From: Eubacteriales bacterium
GTDB lineage: Bacteria > Bacillota > Clostridia > Oscillospirales > CAG-272
Length of the DNA stretch: 54,334 nt
Direction of reading: 5' to 3'
Assembly (NCBI GenBank): GCA_051868045.1
Contig: JBJDZN010000078.1
Location: 1 to 54,334 of the forward strand
Shown here: piece by piece, positions 1 through 54,334 of the stretch
Numbering within the stretch: the first letter of the stretch is position 1
Layout: each line of letters opens with the position of its first letter
Notes under the pieces: generated by a model
What the model was told of the DNA's origin: nothing
Databases searched by the model: none
Seen by the model: only the letters and a program-made list of their open reading frames with translations
Made by a program: the position numbers and the translations under genes

Positions 1-692
1 CTGCATCAAAGGGAGAGAGCGTTGCCGATACCGTGCGGATGGTGGGATGCTACGCCGACATCATTGCGATGCGTCACCCAAAAGAGGGCGCACCCCGGGT
101 TGCCATGATGAAGTCCACGGTGCCGATCATCAATGCGGGAGACGGCGGACACAATCATCCTACCCAGACCCTGACCGACCTTCTGACCATTGCCCGTGAA
201 AAGGGTCATTTTGACAATCTGACGCTGGGTCTGTGCGGCGACCTGAAGTTCGGACGGACCGTTCACTCCCTTCTTTGCGCCATGTCCCGCTATCCGAACG
301 TGAAATTCGTGCTGATTTCGCCGCCCGAACTGAGAATTCCCGAATATCTGGTGGAGGACGTGCTGAAAAAGAAGAACATCCCCTATGTGGAGACCCCTAA
401 ACTGGAGGAGGCAATGCCCGAACTGGACATCCTGTACATGACCAGAGTCCAGAGGGAACGCTTCTTCAACGAGGCGGACTACATCCGCCTGAAGGACAGC
501 TACATTCTGACCCCCCAGAAGCTGACAACGGCAAAGTCGGATCTGATTATCATGCACCCCCTGCCCCGTGTCAATGAGATTTCGGTTGCGGTGGATGACG
601 ATCCCAGAGCCTGCTATTTCAGACAGGCTCTCAACGGAAAATACATCCGCATGGCACTGATTCTCAAGCTTCTCGGCATCAGCGTCGGTTAA
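1..692 (+). CDS. pyrB: Aspartate carbamoyltransferase catalytic subunit (5' end lies outside the window)
   Basis: The frame is open to the window edge (codon phase from nt 3: [25 protein letters not shown]). It carries the HPTQ motif ([16 protein letters not shown]) and the C-terminal [10 protein letters not shown] motif. pyrI follows 24 nt downstream. Confidence 0.95.
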
Positions 693-716
693 GGATAAAA
701 GTTAAGGAGGTTTACC

Positions 717-1148
717 ATGATCATTAATCCTATGCAGAACGGAATCGTTCTGGACCATATTACGGCAGGCAACGGAATGCGGGTTTATGATGTTCTGGGG
801 CTTGGAAAGCTCAATTGCACCGTCGCCATGATCAATAACGCCACCAGTGTCAAAATGGGGAAGAAGGACATCCTGAAAATTTACTCCATTATTGACATCA
901 ATTTCGACGTTCTGGGTTATATTGATCCGGGAATCACGGTCAGCGTCGTAGAGCGGGGCAATGTGGTCAAGCGGATTCATTTGCAGCTTCCCGAAACCAT
1001 CGAAGGCGTTATTCGCTGTCATAATCCCCGTTGCATCACCTCGGTGGAACAGGAACTTCCTCAGATTTTCAAGCTCACTGACAGAAAAAAGAAAACCTAT
1101 CGCTGTCTCTACTGCGAAATGAGTGCAAAAAAGTCGGAAAACGAATAA
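717..1148 (+). CDS. pyrI: Aspartate carbamoyltransferase regulatory subunit
   Basis: 143 aa with RBS AAGGAGG at 704-710. N-terminal MQNGIVLDHI allosteric domain and a C-terminal four-Cys zinc domain (CHNPRC...YRCLYC). Confidence 0.93.
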   Translation: MIINPMQNGIVLDHITAGNGMRVYDVLGLGKLNCTVAMINNATSVKMGKKDILKIYSIIDINFDVLGYIDPGITVSVVERGNVVKRIHLQLPETIEGVIRCHNPRCITSVEQELPQIFKLTDRKKKTYRCLYCEMSAKKSENE

Positions 1149-1183
1149 ATCCGGGCAACATTGTCACACGAAAACTGAAAATT

Positions 1184-1222
1184 CTCCCCTTCGCAAATCT
1201 GCGGAGGGGAGCGTTTATTTTT
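1184..1222. terminator. Intrinsic terminator between convergent pyrI and the 1221-2450 gene
   Basis: Hairpin CTCCCCTTCGC / GCGGAGGGGAG (one G-U pair) followed by TTTATTTTT. Confidence 0.75.
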
Positions 1223-2450
1223 ATGAAAAGAAGGCAAGAATCGGTTTGTAGAATAGGGGAAGATTCAAAAGGGAAAAGATCACAATCAGAATGCAGGCGA
1301 GAAGCAGTCTGTTCCTGGGTCGGGACACGGTGGGTTTGCCGTCTGCTCCCGTCTGCTGCGTTCCGTTCTCATCCTTAAGATAGGTTCTCAGATAGACGGA
1401 TCGGCGGTGCAGCTGATCTGCCCGATTCCGGAAGCCCTCCGGGTCAGAGGCAGCGGAGGCTTCCTTTACCAAAGATCGCAGTGAGATGGGGAATTCAAGA
1501 GTCAGAGACCCGTCTTCGGCGATCCCCACCCGGTTCACATATTCCTTCAGGATTCCGGCATTCAGATGTCTTACCGTCCGTTTTTGCTTTGAGAAGCCAT
1601 GTCGGAGACCTATCCAACCGTGCAGGAAAATCAGACCGTGTATCAGTTGGAGATAGCGGTACAGAAGAATCAGAAAGAGAATGCTGTTGAGGATCAGATG
1701 CAGGGGAAAGGCGGACAGATATTCGGTGAAGGCAAAGGAATCAGAGAGGGTTGCCCCGAATGCGGATATTCCGCCGGACAGCAGGAGGGTTCCCGAAGCG
1801 CGGAAATGATTTTGGAACATCCACTGCCAGAGAACCGGAACCAGTCGGATCTGGTGACAGAACAGGATAAAGAGAAGGGTCAGGACTACGGTGGGAATCA
1901 GTCGGCAGAGAAGGGTGAAAAGGGGAGCGGCAGCCGATCGGAAGGCAAAAGGATCGCTGTCGCAAAGTTCCCCGATGTCCTTTTTCCTTTGGTTCAGATT
2001 CTGGTGCCAACGATCCAGCGCAAGCCACTTGAGGGACTTCTTTTCGGGATCCGCCGTATCGAAGACCTCCTCCCGAAAACGACGGATGTCCTCCGGAGTC
2101 TGAAAGTCTTCTTTGAATTGGCTAATGATAAAGCCGATGGGCAGGGGAACCCCGTTGTAGCGGACAAAATAGCAGTCAAGGTTTGCCGATGTAATAAAAT
2201 CCCCGCCCCGTTCCACAGACTCGGTCAGGGTATTGCTGAAGGGGTCGTTGTGAAAAAGCTCCAGAAAGTCTCCGTAGTCCTCAGGCATCACGGGATTTGT
2301 CCGGATACACTTGAGCAGCCGGGTTCCCCGTTTGCAGCCATGGGCAGAGTAGAGGTCGATGTTCTCGGACAGCCAGGCATATGCCTGCTCCAGCGTCTCA
2401 TCTGTGACCGGTCTGCTGTCGTTCTTGATCTCGGGAAAAAAGTTTTGCAT
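1221..2450 (-). CDS. Hypothetical multi-pass membrane protein with a soluble N-terminal domain (possibly SUKH/SMI1-KNR4-like)
   Basis: 409 aa. The first ~170 aa are soluble and include ...MPEDYGDFLELFHND..., reminiscent of SUKH domains. Hydrophobic segments follow (PLFTLLCRLIPTVVLTLLFILF, LHLILNSILFLILLY) and there is a C-terminal TM (LLLACILIVIFSLLNL). It starts 14 nt after the stop of the upstream gene. Family assignment is weak. Confidence 0.7.
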   Translation of the reverse strand: MQNFFPEIKNDSRPVTDETLEQAYAWLSENIDLYSAHGCKRGTRLLKCIRTNPVMPEDYGDFLELFHNDPFSNTLTESVERGGDFITSANLDCYFVRYNGVPLPIGFIISQFKEDFQTPEDIRRFREEVFDTADPEKKSLKWLALDRWHQNLNQRKKDIGELCDSDPFAFRSAAAPLFTLLCRLIPTVVLTLLFILFCHQIRLVPVLWQWMFQNHFRASGTLLLSGGISAFGATLSDSFAFTEYLSAFPLHLILNSILFLILLYRYLQLIHGLIFLHGWIGLRHGFSKQKRTVRHLNAGILKEYVNRVGIAEDGSLTLEFPISLRSLVKEASAASDPEGFRNRADQLHRRSVYLRTYLKDENGTQQTGADGKPTVSRPRNRLLLACILIVIFSLLNLPLFYKPILAFFS

Positions 2451-2464
2451 GGCTTTCTCCTGTT

Positions 2465-2875
2465 TTACGGTTCCTGATGGGAATTTTGAGGATCCGCCCC
2501 GAATTTTGTCACATCATCGGCAAACAGCTTTCCCGGCACCAAAGGTTTCCCGTCGGGAACCAGCGCATACAATCCTTCCCTCAATGTGCAAACGGAAAAT
2601 CCCTTTTCCAGCAGGGCGACGATTTCGGGATGCTCCCTGAGGCTAACCTTACCCTTTTTGTTCATCCGGGCGGTTTTCGCCGATCCGAACAGAAGAAGGG
2701 CAAATTCCTTCGCCTGCCGTGCAGGCAGGGAATCAATCTTCTGAGCGCACTCATTCAGAATGGCATCCGAAAACAAATAGACAATGTCATCCTGAATCAG
2801 GACGGTGGACATCAGATTGGGGAATGCTCCTGCACCGTCGGGCAGACAGAAATTTTTATGCTTAAGTTGGGTCAT
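2465..2875 (-). CDS. Hypothetical protein (136 aa), first gene of a two-gene operon
   Basis: I chose the ATG at 2875 (MTQLKHKNF...) with GGAAAGGA upstream. The longer ORF-track start at 2932 has no RBS. No recognisable motif. Confidence 0.6.
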   Translation of the reverse strand: MTQLKHKNFCLPDGAGAFPNLMSTVLIQDDIVYLFSDAILNECAQKIDSLPARQAKEFALLLFGSAKTARMNKKGKVSLREHPEIVALLEKGFSVCTLREGLYALVPDGKPLVPGKLFADDVTKFGADPQNSHQEP

Positions 2876-3004
2876 GTGGTACACATCCTTTCCCATTATC
2901 CTTATTTTAGCATATATGGTGAAAAAATGCAAGGGTTTCTTGCGAATTTTTCAGACTCCCGACGGCAAAATAGCAAAAGACGTTTGTAAATTTTTTCAAA
3001 TCAC

Positions 3005-3033
3005 TGGACAAACGATTCGGAATGTGATATACT
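3005..3033 (+). promoter_or_regulatory. Sigma-A-type promoter for the aldo/keto reductase gene
   Basis: TGGACA (3005-3010), 17-nt spacer, TATACT (3028-3033). Confidence 0.6.
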
Positions 3034-3077
3034 ACATCTGATTATTGATTTTCTTAAAATGAAAAGAGGGATTTACT

Positions 3078-3995
3078 ATGAAACAGATTCAAATGGGCGG
3101 AATCATACCCGCATCGGCGATTTCGCTGGGCTGTATGCGGATGGCAGGTCTGGATGCCGATGGCGTTGAACGGATCATGTCCTGCGCTCTGGAAAACGGC
3201 ATCAACTATTTTGATCATGCCGACATTTACGGAGGCGGCAGATCGGAGGAACTGTTCGGCGATTATCTGAAAAACCACCCCGATCTTCGGGACAAAATTA
3301 CCCTTCAGACCAAGTGCGGCATCCGTCCCGATCGGTACGACTTTTCCAAGGAGCATATCCTTGAGGCGGTGGACGGATCCCTGAAACGGCTGAAGACCGA
3401 TCATGTGGACGTCCTTCTCCTGCACCGTCCCGACACTTTGATGGAGCCGTCGGAGGTGGCAGAGGCGTTCAATCTCCTGCAAAGCTCGGGAAAGGTCCGC
3501 TATTTCGGCGTGTCCAACCACAATCCCTATCAGATGGAGCTGCTGAAGACTGCGGTCAGACAGCCCCTGATCGCCAATCAGCTTCAGTATTCGGTCACCG
3601 AGTGTGGAATGGTGACTTCGGGCATGAACGTAAACATGAAAAATTCCGAATCGGTTATGCACGACGGCGGTCTGCTGGAATACTGCCGCCTGAAGAACGT
3701 CACCATCCAGACCTGGTCTCCCTTCCAGTTCGGCTTCTTTGAGGGCGTGTTCGTGGGAAATCGGGAAAAATTCCCCAAACTCAACGAAAAGCTGGATGAA
3801 CTTGCCGAAAAGTACGGCGTGTCCCCCACTGCCATCGCCACAGCCTGGATTCTGCGCCATCCTGCCGGAATGCAGGTCATTGCGGGAACCATGAACCCTG
3901 CTCATCTTCGGGACATTTGCTCGGCATCGGAGATTACATTGAGCCGTGAGGAGTGGTATCAGATCTATCTGGCGGCAGGTCATTGTCTCCCGTAA
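3078..3995 (+). CDS. Aldo/keto reductase family oxidoreductase
   Basis: 305 aa with RBS AAGAGGG upstream. Motifs GINYFDHADIYGGGRSEE, HVDVLLLHRPD and VRYFGVSNH are typical of the AKR superfamily. Confidence 0.88.
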   Translation: MKQIQMGGIIPASAISLGCMRMAGLDADGVERIMSCALENGINYFDHADIYGGGRSEELFGDYLKNHPDLRDKITLQTKCGIRPDRYDFSKEHILEAVDGSLKRLKTDHVDVLLLHRPDTLMEPSEVAEAFNLLQSSGKVRYFGVSNHNPYQMELLKTAVRQPLIANQLQYSVTECGMVTSGMNVNMKNSESVMHDGGLLEYCRLKNVTIQTWSPFQFGFFEGVFVGNREKFPKLNEKLDELAEKYGVSPTAIATAWILRHPAGMQVIAGTMNPAHLRDICSASEITLSREEWYQIYLAAGHCLP

Positions 3996-4327
3996 GACAG
4001 AAATCATAAAAAATTTCGGAAATTTTTCGGATTTCGTGATTCTGTATTCACAATTGTCGTCTAAAATTAGGGATAAAGTTTGAAAAAAGTCTGATAGGGG
4101 TTCCGATGGAATTTCGCATTCTTCAGAGGAGGCAAAGACGATGCGTCCTTGACCGTCCCGTTTATGCGACTGCCGCCATGTTGGAAAAAGTGACGAAATC
4201 AGATATACACTTTTTGCAGCCCCTTTCAGACATGAAGTTTATTGCCTTGGTTGTCGATTGGACCGCCACTCCGGCGATGCCGGAAACGAAATACCGGAAT
4301 GAAGAAGAAAATGGGTGTATTTGAGCA

Positions 4328-5737
4328 ATGGAAATGGAAGAGAAAAAAGCAACGGCAAAACAGGTCTTGAAAATCACCGGCATCGTGCTTGCGATTGCCG
4401 TTGTGGTAGGGATCTGCGTGTTTCTGATTCCCTATCTGTATCATTTTCAAAGCCTGAAAGGTGAGAAACTGGATGCGGCACTGGCATCTGCCGACGGTTC
4501 CCTCCGACGTCTGGGACCCCTTCGCTATCTGGCTATGTGCCTTCTCCAGATTCTCCAGATGATTCTGGCAATTATCCCGGGCGCACCGGTTGCCGTCATG
4601 ATGGGATTCATGTTCGGCTCTCTTGGCGGAACCGTTTTGACCATTCTGTCCACCGCAGCCGGGACGGCACTGATCGTCTGGTGCGTGGAACACTTCGGTT
4701 TGAAATTCGTCAACCGGTTCATCAATTCCAAGGGCTTTGAGAAGCTGACCTTCCTGCACAGTGCCTCAAAACGGGACACCATTCTGTTTCTGCTCTTCCT
4801 GATTCCGGGAACGCCCAAGGACCTGCTCACCTTTTTTGCCCCCTTTACCGGAGCAAAGTCCCGGAATATTGTCATCATGGCATCGCTGGCACGGATCCCA
4901 TCCATCTTTCTGATGGTCTATCTGGGTTCCTCCCTGTCTCAGGGCAATCTGGTGAAGGTAATCATCGTTATTACCATAGCGGCAGTTATCGGACTTGTCG
5001 GAATTCTCATCAAGGATAAGGTTCTGCCTGCCAGAAAGGAAAAGAAAATGCAAAATAAGAATACCGTCATCTTTGATTTGGATGGAACTCTGTTGGACAC
5101 CCTGAGTGATCTGACCGATGCCACCAATTTTGCTCTACGAGAGAACGGCTATCCCGAGAAGACCGAGGATCAGGTCCGGAACTACGTGGGCAACGGACTT
5201 CGGCTACTGATCGAGCGAGCCGTGCCGAAGGGGGAAAAGGATCCCAAATTGGAATCGACTCTGGAGAGCTTCAAAAGGTATTATGCCGTTCACTGCAATG
5301 ATAAAACCAAGGCATATGAGGGCATACCCCAACTGTTGACCGAACTGAGGGACGGGGGCTATAAGCTGGCAATCGTCTCCAATAAAGCTGATTTTGCCGT
5401 ACAGACCCTCAGAGAGCGTTATTTTTCGGATACCGTCCCCGTTGCCATCGGGGAATCGGCGAATGTCCGGAAAAAGCCTGCGCCGGACAGTGTGCTTGAG
5501 GCACTCAAACGACTGGACAGCACGCCCGAACAGGCGGTTTATGTGGGGGACAGCGATGTGGATATTCAGACGGCGAAAAATGCGGGAATGGACTGCATTT
5601 CGGTGACCTGGGGATTCCGTTCGGTGGGATTTCTGGTTGCCTCCGGTGCCACCTGCACCGTAAACCGTCCGGATGAGATCGGGAAGATTCTCCGGGGAAC
5701 CGAAGAAAAAGTCAAACCGGTCAGTGATCCGGGATAA
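4328..5737 (+). CDS. Fusion protein: TVP38/TMEM64 (DedA-related, VTT-domain) membrane protein fused to a HAD-superfamily phosphatase (phosphoglycolate phosphatase/PpaX-like)
   Basis: 469 aa in one uninterrupted frame. Residues 1-~235 are a multi-TM domain (LQMILAIIPGAPVAVMMGFMFG, FLLFLIPGTPKDLLTFFAP). Residues 241-469 carry HAD motifs: VIFDLDGTLLDT, IVSNK and YVGDSDVDIQTAKNAG. Confidence 0.85.
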   Translation: MEMEEKKATAKQVLKITGIVLAIAVVVGICVFLIPYLYHFQSLKGEKLDAALASADGSLRRLGPLRYLAMCLLQILQMILAIIPGAPVAVMMGFMFGSLGGTVLTILSTAAGTALIVWCVEHFGLKFVNRFINSKGFEKLTFLHSASKRDTILFLLFLIPGTPKDLLTFFAPFTGAKSRNIVIMASLARIPSIFLMVYLGSSLSQGNLVKVIIVITIAAVIGLVGILIKDKVLPARKEKKMQNKNTVIFDLDGTLLDTLSDLTDATNFALRENGYPEKTEDQVRNYVGNGLRLLIERAVPKGEKDPKLESTLESFKRYYAVHCNDKTKAYEGIPQLLTELRDGGYKLAIVSNKADFAVQTLRERYFSDTVPVAIGESANVRKKPAPDSVLEALKRLDSTPEQAVYVGDSDVDIQTAKNAGMDCISVTWGFRSVGFLVASGATCTVNRPDEIGKILRGTEEKVKPVSDPG

Positions 5738-5741
5738 AAAC

Positions 5742-5790
5742 AGCAGACCGATGGGGAATGTTTCCCTTTCGGTCTGCTTTCTTGAGTTTT
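5742..5790. terminator. Intrinsic terminator between the convergent fusion gene and hprK
   Basis: Hairpin GCAGACCGAtGGGGA / TCCCttTCGGTCTGC followed by TTTCTTGAGTTTT. Confidence 0.75.
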
Positions 5791-5794
5791 GGGT

Positions 5795-6730
5795 TCAGCC
5801 TTCTCCGCCGCCGTAGGTTTCCATAAGACGCCTGTTGAACTCTTCTGCCGTGTTGTAGCCCATTTTTTTCTGACGGTGATTCATCGCCGCAATCTCCAGA
5901 ATGATCGCCAGGTTCCGACCGGGCTTTACGGGAATGGTCAGCTTGGGAACCTTGATACCCATAAGGTCCTCGTATTCGGTCTCCAATCCGAAGCGGTCGT
6001 AGTTCTTTTCGCTGTTCCAGGGTTCCAGCGCAACCACCAGGTCGATTTTTTCGGAAATCTTCACCGCACCCATACCGAAGATTCTGCGGACATCCACGAT
6101 TCCGATGCCTCTCAGTTCGATGTAGTGACGGATGATCTCGGGCGCACTGCCGACCAGCGATATTGCGGAGACCTTCTTGATTTCCACGGCATCGTCTGCG
6201 ATCAGTCGATGTCCGCGCTTGACAAGTTCGATTGCCGTTTCGCTTTTGCCGATGCCGCTGTCGCCCATAATCAGGACGCCTTCGCCGTAGACTTCAACGA
6301 AAACACCGTGACGGGTGATTCTGGGTGCCAGGGAGACGCTCAGATAGGCGATCAGGGCAGCCATGAATTCAGAGGTGGAGCGAGTGGTGCGCAGAACCGG
6401 AACATCGTATTCTTTTGCCAACTGGGGAGTCAGGCAGGGAAGATCCAGTCCCCGGGTGATAACGATGGCGGCGGGATGATGGGCAAGAAAATCCCGGATG
6501 TGGGCGGTCTGCTGATCGGGGGACAGACTGCCGAGATAGCGGTGTTCCACGTTGCCGATGATTTCGATGCGCCGGGGTTCAAACAGATCGAAGAATCCGG
6601 ACAGGCAGAGTCCGGGACGGTTGACCTCCATGCTGTCGATCATGACTTTCCTGCCCGTAGGCAAATAGAGAATCTGAAGTCCGAATTCATCAATTAACTC
6701 GGTGAGTTCAACGGAGTAAAGATCGTTCAT
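5795..6730 (-). CDS. hprK: HPr kinase/phosphorylase
   Basis: 311 aa with P-loop and family signature GDSGIGKSETAIELVKRGHRLIADD...ELRGIGI. Confidence 0.95.
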   Translation of the reverse strand: MNDLYSVELTELIDEFGLQILYLPTGRKVMIDSMEVNRPGLCLSGFFDLFEPRRIEIIGNVEHRYLGSLSPDQQTAHIRDFLAHHPAAIVITRGLDLPCLTPQLAKEYDVPVLRTTRSTSEFMAALIAYLSVSLAPRITRHGVFVEVYGEGVLIMGDSGIGKSETAIELVKRGHRLIADDAVEIKKVSAISLVGSAPEIIRHYIELRGIGIVDVRRIFGMGAVKISEKIDLVVALEPWNSEKNYDRFGLETEYEDLMGIKVPKLTIPVKPGRNLAIILEIAAMNHRQKKMGYNTAEEFNRRLMETYGGGEG

Positions 6731-6789
6731 AAACAGGGTCCTCTCTTTCGTTTTTATACTTATCTGGGCAGGGACTGCCTCTTTTCTCT

Positions 6790-6818
6790 ATCATAAACTT
6801 TTTTTATCCATTTGTCAA
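6790..6818 (-). promoter_or_regulatory. Sigma-A promoter for hprK
   Basis: On the minus strand: TTGACA (6818-6813), 17-nt spacer, TATGAT (6795-6790). Confidence 0.65.
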
Positions 6819-6847
6819 GATTTGGATAAAAAAATTTCATTTTGGTC

Positions 6848-6876
6848 TTGACATTCTTTGGATTTTGTGTTATACT
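6848..6876 (+). promoter_or_regulatory. Sigma-A promoter for the tRNA gene
   Basis: TTGACA (6848-6853), 17-nt spacer ending TGT, TATACT (6871-6876). Confidence 0.7.
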
Positions 6877-6908
6877 ACTAATGCTTGCGGGCTATCGTGC
6901 TTTTACGG

Positions 6909-6985
6909 GGGCCATTAGCTCAGTTGGTCAGAGCTACCGGCTCATAACCGGTTGGTCCGGGGTTCGAGTCCCTGATGGCCCACCA
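6909..6985 (+). tRNA. tRNA with anticodon CAT (elongator Met, or Ile2 if lysidine-modified), encoded CCA end
   Basis: A hand-folded cloverleaf fits. Acceptor stem GGGCCAT/ATGGCCC, D arm GCTC-AGTTGGTCA-GAGC, anticodon arm ACCGG-CTCATAA-CCGGT, T arm CGGGG-TTCGAGT-CCCTG, discriminator A plus CCA. Confidence 0.9.
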
Positions 6986-7152
6986 GCGGCAAACTGCCGC
7001 CACTTATATACGTATAATGGAAAATTCAGACATATTTTACAGGGCTTTTCGATTGCAGAGATTTGGCTTTATGTCTGATGTCCTGCCGAAAAGTTGCCTT
7101 ATCGGTTTGTTGCCCGCAAAGACGTATTATTATTCAGGGGGAAAAAGTATTT

Positions 7153-7587
7153 ATGGAAACCTTAATCATTACTATCGTCGGCGTTCTGCTGATTCTCGTG
7201 TCGATTTTCCTGATTTTTGCCGTGCTGATGCAGAGTGCAAAGAATTCCCGTATGTCCGGCGTTGTGTCCGGCGGCGGAGCTGAGACCTTCTTCGGCAAGT
7301 ACAAGGGAAAGACCATCGACAAGAAACTGAACAAACTGACGATTATTGTCTCTATTATCTTTGCGGCTGTTGTGATCGCACTCTACATCATCCAGCCCGG
7401 TGAAGGTAAGGTCGACTACGGCAATCCCAACGATATCTTCGACTCGGTGCAGGTTACCACTACCGCTTCTGCTGATACCACGGAAGAGGCAGGAGCTGTA
7501 ACGACCGATGCGGATGCAGCTTCCGATGATTCGGATGTTGCTGCCGATGATGCGGAAAACACTGATGTGACGGAAGCCGAGAGCTGA
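7153..7587 (+). CDS. secG: Preprotein translocase subunit SecG with a long acidic C-terminal tail
   Basis: ATG at 7153 follows GGGGGA. METLIITIVGVLLILVSIFLIFAVLMQSAKNSRMSGVVSGGG...KLTIIVSIIFAAVVIALYII is the two-TM SecG fold. About 55 extra residues are rich in D/A/T/E. The ORF-track start at 7063 was rejected. Confidence 0.85.
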   Translation: METLIITIVGVLLILVSIFLIFAVLMQSAKNSRMSGVVSGGGAETFFGKYKGKTIDKKLNKLTIIVSIIFAAVVIALYIIQPGEGKVDYGNPNDIFDSVQVTTTASADTTEEAGAVTTDADAASDDSDVAADDAENTDVTEAES

Positions 7588-7610
7588 TTAGACGCAATCA
7601 AGATGAATTG

Positions 7611-7652
7611 AAATTCGGAATGGCATAGTCGCCATTCCGAATTCTTTTTTTC
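7611..7652 (+). terminator. Intrinsic terminator after secG
   Basis: AAATTCGGAATGGC / GCCATTCCGAATT hairpin followed by CTTTTTTT. Confidence 0.85.
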
Positions 7653-7671
7653 TCAGTTTGTCAATAAATCC

Positions 7672-7700
7672 TTGACAAAACGGCAGTTGTGTGGTAGAAT
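7672..7700 (+). promoter_or_regulatory. Sigma-A promoter for mrnC-glcK
   Basis: TTGACA (7672-7677), 17-nt spacer ending TGG, TAGAAT (7695-7700). Confidence 0.7.
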
Positions 7701-7771
7701 AAAGAAAACTCCGTCGAAAGACGATTTCCTTCGGCGGAAGACGGTAAGACTTCCGAAAAGGGGCTTTTTCC

Positions 7772-8158
7772 ATGGATGTATTGCAGATTCCATCTGCCGA
7801 TCTGGCGTATCTCGGCGACAGCGTCATGGAACTGCTGGTCAGAGAGTATCTGATCCGGCAGGGACATAGCGGAGCCGGCAGACTCAATGCGCTGGCAAAG
7901 GACTATGTGACGGCGATACGCCAGGCACAGGCGGCGGAACGGATCCTGCCTCATTTGAATGAGACCGAGGAGGGGGTATTCCGACGTGCCCGCAATCACG
8001 GAAAGCTGACTCCTCCGCCCAGCGCATCCATCGCCGAATACCGGAAGGCGACGGCATTGGAGGCTCTGTTTGCCTACCTCTATCTGATCGGAAATCAGGA
8101 GCGAATGCGGGAGCTGTTTGAAATCGGTTATCCAACGGAGTCTCTCCGGGAAGAATAG
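7772..8158 (+). CDS. mrnC: Mini-ribonuclease 3 (Mini-III)
   Basis: 128 aa with LAYLGDSVMELLVREYL (RNase III-like catalytic motif) and EYRKATALEALFAYLYL. Confidence 0.88.
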   Translation: MDVLQIPSADLAYLGDSVMELLVREYLIRQGHSGAGRLNALAKDYVTAIRQAQAAERILPHLNETEEGVFRRARNHGKLTPPPSASIAEYRKATALEALFAYLYLIGNQERMRELFEIGYPTESLREE

Positions 8159-8185
8159 AAAACAAGAAAGGTTTGGTACATAGTT

Positions 8186-9151
8186 ATGTATTATTTCGGT
8201 ATTGACCTTGGCGGAACCAATATTGCCGCCGGAATCGTTGATGAAAACTATCATATTCTGAAGAAGGGCAGCATTCCTACCCTTGCTACCCGTCCCACCG
8301 ACGAGATTGCAAAGGATATGGCGGATCTGTGCCTGTCCCTTGCCAATGAAATGGGCATTTCGGTGTCCGACATTGAGGCTTGCGGAATCGCATCCCCCGG
8401 AACCTGCAACAGCGAGACCGGTGTTGTGGAATTTTCCAATAACATTCCCATGAATTTCTACCCTATGGTTGAGAAAGTCGGCGGCTATCTGGGCATGAAG
8501 AAGGTCTATCTTGACAATGATGCCAACGCAGCGGCACTGGCAGAGGCACTGGCAGGTGCGGCAAAGGGTGCCAAGAATGCCGTGATGGTTACGCTCGGCA
8601 CGGGCGTCGGCGGCGGAATCATTATCGACGGCAAGATCTATTCCGGCAGTAACCACGCCGGTGCGGAGCTTGGACATATGGTCATCGAGAAGGACGGCAA
8701 ACCCTGTACCTGCGGCAGAAGGGGCTGTTGGGAGGCATATTCTTCGGCAACCGGTCTGATCAACATGACCCGTGAGAAGATGCTGGAGACCAAGGACACC
8801 GTTATGTGGGAGCTTTGCGACTTCGATCTTGCCAGAATCAGCGGCAGAACGGCGTTCAATGCCATGAAGCTGCATTATGATAAGGCAGGCAAAGAGGTCT
8901 GCGACCGCTATATCTCTTACCTGGCAACCGGTATTGCCAATCTGATAAACATTTTCCAGCCTGAGGTGATCTGCATCGGCGGCGGTGTATGCAACGAGGG
9001 CGATCCCCTGTTCGTACCCCTTCGTGAGCAGGCGATGAAGGAGGACTTTGCCAGAAACGGAAACGTCCATCCCAGAATCGTCAAGGCAGCACTGGGCAAC
9101 GATGCCGGAATCATCGGTGCCGCTGCACTGGGTATGCCTCAGCAGGCATAA
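8186..9151 (+). CDS. glcK: ROK-family glucokinase
   Basis: 321 aa with GIDLGGTNIAAG ATP-binding motif, GAELGHM and the ROK zinc motif CTCGRRGCWEAY. Confidence 0.9.
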   Translation: MYYFGIDLGGTNIAAGIVDENYHILKKGSIPTLATRPTDEIAKDMADLCLSLANEMGISVSDIEACGIASPGTCNSETGVVEFSNNIPMNFYPMVEKVGGYLGMKKVYLDNDANAAALAEALAGAAKGAKNAVMVTLGTGVGGGIIIDGKIYSGSNHAGAELGHMVIEKDGKPCTCGRRGCWEAYSSATGLINMTREKMLETKDTVMWELCDFDLARISGRTAFNAMKLHYDKAGKEVCDRYISYLATGIANLINIFQPEVICIGGGVCNEGDPLFVPLREQAMKEDFARNGNVHPRIVKAALGNDAGIIGAAALGMPQQA

Positions 9152-9276
9152 AGCAATTGTGACGGTTTGCGCCCGTGATGAATTTACCGTATGCCCGAAT
9201 GGGTCGATGCGGCAAAGGGGCAAAAGCCAATCTGCGTAAAACAGCAACGAAAATCGGACTGTCCGTAAAAATGAAG

Positions 9277-9328
9277 ACAGAGTCGGGAGTGGCGTTTTGA
9301 ACTGCTTCCGACTCTGTTTTTGATTTTT
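9277..9328 (+). terminator. Intrinsic terminator after glcK
   Basis: ACAGAGTCGG...CCGACTCTGT stem followed by TTTTTGATTTTT. Confidence 0.8.
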
Positions 9329-9350
9329 GACGGGTTACCTTTTTTTACCC

Positions 9351-9379
9351 TTGACATTGCTCCAAACCTGTGCTAAAAT
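9351..9379 (+). promoter_or_regulatory. Sigma-A promoter for the CAP-domain protein gene
   Basis: TTGACA (9351-9356), 17-nt spacer ending TGC, TAAAAT (9374-9379). Confidence 0.7.
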
Positions 9380-9447
9380 AAAGGGGTCCGTTGAGACATC
9401 AATTTTTCGGCGGGAGCGTATTTCCGACCGGATGAAAGGAGTATTTT

Positions 9448-10791
9448 ATGAATAAACACAAGACTTTCACAAGATTTTCAGCACTGCTGTTGATCCTTTG
9501 TATGGCAGTCTCCATGCTTACGCCCGGCGTGTTGGCATCCGAGAGCGATGAGGTGACGGTAGACCTTGCCGTGACCTACGGTCAGACCGAGGCAAGATAC
9601 ATGCTGGAAATGGTAAACGAATTCCGAACCGGCGATGAGGCATGGGCATGGAACTCGGACAACACCGAGAAAGTGGAGTATCCGAATCTTTCCGGACTGG
9701 TCTATGACTATGAACTTGAGAAGATCGCCATGCAGCGTGCGGCGGAGATTGCGATCAGCTTCAGCCATACCCGCCCGGACGGAACTTCGTGCTGGACCGC
9801 CTATACCGGTGGTTATCGGTCGGTAGGAGAGAATATTGCCGCCGGATATGCAACGGCAGAAGCTGTATTTGAAGGATGGAAGGAGACAAACGAGTCCTAC
9901 AGCGGTCAGGGTCACCGGAGAAATATGTTGAACACCGGTTTCACGGCGATCGGTATCGGTCATGTGGTATATAACGGGGTTCATTACTGGGTTCAGGAAT
10001 TCAGAAGTCCCACATCTACGGCAACGGATGAAGGGGTCAACGATTCTGCCGCTACGGTGAAGGTGAATATTTCCGCCTCTCAAGCAAGCTCGCTGACTGC
10101 GGCAGTTTCCGAAAGTCAGATCAGCCTGAGCGTTGGGGATGAGATTGCGGCACCCTGTGCCAATGTGACCGCCGTCATGACAAACGGCTGGCCGAAAAAC
10201 ACCTTTTCACTTACTTCCACTGTCGATTGGAGCGTAGGGGATTCCACCATCCTTCAAGTGACTGACAATCAGACGCTGGTCGGCTTAAAGGCGGGAACTA
10301 CGACGCTCAGCGCAACGGTATTGGGTGAGACGTTGACGGTGGCGGTGACGGTGGACGCCGTTGTCCCCAAATTTTCTCTTGGAACGGTGAATGAAAGCAC
10401 AGGCACTCTTTCCACCGGCGACCATTCTGCCTTCCTGTCCACACGTTCTGACACGGAAAGCGGTACCTTCGATCTGCGGCTGATTCTGGTGTCTGAGGAA
10501 AGCCATATTCAGACAGGCGATGTCGTAGAGATTGTCTTTGACAGCGCGGAAACAGATCATACTTATCAGCGTACCATCTCCGATGAGTACATTCAGGGAA
10601 GCACGATGAAGCTCTATCAGCAGGTTTCTGCCGCCGGTGTGATCTACACCGCAGAGTCAGGCTGTGTGATTTATGGCGTGGTTGTCACTGGGATTCCCGC
10701 AAATGGTTTTGACTCGGTTACGGTGACCGTCTACCGTGACGGCGAAGCGATTGTCACCGGGACTGCCTCCTATGATGACATGATAAGATAA
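9448..10791 (+). CDS. Secreted CAP (SCP/PR-1-like) domain protein with Ig-like (Big_2-type) and C-terminal beta-rich domains
   Basis: Signal peptide (FSALLLILCMAVSMLTPGVLASE). CAP core: IAMQRAAEIAISFSHTRPDG...GENIAAGY...GWKETNESYSGQGHRRNMLNTGFTAIGIGHV. Big_2-like stretch: ILQVTDNQTLVGLKAGTTTLSATVLGETLTVAVTV. Confidence 0.85.
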   Translation: MNKHKTFTRFSALLLILCMAVSMLTPGVLASESDEVTVDLAVTYGQTEARYMLEMVNEFRTGDEAWAWNSDNTEKVEYPNLSGLVYDYELEKIAMQRAAEIAISFSHTRPDGTSCWTAYTGGYRSVGENIAAGYATAEAVFEGWKETNESYSGQGHRRNMLNTGFTAIGIGHVVYNGVHYWVQEFRSPTSTATDEGVNDSAATVKVNISASQASSLTAAVSESQISLSVGDEIAAPCANVTAVMTNGWPKNTFSLTSTVDWSVGDSTILQVTDNQTLVGLKAGTTTLSATVLGETLTVAVTVDAVVPKFSLGTVNESTGTLSTGDHSAFLSTRSDTESGTFDLRLILVSEESHIQTGDVVEIVFDSAETDHTYQRTISDEYIQGSTMKLYQQVSAAGVIYTAESGCVIYGVVVTGIPANGFDSVTVTVYRDGEAIVTGTASYDDMIR

Positions 10792-10804
10792 TGTAGAAAA
10801 TCAA

Positions 10805-10846
10805 AATGCGTGTTGCAGAATGTCTCTGCAACACGCATTTGTTTTA
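10805..10846. terminator. Bidirectional intrinsic terminator between the CAP gene and the sugar cluster
   Basis: AATGCGTGTTGCAG / CTGCAACACGCATT perfect 14-bp stem, flanked by an A-run upstream and TGTTTTATT downstream. Confidence 0.85.
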
Positions 10847-10857
10847 TTGTCGGGGGA

Positions 10858-11754
10858 TCAGACTTCGTTCCAGATTCTCTTCATGTTGGCGAAGGAAACC
10901 ATGGTACCGTAGTCGCATTCCTCCATGCCCTCATACTCCAGGAAGATGTTGCCGTCATAGCCGCTCTTCTTGATGGTGGACATGATGTCCCAGATGTCCA
11001 GATCGCCCTGAGCCAGGATGGAACCCCGCAGATAGCGTCCGTTGGAGGAACGGAACCAGCTGTTCTCGCAGTCGAACTGCGCCGCATCACCGGGATTGCG
11101 GTTCTCGGGACGGACGTAGAAGTCCTTCATGTGGATGGTCTTGGCAAAGCCGATCATCTTCTTGACGGCAATTTCGGGAATGTCGTCTACACAGATGTAG
11201 TTGCCCACGTCAAGCTGGTGTCCGAAGTTTTCCCGCTTGACCGAGGTCATGATCTGGCGGACCCGCTCGGAGCCGTTGGCATGGAAGCCGTGGTTCTCCA
11301 TGAGAATGGTCATGCCGTATTTGGCGGCATAGTCGCACAGTTCCTCATAAGCACCGATGATGACGGGAACCTCCTTTTCGAAGTTCTCGATGGTGTTTTC
11401 CGAAATGGGTCTGCGGAAGGAGGCAGAGTCTACACGGAAGGTGGGAATTCCCATTTCGTGGGCGGCGTCCATGTGCCGCTTGGCTCTTTCCATCTGCGCC
11501 GCATACTCCTCAGGGGTGATCAGAAGAAAGTTGGCGTTCAGGGAATAGTTTTCGATGGGGACTCCGGACTTTTCGGAGGCTTCCATCAGAGCTTTCCGTA
11601 CCTCGGGATCGGTGGAAATGTCAAATCCGAAGGGAACCAGTTCCACTACCTCTGCGCCGATTTCAACCAGACGGTTAAACGCCTGTACGGGAGTCAGTTC
11701 TCCGGAGCAGACCTTTCTGGTCAGACAATAAATAGATGTGCCGAATTTGGGCAT
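10858..11754 (-). CDS. Sugar phosphate isomerase/epimerase (xylose isomerase-like TIM barrel), paralogue 1
   Basis: 298 aa with RBS GGAAAGGAA. It has the TIM-barrel pattern with ...ILMENHGFH..., ...TIHMKDF... and ...IFLEYEG... metal-ligand-type motifs. Confidence 0.8.
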   Translation of the reverse strand: MPKFGTSIYCLTRKVCSGELTPVQAFNRLVEIGAEVVELVPFGFDISTDPEVRKALMEASEKSGVPIENYSLNANFLLITPEEYAAQMERAKRHMDAAHEMGIPTFRVDSASFRRPISENTIENFEKEVPVIIGAYEELCDYAAKYGMTILMENHGFHANGSERVRQIMTSVKRENFGHQLDVGNYICVDDIPEIAVKKMIGFAKTIHMKDFYVRPENRNPGDAAQFDCENSWFRSSNGRYLRGSILAQGDLDIWDIMSTIKKSGYDGNIFLEYEGMEECDYGTMVSFANMKRIWNEV

Positions 11755-11843
11755 TGAAAGTCATTCCTTTCCGTTCGTTTCATATTTTTTCATTTCATTT
11801 TCGCTTTCGTTTGTGCCGGAACCGGCACAAACTGACGGTTTTA

Positions 11844-12914
11844 TCAGATGTCCGTATGAATGGCATCGCCGGTGCGGGCGGATTCAAATGCCGCCTCCAT
11901 AACCCGCATAACCCGAAGGGCTTCTTCCGGCTTGATTTTCAATTCTGCGCCCTCGATGGCATCCACAAGCTGGAAATAGGTGGGGTCCAGATTGTCGGTC
12001 ACGTCGGTGGGAGCGGACAGCTCGATGGTCTCTACCGTGGAGGGATCCCGCTTTGCCATGGTCTTGGAGGGACCCGAACGGTCGGCGGGAATTTCCACCG
12101 TCCATTCATTCTGCGCCCGAAGAGGACGCACGATCCGACCGGCGCAGGACCAGTCGTCGATCTGAAGGGTACCGCCGGTTCCCAGAACGTACCATCTGGG
12201 ATGCAGGATGAAGTTGTTGGTGGATACCTCAATGTGGGCGGTCAGACCGTCGGACATTGTCATAGTCAGACGGAAATTGTCCTCCACCTCCGGGTAGTTG
12301 ATCGAGTACATCTTGCAGAAGACGTTTTTCACCTTCGCATCGCTCATGTAGAGAATCTGGTCGATGAGATGCACACCCCAGTCCAGCATCATGCCGCCGC
12401 CCTGAGCCTTGTTGCATCGCCAGCCTTCAGGCATTCCACGGGAGCCTTCCACACGGGATTCGATGACATAGGGTTTACCGATCAGCCCCGCCTCAAGCCG
12501 GCGGCGCATCAGGACATAGTCCCGGTTGACTCTGCGGTTCTGGTCAATAGTGAAGACCTTTCCGGTTTCCTTTGCCACAGCCATGACCTCCAGAAGCTCT
12601 TCCGACGACATGGTGACGGGCTTCTCGCACAGAACGTGCTTGCCATGACGGAGGGCATCCTTGCAGATTTCGGCGTGGGTTTCGTTGGTGGTGGCGACCA
12701 GTACGATGTCGATTTCGGGATCAGAAAGCAGTTCCTCCCGGGAGCTGTAGAGGAACAGCCCCTTTTCCTTTGCCGCATCCATGCGGGCGGGATTTATGTC
12801 AAAAACTCCCTTGATCCGCACTCTTGTGTTGCCTTTGGTCAGCTGGGTGTAATGATGACCTGCCATGCCGCCGAATCCGATCATGCCCAACTTGTAGATT
12901 TTTTGCGTTTCCAT
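11844..12914 (-). CDS. Gfo/Idh/MocA-family NAD(P)-dependent oxidoreductase
   Basis: N-terminal Rossmann motif LGMIGFGGMAGHH and the EKP motif (HVLCEKP). I preferred the ATG at 12914 to the TTG at 12920. Confidence 0.85.
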   Translation of the reverse strand: METQKIYKLGMIGFGGMAGHHYTQLTKGNTRVRIKGVFDINPARMDAAKEKGLFLYSSREELLSDPEIDIVLVATTNETHAEICKDALRHGKHVLCEKPVTMSSEELLEVMAVAKETGKVFTIDQNRRVNRDYVLMRRRLEAGLIGKPYVIESRVEGSRGMPEGWRCNKAQGGGMMLDWGVHLIDQILYMSDAKVKNVFCKMYSINYPEVEDNFRLTMTMSDGLTAHIEVSTNNFILHPRWYVLGTGGTLQIDDWSCAGRIVRPLRAQNEWTVEIPADRSGPSKTMAKRDPSTVETIELSAPTDVTDNLDPTYFQLVDAIEGAELKIKPEEALRVMRVMEAAFESARTGDAIHTDI

Positions 12915-12962
12915 TTTCAAGTACCTGTTTGTTTCTTATTTATAGGTTGAATCGGCGTAAAC

Positions 12963-13928
12963 TCAGAACCAATATGCCTTTCCTGCGGTTTCGCAGATCA
13001 AGACGTCCTTCAGGAAGGCAATGGCCTTCTCAAGACCTTCCTTGTTGGACATAAGCCCATCCTCGTGCTCGATGGAGATGGCTCCGTCGTAGCCCACGGT
13101 CTTGAGGGCGGAGATAATGCGGTTCCATTCCAGCTTGTCGTGACCGTAGCCCACGGTACGGAAGACCCATGCACGGTTCTCGATGTCGCCGTAGGACTTG
13201 GTGTCCAGAACACCGTTGACCTCTGTGTTTCGCTTGTCGATCAGGGTGTCCTTGGCGTGGAAGTGATAGATCGCACCCTTCAGTGCCTTGATCGCCGCCG
13301 CAGGATCAATGCCCTGCCAGAACAGATGGGAGGGATCGAAGTTGGCTCCGATGATGTCGCCGACGGCGGCACGGAGTCTTAAAAGGGTTTCGGGATTGTA
13401 GACCACGAAGGAGGGGTGCATCTCAAAGGCAATGTGCTTGATGTGGTGGCTCTCGGCGAATTTTGCCATATCCTTCCAGTAGGGGATGACCTTGGTGTTC
13501 CACTGCCAGTCGAGAATCTTCAGATTGTCGTCGGGCCAGGGGCAGACCACCCAGTTGGGGTAGATCGAGTTGTCGCAGTCGCCGGGGCAGCCGGAAAATC
13601 CGACTACGGTCTCAACACCCAGTGCCTCTGCGGCAAGGATGGCGTTGCGGAACTGACGGTCATAGTCTTCGGCAAGTTTGCGGTTGGGATGCAGGGGATT
13701 GCCGTGGCAGGAAATTGCCGAAATTTCAATGTCATACTTGTCGAGGAGTGCCCTGTAATTTTTCACTGCCTCGGGAGACGCCAACAATTCCTCAGGTTTC
13801 AGATGTGCGTTGCCGGGATAGCCGCCTGCGCCGATCTCGATCTGAGCCACACCCAGAGAGTGCAGATAACGGAGGGCGTCCTCAAAGGACATATCCGCCA
13901 GTACGGGATTCATAACACCCAGTTTCAT
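12963..13928 (-). CDS. Sugar phosphate isomerase/epimerase (xylose isomerase-like TIM barrel), paralogue 2
   Basis: 321 aa with RBS GAAAGGAA. Motifs IAFEMHP, YHFHAKD and ISIEHED are typical of the AP-endonuclease-2/xylose-isomerase-like fold. Confidence 0.82.
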   Translation of the reverse strand: MKLGVMNPVLADMSFEDALRYLHSLGVAQIEIGAGGYPGNAHLKPEELLASPEAVKNYRALLDKYDIEISAISCHGNPLHPNRKLAEDYDRQFRNAILAAEALGVETVVGFSGCPGDCDNSIYPNWVVCPWPDDNLKILDWQWNTKVIPYWKDMAKFAESHHIKHIAFEMHPSFVVYNPETLLRLRAAVGDIIGANFDPSHLFWQGIDPAAAIKALKGAIYHFHAKDTLIDKRNTEVNGVLDTKSYGDIENRAWVFRTVGYGHDKLEWNRIISALKTVGYDGAISIEHEDGLMSNKEGLEKAIAFLKDVLICETAGKAYWF

Positions 13929-13970
13929 ATGCGTAATTCCTTTCGATTTGTCAGATTTTAGTGAAATCGG

Positions 13971-14798
13971 TCAGATGCCCAGCGAGCGCAGATACTCTCT
14001 GGACTGTCTTGCCGCCTCGATGGAGGAAAGTTCATAGGACTGATCCTGTTCGACAATCACATAGTCGATGCCCACGTCCTCGGCTGCGGCGAGAATGGCA
14101 GGGAAGTCCTGAAGTCCCTGTCCCACGGGAACGAAACGGAAGCCGTTGTCCTCCTTGGAAACAGGCTCGGATGTCTTGCCACTGTCGTCGATCAGGGCAT
14201 AAACCGGACCCTGTGCCATCTTCTTGCAGACAAAATCCTTCAGATGGAGGGTTTTCATCTTGCCGATGTATTTTCTGAGGAACTCGCAGGGATCCACCCC
14301 TGCATAGCGTACCCAGCAGGTATCCACTTCGCCCTCGATTTTGTCGCCCATGGCGGCATAAATCTGCTCCAGAATGGGCTTTCCGTCCATCATCTGGAAC
14401 TCGAAATCATGATTGTGATAGGTCAGACGGATGCCCGACTTTGCCAGCAGATCGCTGACCTTTTTGAACATCTCAATGGTGGACTCAAATCTGCCGTCCC
14501 GGTAGTTTTCAATGCCGTACCAGGGGATAGCGCAGTATTTTGCACCGATGGTGGTCAGATAGTCCACTGCCTCCTGACCCTGTTCCATGAAGAGATCGGG
14601 TCCCTGATGGACCGAAATGCAGACAAGACCAAGCTCATCCAGCATGGAGCGGACCTCTTTTGCGGTGTGACCGAAGTAACCGGCAAATTCAACGTAGTCA
14701 TAACCGATTTCCTTGACCGCCTTCAGCGTGCCGAAGAAATCCTTCTCCATTTCATCCCGAACCGAGTAGAGCTGGAGACCGACTTTGAATGGTTTCAT
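13971..14798 (-). CDS. Sugar phosphate isomerase/epimerase (xylose isomerase-like TIM barrel), paralogue 3
   Basis: 275 aa with LTYHNHDFEF, TLHLKDF and YVIVEQD motifs. Confidence 0.82.
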   Translation of the reverse strand: MKPFKVGLQLYSVRDEMEKDFFGTLKAVKEIGYDYVEFAGYFGHTAKEVRSMLDELGLVCISVHQGPDLFMEQGQEAVDYLTTIGAKYCAIPWYGIENYRDGRFESTIEMFKKVSDLLAKSGIRLTYHNHDFEFQMMDGKPILEQIYAAMGDKIEGEVDTCWVRYAGVDPCEFLRKYIGKMKTLHLKDFVCKKMAQGPVYALIDDSGKTSEPVSKEDNGFRFVPVGQGLQDFPAILAAAEDVGIDYVIVEQDQSYELSSIEAARQSREYLRSLGI

Positions 14799-14971
14799 AA
14801 ATATAACCCTACCTTTCCGCTTTTCTGCCGGAAACCGGCAGAAAGCAACCTGAAAATGATCCCAATTTTCTTTTCCATGGGAATCGGAAATTCTGATGAC
14901 CGTCAGAAATTTTCACAAGGCTTCCTTTCTTCCTGTGTATGGCAGAAACCCTGTTCCTGACGGAGTCTGAA

Positions 14972-15002
14972 ACAGGGCTTCGGGCGAAAACCGAAGCCCT
15001 GT
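14972..15002 (-). terminator. Strong hairpin directly after the 15010-16191 oxidoreductase gene (possible partial terminator or processing site)
   Basis: On the minus strand: CAGGGCTTCGG-TTTTCGC-CCGAAGCCCTG followed by TTTCAG. The stem is perfect but the U-tract is weak. A second hairpin (TTCTGCCGG-TTT-CCGGCAGAA) lies at 14823-14843. Confidence 0.5.
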
Positions 15003-15009
15003 CAAAGTT

Positions 15010-16191
15010 TTATACCTCGGGAATTTCGATTTCGATCTCGTGACCGCACTCGGAGGAGCGGACGATACCGTCGATGATTGCCTGATTGTACAGAATCTGA
15101 GAGGAGGGAACAGGAGAGGAGCCGCCATTCTTGATGGCATCCAGGAAGGAACGGATCTTGAGATAGAACTCGCCCTCACGGGTGTTCTCCAGCATGGGAA
15201 TTTCCCAGCAGACCTCAGTGGTGGAGTTGGGCAGTGTGCGGTAAATCTTCATGGGTCCGCCGATAGAGCCGTTCCAGCACTCGGTGGAAGGAATGCGCAG
15301 ACCTGCTTTGGTACCCAGAATCAGGGTATCGCCTGCGGTGTCCATGTTCATTGCCCAGGAAATACGGAAATCAAGGAAGATTCCGCCCTCCAGACGGATG
15401 AATCCGCCTGCGAAGTCGTCAACGCCGAACAGATCGGCGTACTCTGCGGGCTTGCCCTCAGCCGTCCAGTAGGAGGGATCCTTGCCGAAGTAGTCGGTCT
15501 TGAAGCCGGTCACGGTCAGGGGCTTCGGATAGCCCAGAGCATTCAGGCACATATCCAGCGAATAGCATCCGATGTCTGCCATGGCACCGATACCTGCGGT
15601 CTTTTCCTCGATGAAGGAGGTTCCGAAGGGGGTAGGAATGCCTCTGCGGCGACCGCCGCCGGTCTGGATGTAGTAAACCTTACCCAGCTCGCCCGACTGG
15701 ACGATTTTTTTCAGCATCTGCATGTTGGGATTGAACCGGGGCTGGAATCCGATGGACAGGATCTTGCCCGACTTCTTCTCGGCACGCATAACCTCAACCG
15801 CCTCGTCAACGGTAACGGTGAAGGGCTTCTCCAGAAGCACGTTCACTCCATGTTCCAGTGCGTCGATGGCGCAGGGAGCGTGCTGACGGTTGTAGGTGCA
15901 GATGGATACGGCATCCAGATCGGGCTCTGCCTCCAGCATTTCGTGACCGGAGAGATAGCAACGGCAGTCGGGATTGCCCCAGTCCTTCATGAACTGTGCT
16001 GCCTTTCCGGGAACCAGATCGGCGGCCGCAACGATCTCAACGTCGGGCATCTTTTTGTACTCCGACATATGGGCTCCTGCGATCCAGCCGGTTCCGATAA
16101 TGCCGACTTTCAGTTTTTTGTCGGCGGTGATGACCTTTTCCTGCTGGTTTTCCTTGAAAGCATCAAGGCTTGAAACGGTTTTTGCGCTCAT
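15010..16191 (-). CDS. Gfo/Idh/MocA-family NAD(P)-dependent oxidoreductase
   Basis: Rossmann motif VGIIGTGWIAGAHM and EKP motif (VLLEKPF). AAAGGAGA abuts the ORF-track ATG at 16197, so the ATG at 16191 (MSAKTV...) has the proper spacing. Confidence 0.85.
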   Translation of the reverse strand: MSAKTVSSLDAFKENQQEKVITADKKLKVGIIGTGWIAGAHMSEYKKMPDVEIVAAADLVPGKAAQFMKDWGNPDCRCYLSGHEMLEAEPDLDAVSICTYNRQHAPCAIDALEHGVNVLLEKPFTVTVDEAVEVMRAEKKSGKILSIGFQPRFNPNMQMLKKIVQSGELGKVYYIQTGGGRRRGIPTPFGTSFIEEKTAGIGAMADIGCYSLDMCLNALGYPKPLTVTGFKTDYFGKDPSYWTAEGKPAEYADLFGVDDFAGGFIRLEGGIFLDFRISWAMNMDTAGDTLILGTKAGLRIPSTECWNGSIGGPMKIYRTLPNSTTEVCWEIPMLENTREGEFYLKIRSFLDAIKNGGSSPVPSSQILYNQAIIDGIVRSSECGHEIEIEIPEV

Positions 16192-16227
16192 AAACATTCT
16201 CCTTTTTTTGTATATTTTCTCCAGTAG

Positions 16228-16256
16228 TTGACTTTTTCAAAAAATTATAGTATAAT
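16228..16256 (+). promoter_or_regulatory. Sigma-A promoter for the AraC-family regulator (divergent from the sugar cluster)
   Basis: TTGACT (16228-16233), 17-nt spacer, TATAAT (16251-16256). Confidence 0.65.
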
Positions 16257-16376
16257 ACTTTTCACAAGTCCATTATACCTTTTTGAAGATGGATTATCTA
16301 CCACTATCTTTACCATATCTTGAACAATTTTTACTTTTTGACTGGAATCAGAGAAAGAAGAGGCAGGGGGGTACGT

Positions 16377-17216
16377 ATGCGCAACGAAACCATATGGCTC
16401 AATGTTCCCGAAAGCAGGGTTCGGGTGGAGGAGTCGTTTGAAAACGGGGAAGGCAGAATCTGCGAGATGCACTACCACGATGAAATCGAACTGCTTCTGA
16501 TCCGTTCGGGGGCGGTGTCCTGTATCGTGGACGGCAAGGAATATCCGGCAAATGAGGGGGAGATTCTGGTTGTCAACTCCCGGGTTCCCCACTATACGGT
16601 GTCAAAGGCGAAGGGGTCCCGCTATCTTCTGCTTCAGTTCCGTATGGGTGAGTATCGGGAAGATGCCTTCCTGTCCGATCTGTACGCCTATCAGATCACC
16701 GGTCAGGTTCCCGCTCGGTCGCTGTCCGATCCCGCCATCGTTGATGCCATGGAGAAAATTCTTCGCGAATCCGACAGGCGGGAGCAGGCGTACAACTATG
16801 TGATCAAATCCTGCGTCTATCTCATCCTTGCCCGCCTGATCCGGCAGGAGGTTCTGCCCAATCCCGAAGAGAGCATCGATCGAACCGGTATCAAGCGGCT
16901 CCGTCCGGTGCTGGACTATATTGATAAGAACTACGCTGCCTCCATAACGCTGGAGGATGCAGGAGCCCTTCTGGGGCTCAATCCTTCCTATTTCTGCCGC
17001 CTCTTTCGTAGCGTGACCGGCTCTACCTTCACCGAATACCTGAATTATGTCAGAGTGAGGCATTCCGAAGTGCTTCTGCGCACCACCAATGAAAACATCA
17101 CTGCCGTGTCCATGGACGTGGGTTTTTCCTCGGTGACCTACTACAACCGGGTCTTCAAAAAGCTCATGAATTGCACTCCGTCCGTCTATCGCCAGCTTCG
17201 CTACCGCAATATCTGA
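16377..17216 (+). CDS. AraC-family transcriptional regulator (cupin sensor domain plus HTH)
   Basis: ATG at 16377 follows GGCAGGGGGG. The N-terminal cupin-like region includes MHYHDEIELLLIRSG. The C-terminal AraC HTH includes ITLEDAGALLGLNPSYFCRLFRSVTGSTFTEYLNYVRV...VGFSSVTYYNRVFKK. Confidence 0.9.
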   Translation: MRNETIWLNVPESRVRVEESFENGEGRICEMHYHDEIELLLIRSGAVSCIVDGKEYPANEGEILVVNSRVPHYTVSKAKGSRYLLLQFRMGEYREDAFLSDLYAYQITGQVPARSLSDPAIVDAMEKILRESDRREQAYNYVIKSCVYLILARLIRQEVLPNPEESIDRTGIKRLRPVLDYIDKNYAASITLEDAGALLGLNPSYFCRLFRSVTGSTFTEYLNYVRVRHSEVLLRTTNENITAVSMDVGFSSVTYYNRVFKKLMNCTPSVYRQLRYRNI

Positions 17217-17318
17217 CGGCAAATACCTGAATTTTTGAAAAGGGACAGGGGGTCATTCGACTTTTTTAATTTGTTGCTTTTGCACAAAAAAAAGAAGGAA
17301 TTTTAGGCAAGTCGCATC

Positions 17319-17347
17319 TTTACAAATCGCCCGATTTGTGGTAAAAT
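17319..17347 (+). promoter_or_regulatory. Sigma-A promoter for the cytochrome c operon
   Basis: TTTACA (17319-17324), 17-nt spacer ending TGG, TAAAAT (17342-17347). It would give a leader of about 175 nt before the ResB-like gene. Confidence 0.65.
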
Positions 17348-17526
17348 AAATTGGATTGGATTGGAAGGCAACAAATTCGGACAATATTCGTTCTTCTGTC
17401 CACGGGGGTTCGCTTTTCGGTTCGCATTATGCTTATCGTTGACACAGATTATCAGCCAAAAAGCACCTGACCTTTCCCAAAGACGGGTTGACGGCAGATG
17501 AATCCCCGACTTTTCCGTAAAAGGAG

Positions 17527-18534
17527 TTGGTTTACATCAAGAAATTCAATCGGATAGCGTATATATTGCTGTCTGTGCTGGTGGGAATCTTCCTGCTGGT
17601 TGCCGTATGCGCATCCTTTGCCGGCGATAACAGCCTGTTCACCGGTGATGGCGAGTCGATTCTGAGTCAGTGGGTACCTCTGATTCTGTTTTCGGTTTAT
17701 GCCCTGATACAGGTAGGCTGTCTTGCCCTCTACCGCTTCGGATTTGGAGTCTATAAGATCGGTTTTGTCCTTCTTCATGTGGGAATTCTGGTCATGCTGG
17801 TGGGATTTCTCGCCGGTGCTCTGGGAGGAGAGCAGAGCTACTTCAATCTGACTACAGGCAGTTATTATGACGGCTATTATGACAGCACCGGTAACTACAA
17901 CAGCCTTGGTTTTGGCATTCAGATCACCGATTTCACGGTGGAAAAGTACGAAAGCGGCTCGGATAAACACTATCACGCCGACCTGCTGATCACTGACACG
18001 TCAACAGGCGTTCAGGAAGAGGCAGTGCTGGAAGTCAATCACACCTATCGGAACAAGGGATGGAAGATCTATCTCATGTCTTACAGCGACGGCAAAACGG
18101 TGGGAGAGCTTGCAAACCGTCAGATTGACAACTCCTTTGAGGCAAACGGCTGGACTGAGCTTGCCGAAAAGATTGCCGCAGTGTACCCTGTGGATGCCGA
18201 GACAAGTTATCTGTGCTATAATCTGAATTCGGGTACCTATCGTGAGACGACAACGGACGCTTTGACCGTCAGTGCCACCATGCCCCTTTACGGTCATGTC
18301 GTGGTCGAGAACGGAAAGCTGACGATCTATGTTTACCCCGAGCAGGAGCTTCTCCTGTTCAAACAGGATCCCGGAGAATATGCTGTGCTGGTCGGCATGA
18401 TCATGATCTTTGTGGGTGCCGTTATGACCTGTCTTCTGCCCCGGCGGAAAAATACCGATAAGGATGAGACAGTGAAGACGAATGCCGACAGGGATTGTGA
18501 AAAATCCTCGGGCGGAAAGGCGGGTAAATCATGA
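17527..18534 (+). CDS. resB: Cytochrome c biogenesis protein ResB/CcsB (System II), short form
   Basis: 335 aa. It has an N-terminal TM, a TM with a conserved His (FVLLHVGILVMLVG), the ResB-type periplasmic signatures ITDFTVEKYESGSDKHYHADLLI and VNHTYRNKGWKIYLMSY, and a C-terminal TM. The stop overlaps the ccsA start (ATGA at 18531-18534). The start is uncertain because the TTG at 17527 directly abuts AAGGAG (17521-17526). Confidence 0.8.
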   Translation: MVYIKKFNRIAYILLSVLVGIFLLVAVCASFAGDNSLFTGDGESILSQWVPLILFSVYALIQVGCLALYRFGFGVYKIGFVLLHVGILVMLVGFLAGALGGEQSYFNLTTGSYYDGYYDSTGNYNSLGFGIQITDFTVEKYESGSDKHYHADLLITDTSTGVQEEAVLEVNHTYRNKGWKIYLMSYSDGKTVGELANRQIDNSFEANGWTELAEKIAAVYPVDAETSYLCYNLNSGTYRETTTDALTVSATMPLYGHVVVENGKLTIYVYPEQELLLFKQDPGEYAVLVGMIMIFVGAVMTCLLPRRKNTDKDETVKTNADRDCEKSSGGKAGKS

Positions 18535-19349
18535 CAGGACCGATTTTAAAGGTTATCGCACTTATCGCCGCCTTTCTCTACGGCGGGGCATTTGTTCTGG
18601 AGCTGATGTACGGGAATGCCCGGAAAAAGAATGACGATGAACAGGCGGCGAAAAGACTCCGTCTGATCAGCCGGACTTTCTGGGGACTGGGATTTGCGGC
18701 AAATCTGACCCTTGTGGTCAACAACTATCTGCATAACGGGTATGTTCCTTTTGTCAGTATCTATCAGGTTCTGACCTTCCTTGGAATCTGCTTTCTTCCT
18801 ATCTATTTCTATATGCATCTCGTCCGCAGGGGAGAGTGGATGGCACGGTATTTTACACTGGTACCCACGGTGATCATGTTGGGACTGGTCTTCATGGATG
18901 CGACCGATGTCTGGGAATTTCCTCCTGCACTTCAGTCGCCCTGGTTCGTCCCCCATATTCTGGTTTATATGATTGCCTATACCATGGGGGCCGTGGAATT
19001 TCTCATGTGCGTTCAGTCGGTGTTCACCACCAGCCGAAAGGATAAACTCCGTCTGGAGGGCGGCGTGTATGACTGCGTCTGCTTCCTGTTCCCCTTCATG
19101 ACCATGGGAATGTTCTTCGGAGCCATCTGGGCAAACGAGGTCTGGGGAGCCTTCTGGGCATGGGACTTCAAGGAGATCTGGTCTCTGGCAACATGGCTGA
19201 TCTATATGCTGTATCTCCACTTCAGAAGGGAACCGAAGCTGAAAAACATCGCTCCCGTTTTTGCGCTGCTGGGATTTGTGGGAATCGTTATTACCTTCCT
19301 TTTTGTGCAGTTTATTCCCGCAGCGTCTATGCACACCTATTCAACTTAA
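18531..19349 (+). CDS. ccsA: Cytochrome c biogenesis protein CcsA/ResC (haem handling, WWD domain)
   Basis: 272 aa, polytopic. Tryptophan-rich WWD motif WANEVWGAFWAWDFKEIWSLATW, with flanking His residues (PHILVYM, YLHF). Confidence 0.9.
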   Translation: MTGPILKVIALIAAFLYGGAFVLELMYGNARKKNDDEQAAKRLRLISRTFWGLGFAANLTLVVNNYLHNGYVPFVSIYQVLTFLGICFLPIYFYMHLVRRGEWMARYFTLVPTVIMLGLVFMDATDVWEFPPALQSPWFVPHILVYMIAYTMGAVEFLMCVQSVFTTSRKDKLRLEGGVYDCVCFLFPFMTMGMFFGAIWANEVWGAFWAWDFKEIWSLATWLIYMLYLHFRREPKLKNIAPVFALLGFVGIVITFLFVQFIPAASMHTYST

Positions 19350-19398
19350 GTCAATTGATTCATACCAATACAGGATAAGATTTAGGAGGTTATTTGGA

Positions 19399-21675
19399 AT
19401 GAAGCCAAAAGAAAAACAATCATCCTCATCCAAGCCGGACAGCGGCAGAAAATTCCTGCTCAGACGCTTTGGCATCTTTGCGGGTTTGACTCTGACGATG
19501 GCGGCATTGTTGGTGGGTCTTCTTGCCTGCAACAGAAATAAGCCGGGGGACACGTCAACGGATAATACGAACACAACTCCCCCGTCCACGACCGTTCCTT
19601 CCGGTGATTATCATTCGCCATCGGGCATATCCATGTCGGAAGATGGCGCATATGCCTATGTATCGGATGAGACGGGCTGTGCAGTCTACAAGATCAACAC
19701 GGCAGACGGCAGTATTGCGGCAAGCTATGTATCGGATCTGGCAGTACATAACGTAGTCGCAAGCGGAGATCGGGTATATGTTACCGAAGGAGCACTGGGC
19801 GGCAAGCTGGTGGTGCTGGACACCAATCTGGCGACCGTAGGCTCTGTTGTCACCGGTCATACTCCTTATGACGTGGTGATCACCGGAAATACCGCATATG
19901 TGGCAAACCGCTTCTCCAACAGCGTATCGGTGGTGGATCTGGGATCCATGACTGAGACCAAGGAAATCCCCGTCACCAGAGAGCCTGAGTCCATGGCACT
20001 TGCCGGAACAGAACTGTTTGTTGCCTGCCATCTTCCCGAAGATGCTGCCAACAGTGATGTTGTCAGCGCAAATGTGGATGTCATCGACACGGCAAGCAAT
20101 ACCGTCACCAAATCCATCAGTCTGGTCAACGGTGCGGGAAATGTGAAGGACATCGTGGTCACTTCCGACGGAAAGACCGCCTATGTGTCTCATGTGGTCG
20201 CTCACTATCAGTATCCGACCACCCAGCTTGACGCCGGATGGGTCAATACCAATGGTATCTCGGTTATTGATGTTGCCTCCAAGGAGGTCAAATACACCTT
20301 CCTTTTGGACGATCTGGAGCATGGCGCAGCCAATCCCTGGGGTCTGGCACTGTCTGAGGATAATTCCTACCTTTACTGCGCAATTGCGGGAACCGGTGAA
20401 CTGATCCGCACCAATCTGTCCAAACTGTCAACGCTGGTTTCCCGTGCCGGGAAGACCGGTTCTGCGGTAAGCGATGTTTCCGAGATTGTCAACTACATTC
20501 CTTTTGCGGCAACCGTTAAGGAGCGTATCGAACTGGGTGGAACCGGTGCCAGAGCCATTGCTTATGCCAACGGCAATGTCTATGTTGCCGAGTATTTTAC
20601 CGGCGATGTGAAGGTTGTGGACGGTAAGAATATGTCCGTTTCTTCTACGCTGCCAATCGGAACTCAGCCCGAAGCCGATGATGTTCGTCAAGGCGAGATC
20701 TATTGGAACGATGCCACCATCTGTTACCAGAACTGGCAGTCCTGCTCTTCCTGTCATCCTGACGCAAGATCGGGCGGCTTTAACTGGGATGAGTTGGGCG
20801 ACGGAATCGGGACGCCCAAGAATACCAAGAGCATGGTGATGTCCCTGCGGACTCCCGCTGCACTGGCAACCGGTATCGAACCCACTGCCGAGAGTAATAT
20901 CTACGGAAGCGTCAGCGGCACGCCTCTTATGAATGCCACAGCCGAGTCGGGTCATATTTCTGAGACGATCATTGCTTATTTGAAGTCTATCATTCCTGAA
21001 TCTTCACCTTATCTGAACGATGACGGAACTTTGAGCGATCTGGCTAAGCAGGGTAAGGAACTGTTCTCTGAGTACAACTGCTCAAAGTGTCACCCTGCTC
21101 CCCTCTATACGGATATGACGATTCGTAATACCACAACAACGGAGTTTGATCCCTCATGGGAACAGAGTCCTATGGATACCCCCACTTTGGTTGAAATTTG
21201 GCGTAGTGCTCCGTGGACCTATATCGGACACTTTACCGATATGACCGAGCTGGTAAAGTATATGGCAAATCAGTGGGGAAAGACCATCTCCGATGAGAAT
21301 GCCAAGGCACTGGCAGAATATGTTCTCTCCATTGGTTTGGAGGGCGAGACCTACGGAGCAGAGCAGATTCTCAACAGCGACAGTTCCTACAATACGCTGG
21401 TACCCGGTACTACGATCCGCTCTCTGACGGTTCGCCAGCAGGAAGAGGGCGCACCGAATGCAACGGTTACCCTGACCCTGTATGATGCAAGCGGCAATGT
21501 GATCGGTTCCGCCAGCGGCAGTATCACCGCAGGCGACTACAATACCATCTTCAATGTCACGCTTGATAAGGAAATCTCCGTTCCCGAAAACATCGGAGCA
21601 GATGCGTACTATGTGGTATCCATTAAGGACGCATCCGGCAATAATCTGGCAACAGATTTGAAAATCACCAACTGA
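19399..21675 (+). CDS. Lipoprotein: YVTN-type beta-propeller fused to a di-haem cytochrome c peroxidase/MauG-like domain, plus a C-terminal beta-sandwich-like tail
   Basis: 758 aa from the ATG at 19399 (RBS AGGAGG 19384-19389). Lipobox LLAC (Cys44). Repeated propeller blades: AYAYVSDETGCAVYKIN, GDRVYVTEG..LVVLD, NTAYVANRFSNSVSVVD, KTAYVSH, NVYVAEYFTGDVKVVD. Haem sites are CSSCH (nt 20743-20757) in GEIYWND...QSCSSCHPD and CSKCH (nt 21079-21093) in GKELFSEYNCSKCHPAPLYTD. TPTLVEIWRSAPWTYIGHF follows, matching the CCP PSLRN..APY.H.G pattern. Confidence 0.85.
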   Translation: MKPKEKQSSSSKPDSGRKFLLRRFGIFAGLTLTMAALLVGLLACNRNKPGDTSTDNTNTTPPSTTVPSGDYHSPSGISMSEDGAYAYVSDETGCAVYKINTADGSIAASYVSDLAVHNVVASGDRVYVTEGALGGKLVVLDTNLATVGSVVTGHTPYDVVITGNTAYVANRFSNSVSVVDLGSMTETKEIPVTREPESMALAGTELFVACHLPEDAANSDVVSANVDVIDTASNTVTKSISLVNGAGNVKDIVVTSDGKTAYVSHVVAHYQYPTTQLDAGWVNTNGISVIDVASKEVKYTFLLDDLEHGAANPWGLALSEDNSYLYCAIAGTGELIRTNLSKLSTLVSRAGKTGSAVSDVSEIVNYIPFAATVKERIELGGTGARAIAYANGNVYVAEYFTGDVKVVDGKNMSVSSTLPIGTQPEADDVRQGEIYWNDATICYQNWQSCSSCHPDARSGGFNWDELGDGIGTPKNTKSMVMSLRTPAALATGIEPTAESNIYGSVSGTPLMNATAESGHISETIIAYLKSIIPESSPYLNDDGTLSDLAKQGKELFSEYNCSKCHPAPLYTDMTIRNTTTTEFDPSWEQSPMDTPTLVEIWRSAPWTYIGHFTDMTELVKYMANQWGKTISDENAKALAEYVLSIGLEGETYGAEQILNSDSSYNTLVPGTTIRSLTVRQQEEGAPNATVTLTLYDASGNVIGSASGSITAGDYNTIFNVTLDKEISVPENIGADAYYVVSIKDASGNNLATDLKITN

Positions 21676-21692
21676 ACAGGAGGTCAGATGAA

Positions 21693-24600
21693 ATGAACGA
21701 GACAAAACGAAAAGGACTTCTTGGAAAAATTCTGGTTCTCTCTGTGGCACTTGTCATGATCGTGACGCTGGTGTGCATTGCACTGCCGTCCGAAAGTTAT
21801 GCGGCGACCACCATTGAGAGATCCGAAATGCTGGACGATATGATGAACATGGCGACCAGCTATGTTGTCGTCTACCATAAGCAGCTTGGCGGATCCCACT
21901 ACGCCTATTCCGAAGGTTTGGCAGAAGAGTCAAACGATGGCAGTACCAGCGTAGAGGGTAACGAATCAGTCTTCAATCCCGGTTCCAAGATGACTCTTAT
22001 CACCCTTTCCTATCAGGATGGTAATGTCGTTAAGGAAGAAGCAACACTTGTCAGATGCAGCAGCGGTGTCATCCGTGATCCTGACGTGTCGCCGGACGGA
22101 ACGAAGATCGTATTCTCCATGAAGGAGAAGTCAACCGATGATTACCACCTGTACATTTTCGATCTGACCACCGGTAAGAAGACGCAGATCACCTTCGGCA
22201 GCGGTGTTGCTGATATCGAACCCGTCTTCTGTGCCGACGGCAGCATTATCTTCAACTCTACCCGTGACATTCAGACGGTTGATTGCTGGATAACTCCTGT
22301 CTCCAACCTCTATAAGTGTGATGCCGACGGCAGTAATATTACCCGTCTGGGATACGATCAGGTTCATACCACCTATCCCACCACAACCGAAGACGGTCGT
22401 ATCCTTTATACCCGTTGGGACTACAACGACCGGACTCAGATGTATGTCCAGGCAATCTTCCAGATGTTTGCCGACGGTACCAATCAGACCGAGGTTTACG
22501 GTAACGATCTGTCCAACCCTACTTCGCTGATTCACACCCGTGAAATCCCCGGCGCAGACGGTAAGTATATCACCATCACCTGCGGACATCACCAGGTACA
22601 GTGCGGTAAACTGGCGATCCTGAATACCAATCTGGGCAGAGACGTGTCGTCTGCAATCGACTATGTCTGGGACGACAGTTACACGAAGCAGCTTGAAAGT
22701 TCCTACGATAATGATACGGCATATTATCAGCAGGGAAGAGTCTATAAGTACCCTTATGCCATCAATGAGGACACCTTCCTTGTTTCTACAGCAGAAACCT
22801 ATTCCGGTGTCAGCACCGCCTTCAATATCGAACTGATTAACACAAATGGAGACTCGGTTGTGATTGCCGAAGGTAATACCAGCTTCCCGGCAAGCCAGAT
22901 CGTTCCGATCAAGACGACAGCTCTGTTCAACCGTGCCTCTCTTGTCGACTACAGTATGAATTACGGCTACTTCTATGTCGGCAATGTTTATGACGGTCAG
23001 GATATTGCGGTCGGTACCGTCAAGTATCTGCGTGTTGTAGGACTTGAGTTCCGCTCTTCTGCAATCGGTGCAACCAACGGCAGAGGCACCGGTTCTTCCG
23101 ACCCCTACTCCCCTGTTTCAACCGGTAACGGTTCATGGGATGTCAAGGAGGTTTTGGGTATTGTACCTGTCTACGAGGATGGATCAGCACTCTTTACCTG
23201 TCCTGCGGGCATACCGGTCTACTTCCAGCTATTGGATGAGAACGGCTATGTGGTGCAGACCATGCGAAGCTGGTCTACCCTCCAACCCGGCGAATACTTC
23301 TCCTGTATCGGATGCCATGTGGATAAGAATCAGGCACCCTCTACCAATGCCAAAGTCACGCTTGCCATGAATAACGGCGTCTGCGAGTTGCAGCCTGATC
23401 TGTGGATGTCCTCCTTTGAGGAATATGAGGGCTTCGATCCCTATGTGGACGATCCGATCGGATTTGATTATCTTACCGTTGTTCAGCCCATTCTGGATCA
23501 GAGCTGCGTAAGTTGTCACAGCGACTCTGTCACCGCTTATAAGGATATTGCGGCAACTGCACTGGGCGAAGGCTTTGATGCGACACTGGCTGACTACCTG
23601 TTCACGACCCGTGACAGCTGGTACTATACCACTACGACACCTGCGGCTGATTGGAAGACCGCCGATGTCAGCGCAGACTGGACACTGGACTACGGTCCCT
23701 TCGGTAAGATCGGTACCGCTCCCGGCTCCATCAATACCGTCTGGACTTCCAATGAGATCTATCTGAGAAAGACGGTTTCGGTCACCAATGCTGAACTGAA
23801 CTCCTACTTGCTGAATCTCTACCTGGCTTATACCGGTACGGTTGAGATTTCGGTCAACGGAACCGTTATCTATACCGGATCCGGCGAACAGACCCAGTTT
23901 ACCAATGTCACCCTGTCCGGCGACGCAGTCAAAGCGTTCAAGCTTGGAAACAATGAGATCGCAGTCAAAGTGACGGCAACCTCTTCGGGCGGTCAGTTCT
24001 TTGACATGGCATTGATCCGGAGTCTGGGTGGCTCGTCCGGAAGCTCTGGCGGAACGGTGACCCTCTTCTCCAAGGGATCCGAATGGACTTATACCACCAG
24101 TTCTGCCGACAGTTACGGCTTCGGAACTGCTGGCGATTGGACTTCAGCCGACTTCGATACCACCGGATGGCTGACCGGTAAGACTCCCTTCGGCAACCGT
24201 GTGGTTGGTCAGACGACCGATTGGGCGACCAAGGGCAATAACTACCTGTGGGCAAGAAAAACCTTCACCGTAGATGATCTTTCCGATCTGGGTGCCTCCT
24301 TCGGTCTGTACATGAACGTCTTCTATGACGATGACTTCTATGTCTTCCTCAACGGTCACCTGATCTTCAGTAACCCCGGAAAGTGGAACGATGCTTATGA
24401 GGACATCAAGACCACCGGCGCAGCCTATGTAAAGCAGGGCGAGAACGTGATCGCCATCTGCCTGCATCAACATGACGGCGGCTATGAGTTTGACATGAGC
24501 CTGTATACGGTTCCGACGGCAAGCAATGTGGAAATCTCTCTGCAGAGTACCGATGTTTATGCCCGCCGTATGAAGAAGGCATTCCCTCTGTCCTATCTGG

Positions 24601-25763
24601 TGCTGACTGCATCCAAGGGCGAGAGCAGCGGACAGTTTGTTGCAACTTCTGTCAATAAGTATACCAACTGGGTATCTTCCATGAGCCAGTGTGAAATGCT
24701 CAGCCCCTATTCCTACGGCGCATATAAGTCCAATCTGATCAAGATGCTCCGTGAAGGTCACGGTGATCTGACCGAAGAGGAAATTCGTGCGATCGCTTGC
24801 TGGATTGACCTCGGCGTTCCCTGCTACGGTACTTACGATGTGAAGGAGTACTGGGGAACCAATGAGATCCGCGAGTTCGAGGAAGAGGAAAATAAGCGTG
24901 AGTTCTACGAAAAACTCAACGAGTATGCTATCCTTGCCCGTGCCGGTCAGACCCCTGCCGGTGAGATTACCATCTCCTATACTCACAGTTCCAGTGTGGA
25001 TTCCGTTACCGGTGAGGGTATGGTTACCCTGTACTACGATTCCAAATATGCGGCAGGTGATACCATTTCGGTAAAACTTCCCGACGGTCAGAAGTATCTG
25101 GGACTGTCCCTGTCCTCCAGAGTCGGAGAGAGCATCATTTACTGCCCGAACTCCACCTTTGAGATGACCCTGCCCGATCTCAGAACCTGCTATCCCAATA
25201 CCATGGATCCCAACCTGGCAGTCGATTATATTGTGAATACCATTACCGCAAGAATCGTTCCCGAGAGCGAATTGACGGAGGTTCACAATCTTGCCCAGAA
25301 CTCTTATGACCTGACCAATGCCAGTGGTTCCTATCCTCATGTGACGGCATCCTCGGTCAAGGAAAATAAGGCATATTTCGAAGCCCGCAACCTGATTGAC
25401 GGCTTCACGGCAAACCGTGATAAGGGCGAGTATCCGAGCCAGTCCTGGGAGGCTCAGAAGTTTGACGAAAGCACGACGCTGACCATCGACTTCGGTCGGA
25501 CCGTGAAGGTCGATGAACTGGTATTCTATATCCGTCGCGCAAGCGGTGACTCTTACTTCACCAATTGCACGGTAACGCTGTCTGACGGAACCGTTCTGCC
25601 TCTGTCGCTGACCGATTCCCGTGACGCACAGACCATTGATCTCGGCGGCGTTGAGACCACGTCCCTGACCTTCTCCGGATTTGTTGTCGAGACTTCGATC
25701 AACAACGGTTCTTATGCCGGAATTTCCGAGATTCAGGTTATGGGTACCGAGGTACTCGGATAA
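21693..25763 (+). CDS. Giant secreted protein: PD40/TolB-like beta-propeller, two CxxCH haem c sites (HzsA-like arrangement), two galactose-binding-like modules and a C-terminal F5/8 type C (discoidin) domain
   Basis: 1356 aa with RBS AGGAGG 21678-21683 and signal peptide ...CIALPSESYA/AT. PD40-type blades: DPDVSPDGTKIVFSM...YHLYIFDLTTGKKTQITFG, PVFCADGSIIFNS, TTEDGRILYTRWDYNDR. Haem sites are CIGCH (nt 23304-23318) and CVSCH (nt 23505-23519). Two similar modules occur: WTLDYGPFGK...IYLRKTV...VEISVNGTVIY and GWLTGKTPFGN...LWARKTF...DDFYVFLNGHLIF. The C-terminus is discoidin-like: NLIDGF...TLTIDFGRTVKVDELVFYIRR...GISEIQVMG. Confidence 0.85.
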   Translation: MNETKRKGLLGKILVLSVALVMIVTLVCIALPSESYAATTIERSEMLDDMMNMATSYVVVYHKQLGGSHYAYSEGLAEESNDGSTSVEGNESVFNPGSKMTLITLSYQDGNVVKEEATLVRCSSGVIRDPDVSPDGTKIVFSMKEKSTDDYHLYIFDLTTGKKTQITFGSGVADIEPVFCADGSIIFNSTRDIQTVDCWITPVSNLYKCDADGSNITRLGYDQVHTTYPTTTEDGRILYTRWDYNDRTQMYVQAIFQMFADGTNQTEVYGNDLSNPTSLIHTREIPGADGKYITITCGHHQVQCGKLAILNTNLGRDVSSAIDYVWDDSYTKQLESSYDNDTAYYQQGRVYKYPYAINEDTFLVSTAETYSGVSTAFNIELINTNGDSVVIAEGNTSFPASQIVPIKTTALFNRASLVDYSMNYGYFYVGNVYDGQDIAVGTVKYLRVVGLEFRSSAIGATNGRGTGSSDPYSPVSTGNGSWDVKEVLGIVPVYEDGSALFTCPAGIPVYFQLLDENGYVVQTMRSWSTLQPGEYFSCIGCHVDKNQAPSTNAKVTLAMNNGVCELQPDLWMSSFEEYEGFDPYVDDPIGFDYLTVVQPILDQSCVSCHSDSVTAYKDIAATALGEGFDATLADYLFTTRDSWYYTTTTPAADWKTADVSADWTLDYGPFGKIGTAPGSINTVWTSNEIYLRKTVSVTNAELNSYLLNLYLAYTGTVEISVNGTVIYTGSGEQTQFTNVTLSGDAVKAFKLGNNEIAVKVTATSSGGQFFDMALIRSLGGSSGSSGGTVTLFSKGSEWTYTTSSADSYGFGTAGDWTSADFDTTGWLTGKTPFGNRVVGQTTDWATKGNNYLWARKTFTVDDLSDLGASFGLYMNVFYDDDFYVFLNGHLIFSNPGKWNDAYEDIKTTGAAYVKQGENVIAICLHQHDGGYEFDMSLYTVPTASNVEISLQSTDVYARRMKKAFPLSYLVLTASKGESSGQFVATSVNKYTNWVSSMSQCEMLSPYSYGAYKSNLIKMLREGHGDLTEEEIRAIACWIDLGVPCYGTYDVKEYWGTNEIREFEEEENKREFYEKLNEYAILARAGQTPAGEITISYTHSSSVDSVTGEGMVTLYYDSKYAAGDTISVKLPDGQKYLGLSLSSRVGESIIYCPNSTFEMTLPDLRTCYPNTMDPNLAVDYIVNTITARIVPESELTEVHNLAQNSYDLTNASGSYPHVTASSVKENKAYFEARNLIDGFTANRDKGEYPSQSWEAQKFDESTTLTIDFGRTVKVDELVFYIRRASGDSYFTNCTVTLSDGTVLPLSLTDSRDAQTIDLGGVETTSLTFSGFVVETSINNGSYAGISEIQVMGTEVLG

Positions 25764-25800
25764 TCCCTGACAGCAAAATCAGTGCTGTTGAATAAGTAAT

Positions 25801-25860
25801 ATCCCCCATAGTGCAGACACTTGAAACCATCTTTCAAGGTCGCACTATGGGGGATTTTAT
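25801..25860 (+). terminator. Intrinsic terminator closing the cytochrome c operon
   Basis: 14-bp perfect stem ATCCCCCATAGTGC / GCACTATGGGGGAT with an inner hairpin (CTTGAAA/TTTCAAG), followed by TTTAT. Confidence 0.8.
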
Positions 25861-25951
25861 GTATCGGGAAATCCTGTTTTTGCCGCCTATCGCAATTATT
25901 GCAGTTTTCAGATCGGGAAGTCCTTTTTTCCCTTCTTTTCTGCCAAAACTA

Positions 25952-25981
25952 TTGACAAAACATATGTTCGTATGATATAAT
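25952..25981 (+). promoter_or_regulatory. Sigma-A promoter for the helicase gene
   Basis: TTGACA (25952-25957), 18-nt spacer, TATAAT (25976-25981). Confidence 0.65.
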
Positions 25982-26016
25982 AAGATATAAAAAGGATGCA
26001 GAAGGGAAGTGAAAAT

Positions 26017-28140
26017 ATGAATTCGATCCTTTCGGGATTGAATCCCGATCAGATAGCGGCAGTTGAGGCAACCGAAGGCTATGTTCGGGTCGTAGCAGGG
26101 GCAGGAACAGGTAAAACCAAAGCATTGACCCACAGATATGCCTATCTGGTGCAGGAGCTTGGCGTTTCCACCTCCAATATTCTTTGCATGACCTTTACCA
26201 ATAAGGCGGCAAATGAGATGAAAAATCGGGTCCGCTCCATGCTTGGAGAAGGGGTGGACTGTACTCTGATTTCCACCATTCACAGCTTTTGCGCCCGGAT
26301 TCTTCGGGAAGACATCGAAAAGCTGTTCTACCCGTCTTCCTTTTTGATTCTGGATAATGCCGATCAGAAGCAGATTCTGGAGGAGGTCTACGAGGAACTG
26401 GGACTGAAGCTGGACACTGCTTCCTTCCAGACCATGCTGGACCGAATTGAGAGGTACAAAATCGACCTTACCTATGTGGACTGGCTGTCCGATCCCACCT
26501 TTGACATTCTGACCCTTCGTCCGGATGATACCAACGAGGCGATCATCATGCGCTATCTGGCAAAGCAGAAGAAAAATTTTGCCCTGGATTTTGCCGATCT
26601 GATCAAATTCGTCACCTATCTCTTCAATCACTTTCCCGATGTGGAGGAAAAGTGGCAAAAGAAGCTGTCCTACATACAGGTGGACGAGTATCAGGACGTG
26701 GACATCGAGCAGTATACCATGATCAACCGTCTGGCGGCGTATCATCATAATCTGTTTGTGGTGGGCGATCCCGATCAAAACATTTACGAGTGGCGGGGAG
26801 CCGGCATGCGCTTTCTTCTGAATTTTGATAAGGAAAATACCCCCTGCCGCACGATTTTTATGAATCAAAACTATCGCAGCACTCCCGAAATTCTGGCGGT
26901 CAGCAACTGCCTGATCGCAAAGAATCAGATTCGGATCAAAAAGGACCTGTTTACCGCTAATCCCGGGGGTCCCCTGCCGGAATATTACCACGGCGGCGAC
27001 GAAAAGGAGGAGATCGGAAGGATCGTTTCCTATATTGGGGAACGGCACGCCGAAGGCACTCCCTATCGAAAGATCGCCATTCTTTACCGTTCTTCCTATG
27101 TGTCCAGATTTATCGAGCAGGGACTGTTGGAGGCGGGAATCCCCTATACCGTCTACGGAGGGGTAGGATTCTATGAACGTGCCGAGATCAAGAGCGTCAT
27201 TGCCTATATGCGGATGGTTGCCTTCGGGGACGATCTGTCCTTCATACGGGTCGTCAATCTGCCCAGGCGCAAGATCGGAAAGCTCAAGACAGATGCCCTC
27301 AAAAGCTATGCGGCAGAGGGAAAATGCTCTCTGTATCAAGCGATGAAGCACCATCTGGACGATCCCATTTTCAAGGGAAGCGGCGCAAAGGCATTTGTGG
27401 AACTGATCGAGCGGATGCGGGAGCTTGCCGCTGATCTTTCAGTCAGCGAATTGCTCCAAAGACTCTTTCACGACAGTGGATATGAGGCGTATATCCGCAA
27501 ATGCGGCGACATGGACCGTCTGGACAATGTCAATGAACTGCTGAACAGTATCTATGCCTCTGAGGTGTCCTTCGGTGAGGACCTGACGCTTTCCACCTAT
27601 CTGGAAAGCGTGTCTTTGTTCCGGGAAAAGGAGGACGAAAAGTCGGAAGATCGCCTGCGGCTCATGACCGTTCATACCGCTAAGGGGCTGGAATTTGATC
27701 ATGTGGTGGTTGCAGGAATGTCCGACCGTATTTTCCCCTCACCCAGAGCCATTGAGGAACGCAAACGGGAGGCATTGGAAGAGGAGAGAAGGCTGGCATT
27801 TGTCGCCTTCACCCGGGCAAAAAAGTCGCTTCTTTTCACCGACAGCGAGGGAATCGGGGTCAAGGGCATCCTGAAACAGCCCTCAAGATTCCTGGTAAAC
27901 GATCTTGATCCAAAACTGATTAGCATTACCGGACGCCCCTTCCTGCCGCCCTCACCTTCAAAGGGGGATGGGACGGCACCTGTCCCTGTTCTGTTTGCGG
28001 CAGGAGATCGGGTGGTGCATCGGATTTTCGGTGTGGGAACCGTTCAATCTGTGGATGAGAAGGGCAGAAGCTATCTGATACGCTTTCCCGTAGGGGATCG
28101 CCCGATTTCTTTTGATTTCAAGGGATTGGTGAAGGTATGA
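26017..28140 (+). CDS. UvrD/PcrA/Rep-family ATP-dependent DNA helicase (SF1A)
   Basis: Motif I AGAGTGKTKALTHR, motif II IQVDEYQDV, motif IV QNYRSTPEIL, motif V/VI MTVHTAKGLEFDHVVV...LAFVAFTRAK. The C-terminal Tudor-like tail is GDRVVHRIFGVGTV. I preferred the ATG at 26017 (GAAGGGAAG upstream) to 25996. Confidence 0.9.
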   Translation: MNSILSGLNPDQIAAVEATEGYVRVVAGAGTGKTKALTHRYAYLVQELGVSTSNILCMTFTNKAANEMKNRVRSMLGEGVDCTLISTIHSFCARILREDIEKLFYPSSFLILDNADQKQILEEVYEELGLKLDTASFQTMLDRIERYKIDLTYVDWLSDPTFDILTLRPDDTNEAIIMRYLAKQKKNFALDFADLIKFVTYLFNHFPDVEEKWQKKLSYIQVDEYQDVDIEQYTMINRLAAYHHNLFVVGDPDQNIYEWRGAGMRFLLNFDKENTPCRTIFMNQNYRSTPEILAVSNCLIAKNQIRIKKDLFTANPGGPLPEYYHGGDEKEEIGRIVSYIGERHAEGTPYRKIAILYRSSYVSRFIEQGLLEAGIPYTVYGGVGFYERAEIKSVIAYMRMVAFGDDLSFIRVVNLPRRKIGKLKTDALKSYAAEGKCSLYQAMKHHLDDPIFKGSGAKAFVELIERMRELAADLSVSELLQRLFHDSGYEAYIRKCGDMDRLDNVNELLNSIYASEVSFGEDLTLSTYLESVSLFREKEDEKSEDRLRLMTVHTAKGLEFDHVVVAGMSDRIFPSPRAIEERKREALEEERRLAFVAFTRAKKSLLFTDSEGIGVKGILKQPSRFLVNDLDPKLISITGRPFLPPSPSKGDGTAPVPVLFAAGDRVVHRIFGVGTVQSVDEKGRSYLIRFPVGDRPISFDFKGLVKV

Positions 28141-28190
28141 GAAAAAAATCGGACAATCCTTGATGGCAGGCAAAATCTGACAGTTTTTTC

Positions 28191-28219
28191 TTGACATTCG
28201 GCTCCATTTACGGTAAAAT
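28191..28219 (+). promoter_or_regulatory. Sigma-A promoter for the GH25 gene
   Basis: TTGACA (28191-28196), 17-nt spacer, TAAAAT (28214-28219). The ORF-track start at 28191 is this -35 box, so it was rejected as a start codon. Confidence 0.7.
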
Positions 28220-28262
28220 AGGGGAAAATACCCCAAATTTTACCGAAGGGAATGGTCAGATT

Positions 28263-30398
28263 ATGAAGAAAAAGCTGCTACTCGTGTTTTTGATTGTGTT
28301 CATCCCCGTGATGGGTTTTACTTTTCATATTGTGGCAGAGTCTGCCGGACAGGCAACTGTCCAGGGAGGGGTGACCGTGCTTACACAATCGGAGGGCGGG
28401 CTTGAGGTTCGCAATGTCTACGCATCCGAGGTCACATATTCTTCCGCCACGCTGAATATCAGTTTCGGACGGATCAGCGTGTCCGATTGTACCCTGCTGC
28501 TGGGCACCTCCCCTGAAGCCATGGAGGAGGTTTCTACGCAAAACCTCGGAAAGGCGGCGTCCTCCCTGTCCATGACGGCATCCGACCTTGCCCCCCATAC
28601 CCGCTATTATTACGCCTTCCTGATCGGAACAGAGGAGGCGGTCATCCGTACTGACAGTTGGTCCTTTGTCACGCCCGACGACTATTATAACGGCTCACAG
28701 GGCGGTGCCAATGACGAAAATGCCGAATACGGCATTGACGTGTCCTTCTGGAAGGGTTCCATCGACTTTACCAAGCTGGCTGACCAGAATATCGACTTCG
28801 TGATTCTGCGTGCCGGGTCAACCAAGGGGAAAGATACCTATTTTGAGGAGCATTATGAGCAGGCAAAAGCGGCGGGACTGAAGGTCGGCGTGTATTACTA
28901 CTCCTATGCCATGAATATGGAGGAGATCGCTCAAGATGCCGACTGGTTTCTGGAGTACATTGCCGGGAAAACCTTTGATCTTCCCGTCTATCTGGACATT
29001 GAAAACATCAGTCAGGAAGAAAATCTCAGCCGTCCCCTTCTTACGGAAATGGCGATCGAATTCTGTGAACGGATTGCCGATGCGGGCTACTATCCCGGAA
29101 TCTATGCCAATCGGAACTGGTTTACCAACTACCTGAATTTTGACACTCTTTCTCCTGTCTATGAGCTGTGGATTGCCTCATGGACCAAGAGCGGAGAGCC
29201 CGACGGCGATTACAGTGAAAACTACGGAATGTGGCAGTATTCCAGCAGTGGAAAGCTCGATGGGGTCAATGGGGCAGTCGATATGAACGTCTGCTATAAG
29301 GATTATACCAGCCTGATCCGTCAGGAAGAACGGTCAACCTACGGTTTCTACGACTACGACGGAAGTTTGCTGATCACGGCTGAATATTATCCCGGCAATC
29401 GGATCTATGCACCCGACCTGACGCCCGCCCGCCCCTGCGACGACGAATATGAGTACACCTTCAGCGGATGGATCGGACTTGATGAAAATACGGTTGCCGA
29501 CAGTGCCGGTGGAAGTTTTACGGCAAGGTATACCCCAAACGAGCATGCTTGGGGCGATTGGCAGGAGATTTCTCCCTTTGAGCGGGTCAAGGTCTGCGAG
29601 AACTGCGGACGCACCCTGTCCGAACTCATAGACGATCCCACCTGCGGTCAGGGGCTTACTTGGTCGATTGACGGAGAGACTTTGACCGTGATCGGTAACG
29701 GGGCAATACTGTCCGGCGAGTCGGCAATCCGTTTTCCGTGGGCAAGTCGGGCGACCGAAATCACAAAACTGGTGATCTCGGAGGGAGTCACCGTTATCGG
29801 AGATCATGCCTTTGACGGATTCACGGCTCTGACCGAGGTTCAACTGCCTTACACGCTGACTACCATCGGAGAGTATGCCTTCTGCGGCGATGTCGGACTG
29901 ACCGAGATCGCAATCCCTGCACAGGTCCGGACGATTTCAGAATATGCTTTTGAAGGCTGTACGGCACTTTCAACGGTCAAGGGATACGAAAACAGTGCGG
30001 CTCAGACGATGGCAGAATCTGCCGGTGTTTCGTTCGTCACGCTGTCGCCGTGGCTTCAGAAGAGCGGTCGATTTGGAAACGGGGTCAGTTGGTACCTTTA
30101 CAGCGACGGAAGTCTCCTGTTTGCCGGCATCGGAGCCATTCTGCCCGACGGCGGCTATCAGGCATACAGCCAACAGATTCTTTCTGTCAAAGTTGGTGCG
30201 GCGATCACCGAAATTCCAGAGGGTGCCTTTCTGGACTTCACATCTTTGGAGTCGGTGGAATTTCTGGGTAAGAACCCCGTCAAAGTGGGAGACTCCGCTT
30301 TTGTCGGATGCACCCGTCTGTTCACGATAAACCTTCCGAGAGGGTCGGAGTTTGCCGAAAACGCCTTTGACGGCACCCCGATTGTGTCGGACTTCTGA
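28263..30398 (+). CDS. Secreted GH25 muramidase (lysozyme) fused to BspA-type leucine-rich repeats
   Basis: Signal/TM segment MKKKLLLVFLIVFIPVMGF. An N-terminal Fn3-like segment is present (SATLNISF...TRYYYAF). GH25 core: GIDVSFWKGSIDF, DFVILRAG, GVYYYSYA, VYLDIE, MWQYSS. C-terminal repeats of the type I.EGVT.IGD.AF.G...L..V.LP are present (e.g. VISEGVTVIGDHAFDGFTALTEVQLPYTLTTIGEYAFCGD). Confidence 0.85.
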   Translation: MKKKLLLVFLIVFIPVMGFTFHIVAESAGQATVQGGVTVLTQSEGGLEVRNVYASEVTYSSATLNISFGRISVSDCTLLLGTSPEAMEEVSTQNLGKAASSLSMTASDLAPHTRYYYAFLIGTEEAVIRTDSWSFVTPDDYYNGSQGGANDENAEYGIDVSFWKGSIDFTKLADQNIDFVILRAGSTKGKDTYFEEHYEQAKAAGLKVGVYYYSYAMNMEEIAQDADWFLEYIAGKTFDLPVYLDIENISQEENLSRPLLTEMAIEFCERIADAGYYPGIYANRNWFTNYLNFDTLSPVYELWIASWTKSGEPDGDYSENYGMWQYSSSGKLDGVNGAVDMNVCYKDYTSLIRQEERSTYGFYDYDGSLLITAEYYPGNRIYAPDLTPARPCDDEYEYTFSGWIGLDENTVADSAGGSFTARYTPNEHAWGDWQEISPFERVKVCENCGRTLSELIDDPTCGQGLTWSIDGETLTVIGNGAILSGESAIRFPWASRATEITKLVISEGVTVIGDHAFDGFTALTEVQLPYTLTTIGEYAFCGDVGLTEIAIPAQVRTISEYAFEGCTALSTVKGYENSAAQTMAESAGVSFVTLSPWLQKSGRFGNGVSWYLYSDGSLLFAGIGAILPDGGYQAYSQQILSVKVGAAITEIPEGAFLDFTSLESVEFLGKNPVKVGDSAFVGCTRLFTINLPRGSEFAENAFDGTPIVSDF

Positions 30399-30474
30399 GT
30401 CACACTAATCGGGATTGGTCAGGCAAACAAACCCGCCAATTAAAGACAAGCGGCTGTAAAAAATCCCGCATGAA

Positions 30475-30513
30475 AAGAACGCTGAGGAGCAAAAGCTCAT
30501 CGGCGTTCTTTTC
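30475..30513 (+). terminator. Probable terminator after the GH25 gene
   Basis: AAGAACGC...GCGTTCTT stem with inner GAGC-AAAA-GCTC, followed by TTTC (short U-tract). Confidence 0.5.
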
Positions 30514-30546
30514 AAAAAATCGGCTGCCCTCTTCAGAAAGCAGCCG
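30512..30546 (-). terminator. Intrinsic terminator downstream of cls
   Basis: On the minus strand: CGGCTGC-TTTCTGAAGAGG-GCAGCCG followed by ATTTTTTG. Confidence 0.65.
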
Positions 30547-30653
30547 AAAGGATTTTGTCGGGTTCTTTCTCAAACAACGGTTCCGGAGGGTATATCCGAG
30601 GATTTTTTTCGACTATTGCAACCTCATTTAGCAGTCTGCAAGGAAAAACTCTT

Positions 30654-32219
30654 TTACAGCATGGGTGCAAAAATTCGAACCACCGCACGGATAAATCTTT
30701 GAATCAGATTGGTTTTCATCATATTCGGCGTTATCTCGATACTCTTTTCAAAGGTAGCCTCAATGTCTTTTTTCAGAGCACCGATGGCTTCACACCGATA
30801 CATCCATACACCGTTTTCAAAGTGATGAACAAGACTGCGGTAGTCCAGATTGATGGTGCCGATCATGGCATATTCATCATCGGCAAGATAAGATTTTGCA
30901 TGGATAAAACCGGGTTCGTACTCGTAGATATGTACGCCCGCATCCATAAGCCGTTTGTAAAAGCTCCGTGTCATACCGAACACCAGCTTTTTGTCCGGAA
31001 TATGGGGAACAATAATTCGGACATCTACTCCGCGAAGGGAGGCATTTTCAATGCTCAGACACAAATCGTTGTCGATGATGAGGTAGGGCGTGGTCATATA
31101 TACATAACGTGTGGCACTGTTCAGCATATTCTGAATGACACTTTTTCCAACTCTGCGCTTGTAAAGCGGATGAGGACCGTCGCCGAAGGGAATTATGTAG
31201 CCCTTCTCTTTGATTTCGCTCTGTGCTGGGAACAGCTCTGCCTTTATTTCGGGCATCTTTTTAACATTGATGCCAAAGTCAATCAGGAACAGTTTTGTCA
31301 GTTCCCAAACCGCTTCACCTTCAAGCCTTATCCCTGTATCCTTCCAATGACCGTGCTTTTCAAATTCATTGATGTATTCATCAGCGAGATTGATGCCGCC
31401 GGTGTACCCAACCTTGCCGTCGATTACAGTAATTTTACGGTGACTGCGGTTGTTAAATTCGCTGTCGGCATTTCCTTTCAGTCTTGAAAAAGGAGTCGCT
31501 TCAATGCCGTAGGATTTGAGTGTTTTACAGTAGTCCCCGGGTAAAGTCATCATACAGCCGATATCATCATAGACGATCTTCACATCGACGCCGGCCGCCG
31601 CTTTTTCCTTGAGAATATCCAGTATCGAGTTCCAGAACTTGCCTTCTTCGATGATGAAGTATTCCATATAAATGAACTTTTCCGCCTTAGAAAGATCGGC
31701 GTGGAGCTGTGGGTGCATATCTTCGCCCAACGGGAAATAGGTCTGCTTTGTATCAGTAAAAAGATGCGCTTCCGCAATGCTACATAGCATTTTTGCCTGA
31801 GATGCGGCAACCGGGTTGTCCTCATGCAGTTTATCAAGCAATTCGCTGTCATCCTTGCGGTATGCGTTGTCTTTCAAGACCTTCAGACGTTTGACATACT
31901 TGTGTTTGAGTTTACGGGAATAGAATATGAAATAAAGCATAAATCCTGCAATCGGTAAAATCATCACAAACAAAAGCCACGGAACCTTATAATCGGGATT
32001 ATCGTCCGAGGCAATGATGTTGATAACGCATGCGATTTCTGTTATCCAGCACAGGACATAAAAATACGGCACATAACAGCAGAGTGCCACGACAATTCCG
32101 ATAATTGCCGCCACTTCAAGCACAGTAATCAGGATAGCGAGGATATACCTGAACGGAATGTAGTTATATTCCCGCTCCACTTCTTTTTCATTTACATGAT
32201 ACCGTAATATTCGTTTCAT
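30654..32219 (-). CDS. cls: Cardiolipin synthase (phospholipase D superfamily)
   Basis: 521 aa. N-terminal TMs are followed by two HKD motifs: HRKITVIDGKVGYTGGINLADEY and IHAKSYLADDEYAMIGTINLDYRS. RBS GGGGGGAAG. The gene is visibly AT-richer than its surroundings. Confidence 0.92.
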   Translation of the reverse strand: MKRILRYHVNEKEVEREYNYIPFRYILAILITVLEVAAIIGIVVALCCYVPYFYVLCWITEIACVINIIASDDNPDYKVPWLLFVMILPIAGFMLYFIFYSRKLKHKYVKRLKVLKDNAYRKDDSELLDKLHEDNPVAASQAKMLCSIAEAHLFTDTKQTYFPLGEDMHPQLHADLSKAEKFIYMEYFIIEEGKFWNSILDILKEKAAAGVDVKIVYDDIGCMMTLPGDYCKTLKSYGIEATPFSRLKGNADSEFNNRSHRKITVIDGKVGYTGGINLADEYINEFEKHGHWKDTGIRLEGEAVWELTKLFLIDFGINVKKMPEIKAELFPAQSEIKEKGYIIPFGDGPHPLYKRRVGKSVIQNMLNSATRYVYMTTPYLIIDNDLCLSIENASLRGVDVRIIVPHIPDKKLVFGMTRSFYKRLMDAGVHIYEYEPGFIHAKSYLADDEYAMIGTINLDYRSLVHHFENGVWMYRCEAIGALKKDIEATFEKSIEITPNMMKTNLIQRFIRAVVRIFAPML

Positions 32220-32240
32220 AATTCTTCCCCCCTGAAATGG

Positions 32241-32272
32241 CGAAAAAGCGAGACGGCATTCGTCGCCTCGCT
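32241..32272 (-). terminator. Hairpin plus U-tract between the repeat-protein gene and cls
   Basis: On the minus strand: AGCGAGGCGACGAATGCCGTCTCGCT followed by TTTTTCGCC. The stem is imperfect. Confidence 0.5.
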
Positions 32273-32284
32273 TCTCGGCTTTTC

Positions 32285-32782
32285 TTATTCTTCTTCCGTG
32301 ATTGAAACGGTATATTTTCCGTCAAGACCTTTGGTTTTCAGAAAGGCATTGAATTCATTTGTAAGAGATTCAGCAGTATAGACTTCAGGAGTTGCTTTTA
32401 TGTGAGGAGTTCCGATGGCATTTGTATGGGCAACAGCTTCCTGCGTCTGTGCGTTAATTTTCGCAATTTGTGCGGCGGTATCGTGAGAAGCAGCCTTTGC
32501 GCCGTTTTTTATGTTCTCAACAACAAGATTATACTTTGCCTTAACGCCCTTTGTATGGAGGAATTCCACGAACTCCTTATTGTCTTCCGCAGACTTCGCC
32601 TTTACTGCTTCAAAGTTTGCTTTGTCTGCTTCGTGTTGCTGATGTGCAGACTGTCCCATCTTTTCAAAAGCAACTCTGAATTTTGCGCCGATACCTTTGG
32701 TGTGCAGAAATTCGCCAAACTGCTCATTCAGCTCCAGCATCTCCTGTTCAACTTCCTGCCCCGTTTTCGTTCTGTTTTCCAT
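32285..32782 (-). CDS. Small hydrophilic protein made of three internal repeats; function unknown
   Basis: 165 aa with RBS AAGGAG 8 nt upstream. The three repeats are EQFGEFLHTKGIGAKFRVAFEKM, KEFVEFLHTKGVKAKYNLVVENI and NEFNAFLKTKGLDGKYTVSITEE. No signal peptide or TM. Confidence 0.75.
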   Translation of the reverse strand: MENRTKTGQEVEQEMLELNEQFGEFLHTKGIGAKFRVAFEKMGQSAHQQHEADKANFEAVKAKSAEDNKEFVEFLHTKGVKAKYNLVVENIKNGAKAASHDTAAQIAKINAQTQEAVAHTNAIGTPHIKATPEVYTAESLTNEFNAFLKTKGLDGKYTVSITEEE

Positions 32783-33070
32783 TTGAATCAGTCTCCTTCA
32801 ATAAATTTAAATTGTTATACATGGCTTTTTCTTTTTGCTCTGTGTGCTTATATTACGATATGGTTGTTTTTAGAAGGTTTGTAAGATGTTTGAAAAATAT
32901 TAAATTCAAAAAATGGGGCAGTAAAAAATGCCGACAGGGAAGAACTGAGAAGTGATATAACCCCATAGAGTGCAGCCTCGTTTTTTGCTTTTTTGAGTGT
33001 CTACTCGATGGGAACTATATTATTCTGTACCCAAAATACAGTGATTTTTCGGATTTTCTTGCTTATTCAA

Positions 33071-33122
33071 CGAAAAGCAGAGACTTCGACTGACCATCGT
33101 TATCTCTGCTTTTCGTTTGTAA
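33071..33122. terminator. Bidirectional terminator-like palindrome downstream of the 33174-33908 gene
   Basis: CGAAAAGCAGAGA...TCTCTGCTTTTCG. The GCAGAGA/TCTCTGC stem is followed by a T-rich run on both strands. Confidence 0.6.
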
Positions 33123-33173
33123 CTTTTTTGCGTGCCTTTGCTCTTGTCTTGGTTATGGCTCCGGATCGTAGCT

Positions 33174-33908
33174 TCAGTCGATGAACAGACCGCCGCCGAA
33201 GTCGGAAAGCTCCTTTTCGGGTAATAGGTTGACCGCCGTATAGCCCTGCTTTCGGATAAAGGCATCCATTGCCGCCCCGTCGGGATGGCGGGACAGATCG
33301 CCGAAAAAACAGATTTGCCGACCGATCCCGAAGGATGCACCGCCGATGAAGCCGTAGTCATAGCCCTCCAGATGGATGTGCCCGGGACGGATGGTCAGAA
33401 CCTCCATTCCCATGGAGATCAAAGCCTGCTTTATGGAGGGATCAGCCGTAATGGCGGCGGATTTGCCTACCCGGCAGACCGAGCATCGGGCATAGCCCTG
33501 CCGAACCTTTATAAAGATCCGCCCTTCCGTCAGTTTGGGATGGACAAGATCGGTTCTGCCTATGAGCCGGTCGCCCACGGCAAGATAGTTCAGCTTGATG
33601 TCGTGGGGATAGACAGGCAGAATCGGGTCGGGAATGGTGTCGATCAAAAAGGGAAGGGAGTCGAACAGCGTCCGGTTGCTCTGATAATAGCCCTCATAGA
33701 GGATCAGCTGACGCCCACCCTTTACCGGGAAAATCAGCATATCGGGGTGATCGGAGACGGGAGCGGGCAGACGGTCGAAGGAGGGAAGGGGAACGAGCGT
33801 AATTTCTGCCAATTCTTTGGCATTCCCAATCGAAGTCGCTGCCCGCTTAGATAAAAACAAATAAGGACGGACAAACTGTCCGTCCTTCCATGTCCGGAAA
33901 ACGACCAT
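33174..33908 (-). CDS. Conserved hypothetical protein; the possible amidinotransferase-like fold is my guess only
   Basis: 244 aa. The ATG overlaps the rpmB stop (TAATG at 33906-33910). Protein-like composition with motifs SDHPDMLIFP, YGFIGGASF and LSDFGGGLF. No firm family call. Confidence 0.7.
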   Translation of the reverse strand: MVVFRTWKDGQFVRPYLFLSKRAATSIGNAKELAEITLVPLPSFDRLPAPVSDHPDMLIFPVKGGRQLILYEGYYQSNRTLFDSLPFLIDTIPDPILPVYPHDIKLNYLAVGDRLIGRTDLVHPKLTEGRIFIKVRQGYARCSVCRVGKSAAITADPSIKQALISMGMEVLTIRPGHIHLEGYDYGFIGGASFGIGRQICFFGDLSRHPDGAAMDAFIRKQGYTAVNLLPEKELSDFGGGLFID

Positions 33909-34192
33909 TATGCGTTTTCAGCTACTACCTCGGTAGTCTCAGTCTCAACAACCGGCTCAAGAACGATCTCGTCAACAGTAGCAGGTGCCGGAACCTTAAT
34001 CGTGCGCTGAACACGATCCAGCTTACCGGAACGCAGGCAACGGGAGCATACATATACGGTCTTGTGAGTTCCGTTTATGTCAGCCTTAACCTTTCTGATG
34101 TTGGGCTTCCATGTTCTGTTGGTCTTGCGGTTGGAGTGAGAAACCTTCAAACCGAATACAACGCCTTTTCCGCAGAGTTCACATTTAGCCAT
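33908..34192 (-). CDS. rpmB: 50S ribosomal protein L28 with a ~30-aa acidic C-terminal extension
   Basis: MAKCELCGKGVVFGLKVSHSNRKTNRTWKPNIRKVK...VYVCSRCLRSGK is the L28 core. RBS GGAGGTG. The extra tail is QRTIKVPAPATVDEIVLEPVVETETTEVVAENA. Confidence 0.92.
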   Translation of the reverse strand: MAKCELCGKGVVFGLKVSHSNRKTNRTWKPNIRKVKADINGTHKTVYVCSRCLRSGKLDRVQRTIKVPAPATVDEIVLEPVVETETTEVVAENA

Positions 34193-34245
34193 TACTCTAC
34201 ACCTCCAATTTCTTCACGAACTTATTTCTAAGATCAACAATCGGT

Positions 34246-34274
34246 ATTATACCATATTCTTTTCAAAATTGCAA
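34246..34274 (-). promoter_or_regulatory. Sigma-A promoter for rpmB
   Basis: On the minus strand: TTGCAA (34274-34269), 17-nt spacer ending TGG, TATAAT (34251-34246). Confidence 0.7.
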
Positions 34275-34302
34275 TAGGAAATTTCAAAAAAATTGATTTT
34301 TT

Positions 34303-35094
34303 TCAGGATTTTTTTGCGTCATCCGGGTCGTTCTCTTTGGAAGAGGCTTCCTTGCTTCCTTTTTTCTTGAAGCTGAACGTGCTTTCGGTTTTATTCAGAA
34401 TCCTTTTTATGTTGGCATGGTGACCCGCTATGACAATTACGGTCATCAATGTGGAACAGATGATCATGAGTGCCGTCGGTCCGTGTTCGAACAGCAGATT
34501 GCTGATCCGGTCCAGCACGATAGGGAAGAAGAAGGCAGCGGTGATGGAACCCATGGAAATGTACTTGGTACACAGAACGACCAGAACAAAGATGGCAAGA
34601 AGGATCAGACCGACCAAAGGATCCAGGGTCAGGATGATGGCAATTGCCGTGGCGACGCCCTTGCCTCCCCGGAATTTGAAGAAGGCGGGGAAGCAGTGAC
34701 CCAGAATGCAGAACAGACCTGCCAGATAAGCGGCACTCTGTGAGATCAGCAGTTTTGGCAGCAGACAGGCGATGACGCCCTTGAGCAGATCGCCCAACAG
34801 AGTCAGCAGTGCCGCCCTGTTGCCGAAGATGCGCTTCATGTTGGTGGTTCCCGCATTGTGACTGCCGTAATTTCGGATGTCATCGTGGTAGAACACCTTT
34901 GAGATCACCAGTGCAAAATTGATGCTGCCCAGCAGGTAGGCAATGACGGCGAAGACAAAAATCAGCCCCACCAGCAGGAAAAAGGGATACCTGGAGGTGA
35001 TCTGCCCGTCTGCATAGTCCAGATCGAACAGGCTGGTCAGATAGCCAATGATACGGTCATTGTTGAAGAAAAGCAGATAGAAAAATTCTCTCAT
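34303..35094 (-). CDS. plsY: Glycerol-3-phosphate acyltransferase PlsY
   Basis: GSINFALVISK...GSHNAGTTNMKRIFG...GGKGVAT motifs. It starts 1 nt after the der stop. There is an extra ~35-aa N-terminal segment and a charged C-terminal tail. Confidence 0.9.
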   Translation of the reverse strand: MREFFYLLFFNNDRIIGYLTSLFDLDYADGQITSRYPFFLLVGLIFVFAVIAYLLGSINFALVISKVFYHDDIRNYGSHNAGTTNMKRIFGNRAALLTLLGDLLKGVIACLLPKLLISQSAAYLAGLFCILGHCFPAFFKFRGGKGVATAIAIILTLDPLVGLILLAIFVLVVLCTKYISMGSITAAFFFPIVLDRISNLLFEHGPTALMIICSTLMTVIVIAGHHANIKRILNKTESTFSFKKKGSKEASSKENDPDDAKKS

Positions 35095-35095
35095 A

Positions 35096-36439
35096 TCAGA
35101 CCTTATCTCCTTCCTCGCCCTTCATACGGATGATGAGCTTGATGGGCGTTCCATTGAAGCCGAATACCTCACGAAGCTGATTCTCAATAAATCGCTGGTA
35201 AGAAAAGTGGAAGAGCCGGACGTCGTTGCAGAAGATGACGAAGGTGGGCGGTTGAACGCCGATCTGGGTCATATAGTAGATTTTCAGTCTGCGCCCCTTG
35301 TCTGAAGGCGGCTGAACTCTTGCCTGAGCGTCAGCCAGCATATCGTTGAGCATTCCGGTGGTGATACGGGTGCATGCCTGATTGTGAACATACACGATAT
35401 GCTCGAAAAGCTTGCCGACCCGTTGCCCTGTCTTTGCCGAAACAAAGAGAATCGGCGCATAGGGCATATAGGCAAGGGCGTTCCGAATCTTTTCGGTGAA
35501 TTTGTTCGTGGTGGAGTTATCCTTCTCGACCAGATCCCACTTGTTGACCACGATGATGGATGCTTTGCCTGCCTCGTGGGCAATGCCGGCAATCTTTTCG
35601 TCCTGCTCGGTGATGCCTTGATTGGCGTCAATCAGAATCAGGCAGACATCGGCACGGTCAACCGCCATTTTGGCTCGCAGAACCGAATATTTTTCGATCC
35701 GATCCTCGATTTTCGCCTGTCTGCGGATGCCCGCTGTGTCGATGAAAGTGAACTTGCCGAATTCGTTCTCCACATGGGTGTCGATGGCATCCCGGGTAGT
35801 GCCCGCAATGTCGGAGACGATCAGCCGCTCCTCGCCCAGAATGTTGTTGATGATGGAGGATTTTCCCGCATTGGGCTTTCCGATGACGGCAACCTTGATG
35901 GTGTCGTTGTCCTCCTCAACCTCATCCGACTCCGGAAAGTAGCGGTAGACCGCTTCCAGAAGGTCACCGGTTCCGCTTCCGTGTACGGAAGAGATTGCGA
36001 TGGGATCGTCGGGGAAGCCCAGCTCGTAGAACTCATAGAATTCTGCGGGAGGCGCACCGACCGAATCGCATTTGTTGACGCCCACAATGACCGGCTTTCC
36101 CGACCGCAGGAGCATTCTTCCGATGTCCCGGTCGTCGGCAGTCAGTCCGGCTCGGACGTCGGTCAGGAAAATGATGACATCGGCACTTTCGATGGCGATC
36201 TGTGCCTGAAGGCGCATATGCTTGAGGATGACATCGTCACTGACCGGCTCAATTCCGCCGGTGTCAATGAGCATACAGGTGCGACCTGCCCATTCGATCT
36301 CGTAGTAGATGCGATCACGGGTGACACCGGGGGTGTCCTCCACGATGGAAATTCGCTCGCCTGCCAGCTTGTTAAATAGGGTGGATTTGCCCACATTGGG
36401 TCTGCCTACTATGGCAACGATGGGTTTTGCCATTCTCAT
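35096..36439 (-). CDS. der: Ribosome-associated GTPase Der/EngA
   Basis: Two tandem G domains (GRPNVGKSTLFN...DTGG...NKCD and GKPNAGKSSIIN...DTAG...NKWD) plus a KH-like C-terminus. The start could also be the ATG at 36433. Confidence 0.95.
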   Translation of the reverse strand: MRMAKPIVAIVGRPNVGKSTLFNKLAGERISIVEDTPGVTRDRIYYEIEWAGRTCMLIDTGGIEPVSDDVILKHMRLQAQIAIESADVIIFLTDVRAGLTADDRDIGRMLLRSGKPVIVGVNKCDSVGAPPAEFYEFYELGFPDDPIAISSVHGSGTGDLLEAVYRYFPESDEVEEDNDTIKVAVIGKPNAGKSSIINNILGEERLIVSDIAGTTRDAIDTHVENEFGKFTFIDTAGIRRQAKIEDRIEKYSVLRAKMAVDRADVCLILIDANQGITEQDEKIAGIAHEAGKASIIVVNKWDLVEKDNSTTNKFTEKIRNALAYMPYAPILFVSAKTGQRVGKLFEHIVYVHNQACTRITTGMLNDMLADAQARVQPPSDKGRRLKIYYMTQIGVQPPTFVIFCNDVRLFHFSYQRFIENQLREVFGFNGTPIKLIIRMKGEEGDKV

Positions 36440-36483
36440 GACCCTGCCTTTCTCGTTTTTTTCAAATGATACTCAAAATCCCC

Positions 36484-37788
36484 TTATCCGAGGATTTTTC
36501 CGATAAAATCCTGTCCTGTGGCATCAATGGGAACAATTCTGACCCCAAGTTCCCGCTCAACTTCGGCGATCGAAACGTTGTCCAGGAACAGATCTCCTTC
36601 GTCACGGAGCATGGCGGAGGACAGATAAAGGGTGTCCCCCAAATCCTTCCCCTTGAGCTGGGCGATCAGATCGCAGCCGCAGATCAGTCCCGCCACCGTG
36701 ATGGTTCTGCCGAAAAAGTCGTTCTCAATCAGATAAACCTCGCCCTGCAGATTCGGGCATTTTTTCAGCAGCCGATGAGTGATGCGGCAGATAAAATCGT
36801 ATGCCGCCCGTCCTGTGGCGATGGAAAAGTGAGCGGATTTTTCGGTGTCGTAATCCTCTTCCAGATAGGGAAGCTCTTCGTCAAACTCTGTCTCCATGGA
36901 ACGGATCATGCCGACGCCGTTCTCCAGTTGAGGATAGCCGTCGTAGTACTCCTCACCCGGAAGCTCTCTTTCGGCGGTCAGGAAGAATTCGTCCGATGGG
37001 TAGAACAGCCGGACCCCGAACTCCTTCAGACAGGATGTCCCGAATCGGTCGATCTGATCAATGACGGCGGACGCCTCGTCTTTTGAAAAGGGAGACAGGG
37101 GATAAAGCCCGTCCCGATGCCTGGTCATACCCGCAGGGACGATTGCCACACTACCGATATTGGGGTAAAATGCCTTCAGATCGGCAAGGGTGCGGTCCAG
37201 CTCGTCGCCGTCGTTGACCCCTCTGCAAAGGACGATCTGGGCGTTAATGATGATTTTGTTTTCGGCAAGACGGCGAAGATGCCTCAGGGAATCGCCGGCA
37301 AAGCGATTGTTCAGCATTTTGCACCGAAGCGCAGGATTTGTCGTGTGAACCGAAATGTTGATGGGGGACATTTTCATCCGGATGATCCGGTCGATGTCCT
37401 CATCGGTCATGTTGGTCAGGGTGACGTAGTTGCCCATCAGGAAGGACAGACGGGAGTCGTCGTCCTTGAAGTAGATGGTGTCCCGCATTCCCTTGGGATT
37501 CTGGTCGATGAAGCAGAAGATGCACTTGTTGCGGCAGGTCTGCTTCTTGTCCATGAGGTAGGTTTCAAATTCCAGCCCGATGTCGTCATACTCCCCTTTT
37601 TGAATGGAGAGGGTAAAAAGCTCGGGACCCCGGTGAATCAGAAGATCCAGCTTCTTCTCGGTGAGATAGAAGCGGTAGTCCAGAACGTCACGGATGTCGT
37701 GCCCGTTTACCGAGATCAGAATGTCTCCGGGGAGAACGCCTGCACGCTCTGCCGGTGAGCCTTTGTCAACCGATTGTACCGTAACCAT
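36484..37788 (-). CDS. PDZ plus DUF512 domain protein (radical-SAM-like Cys cluster), conserved neighbour of der
   Basis: N-terminal PDZ (GSPAERAGVLPGDILISVNG), the CRNKCIFCF cysteine motif and a long DUF512-type C-terminus. Confidence 0.85.
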   Translation of the reverse strand: MVTVQSVDKGSPAERAGVLPGDILISVNGHDIRDVLDYRFYLTEKKLDLLIHRGPELFTLSIQKGEYDDIGLEFETYLMDKKQTCRNKCIFCFIDQNPKGMRDTIYFKDDDSRLSFLMGNYVTLTNMTDEDIDRIIRMKMSPINISVHTTNPALRCKMLNNRFAGDSLRHLRRLAENKIIINAQIVLCRGVNDGDELDRTLADLKAFYPNIGSVAIVPAGMTRHRDGLYPLSPFSKDEASAVIDQIDRFGTSCLKEFGVRLFYPSDEFFLTAERELPGEEYYDGYPQLENGVGMIRSMETEFDEELPYLEEDYDTEKSAHFSIATGRAAYDFICRITHRLLKKCPNLQGEVYLIENDFFGRTITVAGLICGCDLIAQLKGKDLGDTLYLSSAMLRDEGDLFLDNVSIAEVERELGVRIVPIDATGQDFIGKILG

Positions 37789-37875
37789 CGCTCAGACAGT
37801 CCTTCCTTGTGTTTGGTTAAGATGAAAGCAGGGCGTGTTCATCTTGCAACACGCCCCAAACGCTTCATTAAACTG

Positions 37876-38058
37876 TTATGCTTCAACCTTCAGAATTTCC
37901 TTGCCATTATAGGTTCCGCAGTTCTTGCAAACTCTGTGAGTCAATACATATTCGCCGCACTTAGGGCATTTCTGCATTTCAGGTGCGTCGAGCTTCCAAT
38001 TGCTGGAGCGTCTCTTGTCTCTTCTTGCCTTGGAGACCTTTCTCTTTGGTACTGCCAT
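37876..38058 (-). CDS. rpmF: 50S ribosomal protein L32
   Basis: [18 protein letters not shown]... with zinc-ribbon Cys pairs (CPKCG...CKNCG). RBS AGGAGGTG. Confidence 0.95.
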
Positions 38059-38117
38059 GAATCAACACCTCCTAATATTCCTGTACATACCTAAACCTTA
38101 TTATACACTCTTTTTTT

Positions 38118-38624
38118 TCATTTGTCAAGTAGTTTTCCCAAAATTGCCAGCCTTGGATCCAATTCTTTTTCATTCTTGGGACAACCGCAGTCGCCTTCGT
38201 TGAGATCCTTTCCGCATTTTGGGCAAAGCCCCTTGCAGTCATCCTTGCAATAGAAGACCATGGGAAACTCCAGAAGCAGAGCCTCCAGCAGAACGGGATC
38301 GGGGTCCAGATAACCCTTCTCAATCAGAAGGTAGTCTTCTGCATCTTCCTCGTCGGAAAGCGTGTTGCGAATGGCTGCCGGCTTTTCGAAATCCAGGGAG
38401 AAGAGACCGGATATTTCTTTAAAGCAACGGGCGCAGTGGGTCGAATAGGGAAGGGTTGCCGTGAGCTTAATTGCCATGTAACCCGACTGATTGGTAAAGG
38501 TTCCGACAACGTGGACCTTGTCGGTGAATACCACATCGGACAGATTCTCCGGCGCATCGGTTTGATAGTCAAAGGCAATTTCCCTGACCTCGCCCCGCAG
38601 TGCGGTGCTGACATCCAGCTCCAT
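38118..38624 (-). CDS. YceD/DUF177 family protein (large-subunit rRNA accumulation protein), upstream of rpmF
   Basis: 168 aa with C-terminal CKGLCPKCGKDLNEGDCGC and the conserved yceD-rpmF gene order. RBS GAGGAGGGGAG. Confidence 0.9.
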   Translation of the reverse strand: MELDVSTALRGEVREIAFDYQTDAPENLSDVVFTDKVHVVGTFTNQSGYMAIKLTATLPYSTHCARCFKEISGLFSLDFEKPAAIRNTLSDEEDAEDYLLIEKGYLDPDPVLLEALLLEFPMVFYCKDDCKGLCPKCGKDLNEGDCGCPKNEKELDPRLAILGKLLDK

Positions 38625-38662
38625 TCTCTCCCCTCCTCTGTCAAAAAAGTGTCACGATATGT

Positions 38663-38691
38663 ATTATAACCAATTTTGATCGGCTTGTCAA
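38663..38691 (-). promoter_or_regulatory. Sigma-A promoter for yceD-rpmF
   Basis: On the minus strand: TTGACA (38691-38686), 17-nt spacer ending TGG, TATAAT (38668-38663). Confidence 0.75.
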
Positions 38692-38702
38692 GACCTTTAT
38701 TC

Positions 38703-38735
38703 AAAAAAATCGGCGATTTTTCGCCGATTTTTTTG
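38703..38735. terminator. Bidirectional intrinsic terminator after sigF
   Basis: AAAAAAA-ATCGGCGA-TTTT-TCGCCGAT-TTTTTT. Confidence 0.85.
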
Positions 38736-38759
38736 TGATATTTAGATAAAAATGTCAAT

Positions 38760-39470
38760 TCAGAGAGCCTTTCTCAGAATCTCCAGGATTTTTTTCTCTT
38801 CTCTGGAAACTTTGACTTGACTCAGTCCAAGCAGTTTGCCCGTCTGCTGTTGGGAAAGATCACAGAAATAGCGCATCCGGATGATTTCCTGCTGTCTTGG
38901 GGTCAGTCGGCTGATCGCCTCATGGAGGGCAATCCGATCGGTGAGAGAGTCGATGACGTTGTCCCGATCGGCAATCAGACTTTCCAGCGTACTGCCGTCC
39001 TCGCCGCCAACCTGCTCGCAAAGGGAATGAATGGGACTGATGGCTTCCAGTGTCCCCGCAATTTCTTCGGGGGAAAGAGAACATTGCGCAGACAGCTCAG
39101 ACAGGGTAGGCTCTCTGCCGTGCTCGGAAAGAAAGCGTTCCTTTGCCCGCATGATCGCCGCCCCCTGGGATTTGATCGAACGGCTGACCTTGATGATGCC
39201 GTCGTCCCTGAGATAGCGGCGGATTTCACCCACAATCAGGGGAACGGCGTAGGTCGAGAACATGGTGTTGTAGGAAAAATCGAAGGACCGTGCTGCCCGC
39301 ATCAGTCCCACCGACCCGATCTGAACCAGATCCTCGTATTCGGTTCCCCGATCCAGAAAGCGTTTCGCTACCGACCGAACCAGTCCCATGTTCTGTTCCA
39401 CCAGGGTATCGAGTGCCGATTCGTCCCCGTCCTTCAACCGTTTCAATAGGGTGGTGTTATCCTGTTCCAA
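38760..39470 (-). CDS. sigF: Sporulation sigma factor SigF (forespore-specific), TTG start
   Basis: Region 2 YEDLVQIGSVGLMRAARSFD...FSTYAVPLIVGEIRRYLRD. Region 4 HTH LSQQQTGKLLGLSQVKVSREEKKIL. It is the third gene after spoIIAA-spoIIAB. GAAGGAAGGA lies 7 nt upstream of the TTG at 39470. Confidence 0.9.
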   Translation of the reverse strand: MEQDNTTLLKRLKDGDESALDTLVEQNMGLVRSVAKRFLDRGTEYEDLVQIGSVGLMRAARSFDFSYNTMFSTYAVPLIVGEIRRYLRDDGIIKVSRSIKSQGAAIMRAKERFLSEHGREPTLSELSAQCSLSPEEIAGTLEAISPIHSLCEQVGGEDGSTLESLIADRDNVIDSLTDRIALHEAISRLTPRQQEIIRMRYFCDLSQQQTGKLLGLSQVKVSREEKKILEILRKAL

Positions 39471-39502
39471 CAGAGGATCCTTCCTTCATCTGGGATTTCT
39501 TG

Positions 39503-39961
39503 TTATGTATCATCTTCCTCCCCGGGAGGGCTGAATCGCTTGACAAGGGTCAGGGTTGTCCCTTTTCCCGGATGGGAAATGACCGACAGCCTGTCCGACA
39601 GGGATTTCATAATTGGGAATCCCATGCCGCCCCGTTCGCCATCGGGATCGGTGGTGTAAAGGGGCTGCATACACTTTTCGATGTCCTCAATGCCGCATCC
39701 CCGATCCCGGATCTTCAGCTTCAGCGTACGGTCGTCGTAATATTTCACCGACAGCTCCACCATGCCGCAGGGAAGACCCTTGTAGGCATGAACGATGCAG
39801 TTTGTGACGCCTTCAGAGATCAGAACCCTCAGGTCGGACAGCTCCTCAAGGGTAGGGTCAAGCTGGGCGGCGAAGGCACAGACGGCTTGTCTGGCAAAGC
39901 ATTCGTTCCGGGAGATTGCCTTGAAATTCAGTACCATTTCATTGACGGTTTTCTTTTTCAT
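39503..39961 (-). CDS. spoIIAB: Anti-sigma F factor / serine protein kinase SpoIIAB
   Basis: GHKL ATPase motifs: N box ISEGVTNCIVHAY, G1 DRGCGIEDI, G2 GGMGFPIMKSL. The ATG at 39961 (MKKKTVNEMVLNF) follows AAAGGAA. Confidence 0.9.
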   Translation of the reverse strand: MKKKTVNEMVLNFKAISRNECFARQAVCAFAAQLDPTLEELSDLRVLISEGVTNCIVHAYKGLPCGMVELSVKYYDDRTLKLKIRDRGCGIEDIEKCMQPLYTTDPDGERGGMGFPIMKSLSDRLSVISHPGKGTTLTLVKRFSPPGEEDDT

Positions 39962-40013
39962 GTTCGGATATTCCTTTCTTGCAGATCCGACCTGCGGATC
40001 CATTTCTTTGACA

Positions 40014-40397
40014 TCATCTGTTCGGGTTGCTTTTTTGGGGGGACGGCAGGGAGACCTCGTCCTTCTGTTCGCTGTATTCGATGGCGATCAGCTGACCCAC
40101 ACCGGCAAGCTCCAATATCTTGACGGTCTGCGGGGTGGGGTCCAGCAGTTTCAGCCGCCCTCCGATCTCCCGGATCCGGGTGAATCGCCCCAGAATCAGT
40201 CCCAGCCCAGAGGAATCCATAAAGGACACCTTGGAAAGGTCCATGACCACCTCCAGGGGGCGGCAGTAAAAAATAGCGGTGTCGATCTGTTCCCGGATGT
40301 ATTTGGCACTGTGATGGTCAATATCTCCGTCGATGGTCACACGCATATTTCTGCCTTCACTTTCGCATTTTACACCTGCAATATCCAACTTCTTCAT
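40014..40397 (-). CDS. spoIIAA: Anti-sigma F factor antagonist SpoIIAA (STAS domain)
   Basis: GDIDHHSAKYIREQI... and the phosphorylatable Ser motif FMDSSGLGLILGR. The exact start is uncertain because the ATG at 40397 abuts GAAAGGA. Confidence 0.85.
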   Translation of the reverse strand: MKKLDIAGVKCESEGRNMRVTIDGDIDHHSAKYIREQIDTAIFYCRPLEVVMDLSKVSFMDSSGLGLILGRFTRIREIGGRLKLLDPTPQTVKILELAGVGQLIAIEYSEQKDEVSLPSPQKSNPNR

Positions 40398-40599
40398 TCC
40401 TTTCTGACATCGTTCCTGCTTTTCTGATTTCGGACAAAAAATATCCTGTAAACATGGGTTCAAACTCGTTGTGAGTTCAAACTCATATTTACAGGATAGC
40501 ATAGTGAAAGTGAAAATTGTGTCAAAAGCAGGGATCAAATGAAAAAGTTCTTGTTTTTTGTATCATAAAATATTCCGGCTTTTTCAGCCGAAAAGCTGC

Positions 40600-41484
40600 T
40601 CAGTTTTCCTGATAATACCGTAAGGTTTTTTCGATCCAATAGGAGTAGACCGTCCGGGGACTGAGCCGCTCCAGATTTTTCATCTGTTGATATAGCTCCA
40701 CTCCGTCCGACGGGTCGTGCCACAGATCGGTAAAGACGAAATCAAAGTTGCCGTCCGGCAGATTCTTCTTTGCAAAATCGAAGGCATCCGAGCAGACGAT
40801 GCGAATCTTTTCGGGATGGGAAAATTGAGGCAGAATCAGGCACTTTACCATCTCAATAAGGGTAGAATCCCGCTCCACAATGCAGACGCTCCCGACATTC
40901 TCCTTTTCCGATACCCGATAGGCATAGTAGCCCATGCCAAGCCCCAGACAGAGCACGTTTCCGAAGGCATCGGAAATGGGTCCCTTCATGGTTTCGATCT
41001 CGTTTGGGGTGATCAGCATCCACTCCCTGCCGTCTTCCAGCAGGGCGGGAAATCGGAACTCCTCTTCAAAGAATCCGATTTTCGGGATCAATCTTCCGTT
41101 TGGGAGAAGGTCGGACTCCCCGCAGACAAAGGCTTCATAGGGCTTGTATCGCTTGGTCTCCAGACGCCATCTGCCAAAGGCTTTCGGGAAAACGGGAACT
41201 CCCCTGTAGTAGGGATCGCAGGTGTAGTCCCGGACCGAAAGCCTATGGACCATGGGCAGAAAGGATTCCTCGAACAGTCGGCGATCCTCCTGCCGTTCGT
41301 CGGTTTTCAGCCCGCAGGCGGCGGCAAGAACATAGGCGTATGCCTCCACGACGGAAAGTCCGCATTCGTCTGTAAGCTCCCGGATCACCGATCCCTCGAT
41401 GAAATCGGGGGCAATGTTCAGGTATCGGCTCATGAGGGTAAGAACCCTTTGATTGTCTTTCCGTACGGTTTCGTCAATGCGCAT
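40600..41484 (-). CDS. Hypothetical protein with a C-terminal class I SAM-methyltransferase / spermidine-synthase-like fold
   Basis: 294 aa. VLCLGLGMGYYAY (motif I-like), IVERD (acidic loop), CSDAFDF and DFVFTDLW resemble spermidine-synthase-type methyltransferases. The N-terminal ~150 aa are unassigned. Confidence 0.7.
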   Translation of the reverse strand: MRIDETVRKDNQRVLTLMSRYLNIAPDFIEGSVIRELTDECGLSVVEAYAYVLAAACGLKTDERQEDRRLFEESFLPMVHRLSVRDYTCDPYYRGVPVFPKAFGRWRLETKRYKPYEAFVCGESDLLPNGRLIPKIGFFEEEFRFPALLEDGREWMLITPNEIETMKGPISDAFGNVLCLGLGMGYYAYRVSEKENVGSVCIVERDSTLIEMVKCLILPQFSHPEKIRIVCSDAFDFAKKNLPDGNFDFVFTDLWHDPSDGVELYQQMKNLERLSPRTVYSYWIEKTLRYYQEN

Positions 41485-41512
41485 GGTCTGCCGCCTTTCG
41501 GATGAGGACTGG

Positions 41513-44131
41513 TTACGCTTTCGGGAGCTTTGCCAGTGCAGATTTTACCTTTTCCAGCGTCTCGGTGTATCTTGCCAGTTTTTCTTTCTCACCGGCAACC
41601 ACTGCCTCGGGTGCCTTGGCGATAAAGCCGGGATTGCCAAGCTTCTTGTTCAGACGGTCGATTTCCGCCTGATTTTTGGCAAGCTCACCCTCAAGACGCT
41701 CCTTTTCCTTTGCCAGATCCACAATGTCGGCAAGGGGAATGAAGAGGGTCGCCGTATCGGTGACGATTTGCAGGGCACTTTCGTCGCTGTGGGAGCGGAC
41801 GACGGTAACCGAAGACGCCGATGCCAGCTTCACGAAGAACTTCTCGCACTTTTCGTTGTAAATGTCGGTGCGGTCGGTGGCGATGATGATTGCCGCCTTC
41901 TTGGACGGAGGAACGTTCCGCTCCTGACGGCGGTTGCGGACCGCACGGATGGCATCAATCAGTGCCTGCATGGTCTTCTCCTCGGCGGGGAAGGACAGAT
42001 CGGCATTGGCGGTTGGCCATGCCGATACCATGATCGACTCGCCGACATGGGGCAGGGACTGCCAGATTTCCTCAGTGATGAAGGGCATATAGGGATGAAG
42101 CATCTTCAGAACGCCGCTGAGAACATAAACAAGCACCTTCTGCGCCACCTCGTCGGATGCCGTCAGACGGGGCTTGACCAGCTCGATATACCAGTCGCAG
42201 TAGACATCCCACAAAAAGTCGTACAGTTTGGACAGGGCAACGCCCAGCTCGTATTTTTCAAGATTTGCAGTGACTTCGGTGATCAGGGTCTGATATTTGG
42301 ACAGAATCCAGCGATCCTCCGGCTCCAGACGGGAGACCTCGGGAAGTTCGCCGTCTTCAACGGTCAGATTCATCAGAACGAAGCGGGCGGCATTCCACAG
42401 CTTGTTGTTGAAGTTTCGGGCTGCCTCGATCTTCTCATCCGAAAAACGCATATCGTTGCCGGGAGCGTTACCGGTGGCAAGGGCAAAACGGAGGGCGTCG
42501 GCACCGTACTTTTCGATGACTTCCAGAGGATCAATGCCGTTCCCAAGGGATTTGGACATCTTCCGTCCCTGGGCATCCCGGACCAGACCGTGAATGAAGA
42601 CGGTGGAGAAGGGTTTCTTTCCGGTGTGCTCCAGTCCGGAGAAGATCATGCGGGCAACCCAGAAGAAAATGATGTCGTATCCGGTGACCAGAACGCTTGT
42701 GGGATAGTATTTTTTCAGAAGCTCGGTGTCCTCAGGCCAGCCCATGGTTTCGAAGGGCCAGAGAGCGGAGGAGAACCAGGTGTCCAGGACGTCCTCTTCC
42801 TGACGCATGGGTGCGCCGCAGTGAGGACAAACGGTCAGATCCTCCTTGGAAACTTCCATCCTGCCGCATTTGTCGCAGTAGAAGGCGGGAATCCGATGTC
42901 CCCACCAAAGCTGACGGGAAATGCACCAGTCGTGGACGTTTTCCATCCAACGGTAGTAGTTGGTGGCAAAACGCTCGGGTTCGAATTTGATGTCGCCGTT
43001 CTTGACGGCATCCAGTGCCGGACCTGCCAGAGGTTCCATCTTGACAAACCACTGATCAGAGGTGATAGGCTCCACGGTGTTGTGACAACGGTAGCAGGTT
43101 CCAACATTGTGAACATGGGGGGTAACCTTGACGAGAGCTCCCGATGCTTCCAGATCGGCGACCATGACCTTTCTCGCCTCGTAGCGGTCCATGCCGTGGT
43201 ACTTGCAGTCCGGATAGTTGATTCTGGCATCGTCGTCCAGAACCTTGATGCAGGGCAGATTGTGACGCTGACCAACTAAGAAGTCGTTGGGATCGTGAGC
43301 GGGAGTGATCTTGACGCAGCCGGTTCCGAAATCCATCTCAACATAGTCGTCGGCGATGACGGGAATTTCTCTGCCGACCAGGGGAAGAATCAGGGTTTTG
43401 CCTACCAGATCCTTGTACCGCTCATCGGCGGGATTGACCGCAACGGCAGTATCGCCCAGCAGGGTTTCGGGACGGGTGGTGGCAACCTCGACATAGCCGC
43501 TTCCGTCCTTGAAGGGATAGCGGATGTGCCAGAAATTTCCGGGCTGTTCGGTATACTCTACCTCGGCATCTGACAGTGCCGTGCGGCAATGGGGACACCA
43601 GTTGATGATGCGGTTGCCGCGGTAGATCAGCCCCTTGTTGTACAGGTTGACAAAAACCTCACGGACTGCTTTGGAACAGCCCTCATCCATGGTGAAGCGT
43701 TCTCTTGTCCAGTCACAGGAGGAGCCCAGCTTCTTCAGCTGACGGATGATGTTTCCGCCGTACTGTTCCTTCCATGCCCAGACCCGCTTCAAAAATTCGT
43801 CACGACCGAGATCGTATCGGGTCAGACCCTCGTTCTTTCGAAGATTTTCCTCAACCTTGATCTGGGTTGCGATGCCGGCGTGATCGGTTCCGGGAACCCA
43901 CAGAACGGAATAGCCCTGCATCCGCTTGAAGCGGACCAGAATATCCTGAAGGGTCTCGTCCAGCGCATGACCCATGTGGAGCTTGCCGGTGACATTGGGA
44001 GGCGGGATAACGATGGAAAAGGGAGGTTTTCCGTCGTCCACCCGGGGGGTGAAATAGCCCTTTTCGCACCAGAAGGCGTAAAGGCGGTCCTCGATTTCAC
44101 TCGGGGAATACTGCTTGCTGAGTTCTTTCAT
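41513..44131 (-). CDS. valS: Valine--tRNA ligase
   Basis: 872 aa with HIGH motif [20 protein letters not shown] motif KMSKSLGN, an editing-domain insert and a C-terminal coiled coil. RBS GAAAGGAA. Confidence 0.97.
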
Positions 44132-44159
44132 TTTTGTATCGTTCCTTTCTCAAATAGAA

Positions 44160-44478
44160 TCAAAAAAAGCCCGTGCATCCGTAAACAGGACGCACGGGGC
44201 GCGGTACCACCTGATTTTTCGCAAAAATGCGAACACTCAATCCCGGAAAAATCCGGGGTGCAGGCATAACGGTCTGCCATCCGTCGAAAACTACTGAAAG
44301 ATCCCTTGAATCCCTTGACTCTCTTGGATCATATGGATCATTTGGTTCGCTTCCGCCGCTCGGGGGCTACCTTCGGCAGTTCGGCTCACATCGCTCCCAG
44401 CCCAGGCGATGCTCTCTGGAAAGCCGGATTCTGCTTACTCCTCCCCGTCTCTGCGTTTGATCGGGTCTTTTATTCCCT
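44160..44478 (-). ncRNA. T-box riboswitch leader of valS (Stem I, T-box sequence, terminator/antiterminator)
   Basis: On the minus strand: Stem I with the AGAGA bay and specifier loop (AGGAGUAA // CGAAGGUAG). T-box sequence AAUCAGGUGGUACCGCG (plus-strand gcgcggtaccacc around 44199-44212). The terminator is CCCGUGCGUCC-UGUUUAC-GGAUGCACGGG followed by UUUUUUU (44162-44200). Confidence 0.9.
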
Positions 44479-44481
44479 GCC

Positions 44482-44510
44482 ATTGTAGCATATTTTCCCT
44501 CAAAAGTCAA
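44482..44510 (-). promoter_or_regulatory. Sigma-A promoter for the valS T-box leader
   Basis: On the minus strand: TTGACT (44510-44505), 17-nt spacer ending TGC, TACAAT (44487-44482). Confidence 0.7.
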
Positions 44511-44592
44511 GATTTATTTTAAAAAAAGATAAAAATGGTGAATCTCGCTAAAAAAAATTGCTTTTTGTTCACGAAAATAGCACTTTTCCATG

Positions 44593-44621
44593 TTGACAAA
44601 TTCATGATTTTCTTGTATAAT
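44593..44621 (+). promoter_or_regulatory. Sigma-A promoter for the LtaS-family gene
   Basis: TTGACA (44593-44598), 17-nt spacer ending TTG, TATAAT (44616-44621). Confidence 0.75.
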
Positions 44622-44662
44622 ACACTTTGTGTATTTTGCGAAAGGAAGGTGTATCTGTCGAA

Positions 44663-46807
44663 ATGAGGTTTGAAGTGCAAAAAAATCCCATATTCTACTG
44701 CAAAATCGGGATTATTTGCCTTTTATATTCGATTATAGCGTATGCACTGGGGGTTCATGCTGTCGTTGCTGTACTGGCAGGGCTCTTGCTCGGAGCTTCG
44801 TTGTCTGTACGGATACGTTTTTCGGAGGATACCAGCAAAATTCTGGTTATTCCCATTCTGATCATTACCTCGGTCGCAATTTTTCTTTATATGCAGTATA
44901 TTATCAGCGCAGGACTTGTCCTGATGAAGCTCCCGATGCTGATTCTCAATGTGATTTTCCTGTTTTCTCTCCAGTTTGTTCTGTTTGCCCTGTGCGGAAG
45001 CGTCCGTGCATCGGTGCTGACCATCCTTGGAATTTCGTCTATCGTGGGTCTGATTGACAATCTGGTGGTTCAGACCAGATCCCGTGAGATCTGTTTCTCC
45101 GATTTCTGGTCCATTTCCACGGGCATGAGTGTGGTGTCGAGCTATTCCTTCACCCTGCCTGCCGTGACCCTTGGGGCGATTTTCCTGCTCCCGCCCTTCG
45201 TGATTCTGATTTTCCGAACCGAATTCTGGCATTATGTGGGGATAAAGCTCCGTCTGTCTGCCGTAGCAAGTGGAAGTGCGGCGCTGGTTGTCATCTCCGT
45301 TCTGTTGTCAACCACATGGGGAATCCGACTGATCGGCTTCAACGAGCAGTACTGGCGGTATAATGCCTCTGCCATTAACGGATTCTATCTGAATCTGATT
45401 CATACCGCTTCCTCAACCAAGGTGACGGTGCCGTCGGGGTACTCGCTGGACGGCATCAGCCTCCTGCTCAAGGAATATCAGGACAACACCCCCGAAAGTC
45501 CCGATACTGCCATTGAGAATCCCCCTGAAACCGAACCCGGAACCACCCCCGGAACCAATCCTGTTCCCGACACATCCTCTCCGGATACCGAGGAACCCCA
45601 ACAGAAACCCAATCTGATCGTCATCATGGACGAGACCTTCTCCGATCTTCAGTCCGTTTCCAAATGGATGATTGCCAACGGGTACGATGCCGAGGAACTG
45701 GTAACCGACATAGAGGTTTTGCCCTTTTGGAACTCCCTGTCCTCCGATTCTTCCAATGTGGAAAAGGGATGGGCGATTTCGTCGGTTTACGGCGGGAATA
45801 CGGCAAACAGCGAATTTGAATTCCTGACGGGCAACAGCATGGCGTTCCTGCCTGCCAATACCGTTCCCTACAATCTCTATCTGAATAGTGATAACGCCTT
45901 CTCGATCGTGGATCTTCTCAATAAGGAGGGCTATCTGACGGTGGGCATCCATCCGGAGGACCCCAGCAACTGGAGCAGAGACAAGATCTATTCCTATTAC
46001 GGCTTTGAGCAAACCCTGTTCATGGATGGCTTCACCGATCTGACCGATGAAGACTATTATCGGGGTCATATCAGCGACAGTGCTGTGTTCGATCAGATTA
46101 TCAAGTTGTATGAGGAAAAGGAAGAGGGAACCCCGCTCTTCACCTTTGCCGTCACCATGGCTAACCACGGCGGGTACAGTACCGACGGTTTCGAATCCAC
46201 CGTTACGATTTTGGGACACGAGAATTACAGTTCTCTTCAGGAGTATCTGTCCTCTATTCACGAGTCCGATCAGGCGATCCGTGAGCTGATCAGCTATTTT
46301 GAGTCGGCAGACGAGGACACTATTATCGTGATCTTCGGCGACCATCAGCCCAATATGCCCGATTATATCTACCCGCTCTTCTTCGGAATCGGCGATAATA
46401 CCGCATCGGAGGAGTGGCAGTCCCGCTATGCGATCCCCTATCTGATTTGGGCAAACTTCGATTTTGAGGACGAGCAGAGTGAAATCACCTCTCTGAACTA
46501 TCTGTCCGGAAAGATGCTGGAGATTGCCGACATCGAAATGACCGAATATCTGAAGTTTGTCGCCAATCTGCGCAAGATTTATCCCGCCATCTCTGCTGCC
46601 GGCTACTGGGACAGCGAGGGAGTCTTCCATTCCCTTACAGGTCAGCACGCCCCCGCAACCGAGAATATGCTTCTGCTGTATGAGTACCTGGAATATAATG
46701 CGCTCTTCGATAAGACGGAGAACAAACTGCTTCAGTGGTTTGTCAGGGAAGTCCCGGAAGCTGCCGCCACCCTGCCTGAGACCAAAGAGCAGACCGAATC
46801 CCCCTGA
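44663..46807 (+). CDS. LTA synthase-family (sulfatase-fold) membrane protein / phosphoglycerol transferase-like
   Basis: The N-terminus is polytopic, followed by a Pro/Thr/Glu-rich linker (PESPDTAIENPPETEPGTTPGTNPVPDTSSPDTEEP). The extracellular sulfatase-like domain has PNLIVIMDETFSD, GNTANSEFEFLTG, TMANHGGY and IFGDHQP. Confidence 0.85.
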   Translation: MRFEVQKNPIFYCKIGIICLLYSIIAYALGVHAVVAVLAGLLLGASLSVRIRFSEDTSKILVIPILIITSVAIFLYMQYIISAGLVLMKLPMLILNVIFLFSLQFVLFALCGSVRASVLTILGISSIVGLIDNLVVQTRSREICFSDFWSISTGMSVVSSYSFTLPAVTLGAIFLLPPFVILIFRTEFWHYVGIKLRLSAVASGSAALVVISVLLSTTWGIRLIGFNEQYWRYNASAINGFYLNLIHTASSTKVTVPSGYSLDGISLLLKEYQDNTPESPDTAIENPPETEPGTTPGTNPVPDTSSPDTEEPQQKPNLIVIMDETFSDLQSVSKWMIANGYDAEELVTDIEVLPFWNSLSSDSSNVEKGWAISSVYGGNTANSEFEFLTGNSMAFLPANTVPYNLYLNSDNAFSIVDLLNKEGYLTVGIHPEDPSNWSRDKIYSYYGFEQTLFMDGFTDLTDEDYYRGHISDSAVFDQIIKLYEEKEEGTPLFTFAVTMANHGGYSTDGFESTVTILGHENYSSLQEYLSSIHESDQAIRELISYFESADEDTIIVIFGDHQPNMPDYIYPLFFGIGDNTASEEWQSRYAIPYLIWANFDFEDEQSEITSLNYLSGKMLEIADIEMTEYLKFVANLRKIYPAISAAGYWDSEGVFHSLTGQHAPATENMLLLYEYLEYNALFDKTENKLLQWFVREVPEAAATLPETKEQTESP

Positions 46808-46818
46808 ATACCGAAATG

Positions 46819-46853
46819 ACCCGATCCTGACCATGGGATCGGGTATATTTTTC
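46819..46853 (+). terminator. Intrinsic terminator after the LtaS-family gene
   Basis: ACCCGATCC-TGACCATG-GGATCGGGT followed by ATATTTTT. Confidence 0.8.
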
Positions 46854-46950
46854 TCTTTCTGCGGCATAATAGCCACAGATCGGTGCGCACGAGCTGTTTT
46901 TTTGTGCTGATCGAAAAGTGAATGCTTTTGTGTGACGGAAAGGGAAGATA

Positions 46951-47898
46951 ATGATGGATTATAAAAGCAAACGGAAGGTCATTCTCATCGGAGCAGGACT
47001 TGTGGGAATGTCCTTTGCCTATGCGGCGATGGTAACCCATGCCTGCGATGAGCTGGGAATTATCGACATTGATAAAAAGAGAGCCTGGGGCGAGGCATCC
47101 GACCTCAGTCACGGACTTGCCTTCTCAGGCGGAAATATGAAGATTTACTCCGCCGAATATGAGGACTGCTCGGATGCCGATCTGGCAGTGATCTGTGCAG
47201 GCGTTCCCCAAAAGCCGGGGGAGGATCGGATTTCGCTGTATTCCCGGAACTGTCAGGTTTTCGACAGCATTCTGGATCCCCTGAAAGCCAGCGGATTCGG
47301 CGGCATACTGCTGATCGCCTCCAATCCGGTGGATATGATGACCCTGTATTCCAGAGAGCATACCGGGTATCCCAAGGAGAGGGTCATCGGCAGCGGAACC
47401 ACTTTGGACAGTGCCAGACTGCGCTATCTGCTGGGCAGTTATTTCGGCGTTGATCCCAGGAATGTTCACGCTTATGTCATGGGTGAGCATGGCGACAGCG
47501 AATTTGTCCCCTGGTCGCAGGCATACTTGTCCACCAAAAGCATTTTGTCCATCGTGAAGGAAAGAAGTGATTTCTCGATGGATCAGCTTTACGGCATCGA
47601 AAACGAGGTACGGGAGGCGGCGTATCGGATCATAGAGGCAAAGAGAGCCACCTATTATGGCATCGGCATGGCACTGCTGCGAATCGTCAAGGCGGTTTTG
47701 TCCGATGAGGGCAGCGTGCTGACCCTGTCCGCCTGCCTTGACGGAGAATACGGGCAGTCGGGAATTTATGCGGGCGTTCCCTGTATCGTTGGAGCCGAGG
47801 GCGTAAAACGGGTGCTGACCCTTGATCTGACCGATGCCGAGCGGGAAAAACTGGCACATTCCTGCGATCTGCTCAGACAGTACAGCGAGACGAGATAG
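46951..47898 (+). CDS. ldh: L-lactate dehydrogenase
   Basis: VILIGAGLVGMSFAY (NAD-binding), GVPQKPGEDR, IGSGTTLDSARLRY and GEHGDSEF (catalytic His). RBS GGAAAGGGAAG. Confidence 0.92.
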   Translation: MMDYKSKRKVILIGAGLVGMSFAYAAMVTHACDELGIIDIDKKRAWGEASDLSHGLAFSGGNMKIYSAEYEDCSDADLAVICAGVPQKPGEDRISLYSRNCQVFDSILDPLKASGFGGILLIASNPVDMMTLYSREHTGYPKERVIGSGTTLDSARLRYLLGSYFGVDPRNVHAYVMGEHGDSEFVPWSQAYLSTKSILSIVKERSDFSMDQLYGIENEVREAAYRIIEAKRATYYGIGMALLRIVKAVLSDEGSVLTLSACLDGEYGQSGIYAGVPCIVGAEGVKRVLTLDLTDAEREKLAHSCDLLRQYSETR

Positions 47899-48025
47899 GC
47901 AGGATAAAGGGGCAACCTGCGGAAATTTTTTGCCCGGATTGCCCCTTGGGCTCGATTTAAAACGGTTCTGCGTGCTGCCGAAAGGTCGGACTTGGTGAAA
48001 AAAACACCTTTTTTTGTTAAATGCC

Positions 48026-48054
48026 TTGACAGTCCGATTCGCTTATGGTAAAAT
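48026..48054 (+). promoter_or_regulatory. Sigma-A promoter for the NUDIX gene
   Basis: TTGACA (48026-48031), 17-nt spacer ending TGG, TAAAAT (48049-48054). Confidence 0.7.
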
Positions 48055-48129
48055 AAATACAATGGGTAAAATGTGAATTTCATGTTCAGACTTTCGGCAG
48101 AATGAAAGAAGCCGATGGGAGGTGATTGA

Positions 48130-48642
48130 ATGGTTGAACTATGGGATGTCTATGACGGACACGGTCGGAAGATCGGAGGCAGGGTCTCACAACGGGGTCA
48201 GCATGATCTTCGGGACGGGGAATACCATCTTGTGGTTTACATATGGATCATCAATGACAGAAACGAGATCATTATTTCAAAAAGGCAGAAGGGGAAGACC
48301 TTTGAGGGACTCTGGGAATGTACCGGCGGATGCGCCAAGCAGGGCGATACCTCCCTGTCTGCGGCAATCCGGGAGGTCGGCGAGGAACTGGGGCTGTCTC
48401 TGGATCCCAAACGGGGAGAGTTATATACCCGGTATCTGCGGGACTATCCCGAGGGAGCCAAGGCAATCTGTGATGTCTGGGTGTTCAGACAGAATTTCAC
48501 CCCCGATCAGTTCAATCTGCAGTCTTCCGAGGTCAGCGATGTCCGTATCATCTCCCGATCCGATCTTGAGCGCATGAGCCGCCGCAGCGATTTTTCCCGT
48601 TATTTCTATCTGCGCAAAATGCTGAGAAAATACTGTGGCTGA
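48130..48642 (+). CDS. NUDIX hydrolase
   Basis: Nudix box GGCAKQGDTSLSAAIREVGEELGL (GX5EX7REUXEEXGU). RBS GGGAGGTG. Confidence 0.88.
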   Translation: MVELWDVYDGHGRKIGGRVSQRGQHDLRDGEYHLVVYIWIINDRNEIIISKRQKGKTFEGLWECTGGCAKQGDTSLSAAIREVGEELGLSLDPKRGELYTRYLRDYPEGAKAICDVWVFRQNFTPDQFNLQSSEVSDVRIISRSDLERMSRRSDFSRYFYLRKMLRKYCG

Positions 48643-48748
48643 TTTTCATTGATCGGTATAACCTTTCATTCCGACTCTTTGACTTGAATTTTCTTTTTGC
48701 ATAGAAGACCTCCCTCTTTCATAAAATGTTTTGAAATGAGGGAGTCTA

Positions 48749-49264
48749 TTGGCGTATTGTACAGAACACTTGGATAATCGAACGGACCGCAGATCCCGGC
48801 AGATTCTTTTCTGGCAGATTACCCGTCCGGTTCTGAAAAGCGGGGCGGGAAGGGAGCAGATCAATCGCTTTCTCAGCGACTTCACCGATGCCTATCGGGG
48901 CTGCATAGAGGGAAGGCTCCTTCCGATGCTGGAGGAGCAGTATCAGAAGGCGAACCGTGCGGAGCGGATCGCCCGTTTTCCCTATCATGTCCGTCTGTCC
49001 TGCCTGTGCAGAGAGATGGATTCGGTCTTTTCCACCCATTTTTCTGCAGAAGTTTTTTCGGGATCGGAAACGGTATCGTTGACTCTGCGCTCCTTCGTCT
49101 GGAACAGCGAAAGCGGGAATCTGCTTAATCTGTCCGATCTTGCGGGAAAGCACCTGGCATCGGCAAGATCGGGCTGGTCCTTCTATCTCGCCGCCGACGG
49201 ACTGCGGCTCTATCGCACCGATCGGCACGGGAAGATCACAAAGCGTGAAAAATACCCCACATAA
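48749..49264 (+). CDS. Hypothetical protein (possibly DUF3298/DUF4163-like), TTG start
   Basis: 171 aa with GAGGGAG upstream of the TTG at 48749. Its composition is protein-like, unlike the R/P/C-rich antisense ORF at 48746-49342. No firm motif. Confidence 0.5.
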   Translation: MAYCTEHLDNRTDRRSRQILFWQITRPVLKSGAGREQINRFLSDFTDAYRGCIEGRLLPMLEEQYQKANRAERIARFPYHVRLSCLCREMDSVFSTHFSAEVFSGSETVSLTLRSFVWNSESGNLLNLSDLAGKHLASARSGWSFYLAADGLRLYRTDRHGKITKREKYPT

Positions 49265-49317
49265 AAACGGAATCTCCCTCATAGATTGGTAGCAAACCAG
49301 ATTCGGGGGGATATTCC

Positions 49318-49797
49318 ATGTTTGTTTATTCGGTAAAGGCATCCAGCGTGCGATTTTTCACGGCGATGGTGCTGTCGGTGGCGGTTCTGCTGGCACTGAT
49401 CCTGCTGATTCCGACCTATGAGCCGGTGTCTGCTGAGGCATCGGGGACGATCAGCTACGACAAGATCAAGAGCGATGAGGATCGGATCAGCTTTCTCAAT
49501 GGGCTGGGCTGGGAGGTGGAATCCGAGCCTGTAGAGACCAAAGAGGTTACGATTCCGTCAGAATTTGATGCGGTTTTTCTGGAGTACAACAATCTTCAGA
49601 AGATGCAGGGGCTGGATCTGTCCCGGTATAAGCGCAAAACGGTGGTTCGCTATACCTATGAAATCACCAATTACAAGGACTACGACGGAACGGTTTATGC
49701 CAATCTGTTGATCTATCGGAATAAGATCGTCGGCGGCGACATCTGCTCTGCCGATTCCGGCGGATTTGTGGCAACCTTCGACAATCGGAAGGTCTGA
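49318..49797 (+). CDS. DUF4830-like membrane-anchored protein
   Basis: 159 aa with an N-terminal anchor (FFTAMVLSVAVLLALILLIP). LNGLGWEV...VTIPSEFDAVFLEYNNLQKMQGLDLSRYKRKTV is typical of that family as I remember it. Confidence 0.7.
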   Translation: MFVYSVKASSVRFFTAMVLSVAVLLALILLIPTYEPVSAEASGTISYDKIKSDEDRISFLNGLGWEVESEPVETKEVTIPSEFDAVFLEYNNLQKMQGLDLSRYKRKTVVRYTYEITNYKDYDGTVYANLLIYRNKIVGGDICSADSGGFVATFDNRKV

Positions 49798-49841
49798 CCC
49801 AAAGAAAGAATGACTTTTTTGAAAGGCACGGATAAGAGAAA

Positions 49842-51071
49842 ATGACGGAATATACCTATGTCGCCACCTGTCTGTTCGGACTGGAACGGATGCTGGGCGA
49901 GGAAATTGATGCACTGGGATATAAGCGGCTGGAAACCATCGACGGACGGGTGATCTTTACCGGCGATGAGGGTGCGGTTGCCAGATGCAATCTCTGGCTC
50001 CGCACCGCCGAGCGGCTTTTTCTTTTGGTGGGAACCACCCCTGCCTACACCTTTGATGATCTTTTTGAGGGAGTCCGTGGGATGCCTTGGGAGGACTATG
50101 TGGGCAGAGACGATGCCTTCCCGGTCAGTGGGCACTCGGTAGGGAGCGTTCTGACCTCCATTCCCGCTCTCCAGTCGGTGGTTCAGAAGGCGATTGCCGA
50201 GCGGATGAAGGCGGCATATGAGATCGACTGGTGTCCCGCCAACGGGGTGAAAATGTCGATCGAATTCTTTATCTTAAAGGATCGGGCATCCCTGATGCTG
50301 GACCTTAGCGGAACGGCTCTGCATAAACGGGGGTACCGTCCTGCCGCCAATGCCGCACCCCTTCGGGAGACGCTGGCGGCGGCACTGGTCAAGCTCGCCC
50401 GTCCCCGTGAGGATGTGCTGTTCTGGGATCCCATGTGCGGAAGCGGAACCATCCCCATTGAGGCGGCACTGATCATGGCGAACATCGCACCCGGACTCCA
50501 TCGGCACTTTTCCGCCGAGGAATATGATTTTCTGCCCATGTCCATTTGGGAAGACGCCCGTGAGGAGGCAAAATCGGCGATCCGGGAGACGACCTTTGAG
50601 GCATATGCCTCCGATATTGATCCTGCCTGCGTGGAGCTTGCCAAGGAGAACTGCCGCCGTGCCGGTGTCACCAAGTGGGTAAAGGCGTTCGAACGGGATG
50701 CTTTGGAGATCAAAACCGGCGGCAGACGGGGAACCATCGTCTGCAATCCCCCCTACGGCGAGCGGCTGTTCACCATGGAGCAGACCGAAAAGCTGTATAG
50801 GGATATGGGCAGACACTTTGCCACACTGGACAACTGGCAGATCTACATTTTGACCTCCCATGAGCAGTTCGAGCGTCTCTACGGCAGACGGGCGGATAAG
50901 GTCCGGAAGCTGTACAACGGCATGATCAAGTGCGGATATTATCAATTTTTCAAGAAATCCGACGGAAAAATCCCGTCGGACAAGCCCAAATTCAATCATT
51001 TTCCGGATAAATCCGGGAGAAAGGAATCCTATGGCAAAGGAACTCAAGACAAACGCAATGCGGATTCTTGA
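49842..51071 (+). CDS. THUMP-domain class I SAM-dependent RNA methyltransferase (RlmL/YpsC-like)
   Basis: N-terminal THUMP region, SAM motif I DPMCGSGTIPIEAA and catalytic NPPY (IVCNPPYGERL). A Lys-rich C-terminal tail overlaps ybaK by 41 nt. Confidence 0.88.
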   Translation: MTEYTYVATCLFGLERMLGEEIDALGYKRLETIDGRVIFTGDEGAVARCNLWLRTAERLFLLVGTTPAYTFDDLFEGVRGMPWEDYVGRDDAFPVSGHSVGSVLTSIPALQSVVQKAIAERMKAAYEIDWCPANGVKMSIEFFILKDRASLMLDLSGTALHKRGYRPAANAAPLRETLAAALVKLARPREDVLFWDPMCGSGTIPIEAALIMANIAPGLHRHFSAEEYDFLPMSIWEDAREEAKSAIRETTFEAYASDIDPACVELAKENCRRAGVTKWVKAFERDALEIKTGGRRGTIVCNPPYGERLFTMEQTEKLYRDMGRHFATLDNWQIYILTSHEQFERLYGRRADKVRKLYNGMIKCGYYQFFKKSDGKIPSDKPKFNHFPDKSGRKESYGKGTQDKRNADS

Positions 51072-51507
51072 CAGCAGGAAAATCCCCTATACGGTCAATC
51101 TTTATACCTGCGACGAATTTATCGACGGCGTTCATATCGCCGATCAGCTTGGACAACCCTATGAATCCTCCTTCAAGACTCTGGTGGCAGTGGGAAAGAG
51201 CGGGGAGCATTATGTCTTCGTCCTGCCCATTGCAGAGGAGCTGGATTTCAAAAAATGCGCCCAAGCGGTTGGAGAAAAGGCGGTAGAGCTGATCGCAGTG
51301 AAAGACATCCTGAAGCTGACCGGTTATGTCCGGGGCGGATGTACCCCTATCGGTATGAAAAAGCTCTTCCCGACGGTGATTCATGAAAGTGCCAAATCCT
51401 TTGATACCATTATTATCAGTGGAGGAAGGATCGGAGCCCAGATCATGCTGAGTCCCATGGATCTGGCAACCGTCACCAATGCCCGATTTGGCGATCTGAT
51501 CCGATAA
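51031..51507 (+). CDS. ybaK: Cys-tRNA(Pro)/Cys-tRNA(Cys) deacylase YbaK
   Basis: 158 aa. MAKELKTNAMRILDSRKIPY..., FKTLV and GGCTPIG motifs of the YbaK/EbsC family. RBS GAGAAAGGAA. Confidence 0.88.
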   Translation: MAKELKTNAMRILDSRKIPYTVNLYTCDEFIDGVHIADQLGQPYESSFKTLVAVGKSGEHYVFVLPIAEELDFKKCAQAVGEKAVELIAVKDILKLTGYVRGGCTPIGMKKLFPTVIHESAKSFDTIIISGGRIGAQIMLSPMDLATVTNARFGDLIR

Positions 51508-51551
51508 AAAATCGTTGTTGCAGCAAAAATTGCTGTAACAACGATTTTTTT
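51506..51551. terminator. Bidirectional terminator between convergent ybaK and udg
   Basis: AAAAAATCGTTGTTGCAGC-AAAAATT-GCTGTAACAACGATTTTTTT. Confidence 0.85.
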
Positions 51552-51566
51552 GCAACGGAAAAGGAA

Positions 51567-52133
51567 TTATTTTCCCATTTCCTTGTATTTGCGGTATTTT
51601 TCGGCAACCACCTTCATGTCCTCCATCATCTGCTCCTTGTAGGTGGGATTACCCCGAAGCAGCAGAGAGGGATGGTAGACGGCAGTCATCTCAAAAGAAC
51701 CCTTCTGAACCCACTGTCCGTGCTCTTTGGTGATCTTGTAGTCGGGGCGAATCAGCCGCATGGCGGAAATCCGACCCAGACAGACGATCATTTTCGGCTT
51801 GACCAGCCGGACCTGCTCCCGCAGATAGCTGATGCAGACGTCCTGCTCCTCATCCTTGGGGTCCCGGTTCTTTGGCGGACGGCATTTGAGCATATTGCAT
51901 ATGTAGACATCCTCTCTTGGAATATCCACTGCGGCGAAATATCGGTCCAGAAGCTGTCCCGCTCTTCCCACGAAGGGAATGCCGCTGAGGTCCTCGTTTT
52001 CTCCCGGTGCCTCGCCCACAAACATCAGAACGCTGTCCCGATTGCCCGTGCCGAAAACCAGATGGGTCCGGGTGGCACCCAACGGGCATTTCTGACAGCT
52101 TTGACAGGTCTTTTCCAGTTCATCCCATGTCAT
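51567..52133 (-). CDS. Uracil-DNA glycosylase, family 4
   Basis: CQKCPL (Fe-S Cys), FVGEAPGENED, GIPFVGRAGQLLD and YHPSLLLR motifs. Confidence 0.9.
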   Translation of the reverse strand: MTWDELEKTCQSCQKCPLGATRTHLVFGTGNRDSVLMFVGEAPGENEDLSGIPFVGRAGQLLDRYFAAVDIPREDVYICNMLKCRPPKNRDPKDEEQDVCISYLREQVRLVKPKMIVCLGRISAMRLIRPDYKITKEHGQWVQKGSFEMTAVYHPSLLLRGNPTYKEQMMEDMKVVAEKYRKYKEMGK

Positions 52134-52282
52134 AACTTTTTTCCTTCCTTACTTAACCTTACTTTACTTCTTGCTTTTATCATCATTTTTGAAATTTATA
52201 AATCGGAACGATAATAATCGGACAAAACCGGAGTCGGGGCAAAAAAGGCAGGGACGGGTGCGATTCGGGCAATGACGGATTT

Positions 52283-52867
52283 TTATCCTTCCGAGCTTGC
52301 CAGAGCGGACAGCAGACCCACAGCATGACCCTTGCAGAGGGTGATTCCGTGCTCGGATATGTAGCTGGAAAACCCAGGGTCCAGTGCCGTGCCGAATTCG
52401 GACAGCAGATCGGACTTTTTGAGCCGCCCATACATTCCGTCAGTAAGCTGCAGATAGTAGCCGCTTTGATCAAAATATGCCGAACTGGATCCCGTAAAAT
52501 GCAGAGAATCCAGAAGGCGGCAGGCAGATAGCAGGTCTTCGATCCGATGGAAGCCGTAGATGCTCTGCCCTACGTTACGGGACAGGATGGGCAGACCGAT
52601 GTTCTCCTCTTCTTTCTCCCGATCGGAGACTCTTGTTACATACATTTCACAGCCGCCGGAGCCACTGCCGTATACCTGAACCGAAACGGTATCCACGGCG
52701 GCATCAAAACCGGTTTCATGCTTGGCATCGTCCAGAATGGTCCAGAAGGCACGGCGGGTTTCGGTATTGTCGTAGCTGAATTTGTCGAAATCCAAGGCAT
52801 ATTTTTCCATGTCTTCTTTGGTCAGCGTGATTTTCAGTTTATCATTGTCGATTTTCAAAAGCTCCAT
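52283..52867 (-). CDS. mecA: Adaptor protein MecA
   Basis: MELLKIDNDKLKITLTKEDMEKYALDFD... is the MecA N-terminal domain, with a short linker and a C-terminal ClpC-binding domain. RBS GGAGGAG. Confidence 0.85.
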   Translation of the reverse strand: MELLKIDNDKLKITLTKEDMEKYALDFDKFSYDNTETRRAFWTILDDAKHETGFDAAVDTVSVQVYGSGSGGCEMYVTRVSDREKEEENIGLPILSRNVGQSIYGFHRIEDLLSACRLLDSLHFTGSSSAYFDQSGYYLQLTDGMYGRLKKSDLLSEFGTALDPGFSSYISEHGITLCKGHAVGLLSALASSEG

Positions 52868-53055
52868 AATGCTCCTCCATGCGAAATGTCGTCGGAAATT
52901 GAAGCCATCCTCGCCATCCTAACGATGTGGAAATCCTTTTTTCAGGGAGAGAATCGCCTCAAGATAGTATACTCTATTATAGTCCATCCGTGACAAAAAG
53001 GGAAGAGCAAAATTTCTTGAAAATCTGGGAAAACCTGCCAAAACAGGGAATACAA

Positions 53056-54334
53056 TCAGCCTAAATCGTAGCGATCCTTCATTTCATAGCGAATTCGGCT
53101 GTACAGATACAGGGAGAGAGACAGATAAACCAGTCGGAGGATAAAATCCGCAATCCAGTAGGCGGGTAAATAGGGAAGCAGTGCCGCATGAACGACACCG
53201 GACAGTGAACTTACCGCTCCGACAATTATGACCGCATCCAGAATTCTTCTGGTGGGAAGGGTGTTCTTTTCGGGATTGCCGCCGATAATGTGACCGTCGG
53301 GTGCAAGGGTTCCTCCGGTGTGATCCCGGATGATAGGCAAAATCAGCTTGCGGAGGAAGAGCAGCAGAAGAATAAAGAGGACCGCCTCGACTGCCGCTGC
53401 CGCAACCATGCCGAGATAGCCGTAGATAATGCCGAAGTCTCTTCTCATTCGCAGTTCCAGTACCTCCGATACCGTGAACGCTGCACCCTCATCGGTGTCA
53501 GAGAGAATGGTACCGTAGAAGGACTGAATAAACAGGAAGGTATAAATCCAAACCGCCACCGATGCCACCAGATTGACGAGACATATTTTTCCGCACTTTC
53601 CTGCCTCTTTGGGATAGGCAGAGCGCAGCATCAGAATGGCGATCAGCATCATGGTGAGAAAGACGGCGTGGGGGAGATAGTTGAAACCGTCGAATTTGAA
53701 CTCGAGAGAGAAGACCGCAGCGACGGACAGAATCGACAGCGACAGGAAGATCCGACTGCGATCCAGCAGGGACTTGTTGCTCAGAACCTCCTGATTGTAT
53801 CTGGTGTTGAGATTTTCATTAAAATCGGCATCCTTTGAGAGTATGCGGACATATCGGAAGATCCGGATATACCAGACGATGCCGATCAGCAAAGAGATGA
53901 CGACTGCTACGGCAGTAAAAAGCATCCGGTAGCCGGCAAAGGAGACAATGCCCGTGGCAGTCACAATGCCGTATTCGTCACTGCTCAGGGTGGTAAGTTC
54001 GGGCAGAACCGTCAGAACGGCTTTGGCGATGACGAACAGATAGGTGAGAAGTTTGACCTCGGTCAGTCCCACATAAAGGGGGGAGGACAGCACATCCTGA
54101 CTGTCGTCGCCGGCAGAAAGATCGGTCAGTCCCACGAAAAAGTCACGGAAAGCATGAAGCCCCAGCAAAACTTCGCCGAATCCGAAGCCGAAGGTAAACA
54201 GCAGTCCCCAGACTTCAGTGGGATCTGACGCAAAGGAAACGTAGAGAAAGGCGGCGGGCAGCTTGCACAGGGACAGGATGAACAGCCTTCGGAATCCCAC
54301 ATAGGCATCCCGCAGGGTCTGATTGAGTCCGGAT
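53056..54334 (-). CDS. Polytopic membrane protein, function unknown (5' end probably beyond the window)
   Basis: The reading frame stays open upstream of the ORF-track GTG at 54300 through to nt 54334. About 10 hydrophobic segments are present. No recognisable motif. Confidence 0.7.
   Translation of the reverse strand, partial: SGLNQTLRDAYVGFRRLFILSLCKLPAAFLYVSFASDPTEVWGLLFTFGFGFGEVLLGLHAFRDFFVGLTDLSAGDDSQDVLSSPLYVGLTEVKLLTYLFVIAKAVLTVLPELTTLSSDEYGIVTATGIVSFAGYRMLFTAVAVVISLLIGIVWYIRIFRYVRILSKDADFNENLNTRYNQEVLSNKSLLDRSRIFLSLSILSVAAVFSLEFKFDGFNYLPHAVFLTMMLIAILMLRSAYPKEAGKCGKICLVNLVASVAVWIYTFLFIQSFYGTILSDTDEGAAFTVSEVLELRMRRDFGIIYGYLGMVAAAAVEAVLFILLLLFLRKLILPIIRDHTGGTLAPDGHIIGGNPEKNTLPTRRILDAVIIVGAVSSLSGVVHAALLPYLPAYWIADFILRLVYLSLSLYLYSRIRYEMKDRYDLG

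Follow-up and report, generated by a model that had tools for sequence, protein, structure and literature searches.

What does a haem lyase serve in a fermentative, sporulating Clostridium, and what do the two haem proteins encoded beside it do? The question is raised by four genes in a 54,334-nucleotide stretch of DNA (the window), which lie on the plus strand at 17527–18534, 18531–19349, 19399–21675 and 21693–25763. As the initial annotation had described, they are co-directional with short junctions, i.e. an ATGA overlap at 18531 followed by gaps of 49 nt (genes 2/3) and 17 nt (genes 3/4), and genes 3 and 4 contain exactly four CxxCH motifs, which start at nt 20743, 21079, 23304 and 23505. 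These are the only such motifs in real exported proteins of the window; two further copies fall within ValRS (43096) and an antisense frame (4891). The remainder, previously characterized as fermentative and housekeeping, indeed encodes housekeeping, fermentative and sporulation functions around the operon (HprK, Ldh, SpoIIAB, SigF, ValRS and UvrD). GC and GC3 of the four genes equal those of the whole window. The unit is a single operon, native to a sporulating gut Clostridium.

Genes 1 and 2 had been assigned to System II cytochrome c maturation from short peptide signatures, all of which are found in the translations. The assignment holds: gene 1 (17527..18534, +) matches Pfam ResB at 3e-22, gene 2 (18531..19349, +) matches Cytochrom_C_asm at 2.7e-28, and the key histidine and the WWD motif are kept. 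Gene 1 starts with TTG at either 17527 (335 aa) or 17566 (322 aa), the start codon being uncertain, and encodes a minimal CcsB/ResB-like subunit with four membrane helices and His84 within helix 3, a residue that at least 90% of 17 orthologues retain. Gene 2 encodes CcsA, the haem-handling subunit, in which H142, W200, W205, W209, D212, H230 and H268 are invariant among orthologues, although its NCBIfam score of 134 lies under the equivalog cut-off of 188. The WWD motif with flanking histidines, a four-helix partner with a transmembrane histidine and the translational coupling of the two genes are all familiar from System II (CcsBA/ResBC). In contrast to known systems, the ResB-like family measures just 230–335 aa, compared with roughly 540 aa for ResB of Bacillus subtilis, because its outer domain is much smaller; moreover, no ResA or CcdA gene adjoins, and the pair shares its operon with only two client genes. 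Judged from their sequences, genes 1 and 2 form a System II haem lyase that is minimal but intact, consisting of a mini-CcsB and CcsA.

The maturation genes had been proposed to be dedicated to the two cargo proteins, with loss of co-conservation in relatives or of the CxxCH motifs in orthologues named beforehand as possible refutations. Both checks came out in favour of the proposal. About 18 distinct Clostridial loci repeat the order ResB-CcsA-cargo-cargo, and the module is found in many gut and rumen Clostridia. ResB occurs in 21 of 29 Clostridia-type loci and CcsA likewise in 21, the cargo pair is adjacent in 27, and all four CxxCH motifs are invariant in 16–25 diverse orthologues. To describe the module as self-contained, however, goes too far: no ResA/CcdA-type thiol-reduction gene or haem-supply gene recurs in the module across related loci, and in a minority of genomes (L002, L006, L023 and L089) the cargo pair and ResB-CcsA are unlinked.

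Gene 3 (19399..21675, +), which starts with ATG behind an AGGAGG ribosome-binding site, encodes a predicted lipoprotein with an LLAC lipobox at Cys44. According to PDB, fold and NCBIfam matches, it combines a seven-bladed YVTN propeller, a di-haem domain and a C-terminal β-sandwich, of which the first two resemble subunits beta and gamma of hydrazine synthase (HZS) from Kuenenia stuttgartiensis (PDB 5C2V). The sequence itself matches 5c2v_B at 1.6e-19 and 5c2v_C at 2.2e-10, and the family profile reaches 7.4e-31 and 1e-29, respectively. The structure model (pLDDT 80) finds 5c2v_B as its top fold match with a TM score of 0.84. The most conserved propeller segment in the family is the blade-6 loop (P273, Q276, D278, W281, N285), which matches the HZS beta loop lining the inter-subunit tunnel. 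In the di-haem domain, the motif CSSCH (20743..20757, +; Cys449/Cys452/His453) aligns with CASCH of 5c2v_C and is equivalent to haem gamma-I, while CSKCH (21079..21093, +; Cys561/Cys564/His565) corresponds to haem gamma-II in the alignment to HZS gamma; both are invariant in 25 orthologues. Pfam matches of this domain to CCP_MauG and cytochrome c are weak, with CCP_MauG scoring 19.9 against a cut-off of 25.6. Between the gamma-type haems, where CCP/MauG carry Trp and HZS carries His, the family has a variable small or hydrophobic residue, and the inter-haem chemistry may therefore differ from that of all characterized relatives.

Gene 4 (21693..25763, +) encodes an exported HZS-alpha-like protein that matches Pfam HZS_alpha, a model suggested for checking in the initial annotation, at 2.9e-31 and DUF7402 at 4.4e-09. 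It comprises a signal peptide, as read from the sequence, a TolB/Tricorn-type propeller of six blades, an HZS_alpha middle domain and two haem sites. Two inserts are galactose-binding-like, and the protein further has a conserved C-terminal segment that includes His1023 as well as a DUF7402/F5_F8-type domain; Pfam finds DUF7402, F5/8-type C and GH2_N-like domains in the cargo. Of the other Pfam models suggested at the outset, ResB, Cytochrom_C_asm and the F5/8-type C domain were likewise recovered, while CCP_MauG stayed below threshold. Comparison with the PDB gives 5c2v_A at 4.6e-07 by sequence and 2.2e-12 by profile, and a fold search with the model of moderate confidence (pLDDT 72) again places 5c2v_A on top (E 1e-22 versus 2.7e-11 for TolB). 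The motif CIGCH (23304..23318, +; Cys538/Cys541/His542) aligns with CSGCH of 5c2v_A and is equivalent to haem alpha-I; it never varies in the family alignments and is conserved at 98% among 86 proteins drawn from several phyla. CVSCH (23505..23519, +; Cys605/Cys608/His609) is equivalent to haem alpha-II in the alignment to 5c2v_A. Exactly two CxxCH motifs occur in 81 of the 86 alpha-like proteins, whose propeller contains an invariant polar pocket. With lipobox or signal peptide, propeller folds and four invariant motifs, the earlier view of two exported, propeller-bearing di-haem proteins is borne out.

The cargo proteins are hence not orphans but, as sequence comparison and structure prediction indicate, homologues of HZS alpha and of a fused HZS beta-gamma. 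Sequence, family profile, fold and curated models all back homology to the three subunits, and for the alpha-like and gamma-like parts HZS leads the other PDB matches by more than 10 orders of magnitude. The architecture agrees as well: HZS alpha is a six-bladed propeller with HZS_alpha middle domain and two haems, beta is a seven-bladed propeller with the blade-6 loop, gamma has a di-haem peroxidase-like fold, the total is four CxxCH motifs, and the beta-gamma gene lies upstream of alpha. Among the NCBIfam models hydrazine_alpha, hydrazine_beta, hydrazine_gamma and the beta-gamma fusion, gene 3 matches the fusion (hydrazine_BC) best and shares its beta-to-gamma order. The clients of the lyase are a Gram-positive form of a hydrazine-synthase-type assembly. 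Yet, fold alignments give only 15–23% identity to HZS, the two alpha haem motifs are spaced by 67 residues in gene 4 versus about 102 in HZS, gene 4 is enlarged by sugar-binding-like and DUF7402 domains, and gene 3 carries a lipoprotein anchor. The module further has its own System II and resides in a fermentative, sporulating Firmicute, without anammox genes in its vicinity. NCBIfam HZS scores amount to 40–76 bits compared with equivalog cut-offs of 560–1250. No Tyr equivalent to alpha Tyr591 occurs within 10 residues after the alpha-I CxxCH of gene 4, and equivalents of gamma Cys165 and gamma His144 are absent from gene 3. Because these HZS-specific catalytic residues are missing, the module probably does not make hydrazine.

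Non-anammox HZS homologues have been grouped by Hagglund et al. 2025 into clades I–IV from Planctomycetota, Desulfobacterota, Acidobacteriota and Verrucomicrobiota, and were likewise concluded not to be genuine hydrazine synthases (PMC12758564). As in the Clostridial module, an alpha homologue is co-located with a fused beta-gamma homologue and key HZS residues are not conserved; clade IV also shares the lack of FG-GAP/CRTAC1 or ABC-transporter neighbours. In clades I–III, by contrast, alpha precedes beta-gamma, and clade I has extra multihaem domains. Clostridial proteins appear in that study as rows of the supplementary hit table only, and the Clostridial form is not discussed; the ResB-CcsA operon, lipoprotein anchor, sugar-binding-like domains and dockerins do not feature in it. 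In our survey, the alpha-like core occurs widely in Planctomycetota, Verrucomicrobiota and other phyla as well, where it mostly stands alone: outside Firmicutes, 54 of 61 alpha-like loci have no beta-gamma gene within 10 kb, so the putative alpha/beta-gamma complex may not be obligatory.

Taken together, we favour, with moderate confidence, the view that the operon encodes a CcsBA-matured, HZS-like four-haem redox enzyme of the cell surface, which does not form hydrazine and is directed at glycan-associated substrates. Both proteins would be exported via Sec, whereupon CcsBA would attach haem to all four of their CxxCH motifs at the membrane's outer face. Gene 3 supplies a membrane-tethered lipoprotein in which the HZS beta propeller is fused to the gamma di-haem domain, and gene 4 a secreted HZS-alpha-like protein extended by carbohydrate-binding-like β-sandwich domains. 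The resulting enzyme would display four haems and two active sites at the surface or, in some relatives, on the cellulosome via dockerins; Dockerin_1 scores above the Pfam cut-off on both cargo partners in other species. The peroxidase-related gamma-type haem most likely converts a small oxidant or reductant, while haem alpha-I together with the alpha propeller's invariant polar pocket may act on a second, extracellular substrate, probably associated with glycans, with the β-sandwich domains serving for targeting. The glycan link is a best guess from the accessory domains and dockerins rather than from conserved CAZyme neighbours. Nor does the module encode a partner that could donate or accept the electrons.

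Alternatively, the di-haem domain could reduce H2O2 like bacterial cytochrome c peroxidase and shield the oxygen-sensitive anaerobe, with the alpha-like protein as electron donor or scaffold. PDB matches to the di-haem peroxidases 3o5c (1.8e-15), 1iqc and 2c1u agree with such a surface peroxidase, as do the weak Pfam hits and weak RoxA-like and MbnH-like matches. The peroxidase/MauG/RoxA/MbnH superfamily shares the two-haem c-type fold and counts among its members extracellular enzymes with macromolecular substrates, a protein for MauG and rubber for RoxA. However, the scores fall below the family cut-offs, the inter-haem Trp is not conserved, and in gene 3 the domain is joined to a propeller and has an HZS-alpha-like protein as its partner. 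A simple peroxidase needs no strongly conserved 1,300-residue partner with two haems and an invariant polar pocket of its own, and no electron route out of the fermentative cytoplasm is known, so that we regard this function as unlikely. Quite improbable, too, is the handling of nitrogen oxides without hydrazine formation, i.e. reduction of NO or nitrite to hydroxylamine or ammonium by the gamma-type haem, as proposed for HZS gamma, in a surface detoxification of host- or diet-derived NO, nitrite and hydroxylamine. Nitrite and NO are present in gut and rumen, the gamma-like domain is nearer to HZS gamma (1e-29) than to any peroxidase, and a "WD" segment after haem 1 is common to both. Against this stand the missing gamma Cys165 and His144, as well as the lack of a nitrite/NO reductase, HAO or other nitrogen-cycle gene in the window or recurring in the related loci examined. 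Sugar-binding-like domains and dockerins find no explanation in this reading, and an electron donor is not encoded.

Anchoring of c-type cytochromes at the outer face of a Gram-positive membrane might also suggest an extracellular electron-transfer or respiratory conduit, in which the four haems would pass electrons from the membrane on to an acceptor outside the cell. Each protein has just two haems, though, and the large propellers with their invariant polar pockets point to a catalyst instead of a wire. Neither the module nor the window encodes a quinol dehydrogenase or a membrane cytochrome, and the neighbours are fermentative, which makes a conduit very unlikely. As for genuine hydrazine synthase, i.e. 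anammox-like N–N bond formation in a Clostridium, homologues of all three subunits in anammox gene order, with beta-gamma before alpha (PMC12758564), are outweighed by the low NCBIfam scores, the missing residues, the lack of a hydrazine dehydrogenase or HAO gene nearby and the verdict on the other non-anammox homologues; we consider this extremely improbable.

Expression of the proposed HZS-like surface enzyme is probably controlled by the adjacent AraC-family gene (16320..17216, +), whose product combines a cupin sensor and an HTH domain (Pfam AraC_binding, Cupin_2, HTH_18; NCBIfam AraC/MelR/RhaS-like matches all lie under their cut-offs). An AraC-type gene adjoins the module in 7 Clostridial loci, and we infer a regulatory role for the operon. 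About 32 nt upstream of the −35 element, the motif TTGCACAA (17280..17287, +) may represent an operator, since it is conserved: it is identical in the window and two relatives, L008 and L088, though the rest of the intergenic region has diverged. The near-consensus promoter reported earlier at 17319..17347 (+) is of sigma-70 type (TTTACA, 17-nt spacer, TG-extended TAAAAT) and reaches 10/12 matches. Such quality alone is not above chance, with 9 sites of this grade found versus 9.8 expected, but the −35 and extended −10 elements are kept at the equivalent position in the same two relatives. At its other end, the unit is closed by an intrinsic terminator (25801..25861, +), as likewise anticipated, with a hairpin of about 24 bp ahead of a UUUUAU stretch and a folding energy of −40.6 kcal/mol (z = −7.82), a value that none of 200 shuffled sequences attained.

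The operon couples a System II cytochrome c maturation pair to two exported cytochromes that are homologous to the α and β-γ subunits of hydrazine synthase (HZS) from anammox bacteria, and this coupling is strongly conserved. Its four genes lie in the same direction on the forward strand, as described in the initial annotation, and encode a ResB/CcsB-like protein (gene 1, 17527-18534), CcsA (gene 2, 18531-19349), a β-γ-like protein (gene 3, 19399-21675, with the ATG behind an AGGAGG site taken as its start) and an α-like protein (gene 4, 21693-25763). The tight junctions proposed there, i.e. an ATGA overlap between genes 1 and 2 followed by gaps of 49 and 17 nt, were recovered, as were the four CxxCH motifs (starting at nt 20743, 21079, 23304 and 23505) and the strong terminator, a hairpin of ~24 bp with a U-tract (−40.6 kcal/mol, z = −7.8). 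The start of gene 1 is ambiguous: TTG 17527 abuts a GGAG ribosome-binding site with zero spacer, and the public gene call begins at TTG 17566, where no obvious ribosome-binding site is seen. Just two further CxxCH strings occur in the long open frames of the window, at 43096 and 4891, and both were rejected as cytochromes, the former lying within valyl-tRNA synthetase and the latter in a frame antisense to a HAD hydrolase gene.

The promoter postulated ahead of gene 1 (17319-17347, forward strand) is composed of TTTACA, a 17-nt spacer and a TG-extended TAAAAT and scores 10/12. Sites of this score occur in the region at the frequency expected by chance, so that match quality alone does not single it out, but both hexamers are kept at the corresponding location in two relatives. 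The motif TTGCACAA (17280-17287), ~32 nt ahead of the −35 hexamer, is kept in the window and in the related loci L008 and L088, among which the surrounding intergenic DNA has diverged, and a regulator may bind there. A riboswitch or attenuator in the ~180-nt 5′ leader was also considered and rejected, with no match in Rfam and a fold no better than that of shuffled sequences (z = 0.17). Since the operon has the same GC and GC3 as its flanking genes and the rest of the window, recent horizontal transfer into this stretch was rejected.

To our knowledge, hydrazine synthase was long believed to have no homologues. The 758-residue product of gene 3 nevertheless matches two of its subunits in direct comparison with PDB sequences, HZS β (5c2v_B) over residues 70-406 (1.6e-19) and HZS γ (5c2v_C) over residues 426-568 (2.2e-10). 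A profile built from 25 orthologues raised these matches to 7.4e-31 and 1e-29, respectively, while the best peroxidase reached merely 1.8e-15. The structure model (pLDDT 80, pTM 0.82) likewise has 5c2v_B as its best fold match (TM 0.84, E 1.5e-22), and within NCBIfam the 'hydrazine synthase beta-gamma fusion' model scores best, with identical β-then-γ order. Gene 3 thus displays the HZS β and γ architecture of a seven-bladed propeller with a blade-6 loop and a di-haem domain. The loop, which in HZS sits in the tunnel joining the two active sites, is invariant over P273-N285 at P273, Q276, D278, W281 and N285. The N-terminus is predicted to be a lipoprotein signal, as it carries a hydrophobic stretch that ends in LLAC (Cys44) and is followed by a Ser/Thr/Pro/Asn-rich linker; the C-terminal 100 residues are modelled as a β-sandwich. 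A near-invariant additional cysteine, Cys442 (20722-20724), precedes the first haem motif by seven residues (CYQxWQSCxSCH) at a position where HZS γ has Ser, and could act as a ligand, as a redox-active thiol or as a further link to haem.

Gene 4 encodes 1356 residues and displays the architecture of HZS α, with a signal peptide, a six-bladed propeller of TolB/Tricorn type and an HZS_alpha middle domain (Pfam, 2.9e-31) that ends in the first of two invariant c-type haem motifs, the second following 67 residues on. For residues 1-696 (model pLDDT 72), the top fold match is 5c2v_A, the HZS α subunit, over the whole length (710 columns, E 1e-22) and eleven orders of magnitude above TolB. Behind the second haem motif, two galactose-binding-like inserts precede a segment that contains His1023 and is conserved across all phyla, before the protein closes with a terminal DUF7402/F5/8-type domain. 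His1023 is a candidate distal haem ligand. The β-sandwich domains of gene 4 span residues ~640-960 and 1216-1349. PDB sequence searches with residues 630-960 and 940-1356 yielded no significant match; the C-terminal half shows a weak profile match (E 0.001) to the sugar-binding region of a rhamnosidase.

In spite of this architecture, the sequences indicate that the cargo is not a hydrazine synthase. In HZS α, Tyr591 is the proximal ligand of haem α-I and the His of the CxxCH motif is diverted to a zinc site, while in HZS γ, Cys165 forms a third covalent bond to haem γ-I and His144 sits between both γ haems (PMC12758564). Within the ten residues after CIGCH, gene 4 contains no Tyr (CIGCH-VDKNQAPSTNA; family consensus CVGCHEDKNTAPP), and for this reason its haem α-I probably keeps ordinary His ligation; the alignment of the zinc ligand Cys303 of HZS α to gene 4 is unreliable. 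As there is no Cys between residues 452 and 561, gene 3 lacks an equivalent of Cys165, and the HZS γ segment that bears this residue is an insertion relative to gene 3 and, in the family profile, falls on a position whose consensus is not Cys. His144 aligns to Ala490, a variable position beside a Val-Met consensus in a part of low model confidence, and the residue there (Ala/Val/Met) differs both from the His of HZS and from the Trp of peroxidases and MauG. Scores against the NCBIfam models stay far below the equivalog cut-offs for α (40.8 vs 800 bits), β (70 vs 560), γ (47.3 vs 625) and the β-γ fusion (75.7 vs 1250), and neither the 54-kb window nor the Clostridial loci examined contain genes for hydrazine dehydrogenase or HAO-type octahaem proteins. 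Although the Clostridial form retains the gene order of anammox HZS and carries a β-γ fusion, a true hydrazine synthase is extremely unlikely. A role of the cargo in the handling or detoxification of nitrogen oxides, another chemistry conceivable for such a scaffold, appears quite improbable.

The assignment of the cargo as a plain peroxidase draws on the peroxidase match of the gene 3 profile and on the CCP_MauG family of Pfam, which gene 3 reaches with 19.9 bits, i.e. below the gathering cut-off of 25.6. The position of the inter-haem Trp, which we take to be that of the FWDGR motif as in Pseudomonas CCP, is variable and non-aromatic in the gene 3 family, unlike in CCP/MauG, and we regard this assignment as unlikely. 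With four c-type haems in the pair, a mere electron conduit may also be envisaged. Yet, 86 α-like proteins, 81 of which have exactly two CxxCH motifs, share many invariant polar propeller residues in a pattern typical of a catalytic or metal-binding pocket, and the conduit is very unlikely.

For the cargo as a redox enzyme, we propose that haems would be attached at the outer face of the membrane, where the α-like protein may dock onto the anchored β-γ partner, giving an enzyme with four haems, two active sites and a chemistry other than hydrazine synthesis. The peroxidase-related haem could handle a small redox co-substrate. The main substrate would be extracellular and probably glycan-associated, given the sugar-binding-like domains, the dockerins of relatives (see below), the AraC-type regulator and host phyla whose lifestyles involve glycan degradation. 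Weak links in this scheme are the missing electron partner and, for the complex, the frequent absence of β-γ beside α outside Firmicutes.

The proposed maturation genes are recognizable by matches of gene 1 to Pfam ResB (3e-22, profile positions 151-280) and of gene 2 to Cytochrom_C_asm (2.7e-28). System II (CcsBA) needs transmembrane and outer-face histidines for haem handling. The ResB-like orthologues (n = 17, 230-335 aa) have four hydrophobic segments, the third of which contains His84, conserved to ≥90 %, and in the CcsA orthologues (n = 13, 253-286 aa) the same holds for H142, the WWD residues W200/W205/W209/D212, H230 and H268; the conserved histidines of both proteins correspond to those of System II. 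Because the outer domain of the gene 1 family is much smaller than that of canonical ResB and the NCBIfam score of CcsA (134) falls below the equivalog cut-off (188), the pair represents a divergent, minimal System II. Such a mini-CcsB/CcsA pair may serve as a compact haem-attachment cassette. In 23 Clostridial loci, no ResA/CcdA-type thiol-reduction gene recurs in the module, and besides the four genes and the AraC gene every gene family recurs in at most three of them; thiol-reduction genes may be located elsewhere in the genome or be dispensable under anoxia. A different situation is seen in L089 (7544-11116), where a stand-alone full-size ResB (486 aa) and CcsA are followed by a lipoprotein without CxxCH and with a faint match to SBP_bac_8 (substrate-binding protein). 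There, no cytochrome is encoded within 9 kb of ResB-CcsA, and System II is unlinked from its clients in that genome.

The order ResB-CcsA-β-γ-α recurs in ~18 distinct Clostridial loci with all four CxxCH motifs invariant in the orthologues. The initial observation of System II genes together with two exported di-haem proteins is confirmed, and its interpretation is supported overall. MAGs that carry the module include GCA_965352945.1, GCA_012840445.1 and the source of SRR30616790. Profile searches of 29 Clostridia-type neighbourhoods retrieved α in 28, β-γ in 27, and ResB and CcsA in 21 each. The cargo genes, 17 nt apart in the window, are adjacent in 27 of these 29 loci; as exceptions, the cargo pair stands alone in L002, L006 and L023, the maturation pair is 9 kb off in L022 and stands alone in L089. 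An AraC-type regulator adjoins the module in seven Clostridial loci. All 61 loci from other phyla encode α, only seven β-γ (directly after α in L040, L044, L070 and L078), and none ResB or CcsA. In L070 (9515-14005) from a Phycisphaerales MAG, α-like and β-γ-like parts share a single open frame of 4.5 kb; either the three HZS-type modules are naturally fused there, or a stop codon has been missed.

More than 1,100 homologues of gene 4 are present in a clustered protein collection, of which the best 120 (40-70 % identity, 1,200-2,200 aa), all named 'hypothetical', stem from Clostridia, Eubacteriales, Oscillospiraceae and Lachnospiraceae MAGs. When residues 1-696 were searched exhaustively, 984 clusters (50 % identity) were obtained at E ≤ 1e-30, and at least 561 matching stretches in species-representative genomes encode relatives. 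Their hosts are gut and rumen Clostridia, many Planctomycetota, Verrucomicrobiota, Armatimonadota, Lentisphaeria, Kiritimatiellales, Fibrobacterota, Anaerolineales and one Coriobacteriia genome. Among the relatives, type I dockerins above the Pfam cut-off occur at the C-terminus of α-like and at the N-terminus of β-γ-like proteins, the latter being the site where gene 3 of the window bears its lipoprotein anchor. By their domain content, this implies c-type cytochromes that would be attached to cellulosome-like scaffolds. In some Lachnospiraceae and Oscillospiraceae relatives both partners carry dockerins (locus L004, 10001-15352; proteins P0028, P0058, P0105, P0206, P0210 and P0219).

Distant homologues of α and of fused β-γ have been described by Hagglund et al. 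(2025) from Planctomycetota, Desulfobacterota and a few others, with key HZS residues not conserved and the function left open (PMC12758564). The pair in the window fits these non-anammox gene pairs in having co-located α and fused β-γ genes with canonical haem motifs, and that study lists Clostridial proteins (Oscillospirales, 1,223-1,225 aa) solely in its supplementary hit table (PMC12758564). In the literature found on HZS-like proteins of Clostridia, System II of gut Clostridia and dockerin-bearing cytochromes, the Clostridial operon is not described. The module is best filed as a Gram-positive form of HZS-like haem proteins with lipoprotein or dockerin anchors, carbohydrate-binding-like extensions and its own minimal System II.

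Among fermentative gut Clostridia, covalent c-type cytochromes count as a rarity. In the present case, they make up a conserved and apparently single-purpose module across many uncultured lineages from human, ruminant and poultry guts, all members of which carry the annotation 'hypothetical'. The dockerin- and sugar-binding-domain-bearing versions hint at anoxic redox chemistry on plant or host glycans, which, if correct, would be new enzymology. RoxA and LPMOs are oxidative polymer-cleaving enzymes. In a far-reaching and rather unlikely generalization, Clostridia of gut and rumen, together with many glycan degraders among Planctomycetota, Verrucomicrobiota and related bacteria, might possess an anaerobic counterpart of these, i.e. 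a hitherto overlooked class of c-type haem enzymes that are bound to the cell surface or to cellulosomes, share descent with HZS and use two sites for redox chemistry on an extracellular polymer or a substrate derived from glycans, with System II kept in Firmicutes solely for their maturation. Being small (four haems), equipped with a compact maturation system of its own and similar to HZS in order and fusion, the Clostridial module is an attractive, genetically simple system for studying the role of the ancestral HZS-type scaffold and the cooperation of two haem sites.

Upstream of the operon, five cytoplasmic proteins are encoded by a sugar-type gene block (10858-16197, reverse strand) that diverges from the AraC gene (16320-17216) and comprises two GFO_IDH_MocA oxidoreductases and three xylose-isomerase-like TIM-barrel proteins, with matches to inositol dehydrogenase, glycoside 3-dehydrogenase and IolE models solely below cut-off. 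This block accompanies the module just in the closest relatives (L002, L008 and L088), and similar GFO_IDH_MocA and xylose-isomerase-like families lie near α-like genes in 7 and 5 of the 61 loci from other phyla, respectively. Both families are very abundant in such genomes. A general link of the module to upstream sugar oxidation, being confined to the closest relatives and to abundant families, was therefore discarded and is at most a weak lead; the block may reflect a functional link to keto-sugar metabolism or mere shared synteny and background abundance.

Otherwise, the operon is surrounded by genes for housekeeping, fermentation and sporulation (HprK, Ldh, SpoIIAB, SigF, ValRS, EngA, PlsY and UvrD). 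For four sizeable reverse-strand frames (294-528 aa; 1221-2450, 3054-4007, 7661-9247 and 40600-41484), Pfam gave no match at E ≤ 1e-5. The region is flanked by two proteins of the surface or secreted type, namely a fusion of GH25 lysozyme with BspA-type leucine-rich repeats (28191-30398) and a CAP-domain protein (9448-10791), and a GH25-leucine-rich-repeat gene is also located downstream of the module in L088.

Follow-up and report, generated by a model that had tools for sequence, protein, structure and literature searches.

The window, i.e. the whole 54-kb stretch of DNA that was analysed, comes from a pig-gut Clostridia bacterium. The gene of interest (hereafter the target) is contained in the open reading frame 19261..21675(+), starts with an ATG at 19399 and encodes a product of 758 aa; the same 758-aa gene was called in an independent assembly (L001). 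Only two DNA runs, labelled pig gut metagenome and metagenome, hold the operon, and none of the RNA-seq runs searched holds the locus. The target resembles two subunits of hydrazine synthase (HZS), beta and gamma, and is surrounded by the following genes and sites.

16320..17216 (+): AraC-family regulator (cupin and HTH), probable operon regulator; Pfam AraC_binding, Cupin_2 and HTH_18 in the L001 gene call
17319..17347 (+): sigma-70-like promoter candidate upstream of resB, TTTACA-17-TAAAAT with TG
17527..18534 (+): short ResB/CcsB-like System II cytochrome c maturation protein; PF05140 ResB, E=3e-22
18531..19349 (+): CcsA/ResC-like haem lyase subunit with the WWD motif WGAFWAWD; PF01578, E=2.7e-28, and TIGR03144 ccsB, 133.9 bits
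19384..19389 (+): Shine-Dalgarno AGGAGG of the target gene, read off the sequence
19399..21675 (+): target gene, HZS-like beta-gamma fusion lipoprotein of 758 aa; HMM, phmmer, AlphaFold2 (AF2) and Foldseek
21693..25763 (+): HZS-alpha-like di-haem partner of 1356 aa; PF18582, E=2.9e-31, two CxxCH
23304..23318 (+): alpha-like haem motif CIGCH, equivalent to alphaI, with no Tyr at +4; motif scan and profile alignment
23505..23519 (+): alpha-like haem motif CVSCH, equivalent to alphaII; motif scan and profile alignment
25915..25932 (+): terminator-like hairpin past the alpha-like gene, then a consensus promoter for the next gene; consensus match only

The ccsA gene overlaps resB by 4 nt, both lie directly upstream of the target, and the partner gene starts 18 nt past the target stop codon. 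The NCBIfam matches of the AraC-family protein are generic (AraC/MelR/PocR). Promoter and terminator scans of the window gave counts no higher than those of shuffled sequence, so the promoter and terminator sites listed above are candidates only. CxxCH motifs occur in the target, in the next protein and once by chance in ValRS, and nowhere else in the 54-kb window. Among the other genes of the window are Firmicute housekeeping genes (HPr kinase, Der, PlsY, ValRS, LtaS-like), and neither hao nor hdh was found within its limits. The upstream GFO/IDH/MocA and xylose-isomerase-like genes were considered as members of the system and rejected; outside the three nearest relatives they do not occur alongside the operon.

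The target protein was divided into the following parts.

19399..19530 (+): predicted signal peptide and lipobox GLLAC, the lipidated Cys44 being codon 19528-19530; pattern match, conservation in close homologues, AF2 helix 19-43
19606..20658 (+): seven-bladed YVTN/HZS-beta-like propeller, residues 70-420; 28 AF2 strands, Foldseek match to 5c2v_B
20203..20253 (+): propeller loop H269-N285, Y-x-x-P-T-T-Q-L-D-x-G-W-x-N-T-N, equivalent to the HZS beta tunnel loop, residues 245-260 (PMC12607021)
20659..21333 (+): di-haem CCP/MauG/HZS-gamma-like module, residues 421-645; profile against the PDB, Foldseek on the C-terminal model
20722..20724 (+): Cys442, family-specific, 7 residues before the first CxxCH; in 78/80 sequences
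20743..20757 (+): haem-1 motif C449-S-S-C-H453, gammaI-equivalent, presumed catalytic; aligns to CASCH of HZS gamma
21079..21093 (+): haem-2 motif C561-S-K-C-H565, gammaII-equivalent, presumed electron-transfer; aligns to CLECH of HZS gamma and CVSCH of CcpA
21334..21672 (+): Clostridia-specific beta-sandwich tail, residues 646-758, Ig/CBM-like; pLDDT 84-97, Foldseek

The target combines a lipobox, a 7-bladed HZS-beta-type propeller, an HZS-gamma/CCP-type di-haem module and a beta-sandwich tail. The lipobox G-L-L-A-C, which the original prediction had read as LLAC with Cys44, is preceded by a basic n-region and then a hydrophobic stretch of about 20 residues; the predicted lipidation site is supported by the fit to a PROSITE-style pattern and by its conservation in close homologues. 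Of 62 homologues, about half carry a lipobox in this place, and the others begin with an uncleaved N-terminal hydrophobic helix. The AF2 model of the whole protein (pLDDT 85.5, pTM 0.85) has 28 strands from residue 74 to residue 419, which make up 7 blades of four strands each and mostly reach a pLDDT >95, and the YVTN repeat model TIGR02276 scores 44.7 bits, above its cut-off of 27.85. The YVTN-type propeller initially proposed is thus borne out as a seven-bladed model. A helical insertion at residues 340-373 is common to HZS beta, as seen in the collinear phmmer alignment. YVTN surface-layer propellers (1L0Q) and those of the YncE/BtuG type share the YVTN repeat and the 7-bladed fold, but they lack the HZS-type loop, the helical insertion and a haem-domain fusion, and rank below HZS beta in Foldseek. 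The tail, absent from homologues of other phyla, matches the Wzt carbohydrate-binding domain, a porphyran-binding CBM (8wae) and beta-galactosidase sandwich domains (Foldseek, E~1e-4); the beta-rich nature claimed for it stands as a beta-sandwich, whereas its length is 113 aa and not ~130 aa.

The loop 269-285 is nearly invariant across 80 sequences, with E/D at position 278 in 79 of them, and aligns to 5c2v_B chain residues 212-228. D278 aligns with the HZS loop Glu, which is reported to be the Mg-binding residue (Dietl et al. 2015). The low AF2 confidence of this loop (pLDDT ~39) is expected for an interface loop.

All 80 homologues compared, drawn from at least 8 phyla, keep both CxxCH motifs (C449-H453 and C561-H565) unchanged and have exactly two CxxCH per beta-gamma protein, with no extra N-terminal haems. 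The haem contexts G.IYWND...SCSSCHPD, GKELF....CSKCHP.PLYTD and TPTLVEIWRSAPWTYIGHF, put forward in the original prediction, were all found in the sequence. Over the 80 sequences 71 positions are at least 95% conserved, including the tunnel-loop equivalent with acidic 278 and the helical insertion in the blade that HZS beta also has. The predicted haem-1 pocket residues conserved across phyla are R430, D438, C442, Q444, W446, N462-W463-D464, D468, K474 and T485-P486; in alignments, Cys442 stands where the bacterial di-haem cytochrome c peroxidases (CCP) and HZS gamma have Ser. The distal-pocket region of the beta-gamma family comes in two alternative cassettes, and in the target the haem-1 distal region (residues 455-530) is poorly modelled (pLDDT 53-75).

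The predicted link of this module to di-haem peroxidases rests on the family profile and on the fold search. Against the PDB, the profile retrieves the di-haem proteins 3o5c (E=1.7e-16), 1iqc (2.3e-10), 2c1u (3e-09) and YhjA 9qdt (6e-09), together with MbnH and, weakly, MauG (E~6e-3). Residues 420-758 were modelled separately because propellers swamped the whole-model Foldseek list. For this C-terminal model 5c2v_C ranks first and 22 chains of di-haem CCPs come next, so that the top 23 matches (E 3e-7 to 4e-5) consist of HZS gamma and CCPs, consistent with the two-domain di-haem fold that had been anticipated; the TM of only ~0.4 reflects the low confidence of the apo model, whose pLDDT is 73.5. 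The Pfam CCP_MauG model (PF03150) gives the target 19.9 bits, below the gathering threshold of 25.6, and the homologues P0086 and P0182 pass with 30.7 and 45.6 bits: by Pfam, the CCP_MauG assignment made from the DNA falls short for the target sequence itself.

The module shares with CCPs (CcpA/BccP/MacA/YhjA), MauG and MbnH the two-domain di-haem fold with CxxCH motifs about 110 residues apart and, in the second domain, the D-T-P-T-L and P-Y-x-H-D-G-like motifs, the latter conserved in the family as P-[YW]-x-[HY]-D-G. Unlike them, the target carries a propeller in the same chain and has a second di-haem protein as its partner, and its distal-pocket region is different. The aligned inter-haem Trp position is Ala490 in the target and V/A/S/I in the family. 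No conserved Met/Tyr sixth ligand is apparent in the alignments, the CCP Met-ligand position 622 being Met in the target and F/H/Y/S in the family. H/Y576 is kept in 79/80 sequences and is Arg in the target.

In HZS, haem gammaI is attached through three cysteines (CxxCH and gammaCys165), gammaAsp168 stands at the distal water and gammaHis144 lies between two haems; in Ca. Scalindua, HzsB and HzsC are fused as HzsBC. The two best phmmer matches of the target in the PDB are HZS beta 5c2v_B (E=1.6e-19, residues 70-406) and HZS gamma 5c2v_C (E=2.2e-10, residues 426-568). The family profile reaches them with E-values of 2.3e-29 and 8.9e-30, respectively, and Foldseek on the whole model ranks 5c2v_B first (target-normalised TM 0.86). 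The HzsB+HzsC-like fusion originally proposed consequently holds by phmmer, profile and Foldseek. With HZS (PDB 5C2V) the system shares the 7-bladed propeller, including its helical insertion and tunnel loop, the CCP/MauG-like di-haem gamma part, an alpha protein with a TolB-like propeller, an HZS_alpha middle domain and two CxxCH, and a total of four CxxCH, or haems, per alpha-beta-gamma unit. Sequence identity is ~21-23%. The best NCBIfam matches are hydrazine_BC, hydrazine_beta and hydrazine_gamma, with scores of 75.7, 70 and 47.3 bits for NF052342, NF052340 and NF052341 against cut-offs of 1250, 560 and 625.

The residues that define HZS are absent. In the 5c2v_C alignments gammaCys165 sits in an insertion relative to the target and has no counterpart, gammaAsp168 has none either, the aligned residue being Thr, and gammaHis144 corresponds to Ala490. 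In HZS alpha, haem I has Tyr591 as proximal ligand and a His587/Zn site (PMC12607021); the alphaTyr591/Zn site is missing from the partner, in which CIGCHVDKNQ has no Tyr four residues past the His. Unlike HZS, the target also has the extra Cys442, is a lipoprotein in a Gram-positive and ends with a beta-sandwich tail; its partner bears glycan-binding modules, the window holds no anammox partner genes, and the relatives are Clostridia MAGs. Because the defining residues are lacking, the target is, as far as sequence can tell, a relative of HZS and not a member.

The partner is made of a TolB-like propeller, an HZS_alpha middle domain, two inserted jelly-roll modules and a C-terminal DUF7402/F5-8C part (Pfam DUF7402, 37 bits; GH2_N-like and F5/8C weak). 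Its profile is collinear with 5c2v_A (E=1.8e-16), and the jelly-roll insertion was mapped against Verrucomicrobial homologues.

The order resB-ccsA-betagamma-alpha is seen again in about 25 MAGs of gut and rumen Clostridia. Among 30 Clostridial loci, the beta-gamma and alpha-like pair is conserved in 27, ResB adjoins the haem genes in 23 and CcsA occurs in 25; 14 loci have an AraC homologue, and in 10 of these it immediately precedes resB, in either orientation. ORF clustering of these 30 loci found nothing else conserved, the leftover clusters being antisense shadow ORFs, and no electron donor or thiol-reductase gene was found among the neighbours. In other phyla the alpha-like gene adjoins betagamma in 27/51 loci. 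Alpha, beta and gamma also occur joined in a single polypeptide, as in P0182 and P0236. The adjacent di-haem gene, the pairing in 27/30 loci and these single chains support the earlier view of the target as half of a two-protein haem enzyme. The lipobox and the neighbouring System II genes agree with its proposed anchoring outside the membrane. No alpha-like alignment column was found to track the two distal-pocket classes of beta-gamma, so that co-evolution lends no support to a site shared by the two. The broader family comprises 1187 clusters (50% identity, E<=1e-30), of which the Clostridial clade is a deep, monophyletic branch.

The partner and the homologues carry various extracellular modules (F5/8C, DUF7402, FIVAR, dockerin, Laminin_G_3, Calx-beta and PKD). 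In Clostridia the alpha-like partners bear glycan-binding modules and in some cases dockerins; a dockerin also occurs on some of the beta-gamma homologues. In other phyla an FGE-sulfatase domain is fused to alpha-like proteins, and RoxA-like_Cyt-c segments are present in homologues. Glycan-binding and dockerin modules could mean a macromolecular substrate.

Co-located HZS-like alpha and fused beta-gamma genes in which key HZS residues are missing have been described outside anammox bacteria (PMC12758564; Dalcin Martins et al. 2023, PMC10732223), in anaerobic heterotrophs and as clades I-IV (Hagglund et al. 2025, PMC12758564). The Clostridial loci resemble these clusters in the co-location of alpha-like and fused beta-gamma-like genes, the two canonical haem motifs and the lack of the HZS catalytic residues. 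In contrast with them, beta-gamma precedes alpha (alpha comes first in clades I-III, by description), no FG-GAP/CRTAC1 or ABC-SBP gene is adjacent, dedicated resB/ccsA genes and usually an AraC regulator are present, and extra N-terminal haems are absent. The acidic loop residue, reported lost in the homologues of PMC12758564, is kept, and there is no Trp at the gammaHis144 position, unlike in those homologues. The Clostridial clade is absent from the 2023 (PMC10732223) and 2025 (PMC12758564) descriptions; a few Oscillospirales alpha-like matches are present in the supplementary BLAST table of PMC12758564. A literature search on dockerins with cytochrome c in cellulosomes, or on c-type cytochromes in Lachnospiraceae, returned nothing relevant.

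We consider, with a probability of roughly 70%, that the target is the beta-gamma half of a tetra-haem oxidoreductase, a distant cousin of HZS, that has two sites and works on a small molecule outside the cytoplasm. The protein would be exported by Sec and lipidated at Cys44, and ResB/CcsA would then attach two haems each to the target and to its alpha-like partner. The two would assemble on the outer face of the membrane in an HZS-like manner, the invariant loop P273-T-T-Q-L-D278-x-G-W281 inserting at the interface and gating an internal tunnel. Haem 2 (C561xxCH) would trade electrons with some partner and relay them to haem 1 (C449xxCH), seated in the pocket conserved across phyla. A small diffusible substrate would be converted at haem 1, and the product could reach the His-ligated haem of the alpha-like subunit. 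This substrate would most likely be a small N- or O-species (NO, NH2OH, nitrite, H2O2) and not a polymer, because both catalytic haems would be buried; peroxidase activity is one among several possible chemistries. The glycan-binding modules, the dockerins of homologues and the tail may position the enzyme on the cell surface or a fibre without defining its substrate.

A MauG/RoxA-type enzyme, oxidising a protein side chain, a glycan or another polymer held by the lectin-like modules, appears unlikely. MauG and MbnH are detectable relatives and RoxA-like_Cyt-c segments do occur in homologues, but the similarity to MauG is weak (E~6e-3), and the burial of both active haems in the HZS-type architecture (PMC12607021) speaks against a macromolecule. 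The glycan-binding modules (CBM32, jelly rolls) and dockerins of the alpha-like partners, the dockerin of some beta-gamma homologues, the FGE-sulfatase domain in other phyla, the CBM-like tail and the upstream AraC-type regulator with its ligand-binding cupin would all suit such an enzyme. However, the accessory modules vary by lineage while the haem pockets and tunnel loop are invariant, a pattern that fits targeting and not substrate binding.

We regard as quite improbable that the target is essentially a bacterial di-haem CCP, i.e. a surface H2O2 reductase protecting a strict anaerobe, with the propeller as scaffold and the alpha-like protein as accessory or donor. The profile matches to CCPs (3o5c and others), Foldseek ranks 2-23, the conserved D-T-P-T-L and P-[YW]-x-[HY]-D-G motifs and the Pfam scores of P0086 and P0182 point in that direction. 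Nevertheless, HZS gamma always outranks CCPs, the target is below the Pfam threshold, the inter-haem Trp/His position is Ala (Val/Ser/Ile in the family) and the Met-ligand position is not conserved; moreover, the obligate genetic pairing and fusion with an HZS-alpha-like di-haem protein is a non-CCP feature. A genuine hydrazine synthase, forming N-N bonds as in anammox but in a gut Firmicute, is rejected as extremely improbable and largely refuted by the sequence: homologues of all three subunits in the anammox order of beta-gamma then alpha (PMC12758564), four CxxCH per unit and the acidic tunnel-loop residue are outweighed by NCBIfam scores far below cut-off, by the four residues gammaCys165, gammaAsp168, gammaHis144 and alphaTyr591 without counterpart and by the lack of hao/hdh in the window, and the published analysis reached the same verdict for other non-anammox homologues (PMC12758564).

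The compact four-gene unit could offer a handle on the role of the HZS scaffold outside anammox. It is a doubtful reading that gut and rumen Clostridia use an HZS-type tetra-haem enzyme with two sites at the cell surface, sometimes docked to cellulosomes, for an unrecognised extracellular chemistry of small N/O-species. The candidate reactions would be the reduction or condensation of NO or hydroxylamine, or chemistry driven by peroxide. If this is true, nitrogen or redox cycling in animal guts would gain a new reaction, and the job of the ancestral, pre-anammox HZS scaffold would come to light. To our knowledge, gut and rumen Clostridia are generally considered to lack c-type cytochromes, and hydrazine synthase was for a long time believed to stand alone. 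Its distant alpha and beta-gamma homologues entered the literature only in 2023-2025 (PMC10732223, PMC12758564). What is new here is a Clostridial clade that is lipoprotein-anchored, has its own System II genes and has partners with glycan-binding modules and sometimes dockerins; the locus suggests, on its gene content, that some strict gut anaerobes have extracellular c-type cytochromes. The invariant residue set (Cys442, the N-W-D motif and the tunnel loop) defines a putative new active site. The target deviates at the otherwise conserved positions A487, L489 and R576, so its activity may differ from the family norm.

The beta-gamma gene, whose product is a lipoprotein homologous to subunits of hydrazine synthase (HZS), is part of an operon organised as follows:

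17527-25763 (+), operon resB-ccsA-betagamma-alpha
19399-21675 (+), beta-gamma gene (propeller and di-haem module)
21693-25763 (+), alpha-like partner gene

The gene limits originally predicted were retained: the open reading frame spans 19261-21675 (+), with AGGAGG at 19384-19389 upstream of the ATG at 19399, and gene calling on an independent assembly (L001) from that organism gave the identical 758-aa gene. The claimed lipobox with Cys44 was also recovered, as G-L-L-A-C following a basic n-region and a hydrophobic core of about 20 residues. About half of 62 aligned homologues exhibit a lipobox at this position and the rest an uncleaved hydrophobic helix; since every homologue carries one or the other, all are deduced to be membrane-anchored outside the cytoplasm. 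An AlphaFold2 model was built from 62 homologues (pLDDT 85.5, pTM 0.85). In agreement with the predicted propeller, its 28 strands at residues 74-419 form seven four-stranded blades, mostly with pLDDT >95; a helical insertion was modelled at residues 340-373, a mainly helical module at residues 428-644 and a beta-sandwich at residues 652-757. Both CxxCH motifs, at 449-453 (haem 1, equivalent to HZS gammaI) and 561-565 (haem 2, equivalent to gammaII), do not vary among 80 homologues, which span at least 8 phyla. Long antisense ORFs lie opposite both haem genes, at 19555-20322(-), 20428-20955(-), 21154-21750(-) and 24144-25340(-); they were not considered as genes because their clustering across loci merely shadows conserved coding sequence.

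Searching the PDB with phmmer, HZS beta (5c2v_B, E=1.6e-19, residues 70-406) ranked first and HZS gamma (5c2v_C, E=2.2e-10, residues 426-568) second. With the family profile, the E-values were 2.3e-29 and 8.9e-30, respectively, and the next matches were di-haem peroxidases (3o5c at 1.7e-16, 1iqc, 2c1u and YhjA), then MbnH and MauG. Foldseek also placed 5c2v_B at the top for the whole model (E=1.5e-25, target-normalised TM 0.86), and 5c2v_C at the top for residues 420-758 modelled separately (pLDDT 73.5), followed by 22 bacterial di-haem peroxidase chains and then MbnH. HZS beta and gamma thus lead the sequence, profile and fold searches, and the description of the protein as an HzsB+HzsC-like fusion holds for both its homology and its architecture. 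Homologues such as P0086 and P0182 score above the threshold of Pfam CCP_MauG; the protein itself is below it (19.9 vs 25.6 bits). Its best NCBIfam matches, hydrazine_BC, hydrazine_beta and hydrazine_gamma, score 75.7, 70 and 47.3 bits, far short of their respective cut-offs (1250, 560 and 625 bits). The C-terminal tail resembles carbohydrate-binding or Ig-like sandwiches in Foldseek (Wzt CBD, porphyran CBM, beta-galactosidase domains).

As judged from the alignments, the protein is not a hydrazine synthase, four defining residues being missing. In HZS, gammaCys165 provides the third haem thioether and gammaAsp168 is the proton donor at haem gammaI (PMC12607021, PMC12758564). In the 5c2v_C alignments, gammaCys165 falls in a segment shown as inserted relative to this family, gammaAsp168 is aligned with a Thr and gammaHis144 with Ala490. 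The fourth residue, alphaTyr591, has no equivalent in the CIGCHVDKN haem motif of the alpha-like protein, and that haem is therefore presumably His-ligated. No hao or hdh genes were found near the beta-gamma gene. Other features are common to HZS: the helical blade insertion of HZS beta, the beta-gamma then alpha gene order of anammox bacteria, the four haem motifs per alpha-beta-gamma unit, and a propeller loop, Y270-x-x-P-T-T-Q-L-D278-x-G-W-x-N-T-N, aligned with loop 245-260 of HZS beta, which comes close to the tunnel between the haems (PMC12607021). This loop is near invariant across phyla (79 of 80 sequences have E/D at position 278), and the region from Y270 to N285 has a low AlphaFold2 confidence, as expected of an interface loop.

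The alpha-like gene begins 18 nt past the beta-gamma stop codon. Its 1356-aa product is collinear with HZS alpha and comprises a TolB-like propeller, an HZS_alpha middle domain (PF18582, E=2.9e-31) and two CxxCH motifs. Two homologues among the family representatives, P0182 (1440 aa) and P0236 (1336 aa), join HZS_alpha, propeller and di-haem module in one polypeptide; these complete alpha-beta-gamma fusions are Rosetta-stone evidence that both haem genes of the window make one enzyme. Directly upstream of the beta-gamma gene, on the same strand, a short ResB-like gene and a CcsA gene constitute a System II for cytochrome c maturation, preceded by an AraC-type regulator with a cupin domain.

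Conservation of at least 95% was observed at 71 positions over 80 sequences. Around haem 1 the conserved residues include R430, G432, D438, C442, Q444, W446, P454, N462-W463-D464, D468, K474 and T485-P486-P487; Cys442 stands where CCPs and HZS gamma have Ser. In Clostridia, region 455-530, which presumably forms the distal pocket of haem 1, occurs as two alternative cassettes: class A (NWDNLNDG...TPPVM.TGIR...) and class B (NWDE(L/G)GDG...TPP(C/V)L.TG.E...GSVSGTPLWN). The protein belongs to class B and has a mosaic structure; its mosaic segments and its atypical sites are:

20761-20988 (+), residues 455-530, mosaic segment
21115-21234 (+), residues 573-612, mosaic segment
20857-20865 (+), A487-A488-L489
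21124-21126 (+), R576

Compared with the class A protein P0002, its propeller is 89% identical, whereas residues 455-530 are only 47% and residues 573-612 52% identical; these two segments are 60-65% like those of the otherwise more distant P0006, P0010 and P0017. A487, L489 and R576 are shared with P0001 (92% identical), the usual residues being Pro at 487 (79/80 homologues), Met at 489 (69/80) and His/Tyr at 576 (79/80). The HZS gamma His aligned with position 576 may be the sixth ligand of bis-His haem gammaII.

With one genome taken for each species, the locus scan yielded at least 545 loci, 80 of which were kept; the family amounts to 1187 representatives at 50% clustering (E<=1e-30). Thirty kept loci come from Clostridia MAGs (Lachnospiraceae, Oscillospiraceae, Ruminococcus, Acutalibacteraceae) of pig, goat, sheep, deer, rabbit and chicken guts. 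Their proteins, 38-61% identical over the full length, are monophyletic in a distance tree. Of these 30 loci, 27 have the alpha-like gene after beta-gamma, 25 contain ccsA, 23 resB and 14 an AraC gene, which lies immediately beside resB in 10 of the 14; there are no other conserved neighbours. The 51 non-Clostridial loci belong to Planctomycetota, Verrucomicrobiota, Lentisphaerota, Kiritimatiellia, Hydrogenedentota, Nitrospirota, KSB1 and Omnitrophota; similarity is confined to residues 70-645 (36-41% identity), the tail being absent, and an alpha-like gene occurs in 27, mostly upstream of beta-gamma. Sulfatase genes lie within 10 kb in 7 of the 51, and some alpha-likes end with an FGE-sulfatase (formylglycine-generating-enzyme-like) domain (E~1e-45; L071:5176-9180 and L037:5383-9636, in Nitrospiraceae and Hydrogenedentes MAGs). 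Directly downstream of beta-gamma, 19 of the 51 encode a tandem RidA/FkbO-Hyg5-like protein of 379 aa with no obvious signal peptide (e.g. L066:11800-12939), in the following loci:

L028, L032, L036, L037, L041, L042, L051-L054, L061, L062, L065, L066, L068, L072-L074, L078

The hydrolysis of reactive imines by RidA-type proteins may be a pointer to nitrogen chemistry.

Pairs of an HZS-alpha-like gene and a neighbouring fused beta-gamma-like gene are already known from non-anammox bacteria: Dalcin Martins et al. 2023 (PMC10732223) described them and Hagglund et al. 2025 (PMC12758564) provided an analysis; both papers consider that the function of these genes differs and assign none. A few Oscillospirales alpha-like matches are present, undiscussed, in a supplementary BLAST table (PMC12758564). 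Our literature search found no prior description of the clade from Clostridia, of its lipoprotein anchoring, System II linkage or retained loop acidic residue, of Cys442 or the two distal-pocket cassettes, or of the dockerin/CBM decoration, and no report of cytochrome-c-bearing dockerin proteins.

Clostridial alpha-likes range from 1356 to 2090 aa and exhibit F5/8 type C (CBM32-like), DUF7402, GH2_N-like jelly-roll, FIVAR and cadherin-like modules. In Clostridia MAGs, type I dockerin modules occur on alpha-likes of one Ruminococcus and one Lachnospiraceae locus (L022:12082-18354, L006:12086-17437) and on beta-gamma homologues (N-terminal in P0086 and P0090), and also in P0140, which implies attachment to cohesin scaffolds. 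Further beta-gamma homologues carry fused Laminin_G_3, Calx-beta or PKD modules. The alpha-like protein of the window contains about 340 residues, forming two GH2_N-like jelly rolls, inside its second cytochrome domain:

23520-24535 (+), alpha-like residues ~610-948, jelly-roll insertion between CVSCH and the conserved segment ...GHGDLTEEEIRAIACWIDLGVPCYG

Verrucomicrobial alpha-likes (L033 and L055, 42-43% identical) are continuous through this site, without the insertion. Such modules could be substrate-binding sites, a rival explanation that we keep; because they differ by lineage and the haem pockets and tunnel loop do not, we read them as positioning devices for the secreted enzyme of a Gram-positive cell.

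Beside the observed architecture, homology, operon, fusions and conserved residues, we propose a mechanism in which the four haems would be attached by ResB/CcsA, and the lipoprotein and alpha-like protein would assemble in the HZS manner. Electrons would be relayed from haem 2 to haem 1, the putative site of small-substrate conversion (candidates are NO, NH2OH, nitrite, H2O2 or other), and the product may pass via a loop-gated tunnel to an alpha-like haem.

A search for RNA-seq runs containing the operon found none. Beyond the two haem genes, no CxxCH proteins were detected in the window, save a chance motif in ValRS. The genes at 11844-16197 (-), divergent from the AraC gene, encode two GFO/IDH/MocA oxidoreductases and two xylose-isomerase-like TIM-barrel proteins, a set which resembles the 3-keto-glycoside / C-glycoside deglycosylation clusters (DgpA/DgpBC type). 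It was left out of the system because only the three nearest relatives (L003, L004, L018) have it alongside the operon. The remaining window is an ordinary Firmicute chromosome, with HPr kinase, Der, PlsY, ValRS, an LtaS-like protein and, both unrelated to the haem operon, a CAP (cysteine-rich secretory protein) domain protein at 9448-10791 (+) and a GH25 muramidase fused to BspA-type leucine-rich repeats at 28191-30398 (+).

What the first reader, a model, noticed from the sequence alone, without database searches (positions are those of the whole stretch)
21693..25763. 1356-aa secreted PD40-propeller / di-haem protein with sugar-binding-like and discoidin modules: a HzsA-like architecture outside anammox bacteria
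SEEN: a signal peptide is followed by TolB/PD40-like blades (DPDVSPDGTKIVFSM, ILYTRWDYNDR..., FQMFADGTNQTEVYGN) and a middle region. Two CxxCH sites lie 67 residues apart (CIGCH at residue 538, CVSCH at residue 605). Two paralogous ~130-aa modules resemble galactose-binding-like domains (W..GK.PFG......W.....LW.RK.F...........L......DD.F.VFLNG), and the C-terminus is an F5/8 type C-like domain. ESTABLISHED: the hydrazine synthase alpha subunit has an N-terminal beta-propeller, a middle domain binding one haem and a C-terminal domain binding a second haem. Its partners are a propeller (beta) and a CCP-like di-haem protein (gamma). INFERENCE: together with the preceding gene, the domain inventory reproduces the alpha/beta/gamma composition of hydrazine synthase (four haems, two propellers, one CCP-like unit). 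Here it is decorated with carbohydrate- or surface-binding modules. Hydrazine synthesis itself is implausible in this genome. A related but undescribed haem-dependent extracellular chemistry, possibly on a glycan-associated or host-derived substrate, is the interesting possibility.
Basis: partly seen in the sequence, partly recalled or inferred. Interest (0 to 1): 0.8.

Follow-up and report, generated by a model that had tools for sequence, protein, structure and literature searches.

The report
Hydrazine-synthase-like haem complex in a Clostridium
A gut-type fermenting bacterium (Clostridia) carries a four-gene operon for a four-haem enzyme on the cell surface. It is a true but distant relative of anammox hydrazine synthase, it carries sugar-binding modules, and it almost certainly does some other, still unknown chemistry.

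Summary
ORF 21693-25763 encodes a 1356-aa secreted protein with a TolB-like propeller, a strong HZS_alpha middle domain (Pfam E 2.9e-31), two CxxCH sites (538, 605), two paralogous galactose-binding-like modules and a C-terminal DUF7402/discoidin domain.

Hydrazine synthase alpha (5c2v_A) is its only sequence hit in the PDB and by far its best fold hit (Foldseek E 1.5e-22, 706 columns). The upstream lipoprotein (19399-21675) is a beta-gamma fusion. Its best PDB hits are HZS beta and HZS gamma, ahead of any cytochrome c peroxidase.

The two genes sit behind resB-like and ccsA-like genes (haem attachment) in one operon. That cassette recurs in 7 of 9 distinct related Clostridia loci. In PVC bacteria the two proteins also occur fused in one tetrahaem chain.

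New points:
- The second cytochrome domain is split by a ~340-aa insert that holds the two sugar-binding-like modules.
- His1023 is its likely distal ligand.
- The residues that define real hydrazine synthase (Tyr591, gamma-Cys165, gamma-His144) are absent.

HZS homologues outside anammox were published in 2023 and 2025, but not this clade. Here the complex is surface-displayed, is sometimes dockerin-tagged and sits beside its own maturation genes. The function is unknown.

The parts
16320..17216 (+). AraC-family regulator (cupin sensor domain plus HTH), directly upstream of the operon
   Evidence: Pfam HTH_AraC 2.1e-21, AraC_binding 2.7e-10. An AraC gene lies within about 8 kb of the cassette in 6 of 9 distinct Clostridia loci.
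17319..17347 (+). Sigma-70-like promoter candidate for the operon
   Evidence: TTTACA-17-TAAAAT with extended TG, 10 of 12 matches. This is a consensus match only.
17527..18534 (+). ResB-like (CcsB) cytochrome c biogenesis protein, short form; the start codon is uncertain
   Evidence: Pfam ResB 3e-22. Hydrophobic segments are present. Homologues in related loci are 230-255 aa.
18531..19349 (+). CcsA-like haem-handling protein (System II); overlaps resB-like by 4 nt
   Evidence: Pfam Cytochrom_C_asm 2.7e-28. WWD motif WGAFWAWD at residue 205 and six hydrophobic segments.
19399..21675 (+). HZS beta-gamma-fusion-like di-haem lipoprotein, 758 aa. Lipobox Cys44 (19528-19530); 7-bladed propeller about residues 70-420; CCP-like di-haem domain about 426-645; C-terminal beta-sandwich 650-758
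   Evidence: PDB phmmer: 5c2v_B 1.6e-19 and 5c2v_C 2.2e-10. With the profile: 1.5e-29 and 6.9e-28. Model pLDDT 85.6; Foldseek 5c2v_B E 3.4e-24, TM 0.85. NCBIfam hydrazine_BC 2.2e-21, far below its cut-off. SD AGGAGG 9 nt upstream.
20743..20757 (+). CSSCH, gamma-I-like haem site of the beta-gamma-like protein
   Evidence: Invariant in 57/57 homologues. Aligns with gamma Cys102/Cys105/His106 of 5c2v_C.
21079..21093 (+). CSKCH, gamma-II-like haem site
   Evidence: Invariant in 57/57. Aligns with the second CxxCH of 5c2v_C.
21693..25763 (+). HZS alpha-like di-haem protein, 1356 aa (the finding)
21693..21806 (+). Signal peptide (residues 1-38, ...SESYA/A)
   Evidence: Hydrophobic segment and conserved A-x-A-like end in homologues. 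Inferred; no predictor was run.
21807..23012 (+). N-terminal domain with TolB/PD40-type beta-propeller. It holds residues that are invariant across the whole family, including Cys198, His300 and the RWDYNDR motif 241-247
   Evidence: TIGR02800 3.9e-14, PD40. Foldseek to TolB 7e-11. Invariants.
23013..23318 (+). HZS_alpha middle domain ending in CIGCH (23304-23318), the alpha-I-like haem site
   Evidence: PF18582 E 2.9e-31, residues 441-542. Aligns with 5c2v_A 497-562 including CSGCH. Motif invariant in 59/59.
23445..23594 (+). First half of the alpha-II-like cytochrome domain, with CVSCH (23505-23519)
   Evidence: Aligns with 5c2v_A 'IQPILDAKCAMCH'. Conserved in 57/59.
23595..24527 (+). Insert in the cytochrome domain: two paralogous galactose-binding-like beta-sandwich modules (23595-24029 and 24057-24527) joined by a GSSGSSGG linker
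   Evidence: BLASTP 27% identity, E 2e-7. GH2_N-like. Foldseek hits to GH2 N-terminal domains and profile hits to 7kmm and 3w5m. Absent from compact relatives such as P0318.
24540..24947 (+). Second half of the alpha-II-like cytochrome domain, with His1023 (24759-24761) as the likely distal haem ligand
   Evidence: Residues 961-1070 align with residues 615-733 of the 740-aa relative P0318, directly after its second CxxCH. His1023 is kept in 57/59. It is Tyr exactly in the two homologues that lost CxxCH no. 2.
24960..25277 (+). Ig-like beta-sandwish spacer
   Evidence: All-beta in the model at pLDDT about 90. No significant Pfam hit.
25338..25739 (+). C-terminal DUF7402 / F5-8 type C (discoidin-like) domain
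   Evidence: DUF7402 4.5e-10, F5_F8_type_C 8.2e-7, F5_F8_type_C_2 7e-5.
25801..25855 (+). Intrinsic-terminator-like hairpin that ends the operon
   Evidence: dG -39.6 kcal/mol, z = -10.1, followed by UUUUA. A perfect sigma-70 promoter for the next gene (uvrD/pcrA-like) lies at 25952-25981.

Best explanation
The gene encodes the alpha-like subunit of a hydrazine-synthase-like (HZS-like) tetrahaem complex in an uncultured Eubacteriales (Clostridia) bacterium.

SHOWN:
- It is homologous in sequence and fold to HZS alpha.
- Its upstream partner is a lipoprotein homologous to a fused HZS beta-gamma.
- The two genes follow resB-like and ccsA-like haem-attachment genes in one promoter-to-terminator unit.
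- This cassette, and all four CxxCH sites, are conserved across many Clostridia.
- PVC bacteria have the closest non-clostridial relatives, including natural alpha-beta-gamma fusions.
- The residues that make HZS a hydrazine synthase are missing.

INFERRED:
- The two proteins form a complex on the outer face of the membrane. It is tethered by the lipid anchor of the beta-gamma-like subunit and by the glycan-binding-like modules of the alpha-like subunit. In some species dockerins take over this tethering.
- As in HZS, there are two catalytic haems and two relay haems. The catalytic ones are a gamma-I-like haem in the CCP-like domain and a canonically His-ligated alpha-I-like haem at the propeller/middle-domain interface. 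The relay ones are a gamma-II-like haem and an alpha-II-like haem with His609/His1023 ligation.
- Neither the operon nor its variable neighbourhood encodes an electron donor. The most likely chemistry is therefore self-contained: a small oxidant (H2O2, O2 or NO-type) is activated at the CCP-like site, and this is coupled to conversion of a second substrate at the alpha-I site. The sugar-binding modules would place the enzyme on a glycan surface (the cell's own wall, plant fibre or host glycan).

It is not a hydrazine synthase.
For: Homology of the alpha-like protein:
- PF18582 E 2.9e-31.
- The only PDB sequence hit is 5c2v_A.
- Model pLDDT 86, pTM 0.78. Foldseek top hit 5c2v_A at E 1.5e-22 over 706 columns, with the next hit, TolB, at 7e-11.

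Homology of the partner:
- 5c2v_B at 1.5e-29 and 5c2v_C at 6.9e-28, against 1e-15 for the best CCP.
- Foldseek 5c2v_B at TM 0.85.

Operon structure:
- 4-nt overlap, then 49-nt and 17-nt gaps between the genes, with SD sites.
- Promoter-like site and strong terminator.
- ResB and CcsA Pfam hits and the WWD motif.

Conservation:
- The beta-gamma-like gene lies directly upstream of the alpha-like gene in all 9 fetched loci L001-L009, and again in L012 and L013.
- The ResB-CcsA-BC-A cassette is present in 7 of 9 distinct loci.
- All four CxxCH sites are invariant or nearly so.

Fusion evidence:
- P0408, P0438, P0469, P0483 and P0488 carry four CxxCH each. They are 40-42% identical to the alpha-like protein and 31-35% identical to the beta-gamma-like protein.

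Surface location:
- Lipobox Cys44. About two thirds of the homologues match a lipobox pattern, and the rest have a TM anchor or an N-terminal dockerin.
- Dockerins occur on 12 of the 120 listed alpha-like proteins and 3 of the 120 listed beta-gamma-like proteins.

Not HZS:
- No Tyr follows CxxCH no. 1; Asn546 is present in 58/59.
- The segment that holds gamma-Cys165 is absent, and the gamma-His144 position is Val/Ala.
- NCBIfam scores are 40.8 against a cut-off of 800, and 75.7 against 1250.
Against: - No activity, haem occupancy or localisation data exist for any member of the family.
- The inter-haem Trp that CCP and MauG need is replaced by Val/Ala. No conserved sixth ligand for the gamma-II-like haem was found. 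Peroxide activation of the CCP/MauG type is therefore not assured.
- An electron donor could be encoded elsewhere in the genome.
- Two PVC relatives (L010, L011) have no beta-gamma-like gene next to the alpha-like gene. The alpha-like unit may therefore work alone in some lineages.
- The sugar-binding-like modules may serve only for retention on the cell surface.
Confidence: 0.6

Rival explanations
1. A glycan-directed oxidative enzyme. The complex uses H2O2 or O2 at the CCP/MauG/RoxA-like di-haem module to oxidise or cleave a polysaccharide or another polymer. The inserted CBM-like modules, the discoidin domain or (in other species) dockerins and the cellulosome would hold that polymer in place. 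This would be a haem-based counterpart of lytic polysaccharide monooxygenases.
For: - Galactose-binding-like modules are inserted into the cytochrome domain, and a DUF7402/discoidin domain sits at the C-terminus.
- F5/8-type C and DUF7402 domains recur on PVC relatives too.
- Dockerin, Big_2 and ricin domains occur on homologues.
- AraC-type sugar regulators are often adjacent. Glycoside hydrolases (GH3, GH18, GH38, GH67) and Gfo/Idh/MocA plus xylose-isomerase-like TIM-barrel genes lie nearby.
- There are faint RoxA-like_Cyt-c hits on beta-gamma-like homologues.
Against: - The flanking genes are not conserved between loci. The CAZyme neighbours differ each time, and such genes are common in these genomes anyway.
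- The most conserved part is the propeller/alpha-I core, 41-47% identical between Clostridia and PVC bacteria. That fits a universal small substrate better than one specific glycan.
- The inter-haem Trp of MauG/CCP is missing.
- These organisms are strict anaerobes with little O2 or H2O2 available.
Confidence: 0.15
2. Surface detoxification or conversion of reactive nitrogen or oxygen species (NO, hydroxylamine, nitrite, H2O2). The complex would keep HZS-type small-molecule haem chemistry without forming hydrazine. Possible reactions are NO or NH2OH reduction or disproportionation, or peroxide removal. This would protect an anaerobe at a host or oxic interface.
For: - The only characterised relative converts NO to NH2OH at haem gamma-I and NH2OH at haem alpha-I (PMC12607021 abstract).
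- The CCP-like fold is specifically closest to HZS gamma.
- The four-haem layout is conserved over a very wide family: 991 clusters at E<1e-30.
- No partner genes are needed for a dismutation-type reaction.
Against: - The HZS active-site residues (gamma-Cys165 and its neighbourhood, gamma-His144, alpha-Tyr591) are not kept.
- No nitrogen-cycle or oxidative-stress genes lie in the window or the related loci.
- Simple detoxification does not explain the glycan-binding decorations.
Confidence: 0.15
3. A genuine hydrazine synthase, that is, anammox-type N-N bond formation in a Clostridium.
For: - The subunit composition is the same, and so is the gene order found in anammox bacteria (beta-gamma before alpha) (PMC12758564).
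- KEGG-based pipelines already label such genes 'hydrazine synthase subunit' in Clostridium from ruminant hindgut (PMC12784710).
Against: - Identity to Kuenenia alpha is only 16% in the structural alignment.
- NCBIfam equivalog scores are 20-fold below the cut-offs.
- The Tyr591 ligand, the gamma-Cys165 cross-link and gamma-His144 are all absent.
- No hydrazine dehydrogenase or HAO-type gene is in the window. The genome context is that of a fermenter: LDH, HPr kinase, T-box.
Confidence: 0.02
4. A non-catalytic role. The pair would act as a surface electron conduit (extracellular electron transfer), a haem-binding or haem-storage protein, or an adhesin that merely contains cytochrome domains.
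For: - Surface-anchored c-type cytochromes carry out extracellular electron transfer in some Gram-positive bacteria (background knowledge).
- The protein carries adhesin-like decorations: discoidin, Ig-like, and dockerin in relatives.
Against: - There are only two haems per subunit. In HZS the four haems do not form a continuous wire (background knowledge of 5C2V).
- About 56 polar and glycine positions are at least 95% conserved in the propeller/middle domain across phyla. That points to an active site, not a scaffold.
- No quinol-oxidising partner is encoded in the cassette.
Confidence: 0.06

Closest known systems
Hydrazine synthase HZS-alpha/beta/gamma of 'Candidatus Kuenenia stuttgartiensis' (PDB 5C2V/5C2W; fused beta-gamma in Scalindua)
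   Same: - Subunit and domain inventory: alpha is propeller + HZS_alpha middle domain + two c-haems; beta is a 7-bladed propeller with a helical insert in a late blade; gamma is a CCP-like di-haem domain.
- Gene order: beta-gamma before alpha.
- It is the best, or the only, PDB match for both proteins.
   Different: - About 16% identity in the alpha structural alignment.
- No Tyr591-type proximal ligand, no gamma-Cys165 third thioether and no gamma-His144.
- The alpha-II cytochrome domain is split by two CBM-like modules, with extra Ig-like and discoidin domains.
- The complex is lipoprotein-anchored on a Gram-positive surface rather than inside an anammoxosome.
- A dedicated ResB/CcsA pair sits in the operon.
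- No anammox partner enzymes are present.
HZS-like alpha plus fused beta-gamma homologues in Planctomycetota, Verrucomicrobiota, Desulfobacterota and Acidobacteriota (clades I-IV of Hagglund et al. 2025, PMC12758564; hzs-like genes of Dalcin Martins et al. 2023, PMC10732223)
   Same: - Co-located alpha-like and fused beta-gamma-like genes.
- Conserved alpha-I CxxCH with a canonical pocket predicted.
- HZS key residues not conserved.
- Function unknown.
- The nearest non-clostridial relatives found here are PVC proteins at 37-47% identity.
   Different: - The organism is a Clostridium (Bacillota), a group not discussed in either paper.
- Beta-gamma lies upstream of alpha, the reverse of clades I-III.
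- No FG-GAP/CRTAC1 or ABC-SBP neighbours are present.
- The gamma-His144 position is Val/Ala, not Trp.
- The alpha-II site, including a distal His, is retained.
- CBM-like insert, dockerin variants and an adjacent System II maturation pair are present.
Bacterial di-haem cytochrome c peroxidase / MauG / RoxA superfamily
   Same: The C-terminal half of the beta-gamma-like protein has the two-CxxCH CCP fold: profile hits to 3o5c at 1e-15 and 1iqc at 1.5e-10. A conserved Glu498 lies where CCPs have the distal Glu region (this alignment is inferred).
   Different: - It is fused to a propeller.
- The inter-haem Trp is replaced by Val/Ala.
- No conserved Met or Tyr sixth ligand was found.
- It scores closer to HZS gamma than to any CCP.
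- Pfam CCP_MauG scores below its cut-off (19.9 against 25.6).
System II cytochrome c maturation (CcsB/ResB plus CcsA/ResC)
   Same: Pfam ResB and Cytochrom_C_asm hits, the WWD motif and multiple TM segments.
   Different: - The ResB-like protein is short: 230-335 aa against a 486-position profile, matching only the central part.
- The pair is dedicated to one two-gene client, in a lineage that generally lacks c-type cytochromes (background knowledge).

Membership tests
Bona fide hydrazine synthase (anammox HZS) | Alpha subunit: propeller + HZS_alpha middle domain + C-terminal haem domain, with two CxxCH | tested here: met
   PF18582 E 2.9e-31. Foldseek 5c2v_A E 1.5e-22 over 706 columns. CxxCH at 538 and 605.
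Bona fide hydrazine synthase (anammox HZS) | Haem alpha-I ligated by Tyr591 (His+4), with the CxxCH His turned to a Zn site | tested here: not met
   The sequence after the motif is CIGCH-VDKNQAPS. Position His+4 is Asn in 58/59, and there is no conserved Tyr within 8 residues. The Zn ligand Cys303 could not be aligned.
Bona fide hydrazine synthase (anammox HZS) | Gamma-Cys165 third covalent haem bond, and gamma-His144 | tested here: not met
   The 'ssldrvCgr' segment of 5c2v_C falls in a gap of the query and of the family profile. The His144 column is Val/Ala/Ile.
Bona fide hydrazine synthase (anammox HZS) | Scores above the NCBIfam equivalog cut-offs (hydrazine_alpha, hydrazine_beta, hydrazine_gamma, hydrazine_BC) | tested here: not met
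   40.8 against 800; 70 against 560; 47.3 against 625; 75.7 against 1250 bits.
Bona fide hydrazine synthase (anammox HZS) | Genomic company of hydrazine dehydrogenase/HAO-type enzymes and an anammox lifestyle | tested here: inconclusive
   None is present in the 54-kb window or in the flanks of 13 related loci. The whole genome was not available.
HZS-like alpha/beta-gamma homologues outside anammox (Hagglund 2025 clades I-IV) | Co-located alpha-like and fused beta-gamma-like genes | tested here: met
   There is a 17-nt gap between them in the window. They are adjacent in L001-L009, L012 and L013.
HZS-like alpha/beta-gamma homologues outside anammox (Hagglund 2025 clades I-IV) | Alpha upstream of beta-gamma, with an FG-GAP/CRTAC1 gene in the cluster (clades I-III) | tested here: not met
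   Beta-gamma is upstream here. No FG-GAP family appears among the Pfam hits of neighbours.
HZS-like alpha/beta-gamma homologues outside anammox (Hagglund 2025 clades I-IV) | Trp at the gamma-His144 position (clades I-III) | tested here: not met
   The column is Val 18, Ala 15, Ile 12 of 57.
HZS-like alpha/beta-gamma homologues outside anammox (Hagglund 2025 clades I-IV) | Phylogenetic placement inside one of the published clades, e.g. clade IV | not tested
   The published sequences were not retrievable with the tools. The PVC relatives found may overlap with clade IV.
Di-haem cytochrome c peroxidase / MauG | Two CxxCH in the CCP fold | tested here: met
   Profile against PDB CCPs 1e-15 to 1e-7. 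Pfam CCP_MauG is weak only.
Di-haem cytochrome c peroxidase / MauG | Conserved inter-haem Trp, and a His/Met (or His/Tyr) second haem | tested here: not met
   There is no Trp at the aligned position and no conserved Met or Tyr downstream of the second CxxCH; Met615 is present in only 33/57. This rests on sequence alignment, not on a structure with haem.
System II cytochrome c biogenesis (ResB/CcsA) | ResB-family and CcsA-family membrane proteins, with the WWD motif in CcsA | tested here: met
   PF05140 3e-22, PF01578 2.7e-28. WGAFWAWD.
TolB (Tol-Pal system) | Full-length match above the TIGR02800 cut-off, and a Tol-Pal context | tested here: not met
   52.4 against 343 bits, covering the propeller blades only. 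The organism is Gram-positive-type and has no tol/pal neighbours.

The most novel reading that the evidence does not exclude
The complex is a haem-based oxidative enzyme aimed at glycans and displayed on the cell surface or on cellulosomes of anaerobic gut and rumen Clostridia. The CCP-like di-haem module would activate H2O2 or O2. The alpha-like propeller/haem site would then oxidise a polysaccharide or other surface polymer held by the CBM-like modules inserted in the cytochrome domain. This would be a functional analogue of LPMOs built on the hydrazine-synthase scaffold.
Probability: 0.12. Interest if true: 0.9.

Novelty: new variant of a known kind. Interest (0 to 1): 0.62.

Why it matters
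1. Hydrazine synthase was long treated as unique to anammox bacteria. This locus shows that a complete alpha/beta-gamma tetrahaem unit is common in fermentative Clostridia and comes with its own haem-attachment genes. That widens the family well beyond the PVC and Desulfobacterota homologues published so far, and places c-type cytochromes on the surface of bacteria usually regarded as cytochrome-free.

2. The family is very large: 991 clusters at 50% identity with E<1e-30, and all named members found here are annotated only as hypothetical, generic-domain or HZS_alpha-domain proteins. A compact four-gene cassette would be a tractable entry point for finding out what the ancestral HZS-type chemistry is.

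3. The CBM-like insert, the discoidin domain and the dockerin variants link haem redox chemistry to glycan surfaces in anaerobes, which is unexpected.

4. There is a practical consequence. KEGG-type pipelines already call such genes 'hydrazine synthase subunit' in Clostridium and read this as gut anammox (PMC12784710). That is very likely a mis-annotation of this family.

Tried and rejected
- The genome-contig scan with the single protein returned only three loci.
- The listing of cluster members gave an organism name for only 1 of 10 distant representatives.
- The P0509 look-up (a Verrucomicrobiaceae isolate) was not on record.
- A multimer prediction of the pair was not possible, and the natural fusions exceed the 1200-aa limit. 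Model coordinates are not exposed, so haem-site distances, the putative tunnel and the position of Cys198, His300 and His1023 could not be measured.
- Pfam on inserted module 1 alone gave nothing significant.
- No Rfam element lies upstream of the operon; the window holds only a T-box before valS and one tRNA.
- Literature searches for dockerin with c-type cytochrome, and for hydrazine synthase with Clostridia or rumen, found no description of this clade.
- TolB identity was rejected: only the propeller matches, and the score is far below the cut-off.
- Recent horizontal transfer of the operon into this genome finds no support: GC is 0.51, the same as the flanks.
- Chance occurrence of the CxxCH motifs was rejected on their conservation.

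Full report
**1.

The ORF runs from 21693 to 25763 on the + strand and encodes 1356 aa from an ATG. An AGGAGG ribosome-binding site lies about 10 nt upstream. CIGCH is at residues 538-542 and CVSCH at 605-609. These are the only two CxxCH motifs among 20 cysteines.

Pfam finds the following:
- HZS_alpha (PF18582) at E 2.9e-31 (108 bits against a cut-off of 26.6) on residues 441-542
- PD40 repeats
- a weak Glyco_hydro_2_N match in the second inserted module
- DUF7402 and F5/8 type C at the C-terminus

On the isolated C-terminal segment, DUF7402 scores 4.5e-10 and F5_F8_type_C 8e-7. The two roughly 150-aa modules (residues 635-779 and 789-945, joined by GSSGSSGG) are paralogous, with 27% identity at E 2e-7.

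**2. The similarity to hydrazine synthase is homology, not a coincidence of domains**

*The alpha-like protein.* Searched against all PDB sequences, its only hit is 5c2v_A, hydrazine synthase alpha (E 4.6e-7; 1.6e-13 with a family profile). The alignment covers the middle domain up to the CxxCH, and also the 'QPILD..C..CH' segment of the second haem. An AlphaFold2 model of residues 40-1215, built on 59 homologues, has pLDDT 86 and pTM 0.78. Its best PDB match is 5c2v_A at E 1.5e-22 over 706 columns (TM 0.54 on the target). TolB propellers follow only at 7e-11.

*The upstream gene.* It spans 19399-21675 and encodes 758 aa. My early calls started 3 nt too far upstream, so their residue numbers are one too high. 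Its only strong PDB sequence hits are HZS beta (residues ~70-406) and HZS gamma (residues ~426-568). With a 57-sequence profile these score 1.5e-29 and 6.9e-28, well ahead of the best cytochrome c peroxidase at 1e-15. Its model (pLDDT 85.6, pTM 0.83) has 5c2v_B as top fold match, at E 3.4e-24 and TM 0.85. It is thus a beta-gamma fusion of the kind known from Scalindua, with CSSCH at 449-453 and CSKCH at 561-565.

**3. Operon and cassette**

Directly upstream lie a ResB-like gene (17527-18534) and a CcsA-like gene (18531-19349). The CcsA-like protein carries the WWD motif WGAFWAWD. Together these are a System II cytochrome c maturation pair.

The four genes are separated by -4, 49 and 17 nt. 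A promoter-like site sits at 17319-17347. After the alpha-like gene there is a hairpin at 25801-25855 (dG -39.6 kcal/mol, z -10) followed by U's. The next gene, a UvrD-type helicase, has its own perfect sigma-70 promoter. An AraC-type regulator (16320-17216) sits just before the operon.

The window belongs to a fermentative Firmicute: HPr kinase, MecA, LDH, PlsY, Der, and a T-box before valS. The closest genome record is a 'Eubacteriales bacterium' MAG at 88% identity.

**4. Conservation**

- The alpha-like protein has 1145 homologues at E<1e-5. The 120 best are 40-100% identical, and every one that carries a name is a Clostridia/Eubacteriales/Lachnospiraceae/Oscillospiraceae MAG protein, almost all labelled 'hypothetical'.
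- The beta-gamma-like protein has a parallel family of 793.
- In all nine loci fetched first, a beta-gamma-like ORF with two CxxCH lies directly upstream of an alpha-like ORF with two CxxCH. The same holds in L012 and L013.
- The full ResB-CcsA-BC-A cassette is present in the window, L002, L003, L004/5, L008, L012 and L013. It is absent only from L006/7 and L009.
- The flanks otherwise differ from locus to locus, so the cassette is self-contained.
- An AraC gene is nearby in six of nine distinct loci.
- In L009 the pair follows, on the same strand, a run of Gfo/Idh/MocA and xylose-isomerase-like TIM-barrel genes. The same gene types lie divergently upstream of the AraC gene in the window.

**5. 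Haem sites**

CxxCH no. 1 is invariant in 59/59 sequences and no. 2 is kept in 57/59. The two sequences that lost motif no. 2 (P0080, P0102) are exactly the two in which His1023 has become Tyr. This correlated loss marks His1023 as the probable distal ligand of the alpha-II-like haem.

BLAST against compact relatives shows how the domain is built. In the 740-aa protein P0318, window residues 590-613 align to 566-589 and window residues 961-1070 align to 615-733. The alpha-II-like cytochrome domain of the window protein is therefore split by an insert of about 340 aa that consists of the two galactose-binding-like modules. Other relatives carry one such module or none. I did not find this split described in the papers I read.

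**6. The wider family**

A full HMMER scan of 1.84 billion cluster representatives with residues 40-646 gave 9297 hits at E<1e-3, 2913 at E<1e-10 and 991 at E<1e-30. Of the 158 best representatives and cluster members, 135 have exactly two CxxCH, 50-67 residues apart.

The nearest non-clostridial relatives are 37-47% identical. Those with names come from Planctomycetota, Verrucomicrobiota, Lentisphaeria and a 'Ca. Brocadiia' MAG. Many also carry F5/8-type C or DUF7402 domains.

Five of them (P0408, P0438, P0469, P0483, P0488; 1403-1580 aa, four CxxCH each) are natural fusions. The N-terminal part is 40-42% identical to the alpha-like protein and the C-terminal part 31-35% identical to the beta-gamma-like protein. 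This Rosetta-stone fusion is the best available evidence that the two window proteins work as one unit, given that a multimer prediction could not be run.

About 56 positions are at least 95% conserved across roughly 116 diverged sequences. They include Arg128, Arg191, Cys198, Arg218, the RWDYNDR motif (241-247), His300, Arg525, Trp527 and Glu534. This pattern is what one expects of an active site around haem alpha-I.

**7. It is not a hydrazine synthase**

According to Hagglund et al. (PMC12758564), these features are specific to HZS:
- alpha-Tyr591 as haem ligand, with His587 turned to a Zn site
- a third thioether from gamma-Cys165
- gamma-His144
- a Glu in the beta loop

Here the residues after CxxCH no. 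1 are VDKNQAPS. Position His+4 is Asn in 58/59, and no Tyr is conserved. The segment that carries gamma-Cys165 is a gap in both the pairwise and the profile alignments. The gamma-His144 column is Val/Ala/Ile. The NCBIfam equivalog models score 20-fold below their cut-offs. The beta-loop Glu was not examined here. No anammox partner genes are nearby.

**8. What is already known**

Dalcin Martins et al. 2023 (PMC10732223) reported hzs-like genes in Phycisphaerae and KSB1 MAGs. They proposed that HZS-like enzymes form a broader family with other substrates.

Hagglund et al. 2025 (PMC12758564) described co-located alpha and fused beta-gamma homologues in Planctomycetota, Verrucomicrobiota, Desulfobacterota and Acidobacteriota (clades I-IV). 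They found the key residues not conserved and no experimentally characterised member.

Neither paper mentions Clostridia, dockerins or a linked maturation system. The present clade also differs from their clades I-III in three ways: gene order, the lack of an FG-GAP/CRTAC1 neighbour, and Val/Ala instead of Trp at the His144 position. Searches for 'hydrazine synthase' with Clostridia or rumen found no description of it. One ruminant metagenome paper does assign KEGG K20934 'hydrazine synthase subunit' to Clostridium and reads it as anammox potential (PMC12784710). That is probably this family being mis-named.

**9. How it most likely works**

*Shown:*
- four conserved c-haem sites on two co-encoded proteins, which are fused in some relatives
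- a dedicated haem-attachment pair
- export signals on both proteins: a lipobox Cys44 on the beta-gamma-like protein, and a signal peptide on the alpha-like protein

*Inferred:* the complex sits on the outer face of the membrane. It is held there by the lipid anchor and by the glycan-binding-like modules. In other species a TM helix anchors it instead, or dockerins do: 12 of the 120 listed alpha-like proteins and 3 of the 120 listed beta-gamma-like proteins carry one, N-terminal in the latter.

By analogy with HZS there would be two catalytic haems and two relay haems. The catalytic haems are gamma-I-like and alpha-I-like, the latter probably with the canonical His542 ligand. The relay haems are gamma-II-like and alpha-II-like, the latter ligated by His609 and His1023.

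The cassette carries no electron donor and its neighbourhood is not conserved. I therefore favour a self-contained redox reaction. A small oxidant would be handled at the CCP-like site, and this would be coupled to conversion of a second substrate at the alpha-I site, with the sugar-binding modules positioning the enzyme on a glycan surface.

My confidence that this is an HZS-like surface tetrahaem complex and not a hydrazine synthase is high (about 0.9). My confidence in the specific redox scheme is low (about 0.3-0.4). The overall figure of 0.6 reflects both.

The rival readings differ mainly in the substrate:
- glycan oxidation (0.15)
- detoxification of reactive nitrogen or oxygen species (0.15)
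- a non-catalytic conduit or adhesin (0.06)
- real hydrazine synthesis (0.02)

Against a CCP/MauG-type mechanism, the inter-haem Trp is missing and no sixth ligand for the gamma-II-like haem is conserved.

**10. Verdict**

It is a new variant (clostridial, surface-displayed, CBM-inserted, with a linked maturation system) of a recently recognised but functionally uncharacterised kind: HZS-like complexes outside anammox bacteria. The function remains open, and the cassette is a good experimental handle on it.

Noticed in passing
window 12963-16197 (- strand) and L009 2244-7380: Two xylose-isomerase-like TIM-barrel genes and a Gfo/Idh/MocA oxidoreductase are transcribed divergently from the AraC gene that precedes the haem operon. 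In L009 the same gene types (2 Gfo, 3 TIM-barrel) lie on the same strand directly upstream of the beta-gamma/alpha pair. This may be a functional link to sugar oxidation (3-keto-glycoside or inositol-type chemistry), or it may be coincidence.
   Followed up: partly
P0408, P0438, P0469, P0483, P0488 (L014 8001-12419 for P0408): Single polypeptides of 1403-1580 aa from PVC-type metagenome contigs fuse the alpha-like and beta-gamma-like units and carry four CxxCH. In L014 the fusion gene follows a sigma-54 response regulator and a histidine kinase, and it precedes three MacB/FtsX-type permease genes.
   Followed up: partly
window residues Cys198, His300 and 241-247 (RWDYNDR) of the alpha-like protein (DNA about 22284-22286, 22590-22592, 22413-22433): A single Cys, a His and an Arg/Asp-rich motif in the propeller are at least 95% conserved from Clostridia to PVC bacteria. 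They are candidate active-site or haem-pocket residues, and Cys198 might be a distal ligand. Their position relative to haem alpha-I could not be measured.
   Followed up: no
L010 8001-11954 and L011 7273-10287: PVC relatives of the alpha-like protein have no beta-gamma-like gene next to them. One has an N-terminal SBP_bac_10 (DUF1559, pseudopilin-like) region and a C-terminal DUF7402. The alpha-like unit may therefore also work alone, or with a partner encoded elsewhere.
   Followed up: partly
window 17527-18534: The ResB-like ORF matches only the central third of the ResB profile. Its homologues in related cassettes are 230-255 aa, against 335 aa for the longest ORF here (TTG start). The true start is probably further downstream. 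This is a minimal CcsB.
   Followed up: no
PMC12784710 (literature): KEGG K20934 'hydrazine synthase subunit' is attributed to the genus Clostridium in ruminant hindgut metagenomes and discussed as anammox. This is most likely a mis-annotation of the beta-gamma-like family described here.
   Followed up: partly
window 44183-44460 (-) and 41513-44131 (-): A T-box leader (105.9 bits) lies upstream of the valyl-tRNA synthetase gene, as is typical of Firmicutes. A tRNA-Met gene is at 6909-6985.
   Followed up: yes
window 28191-30398 (+) and 9448-12950 (+): There is a GH25 muramidase fused to BspA-type leucine-rich repeats. Elsewhere, a secreted CAP-domain protein is followed by two ORFs (315 and 404 aa) with no Pfam match. 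BspA-LRR proteins also flank the cassette in L003 and L009.
   Followed up: no
window 1221-2450 (-), 3054-4007 (-), 7661-9247 (-), 53056-54300 (-): Four sizeable ORFs (317-528 aa) have no Pfam hit at E<1e-4.
   Followed up: no
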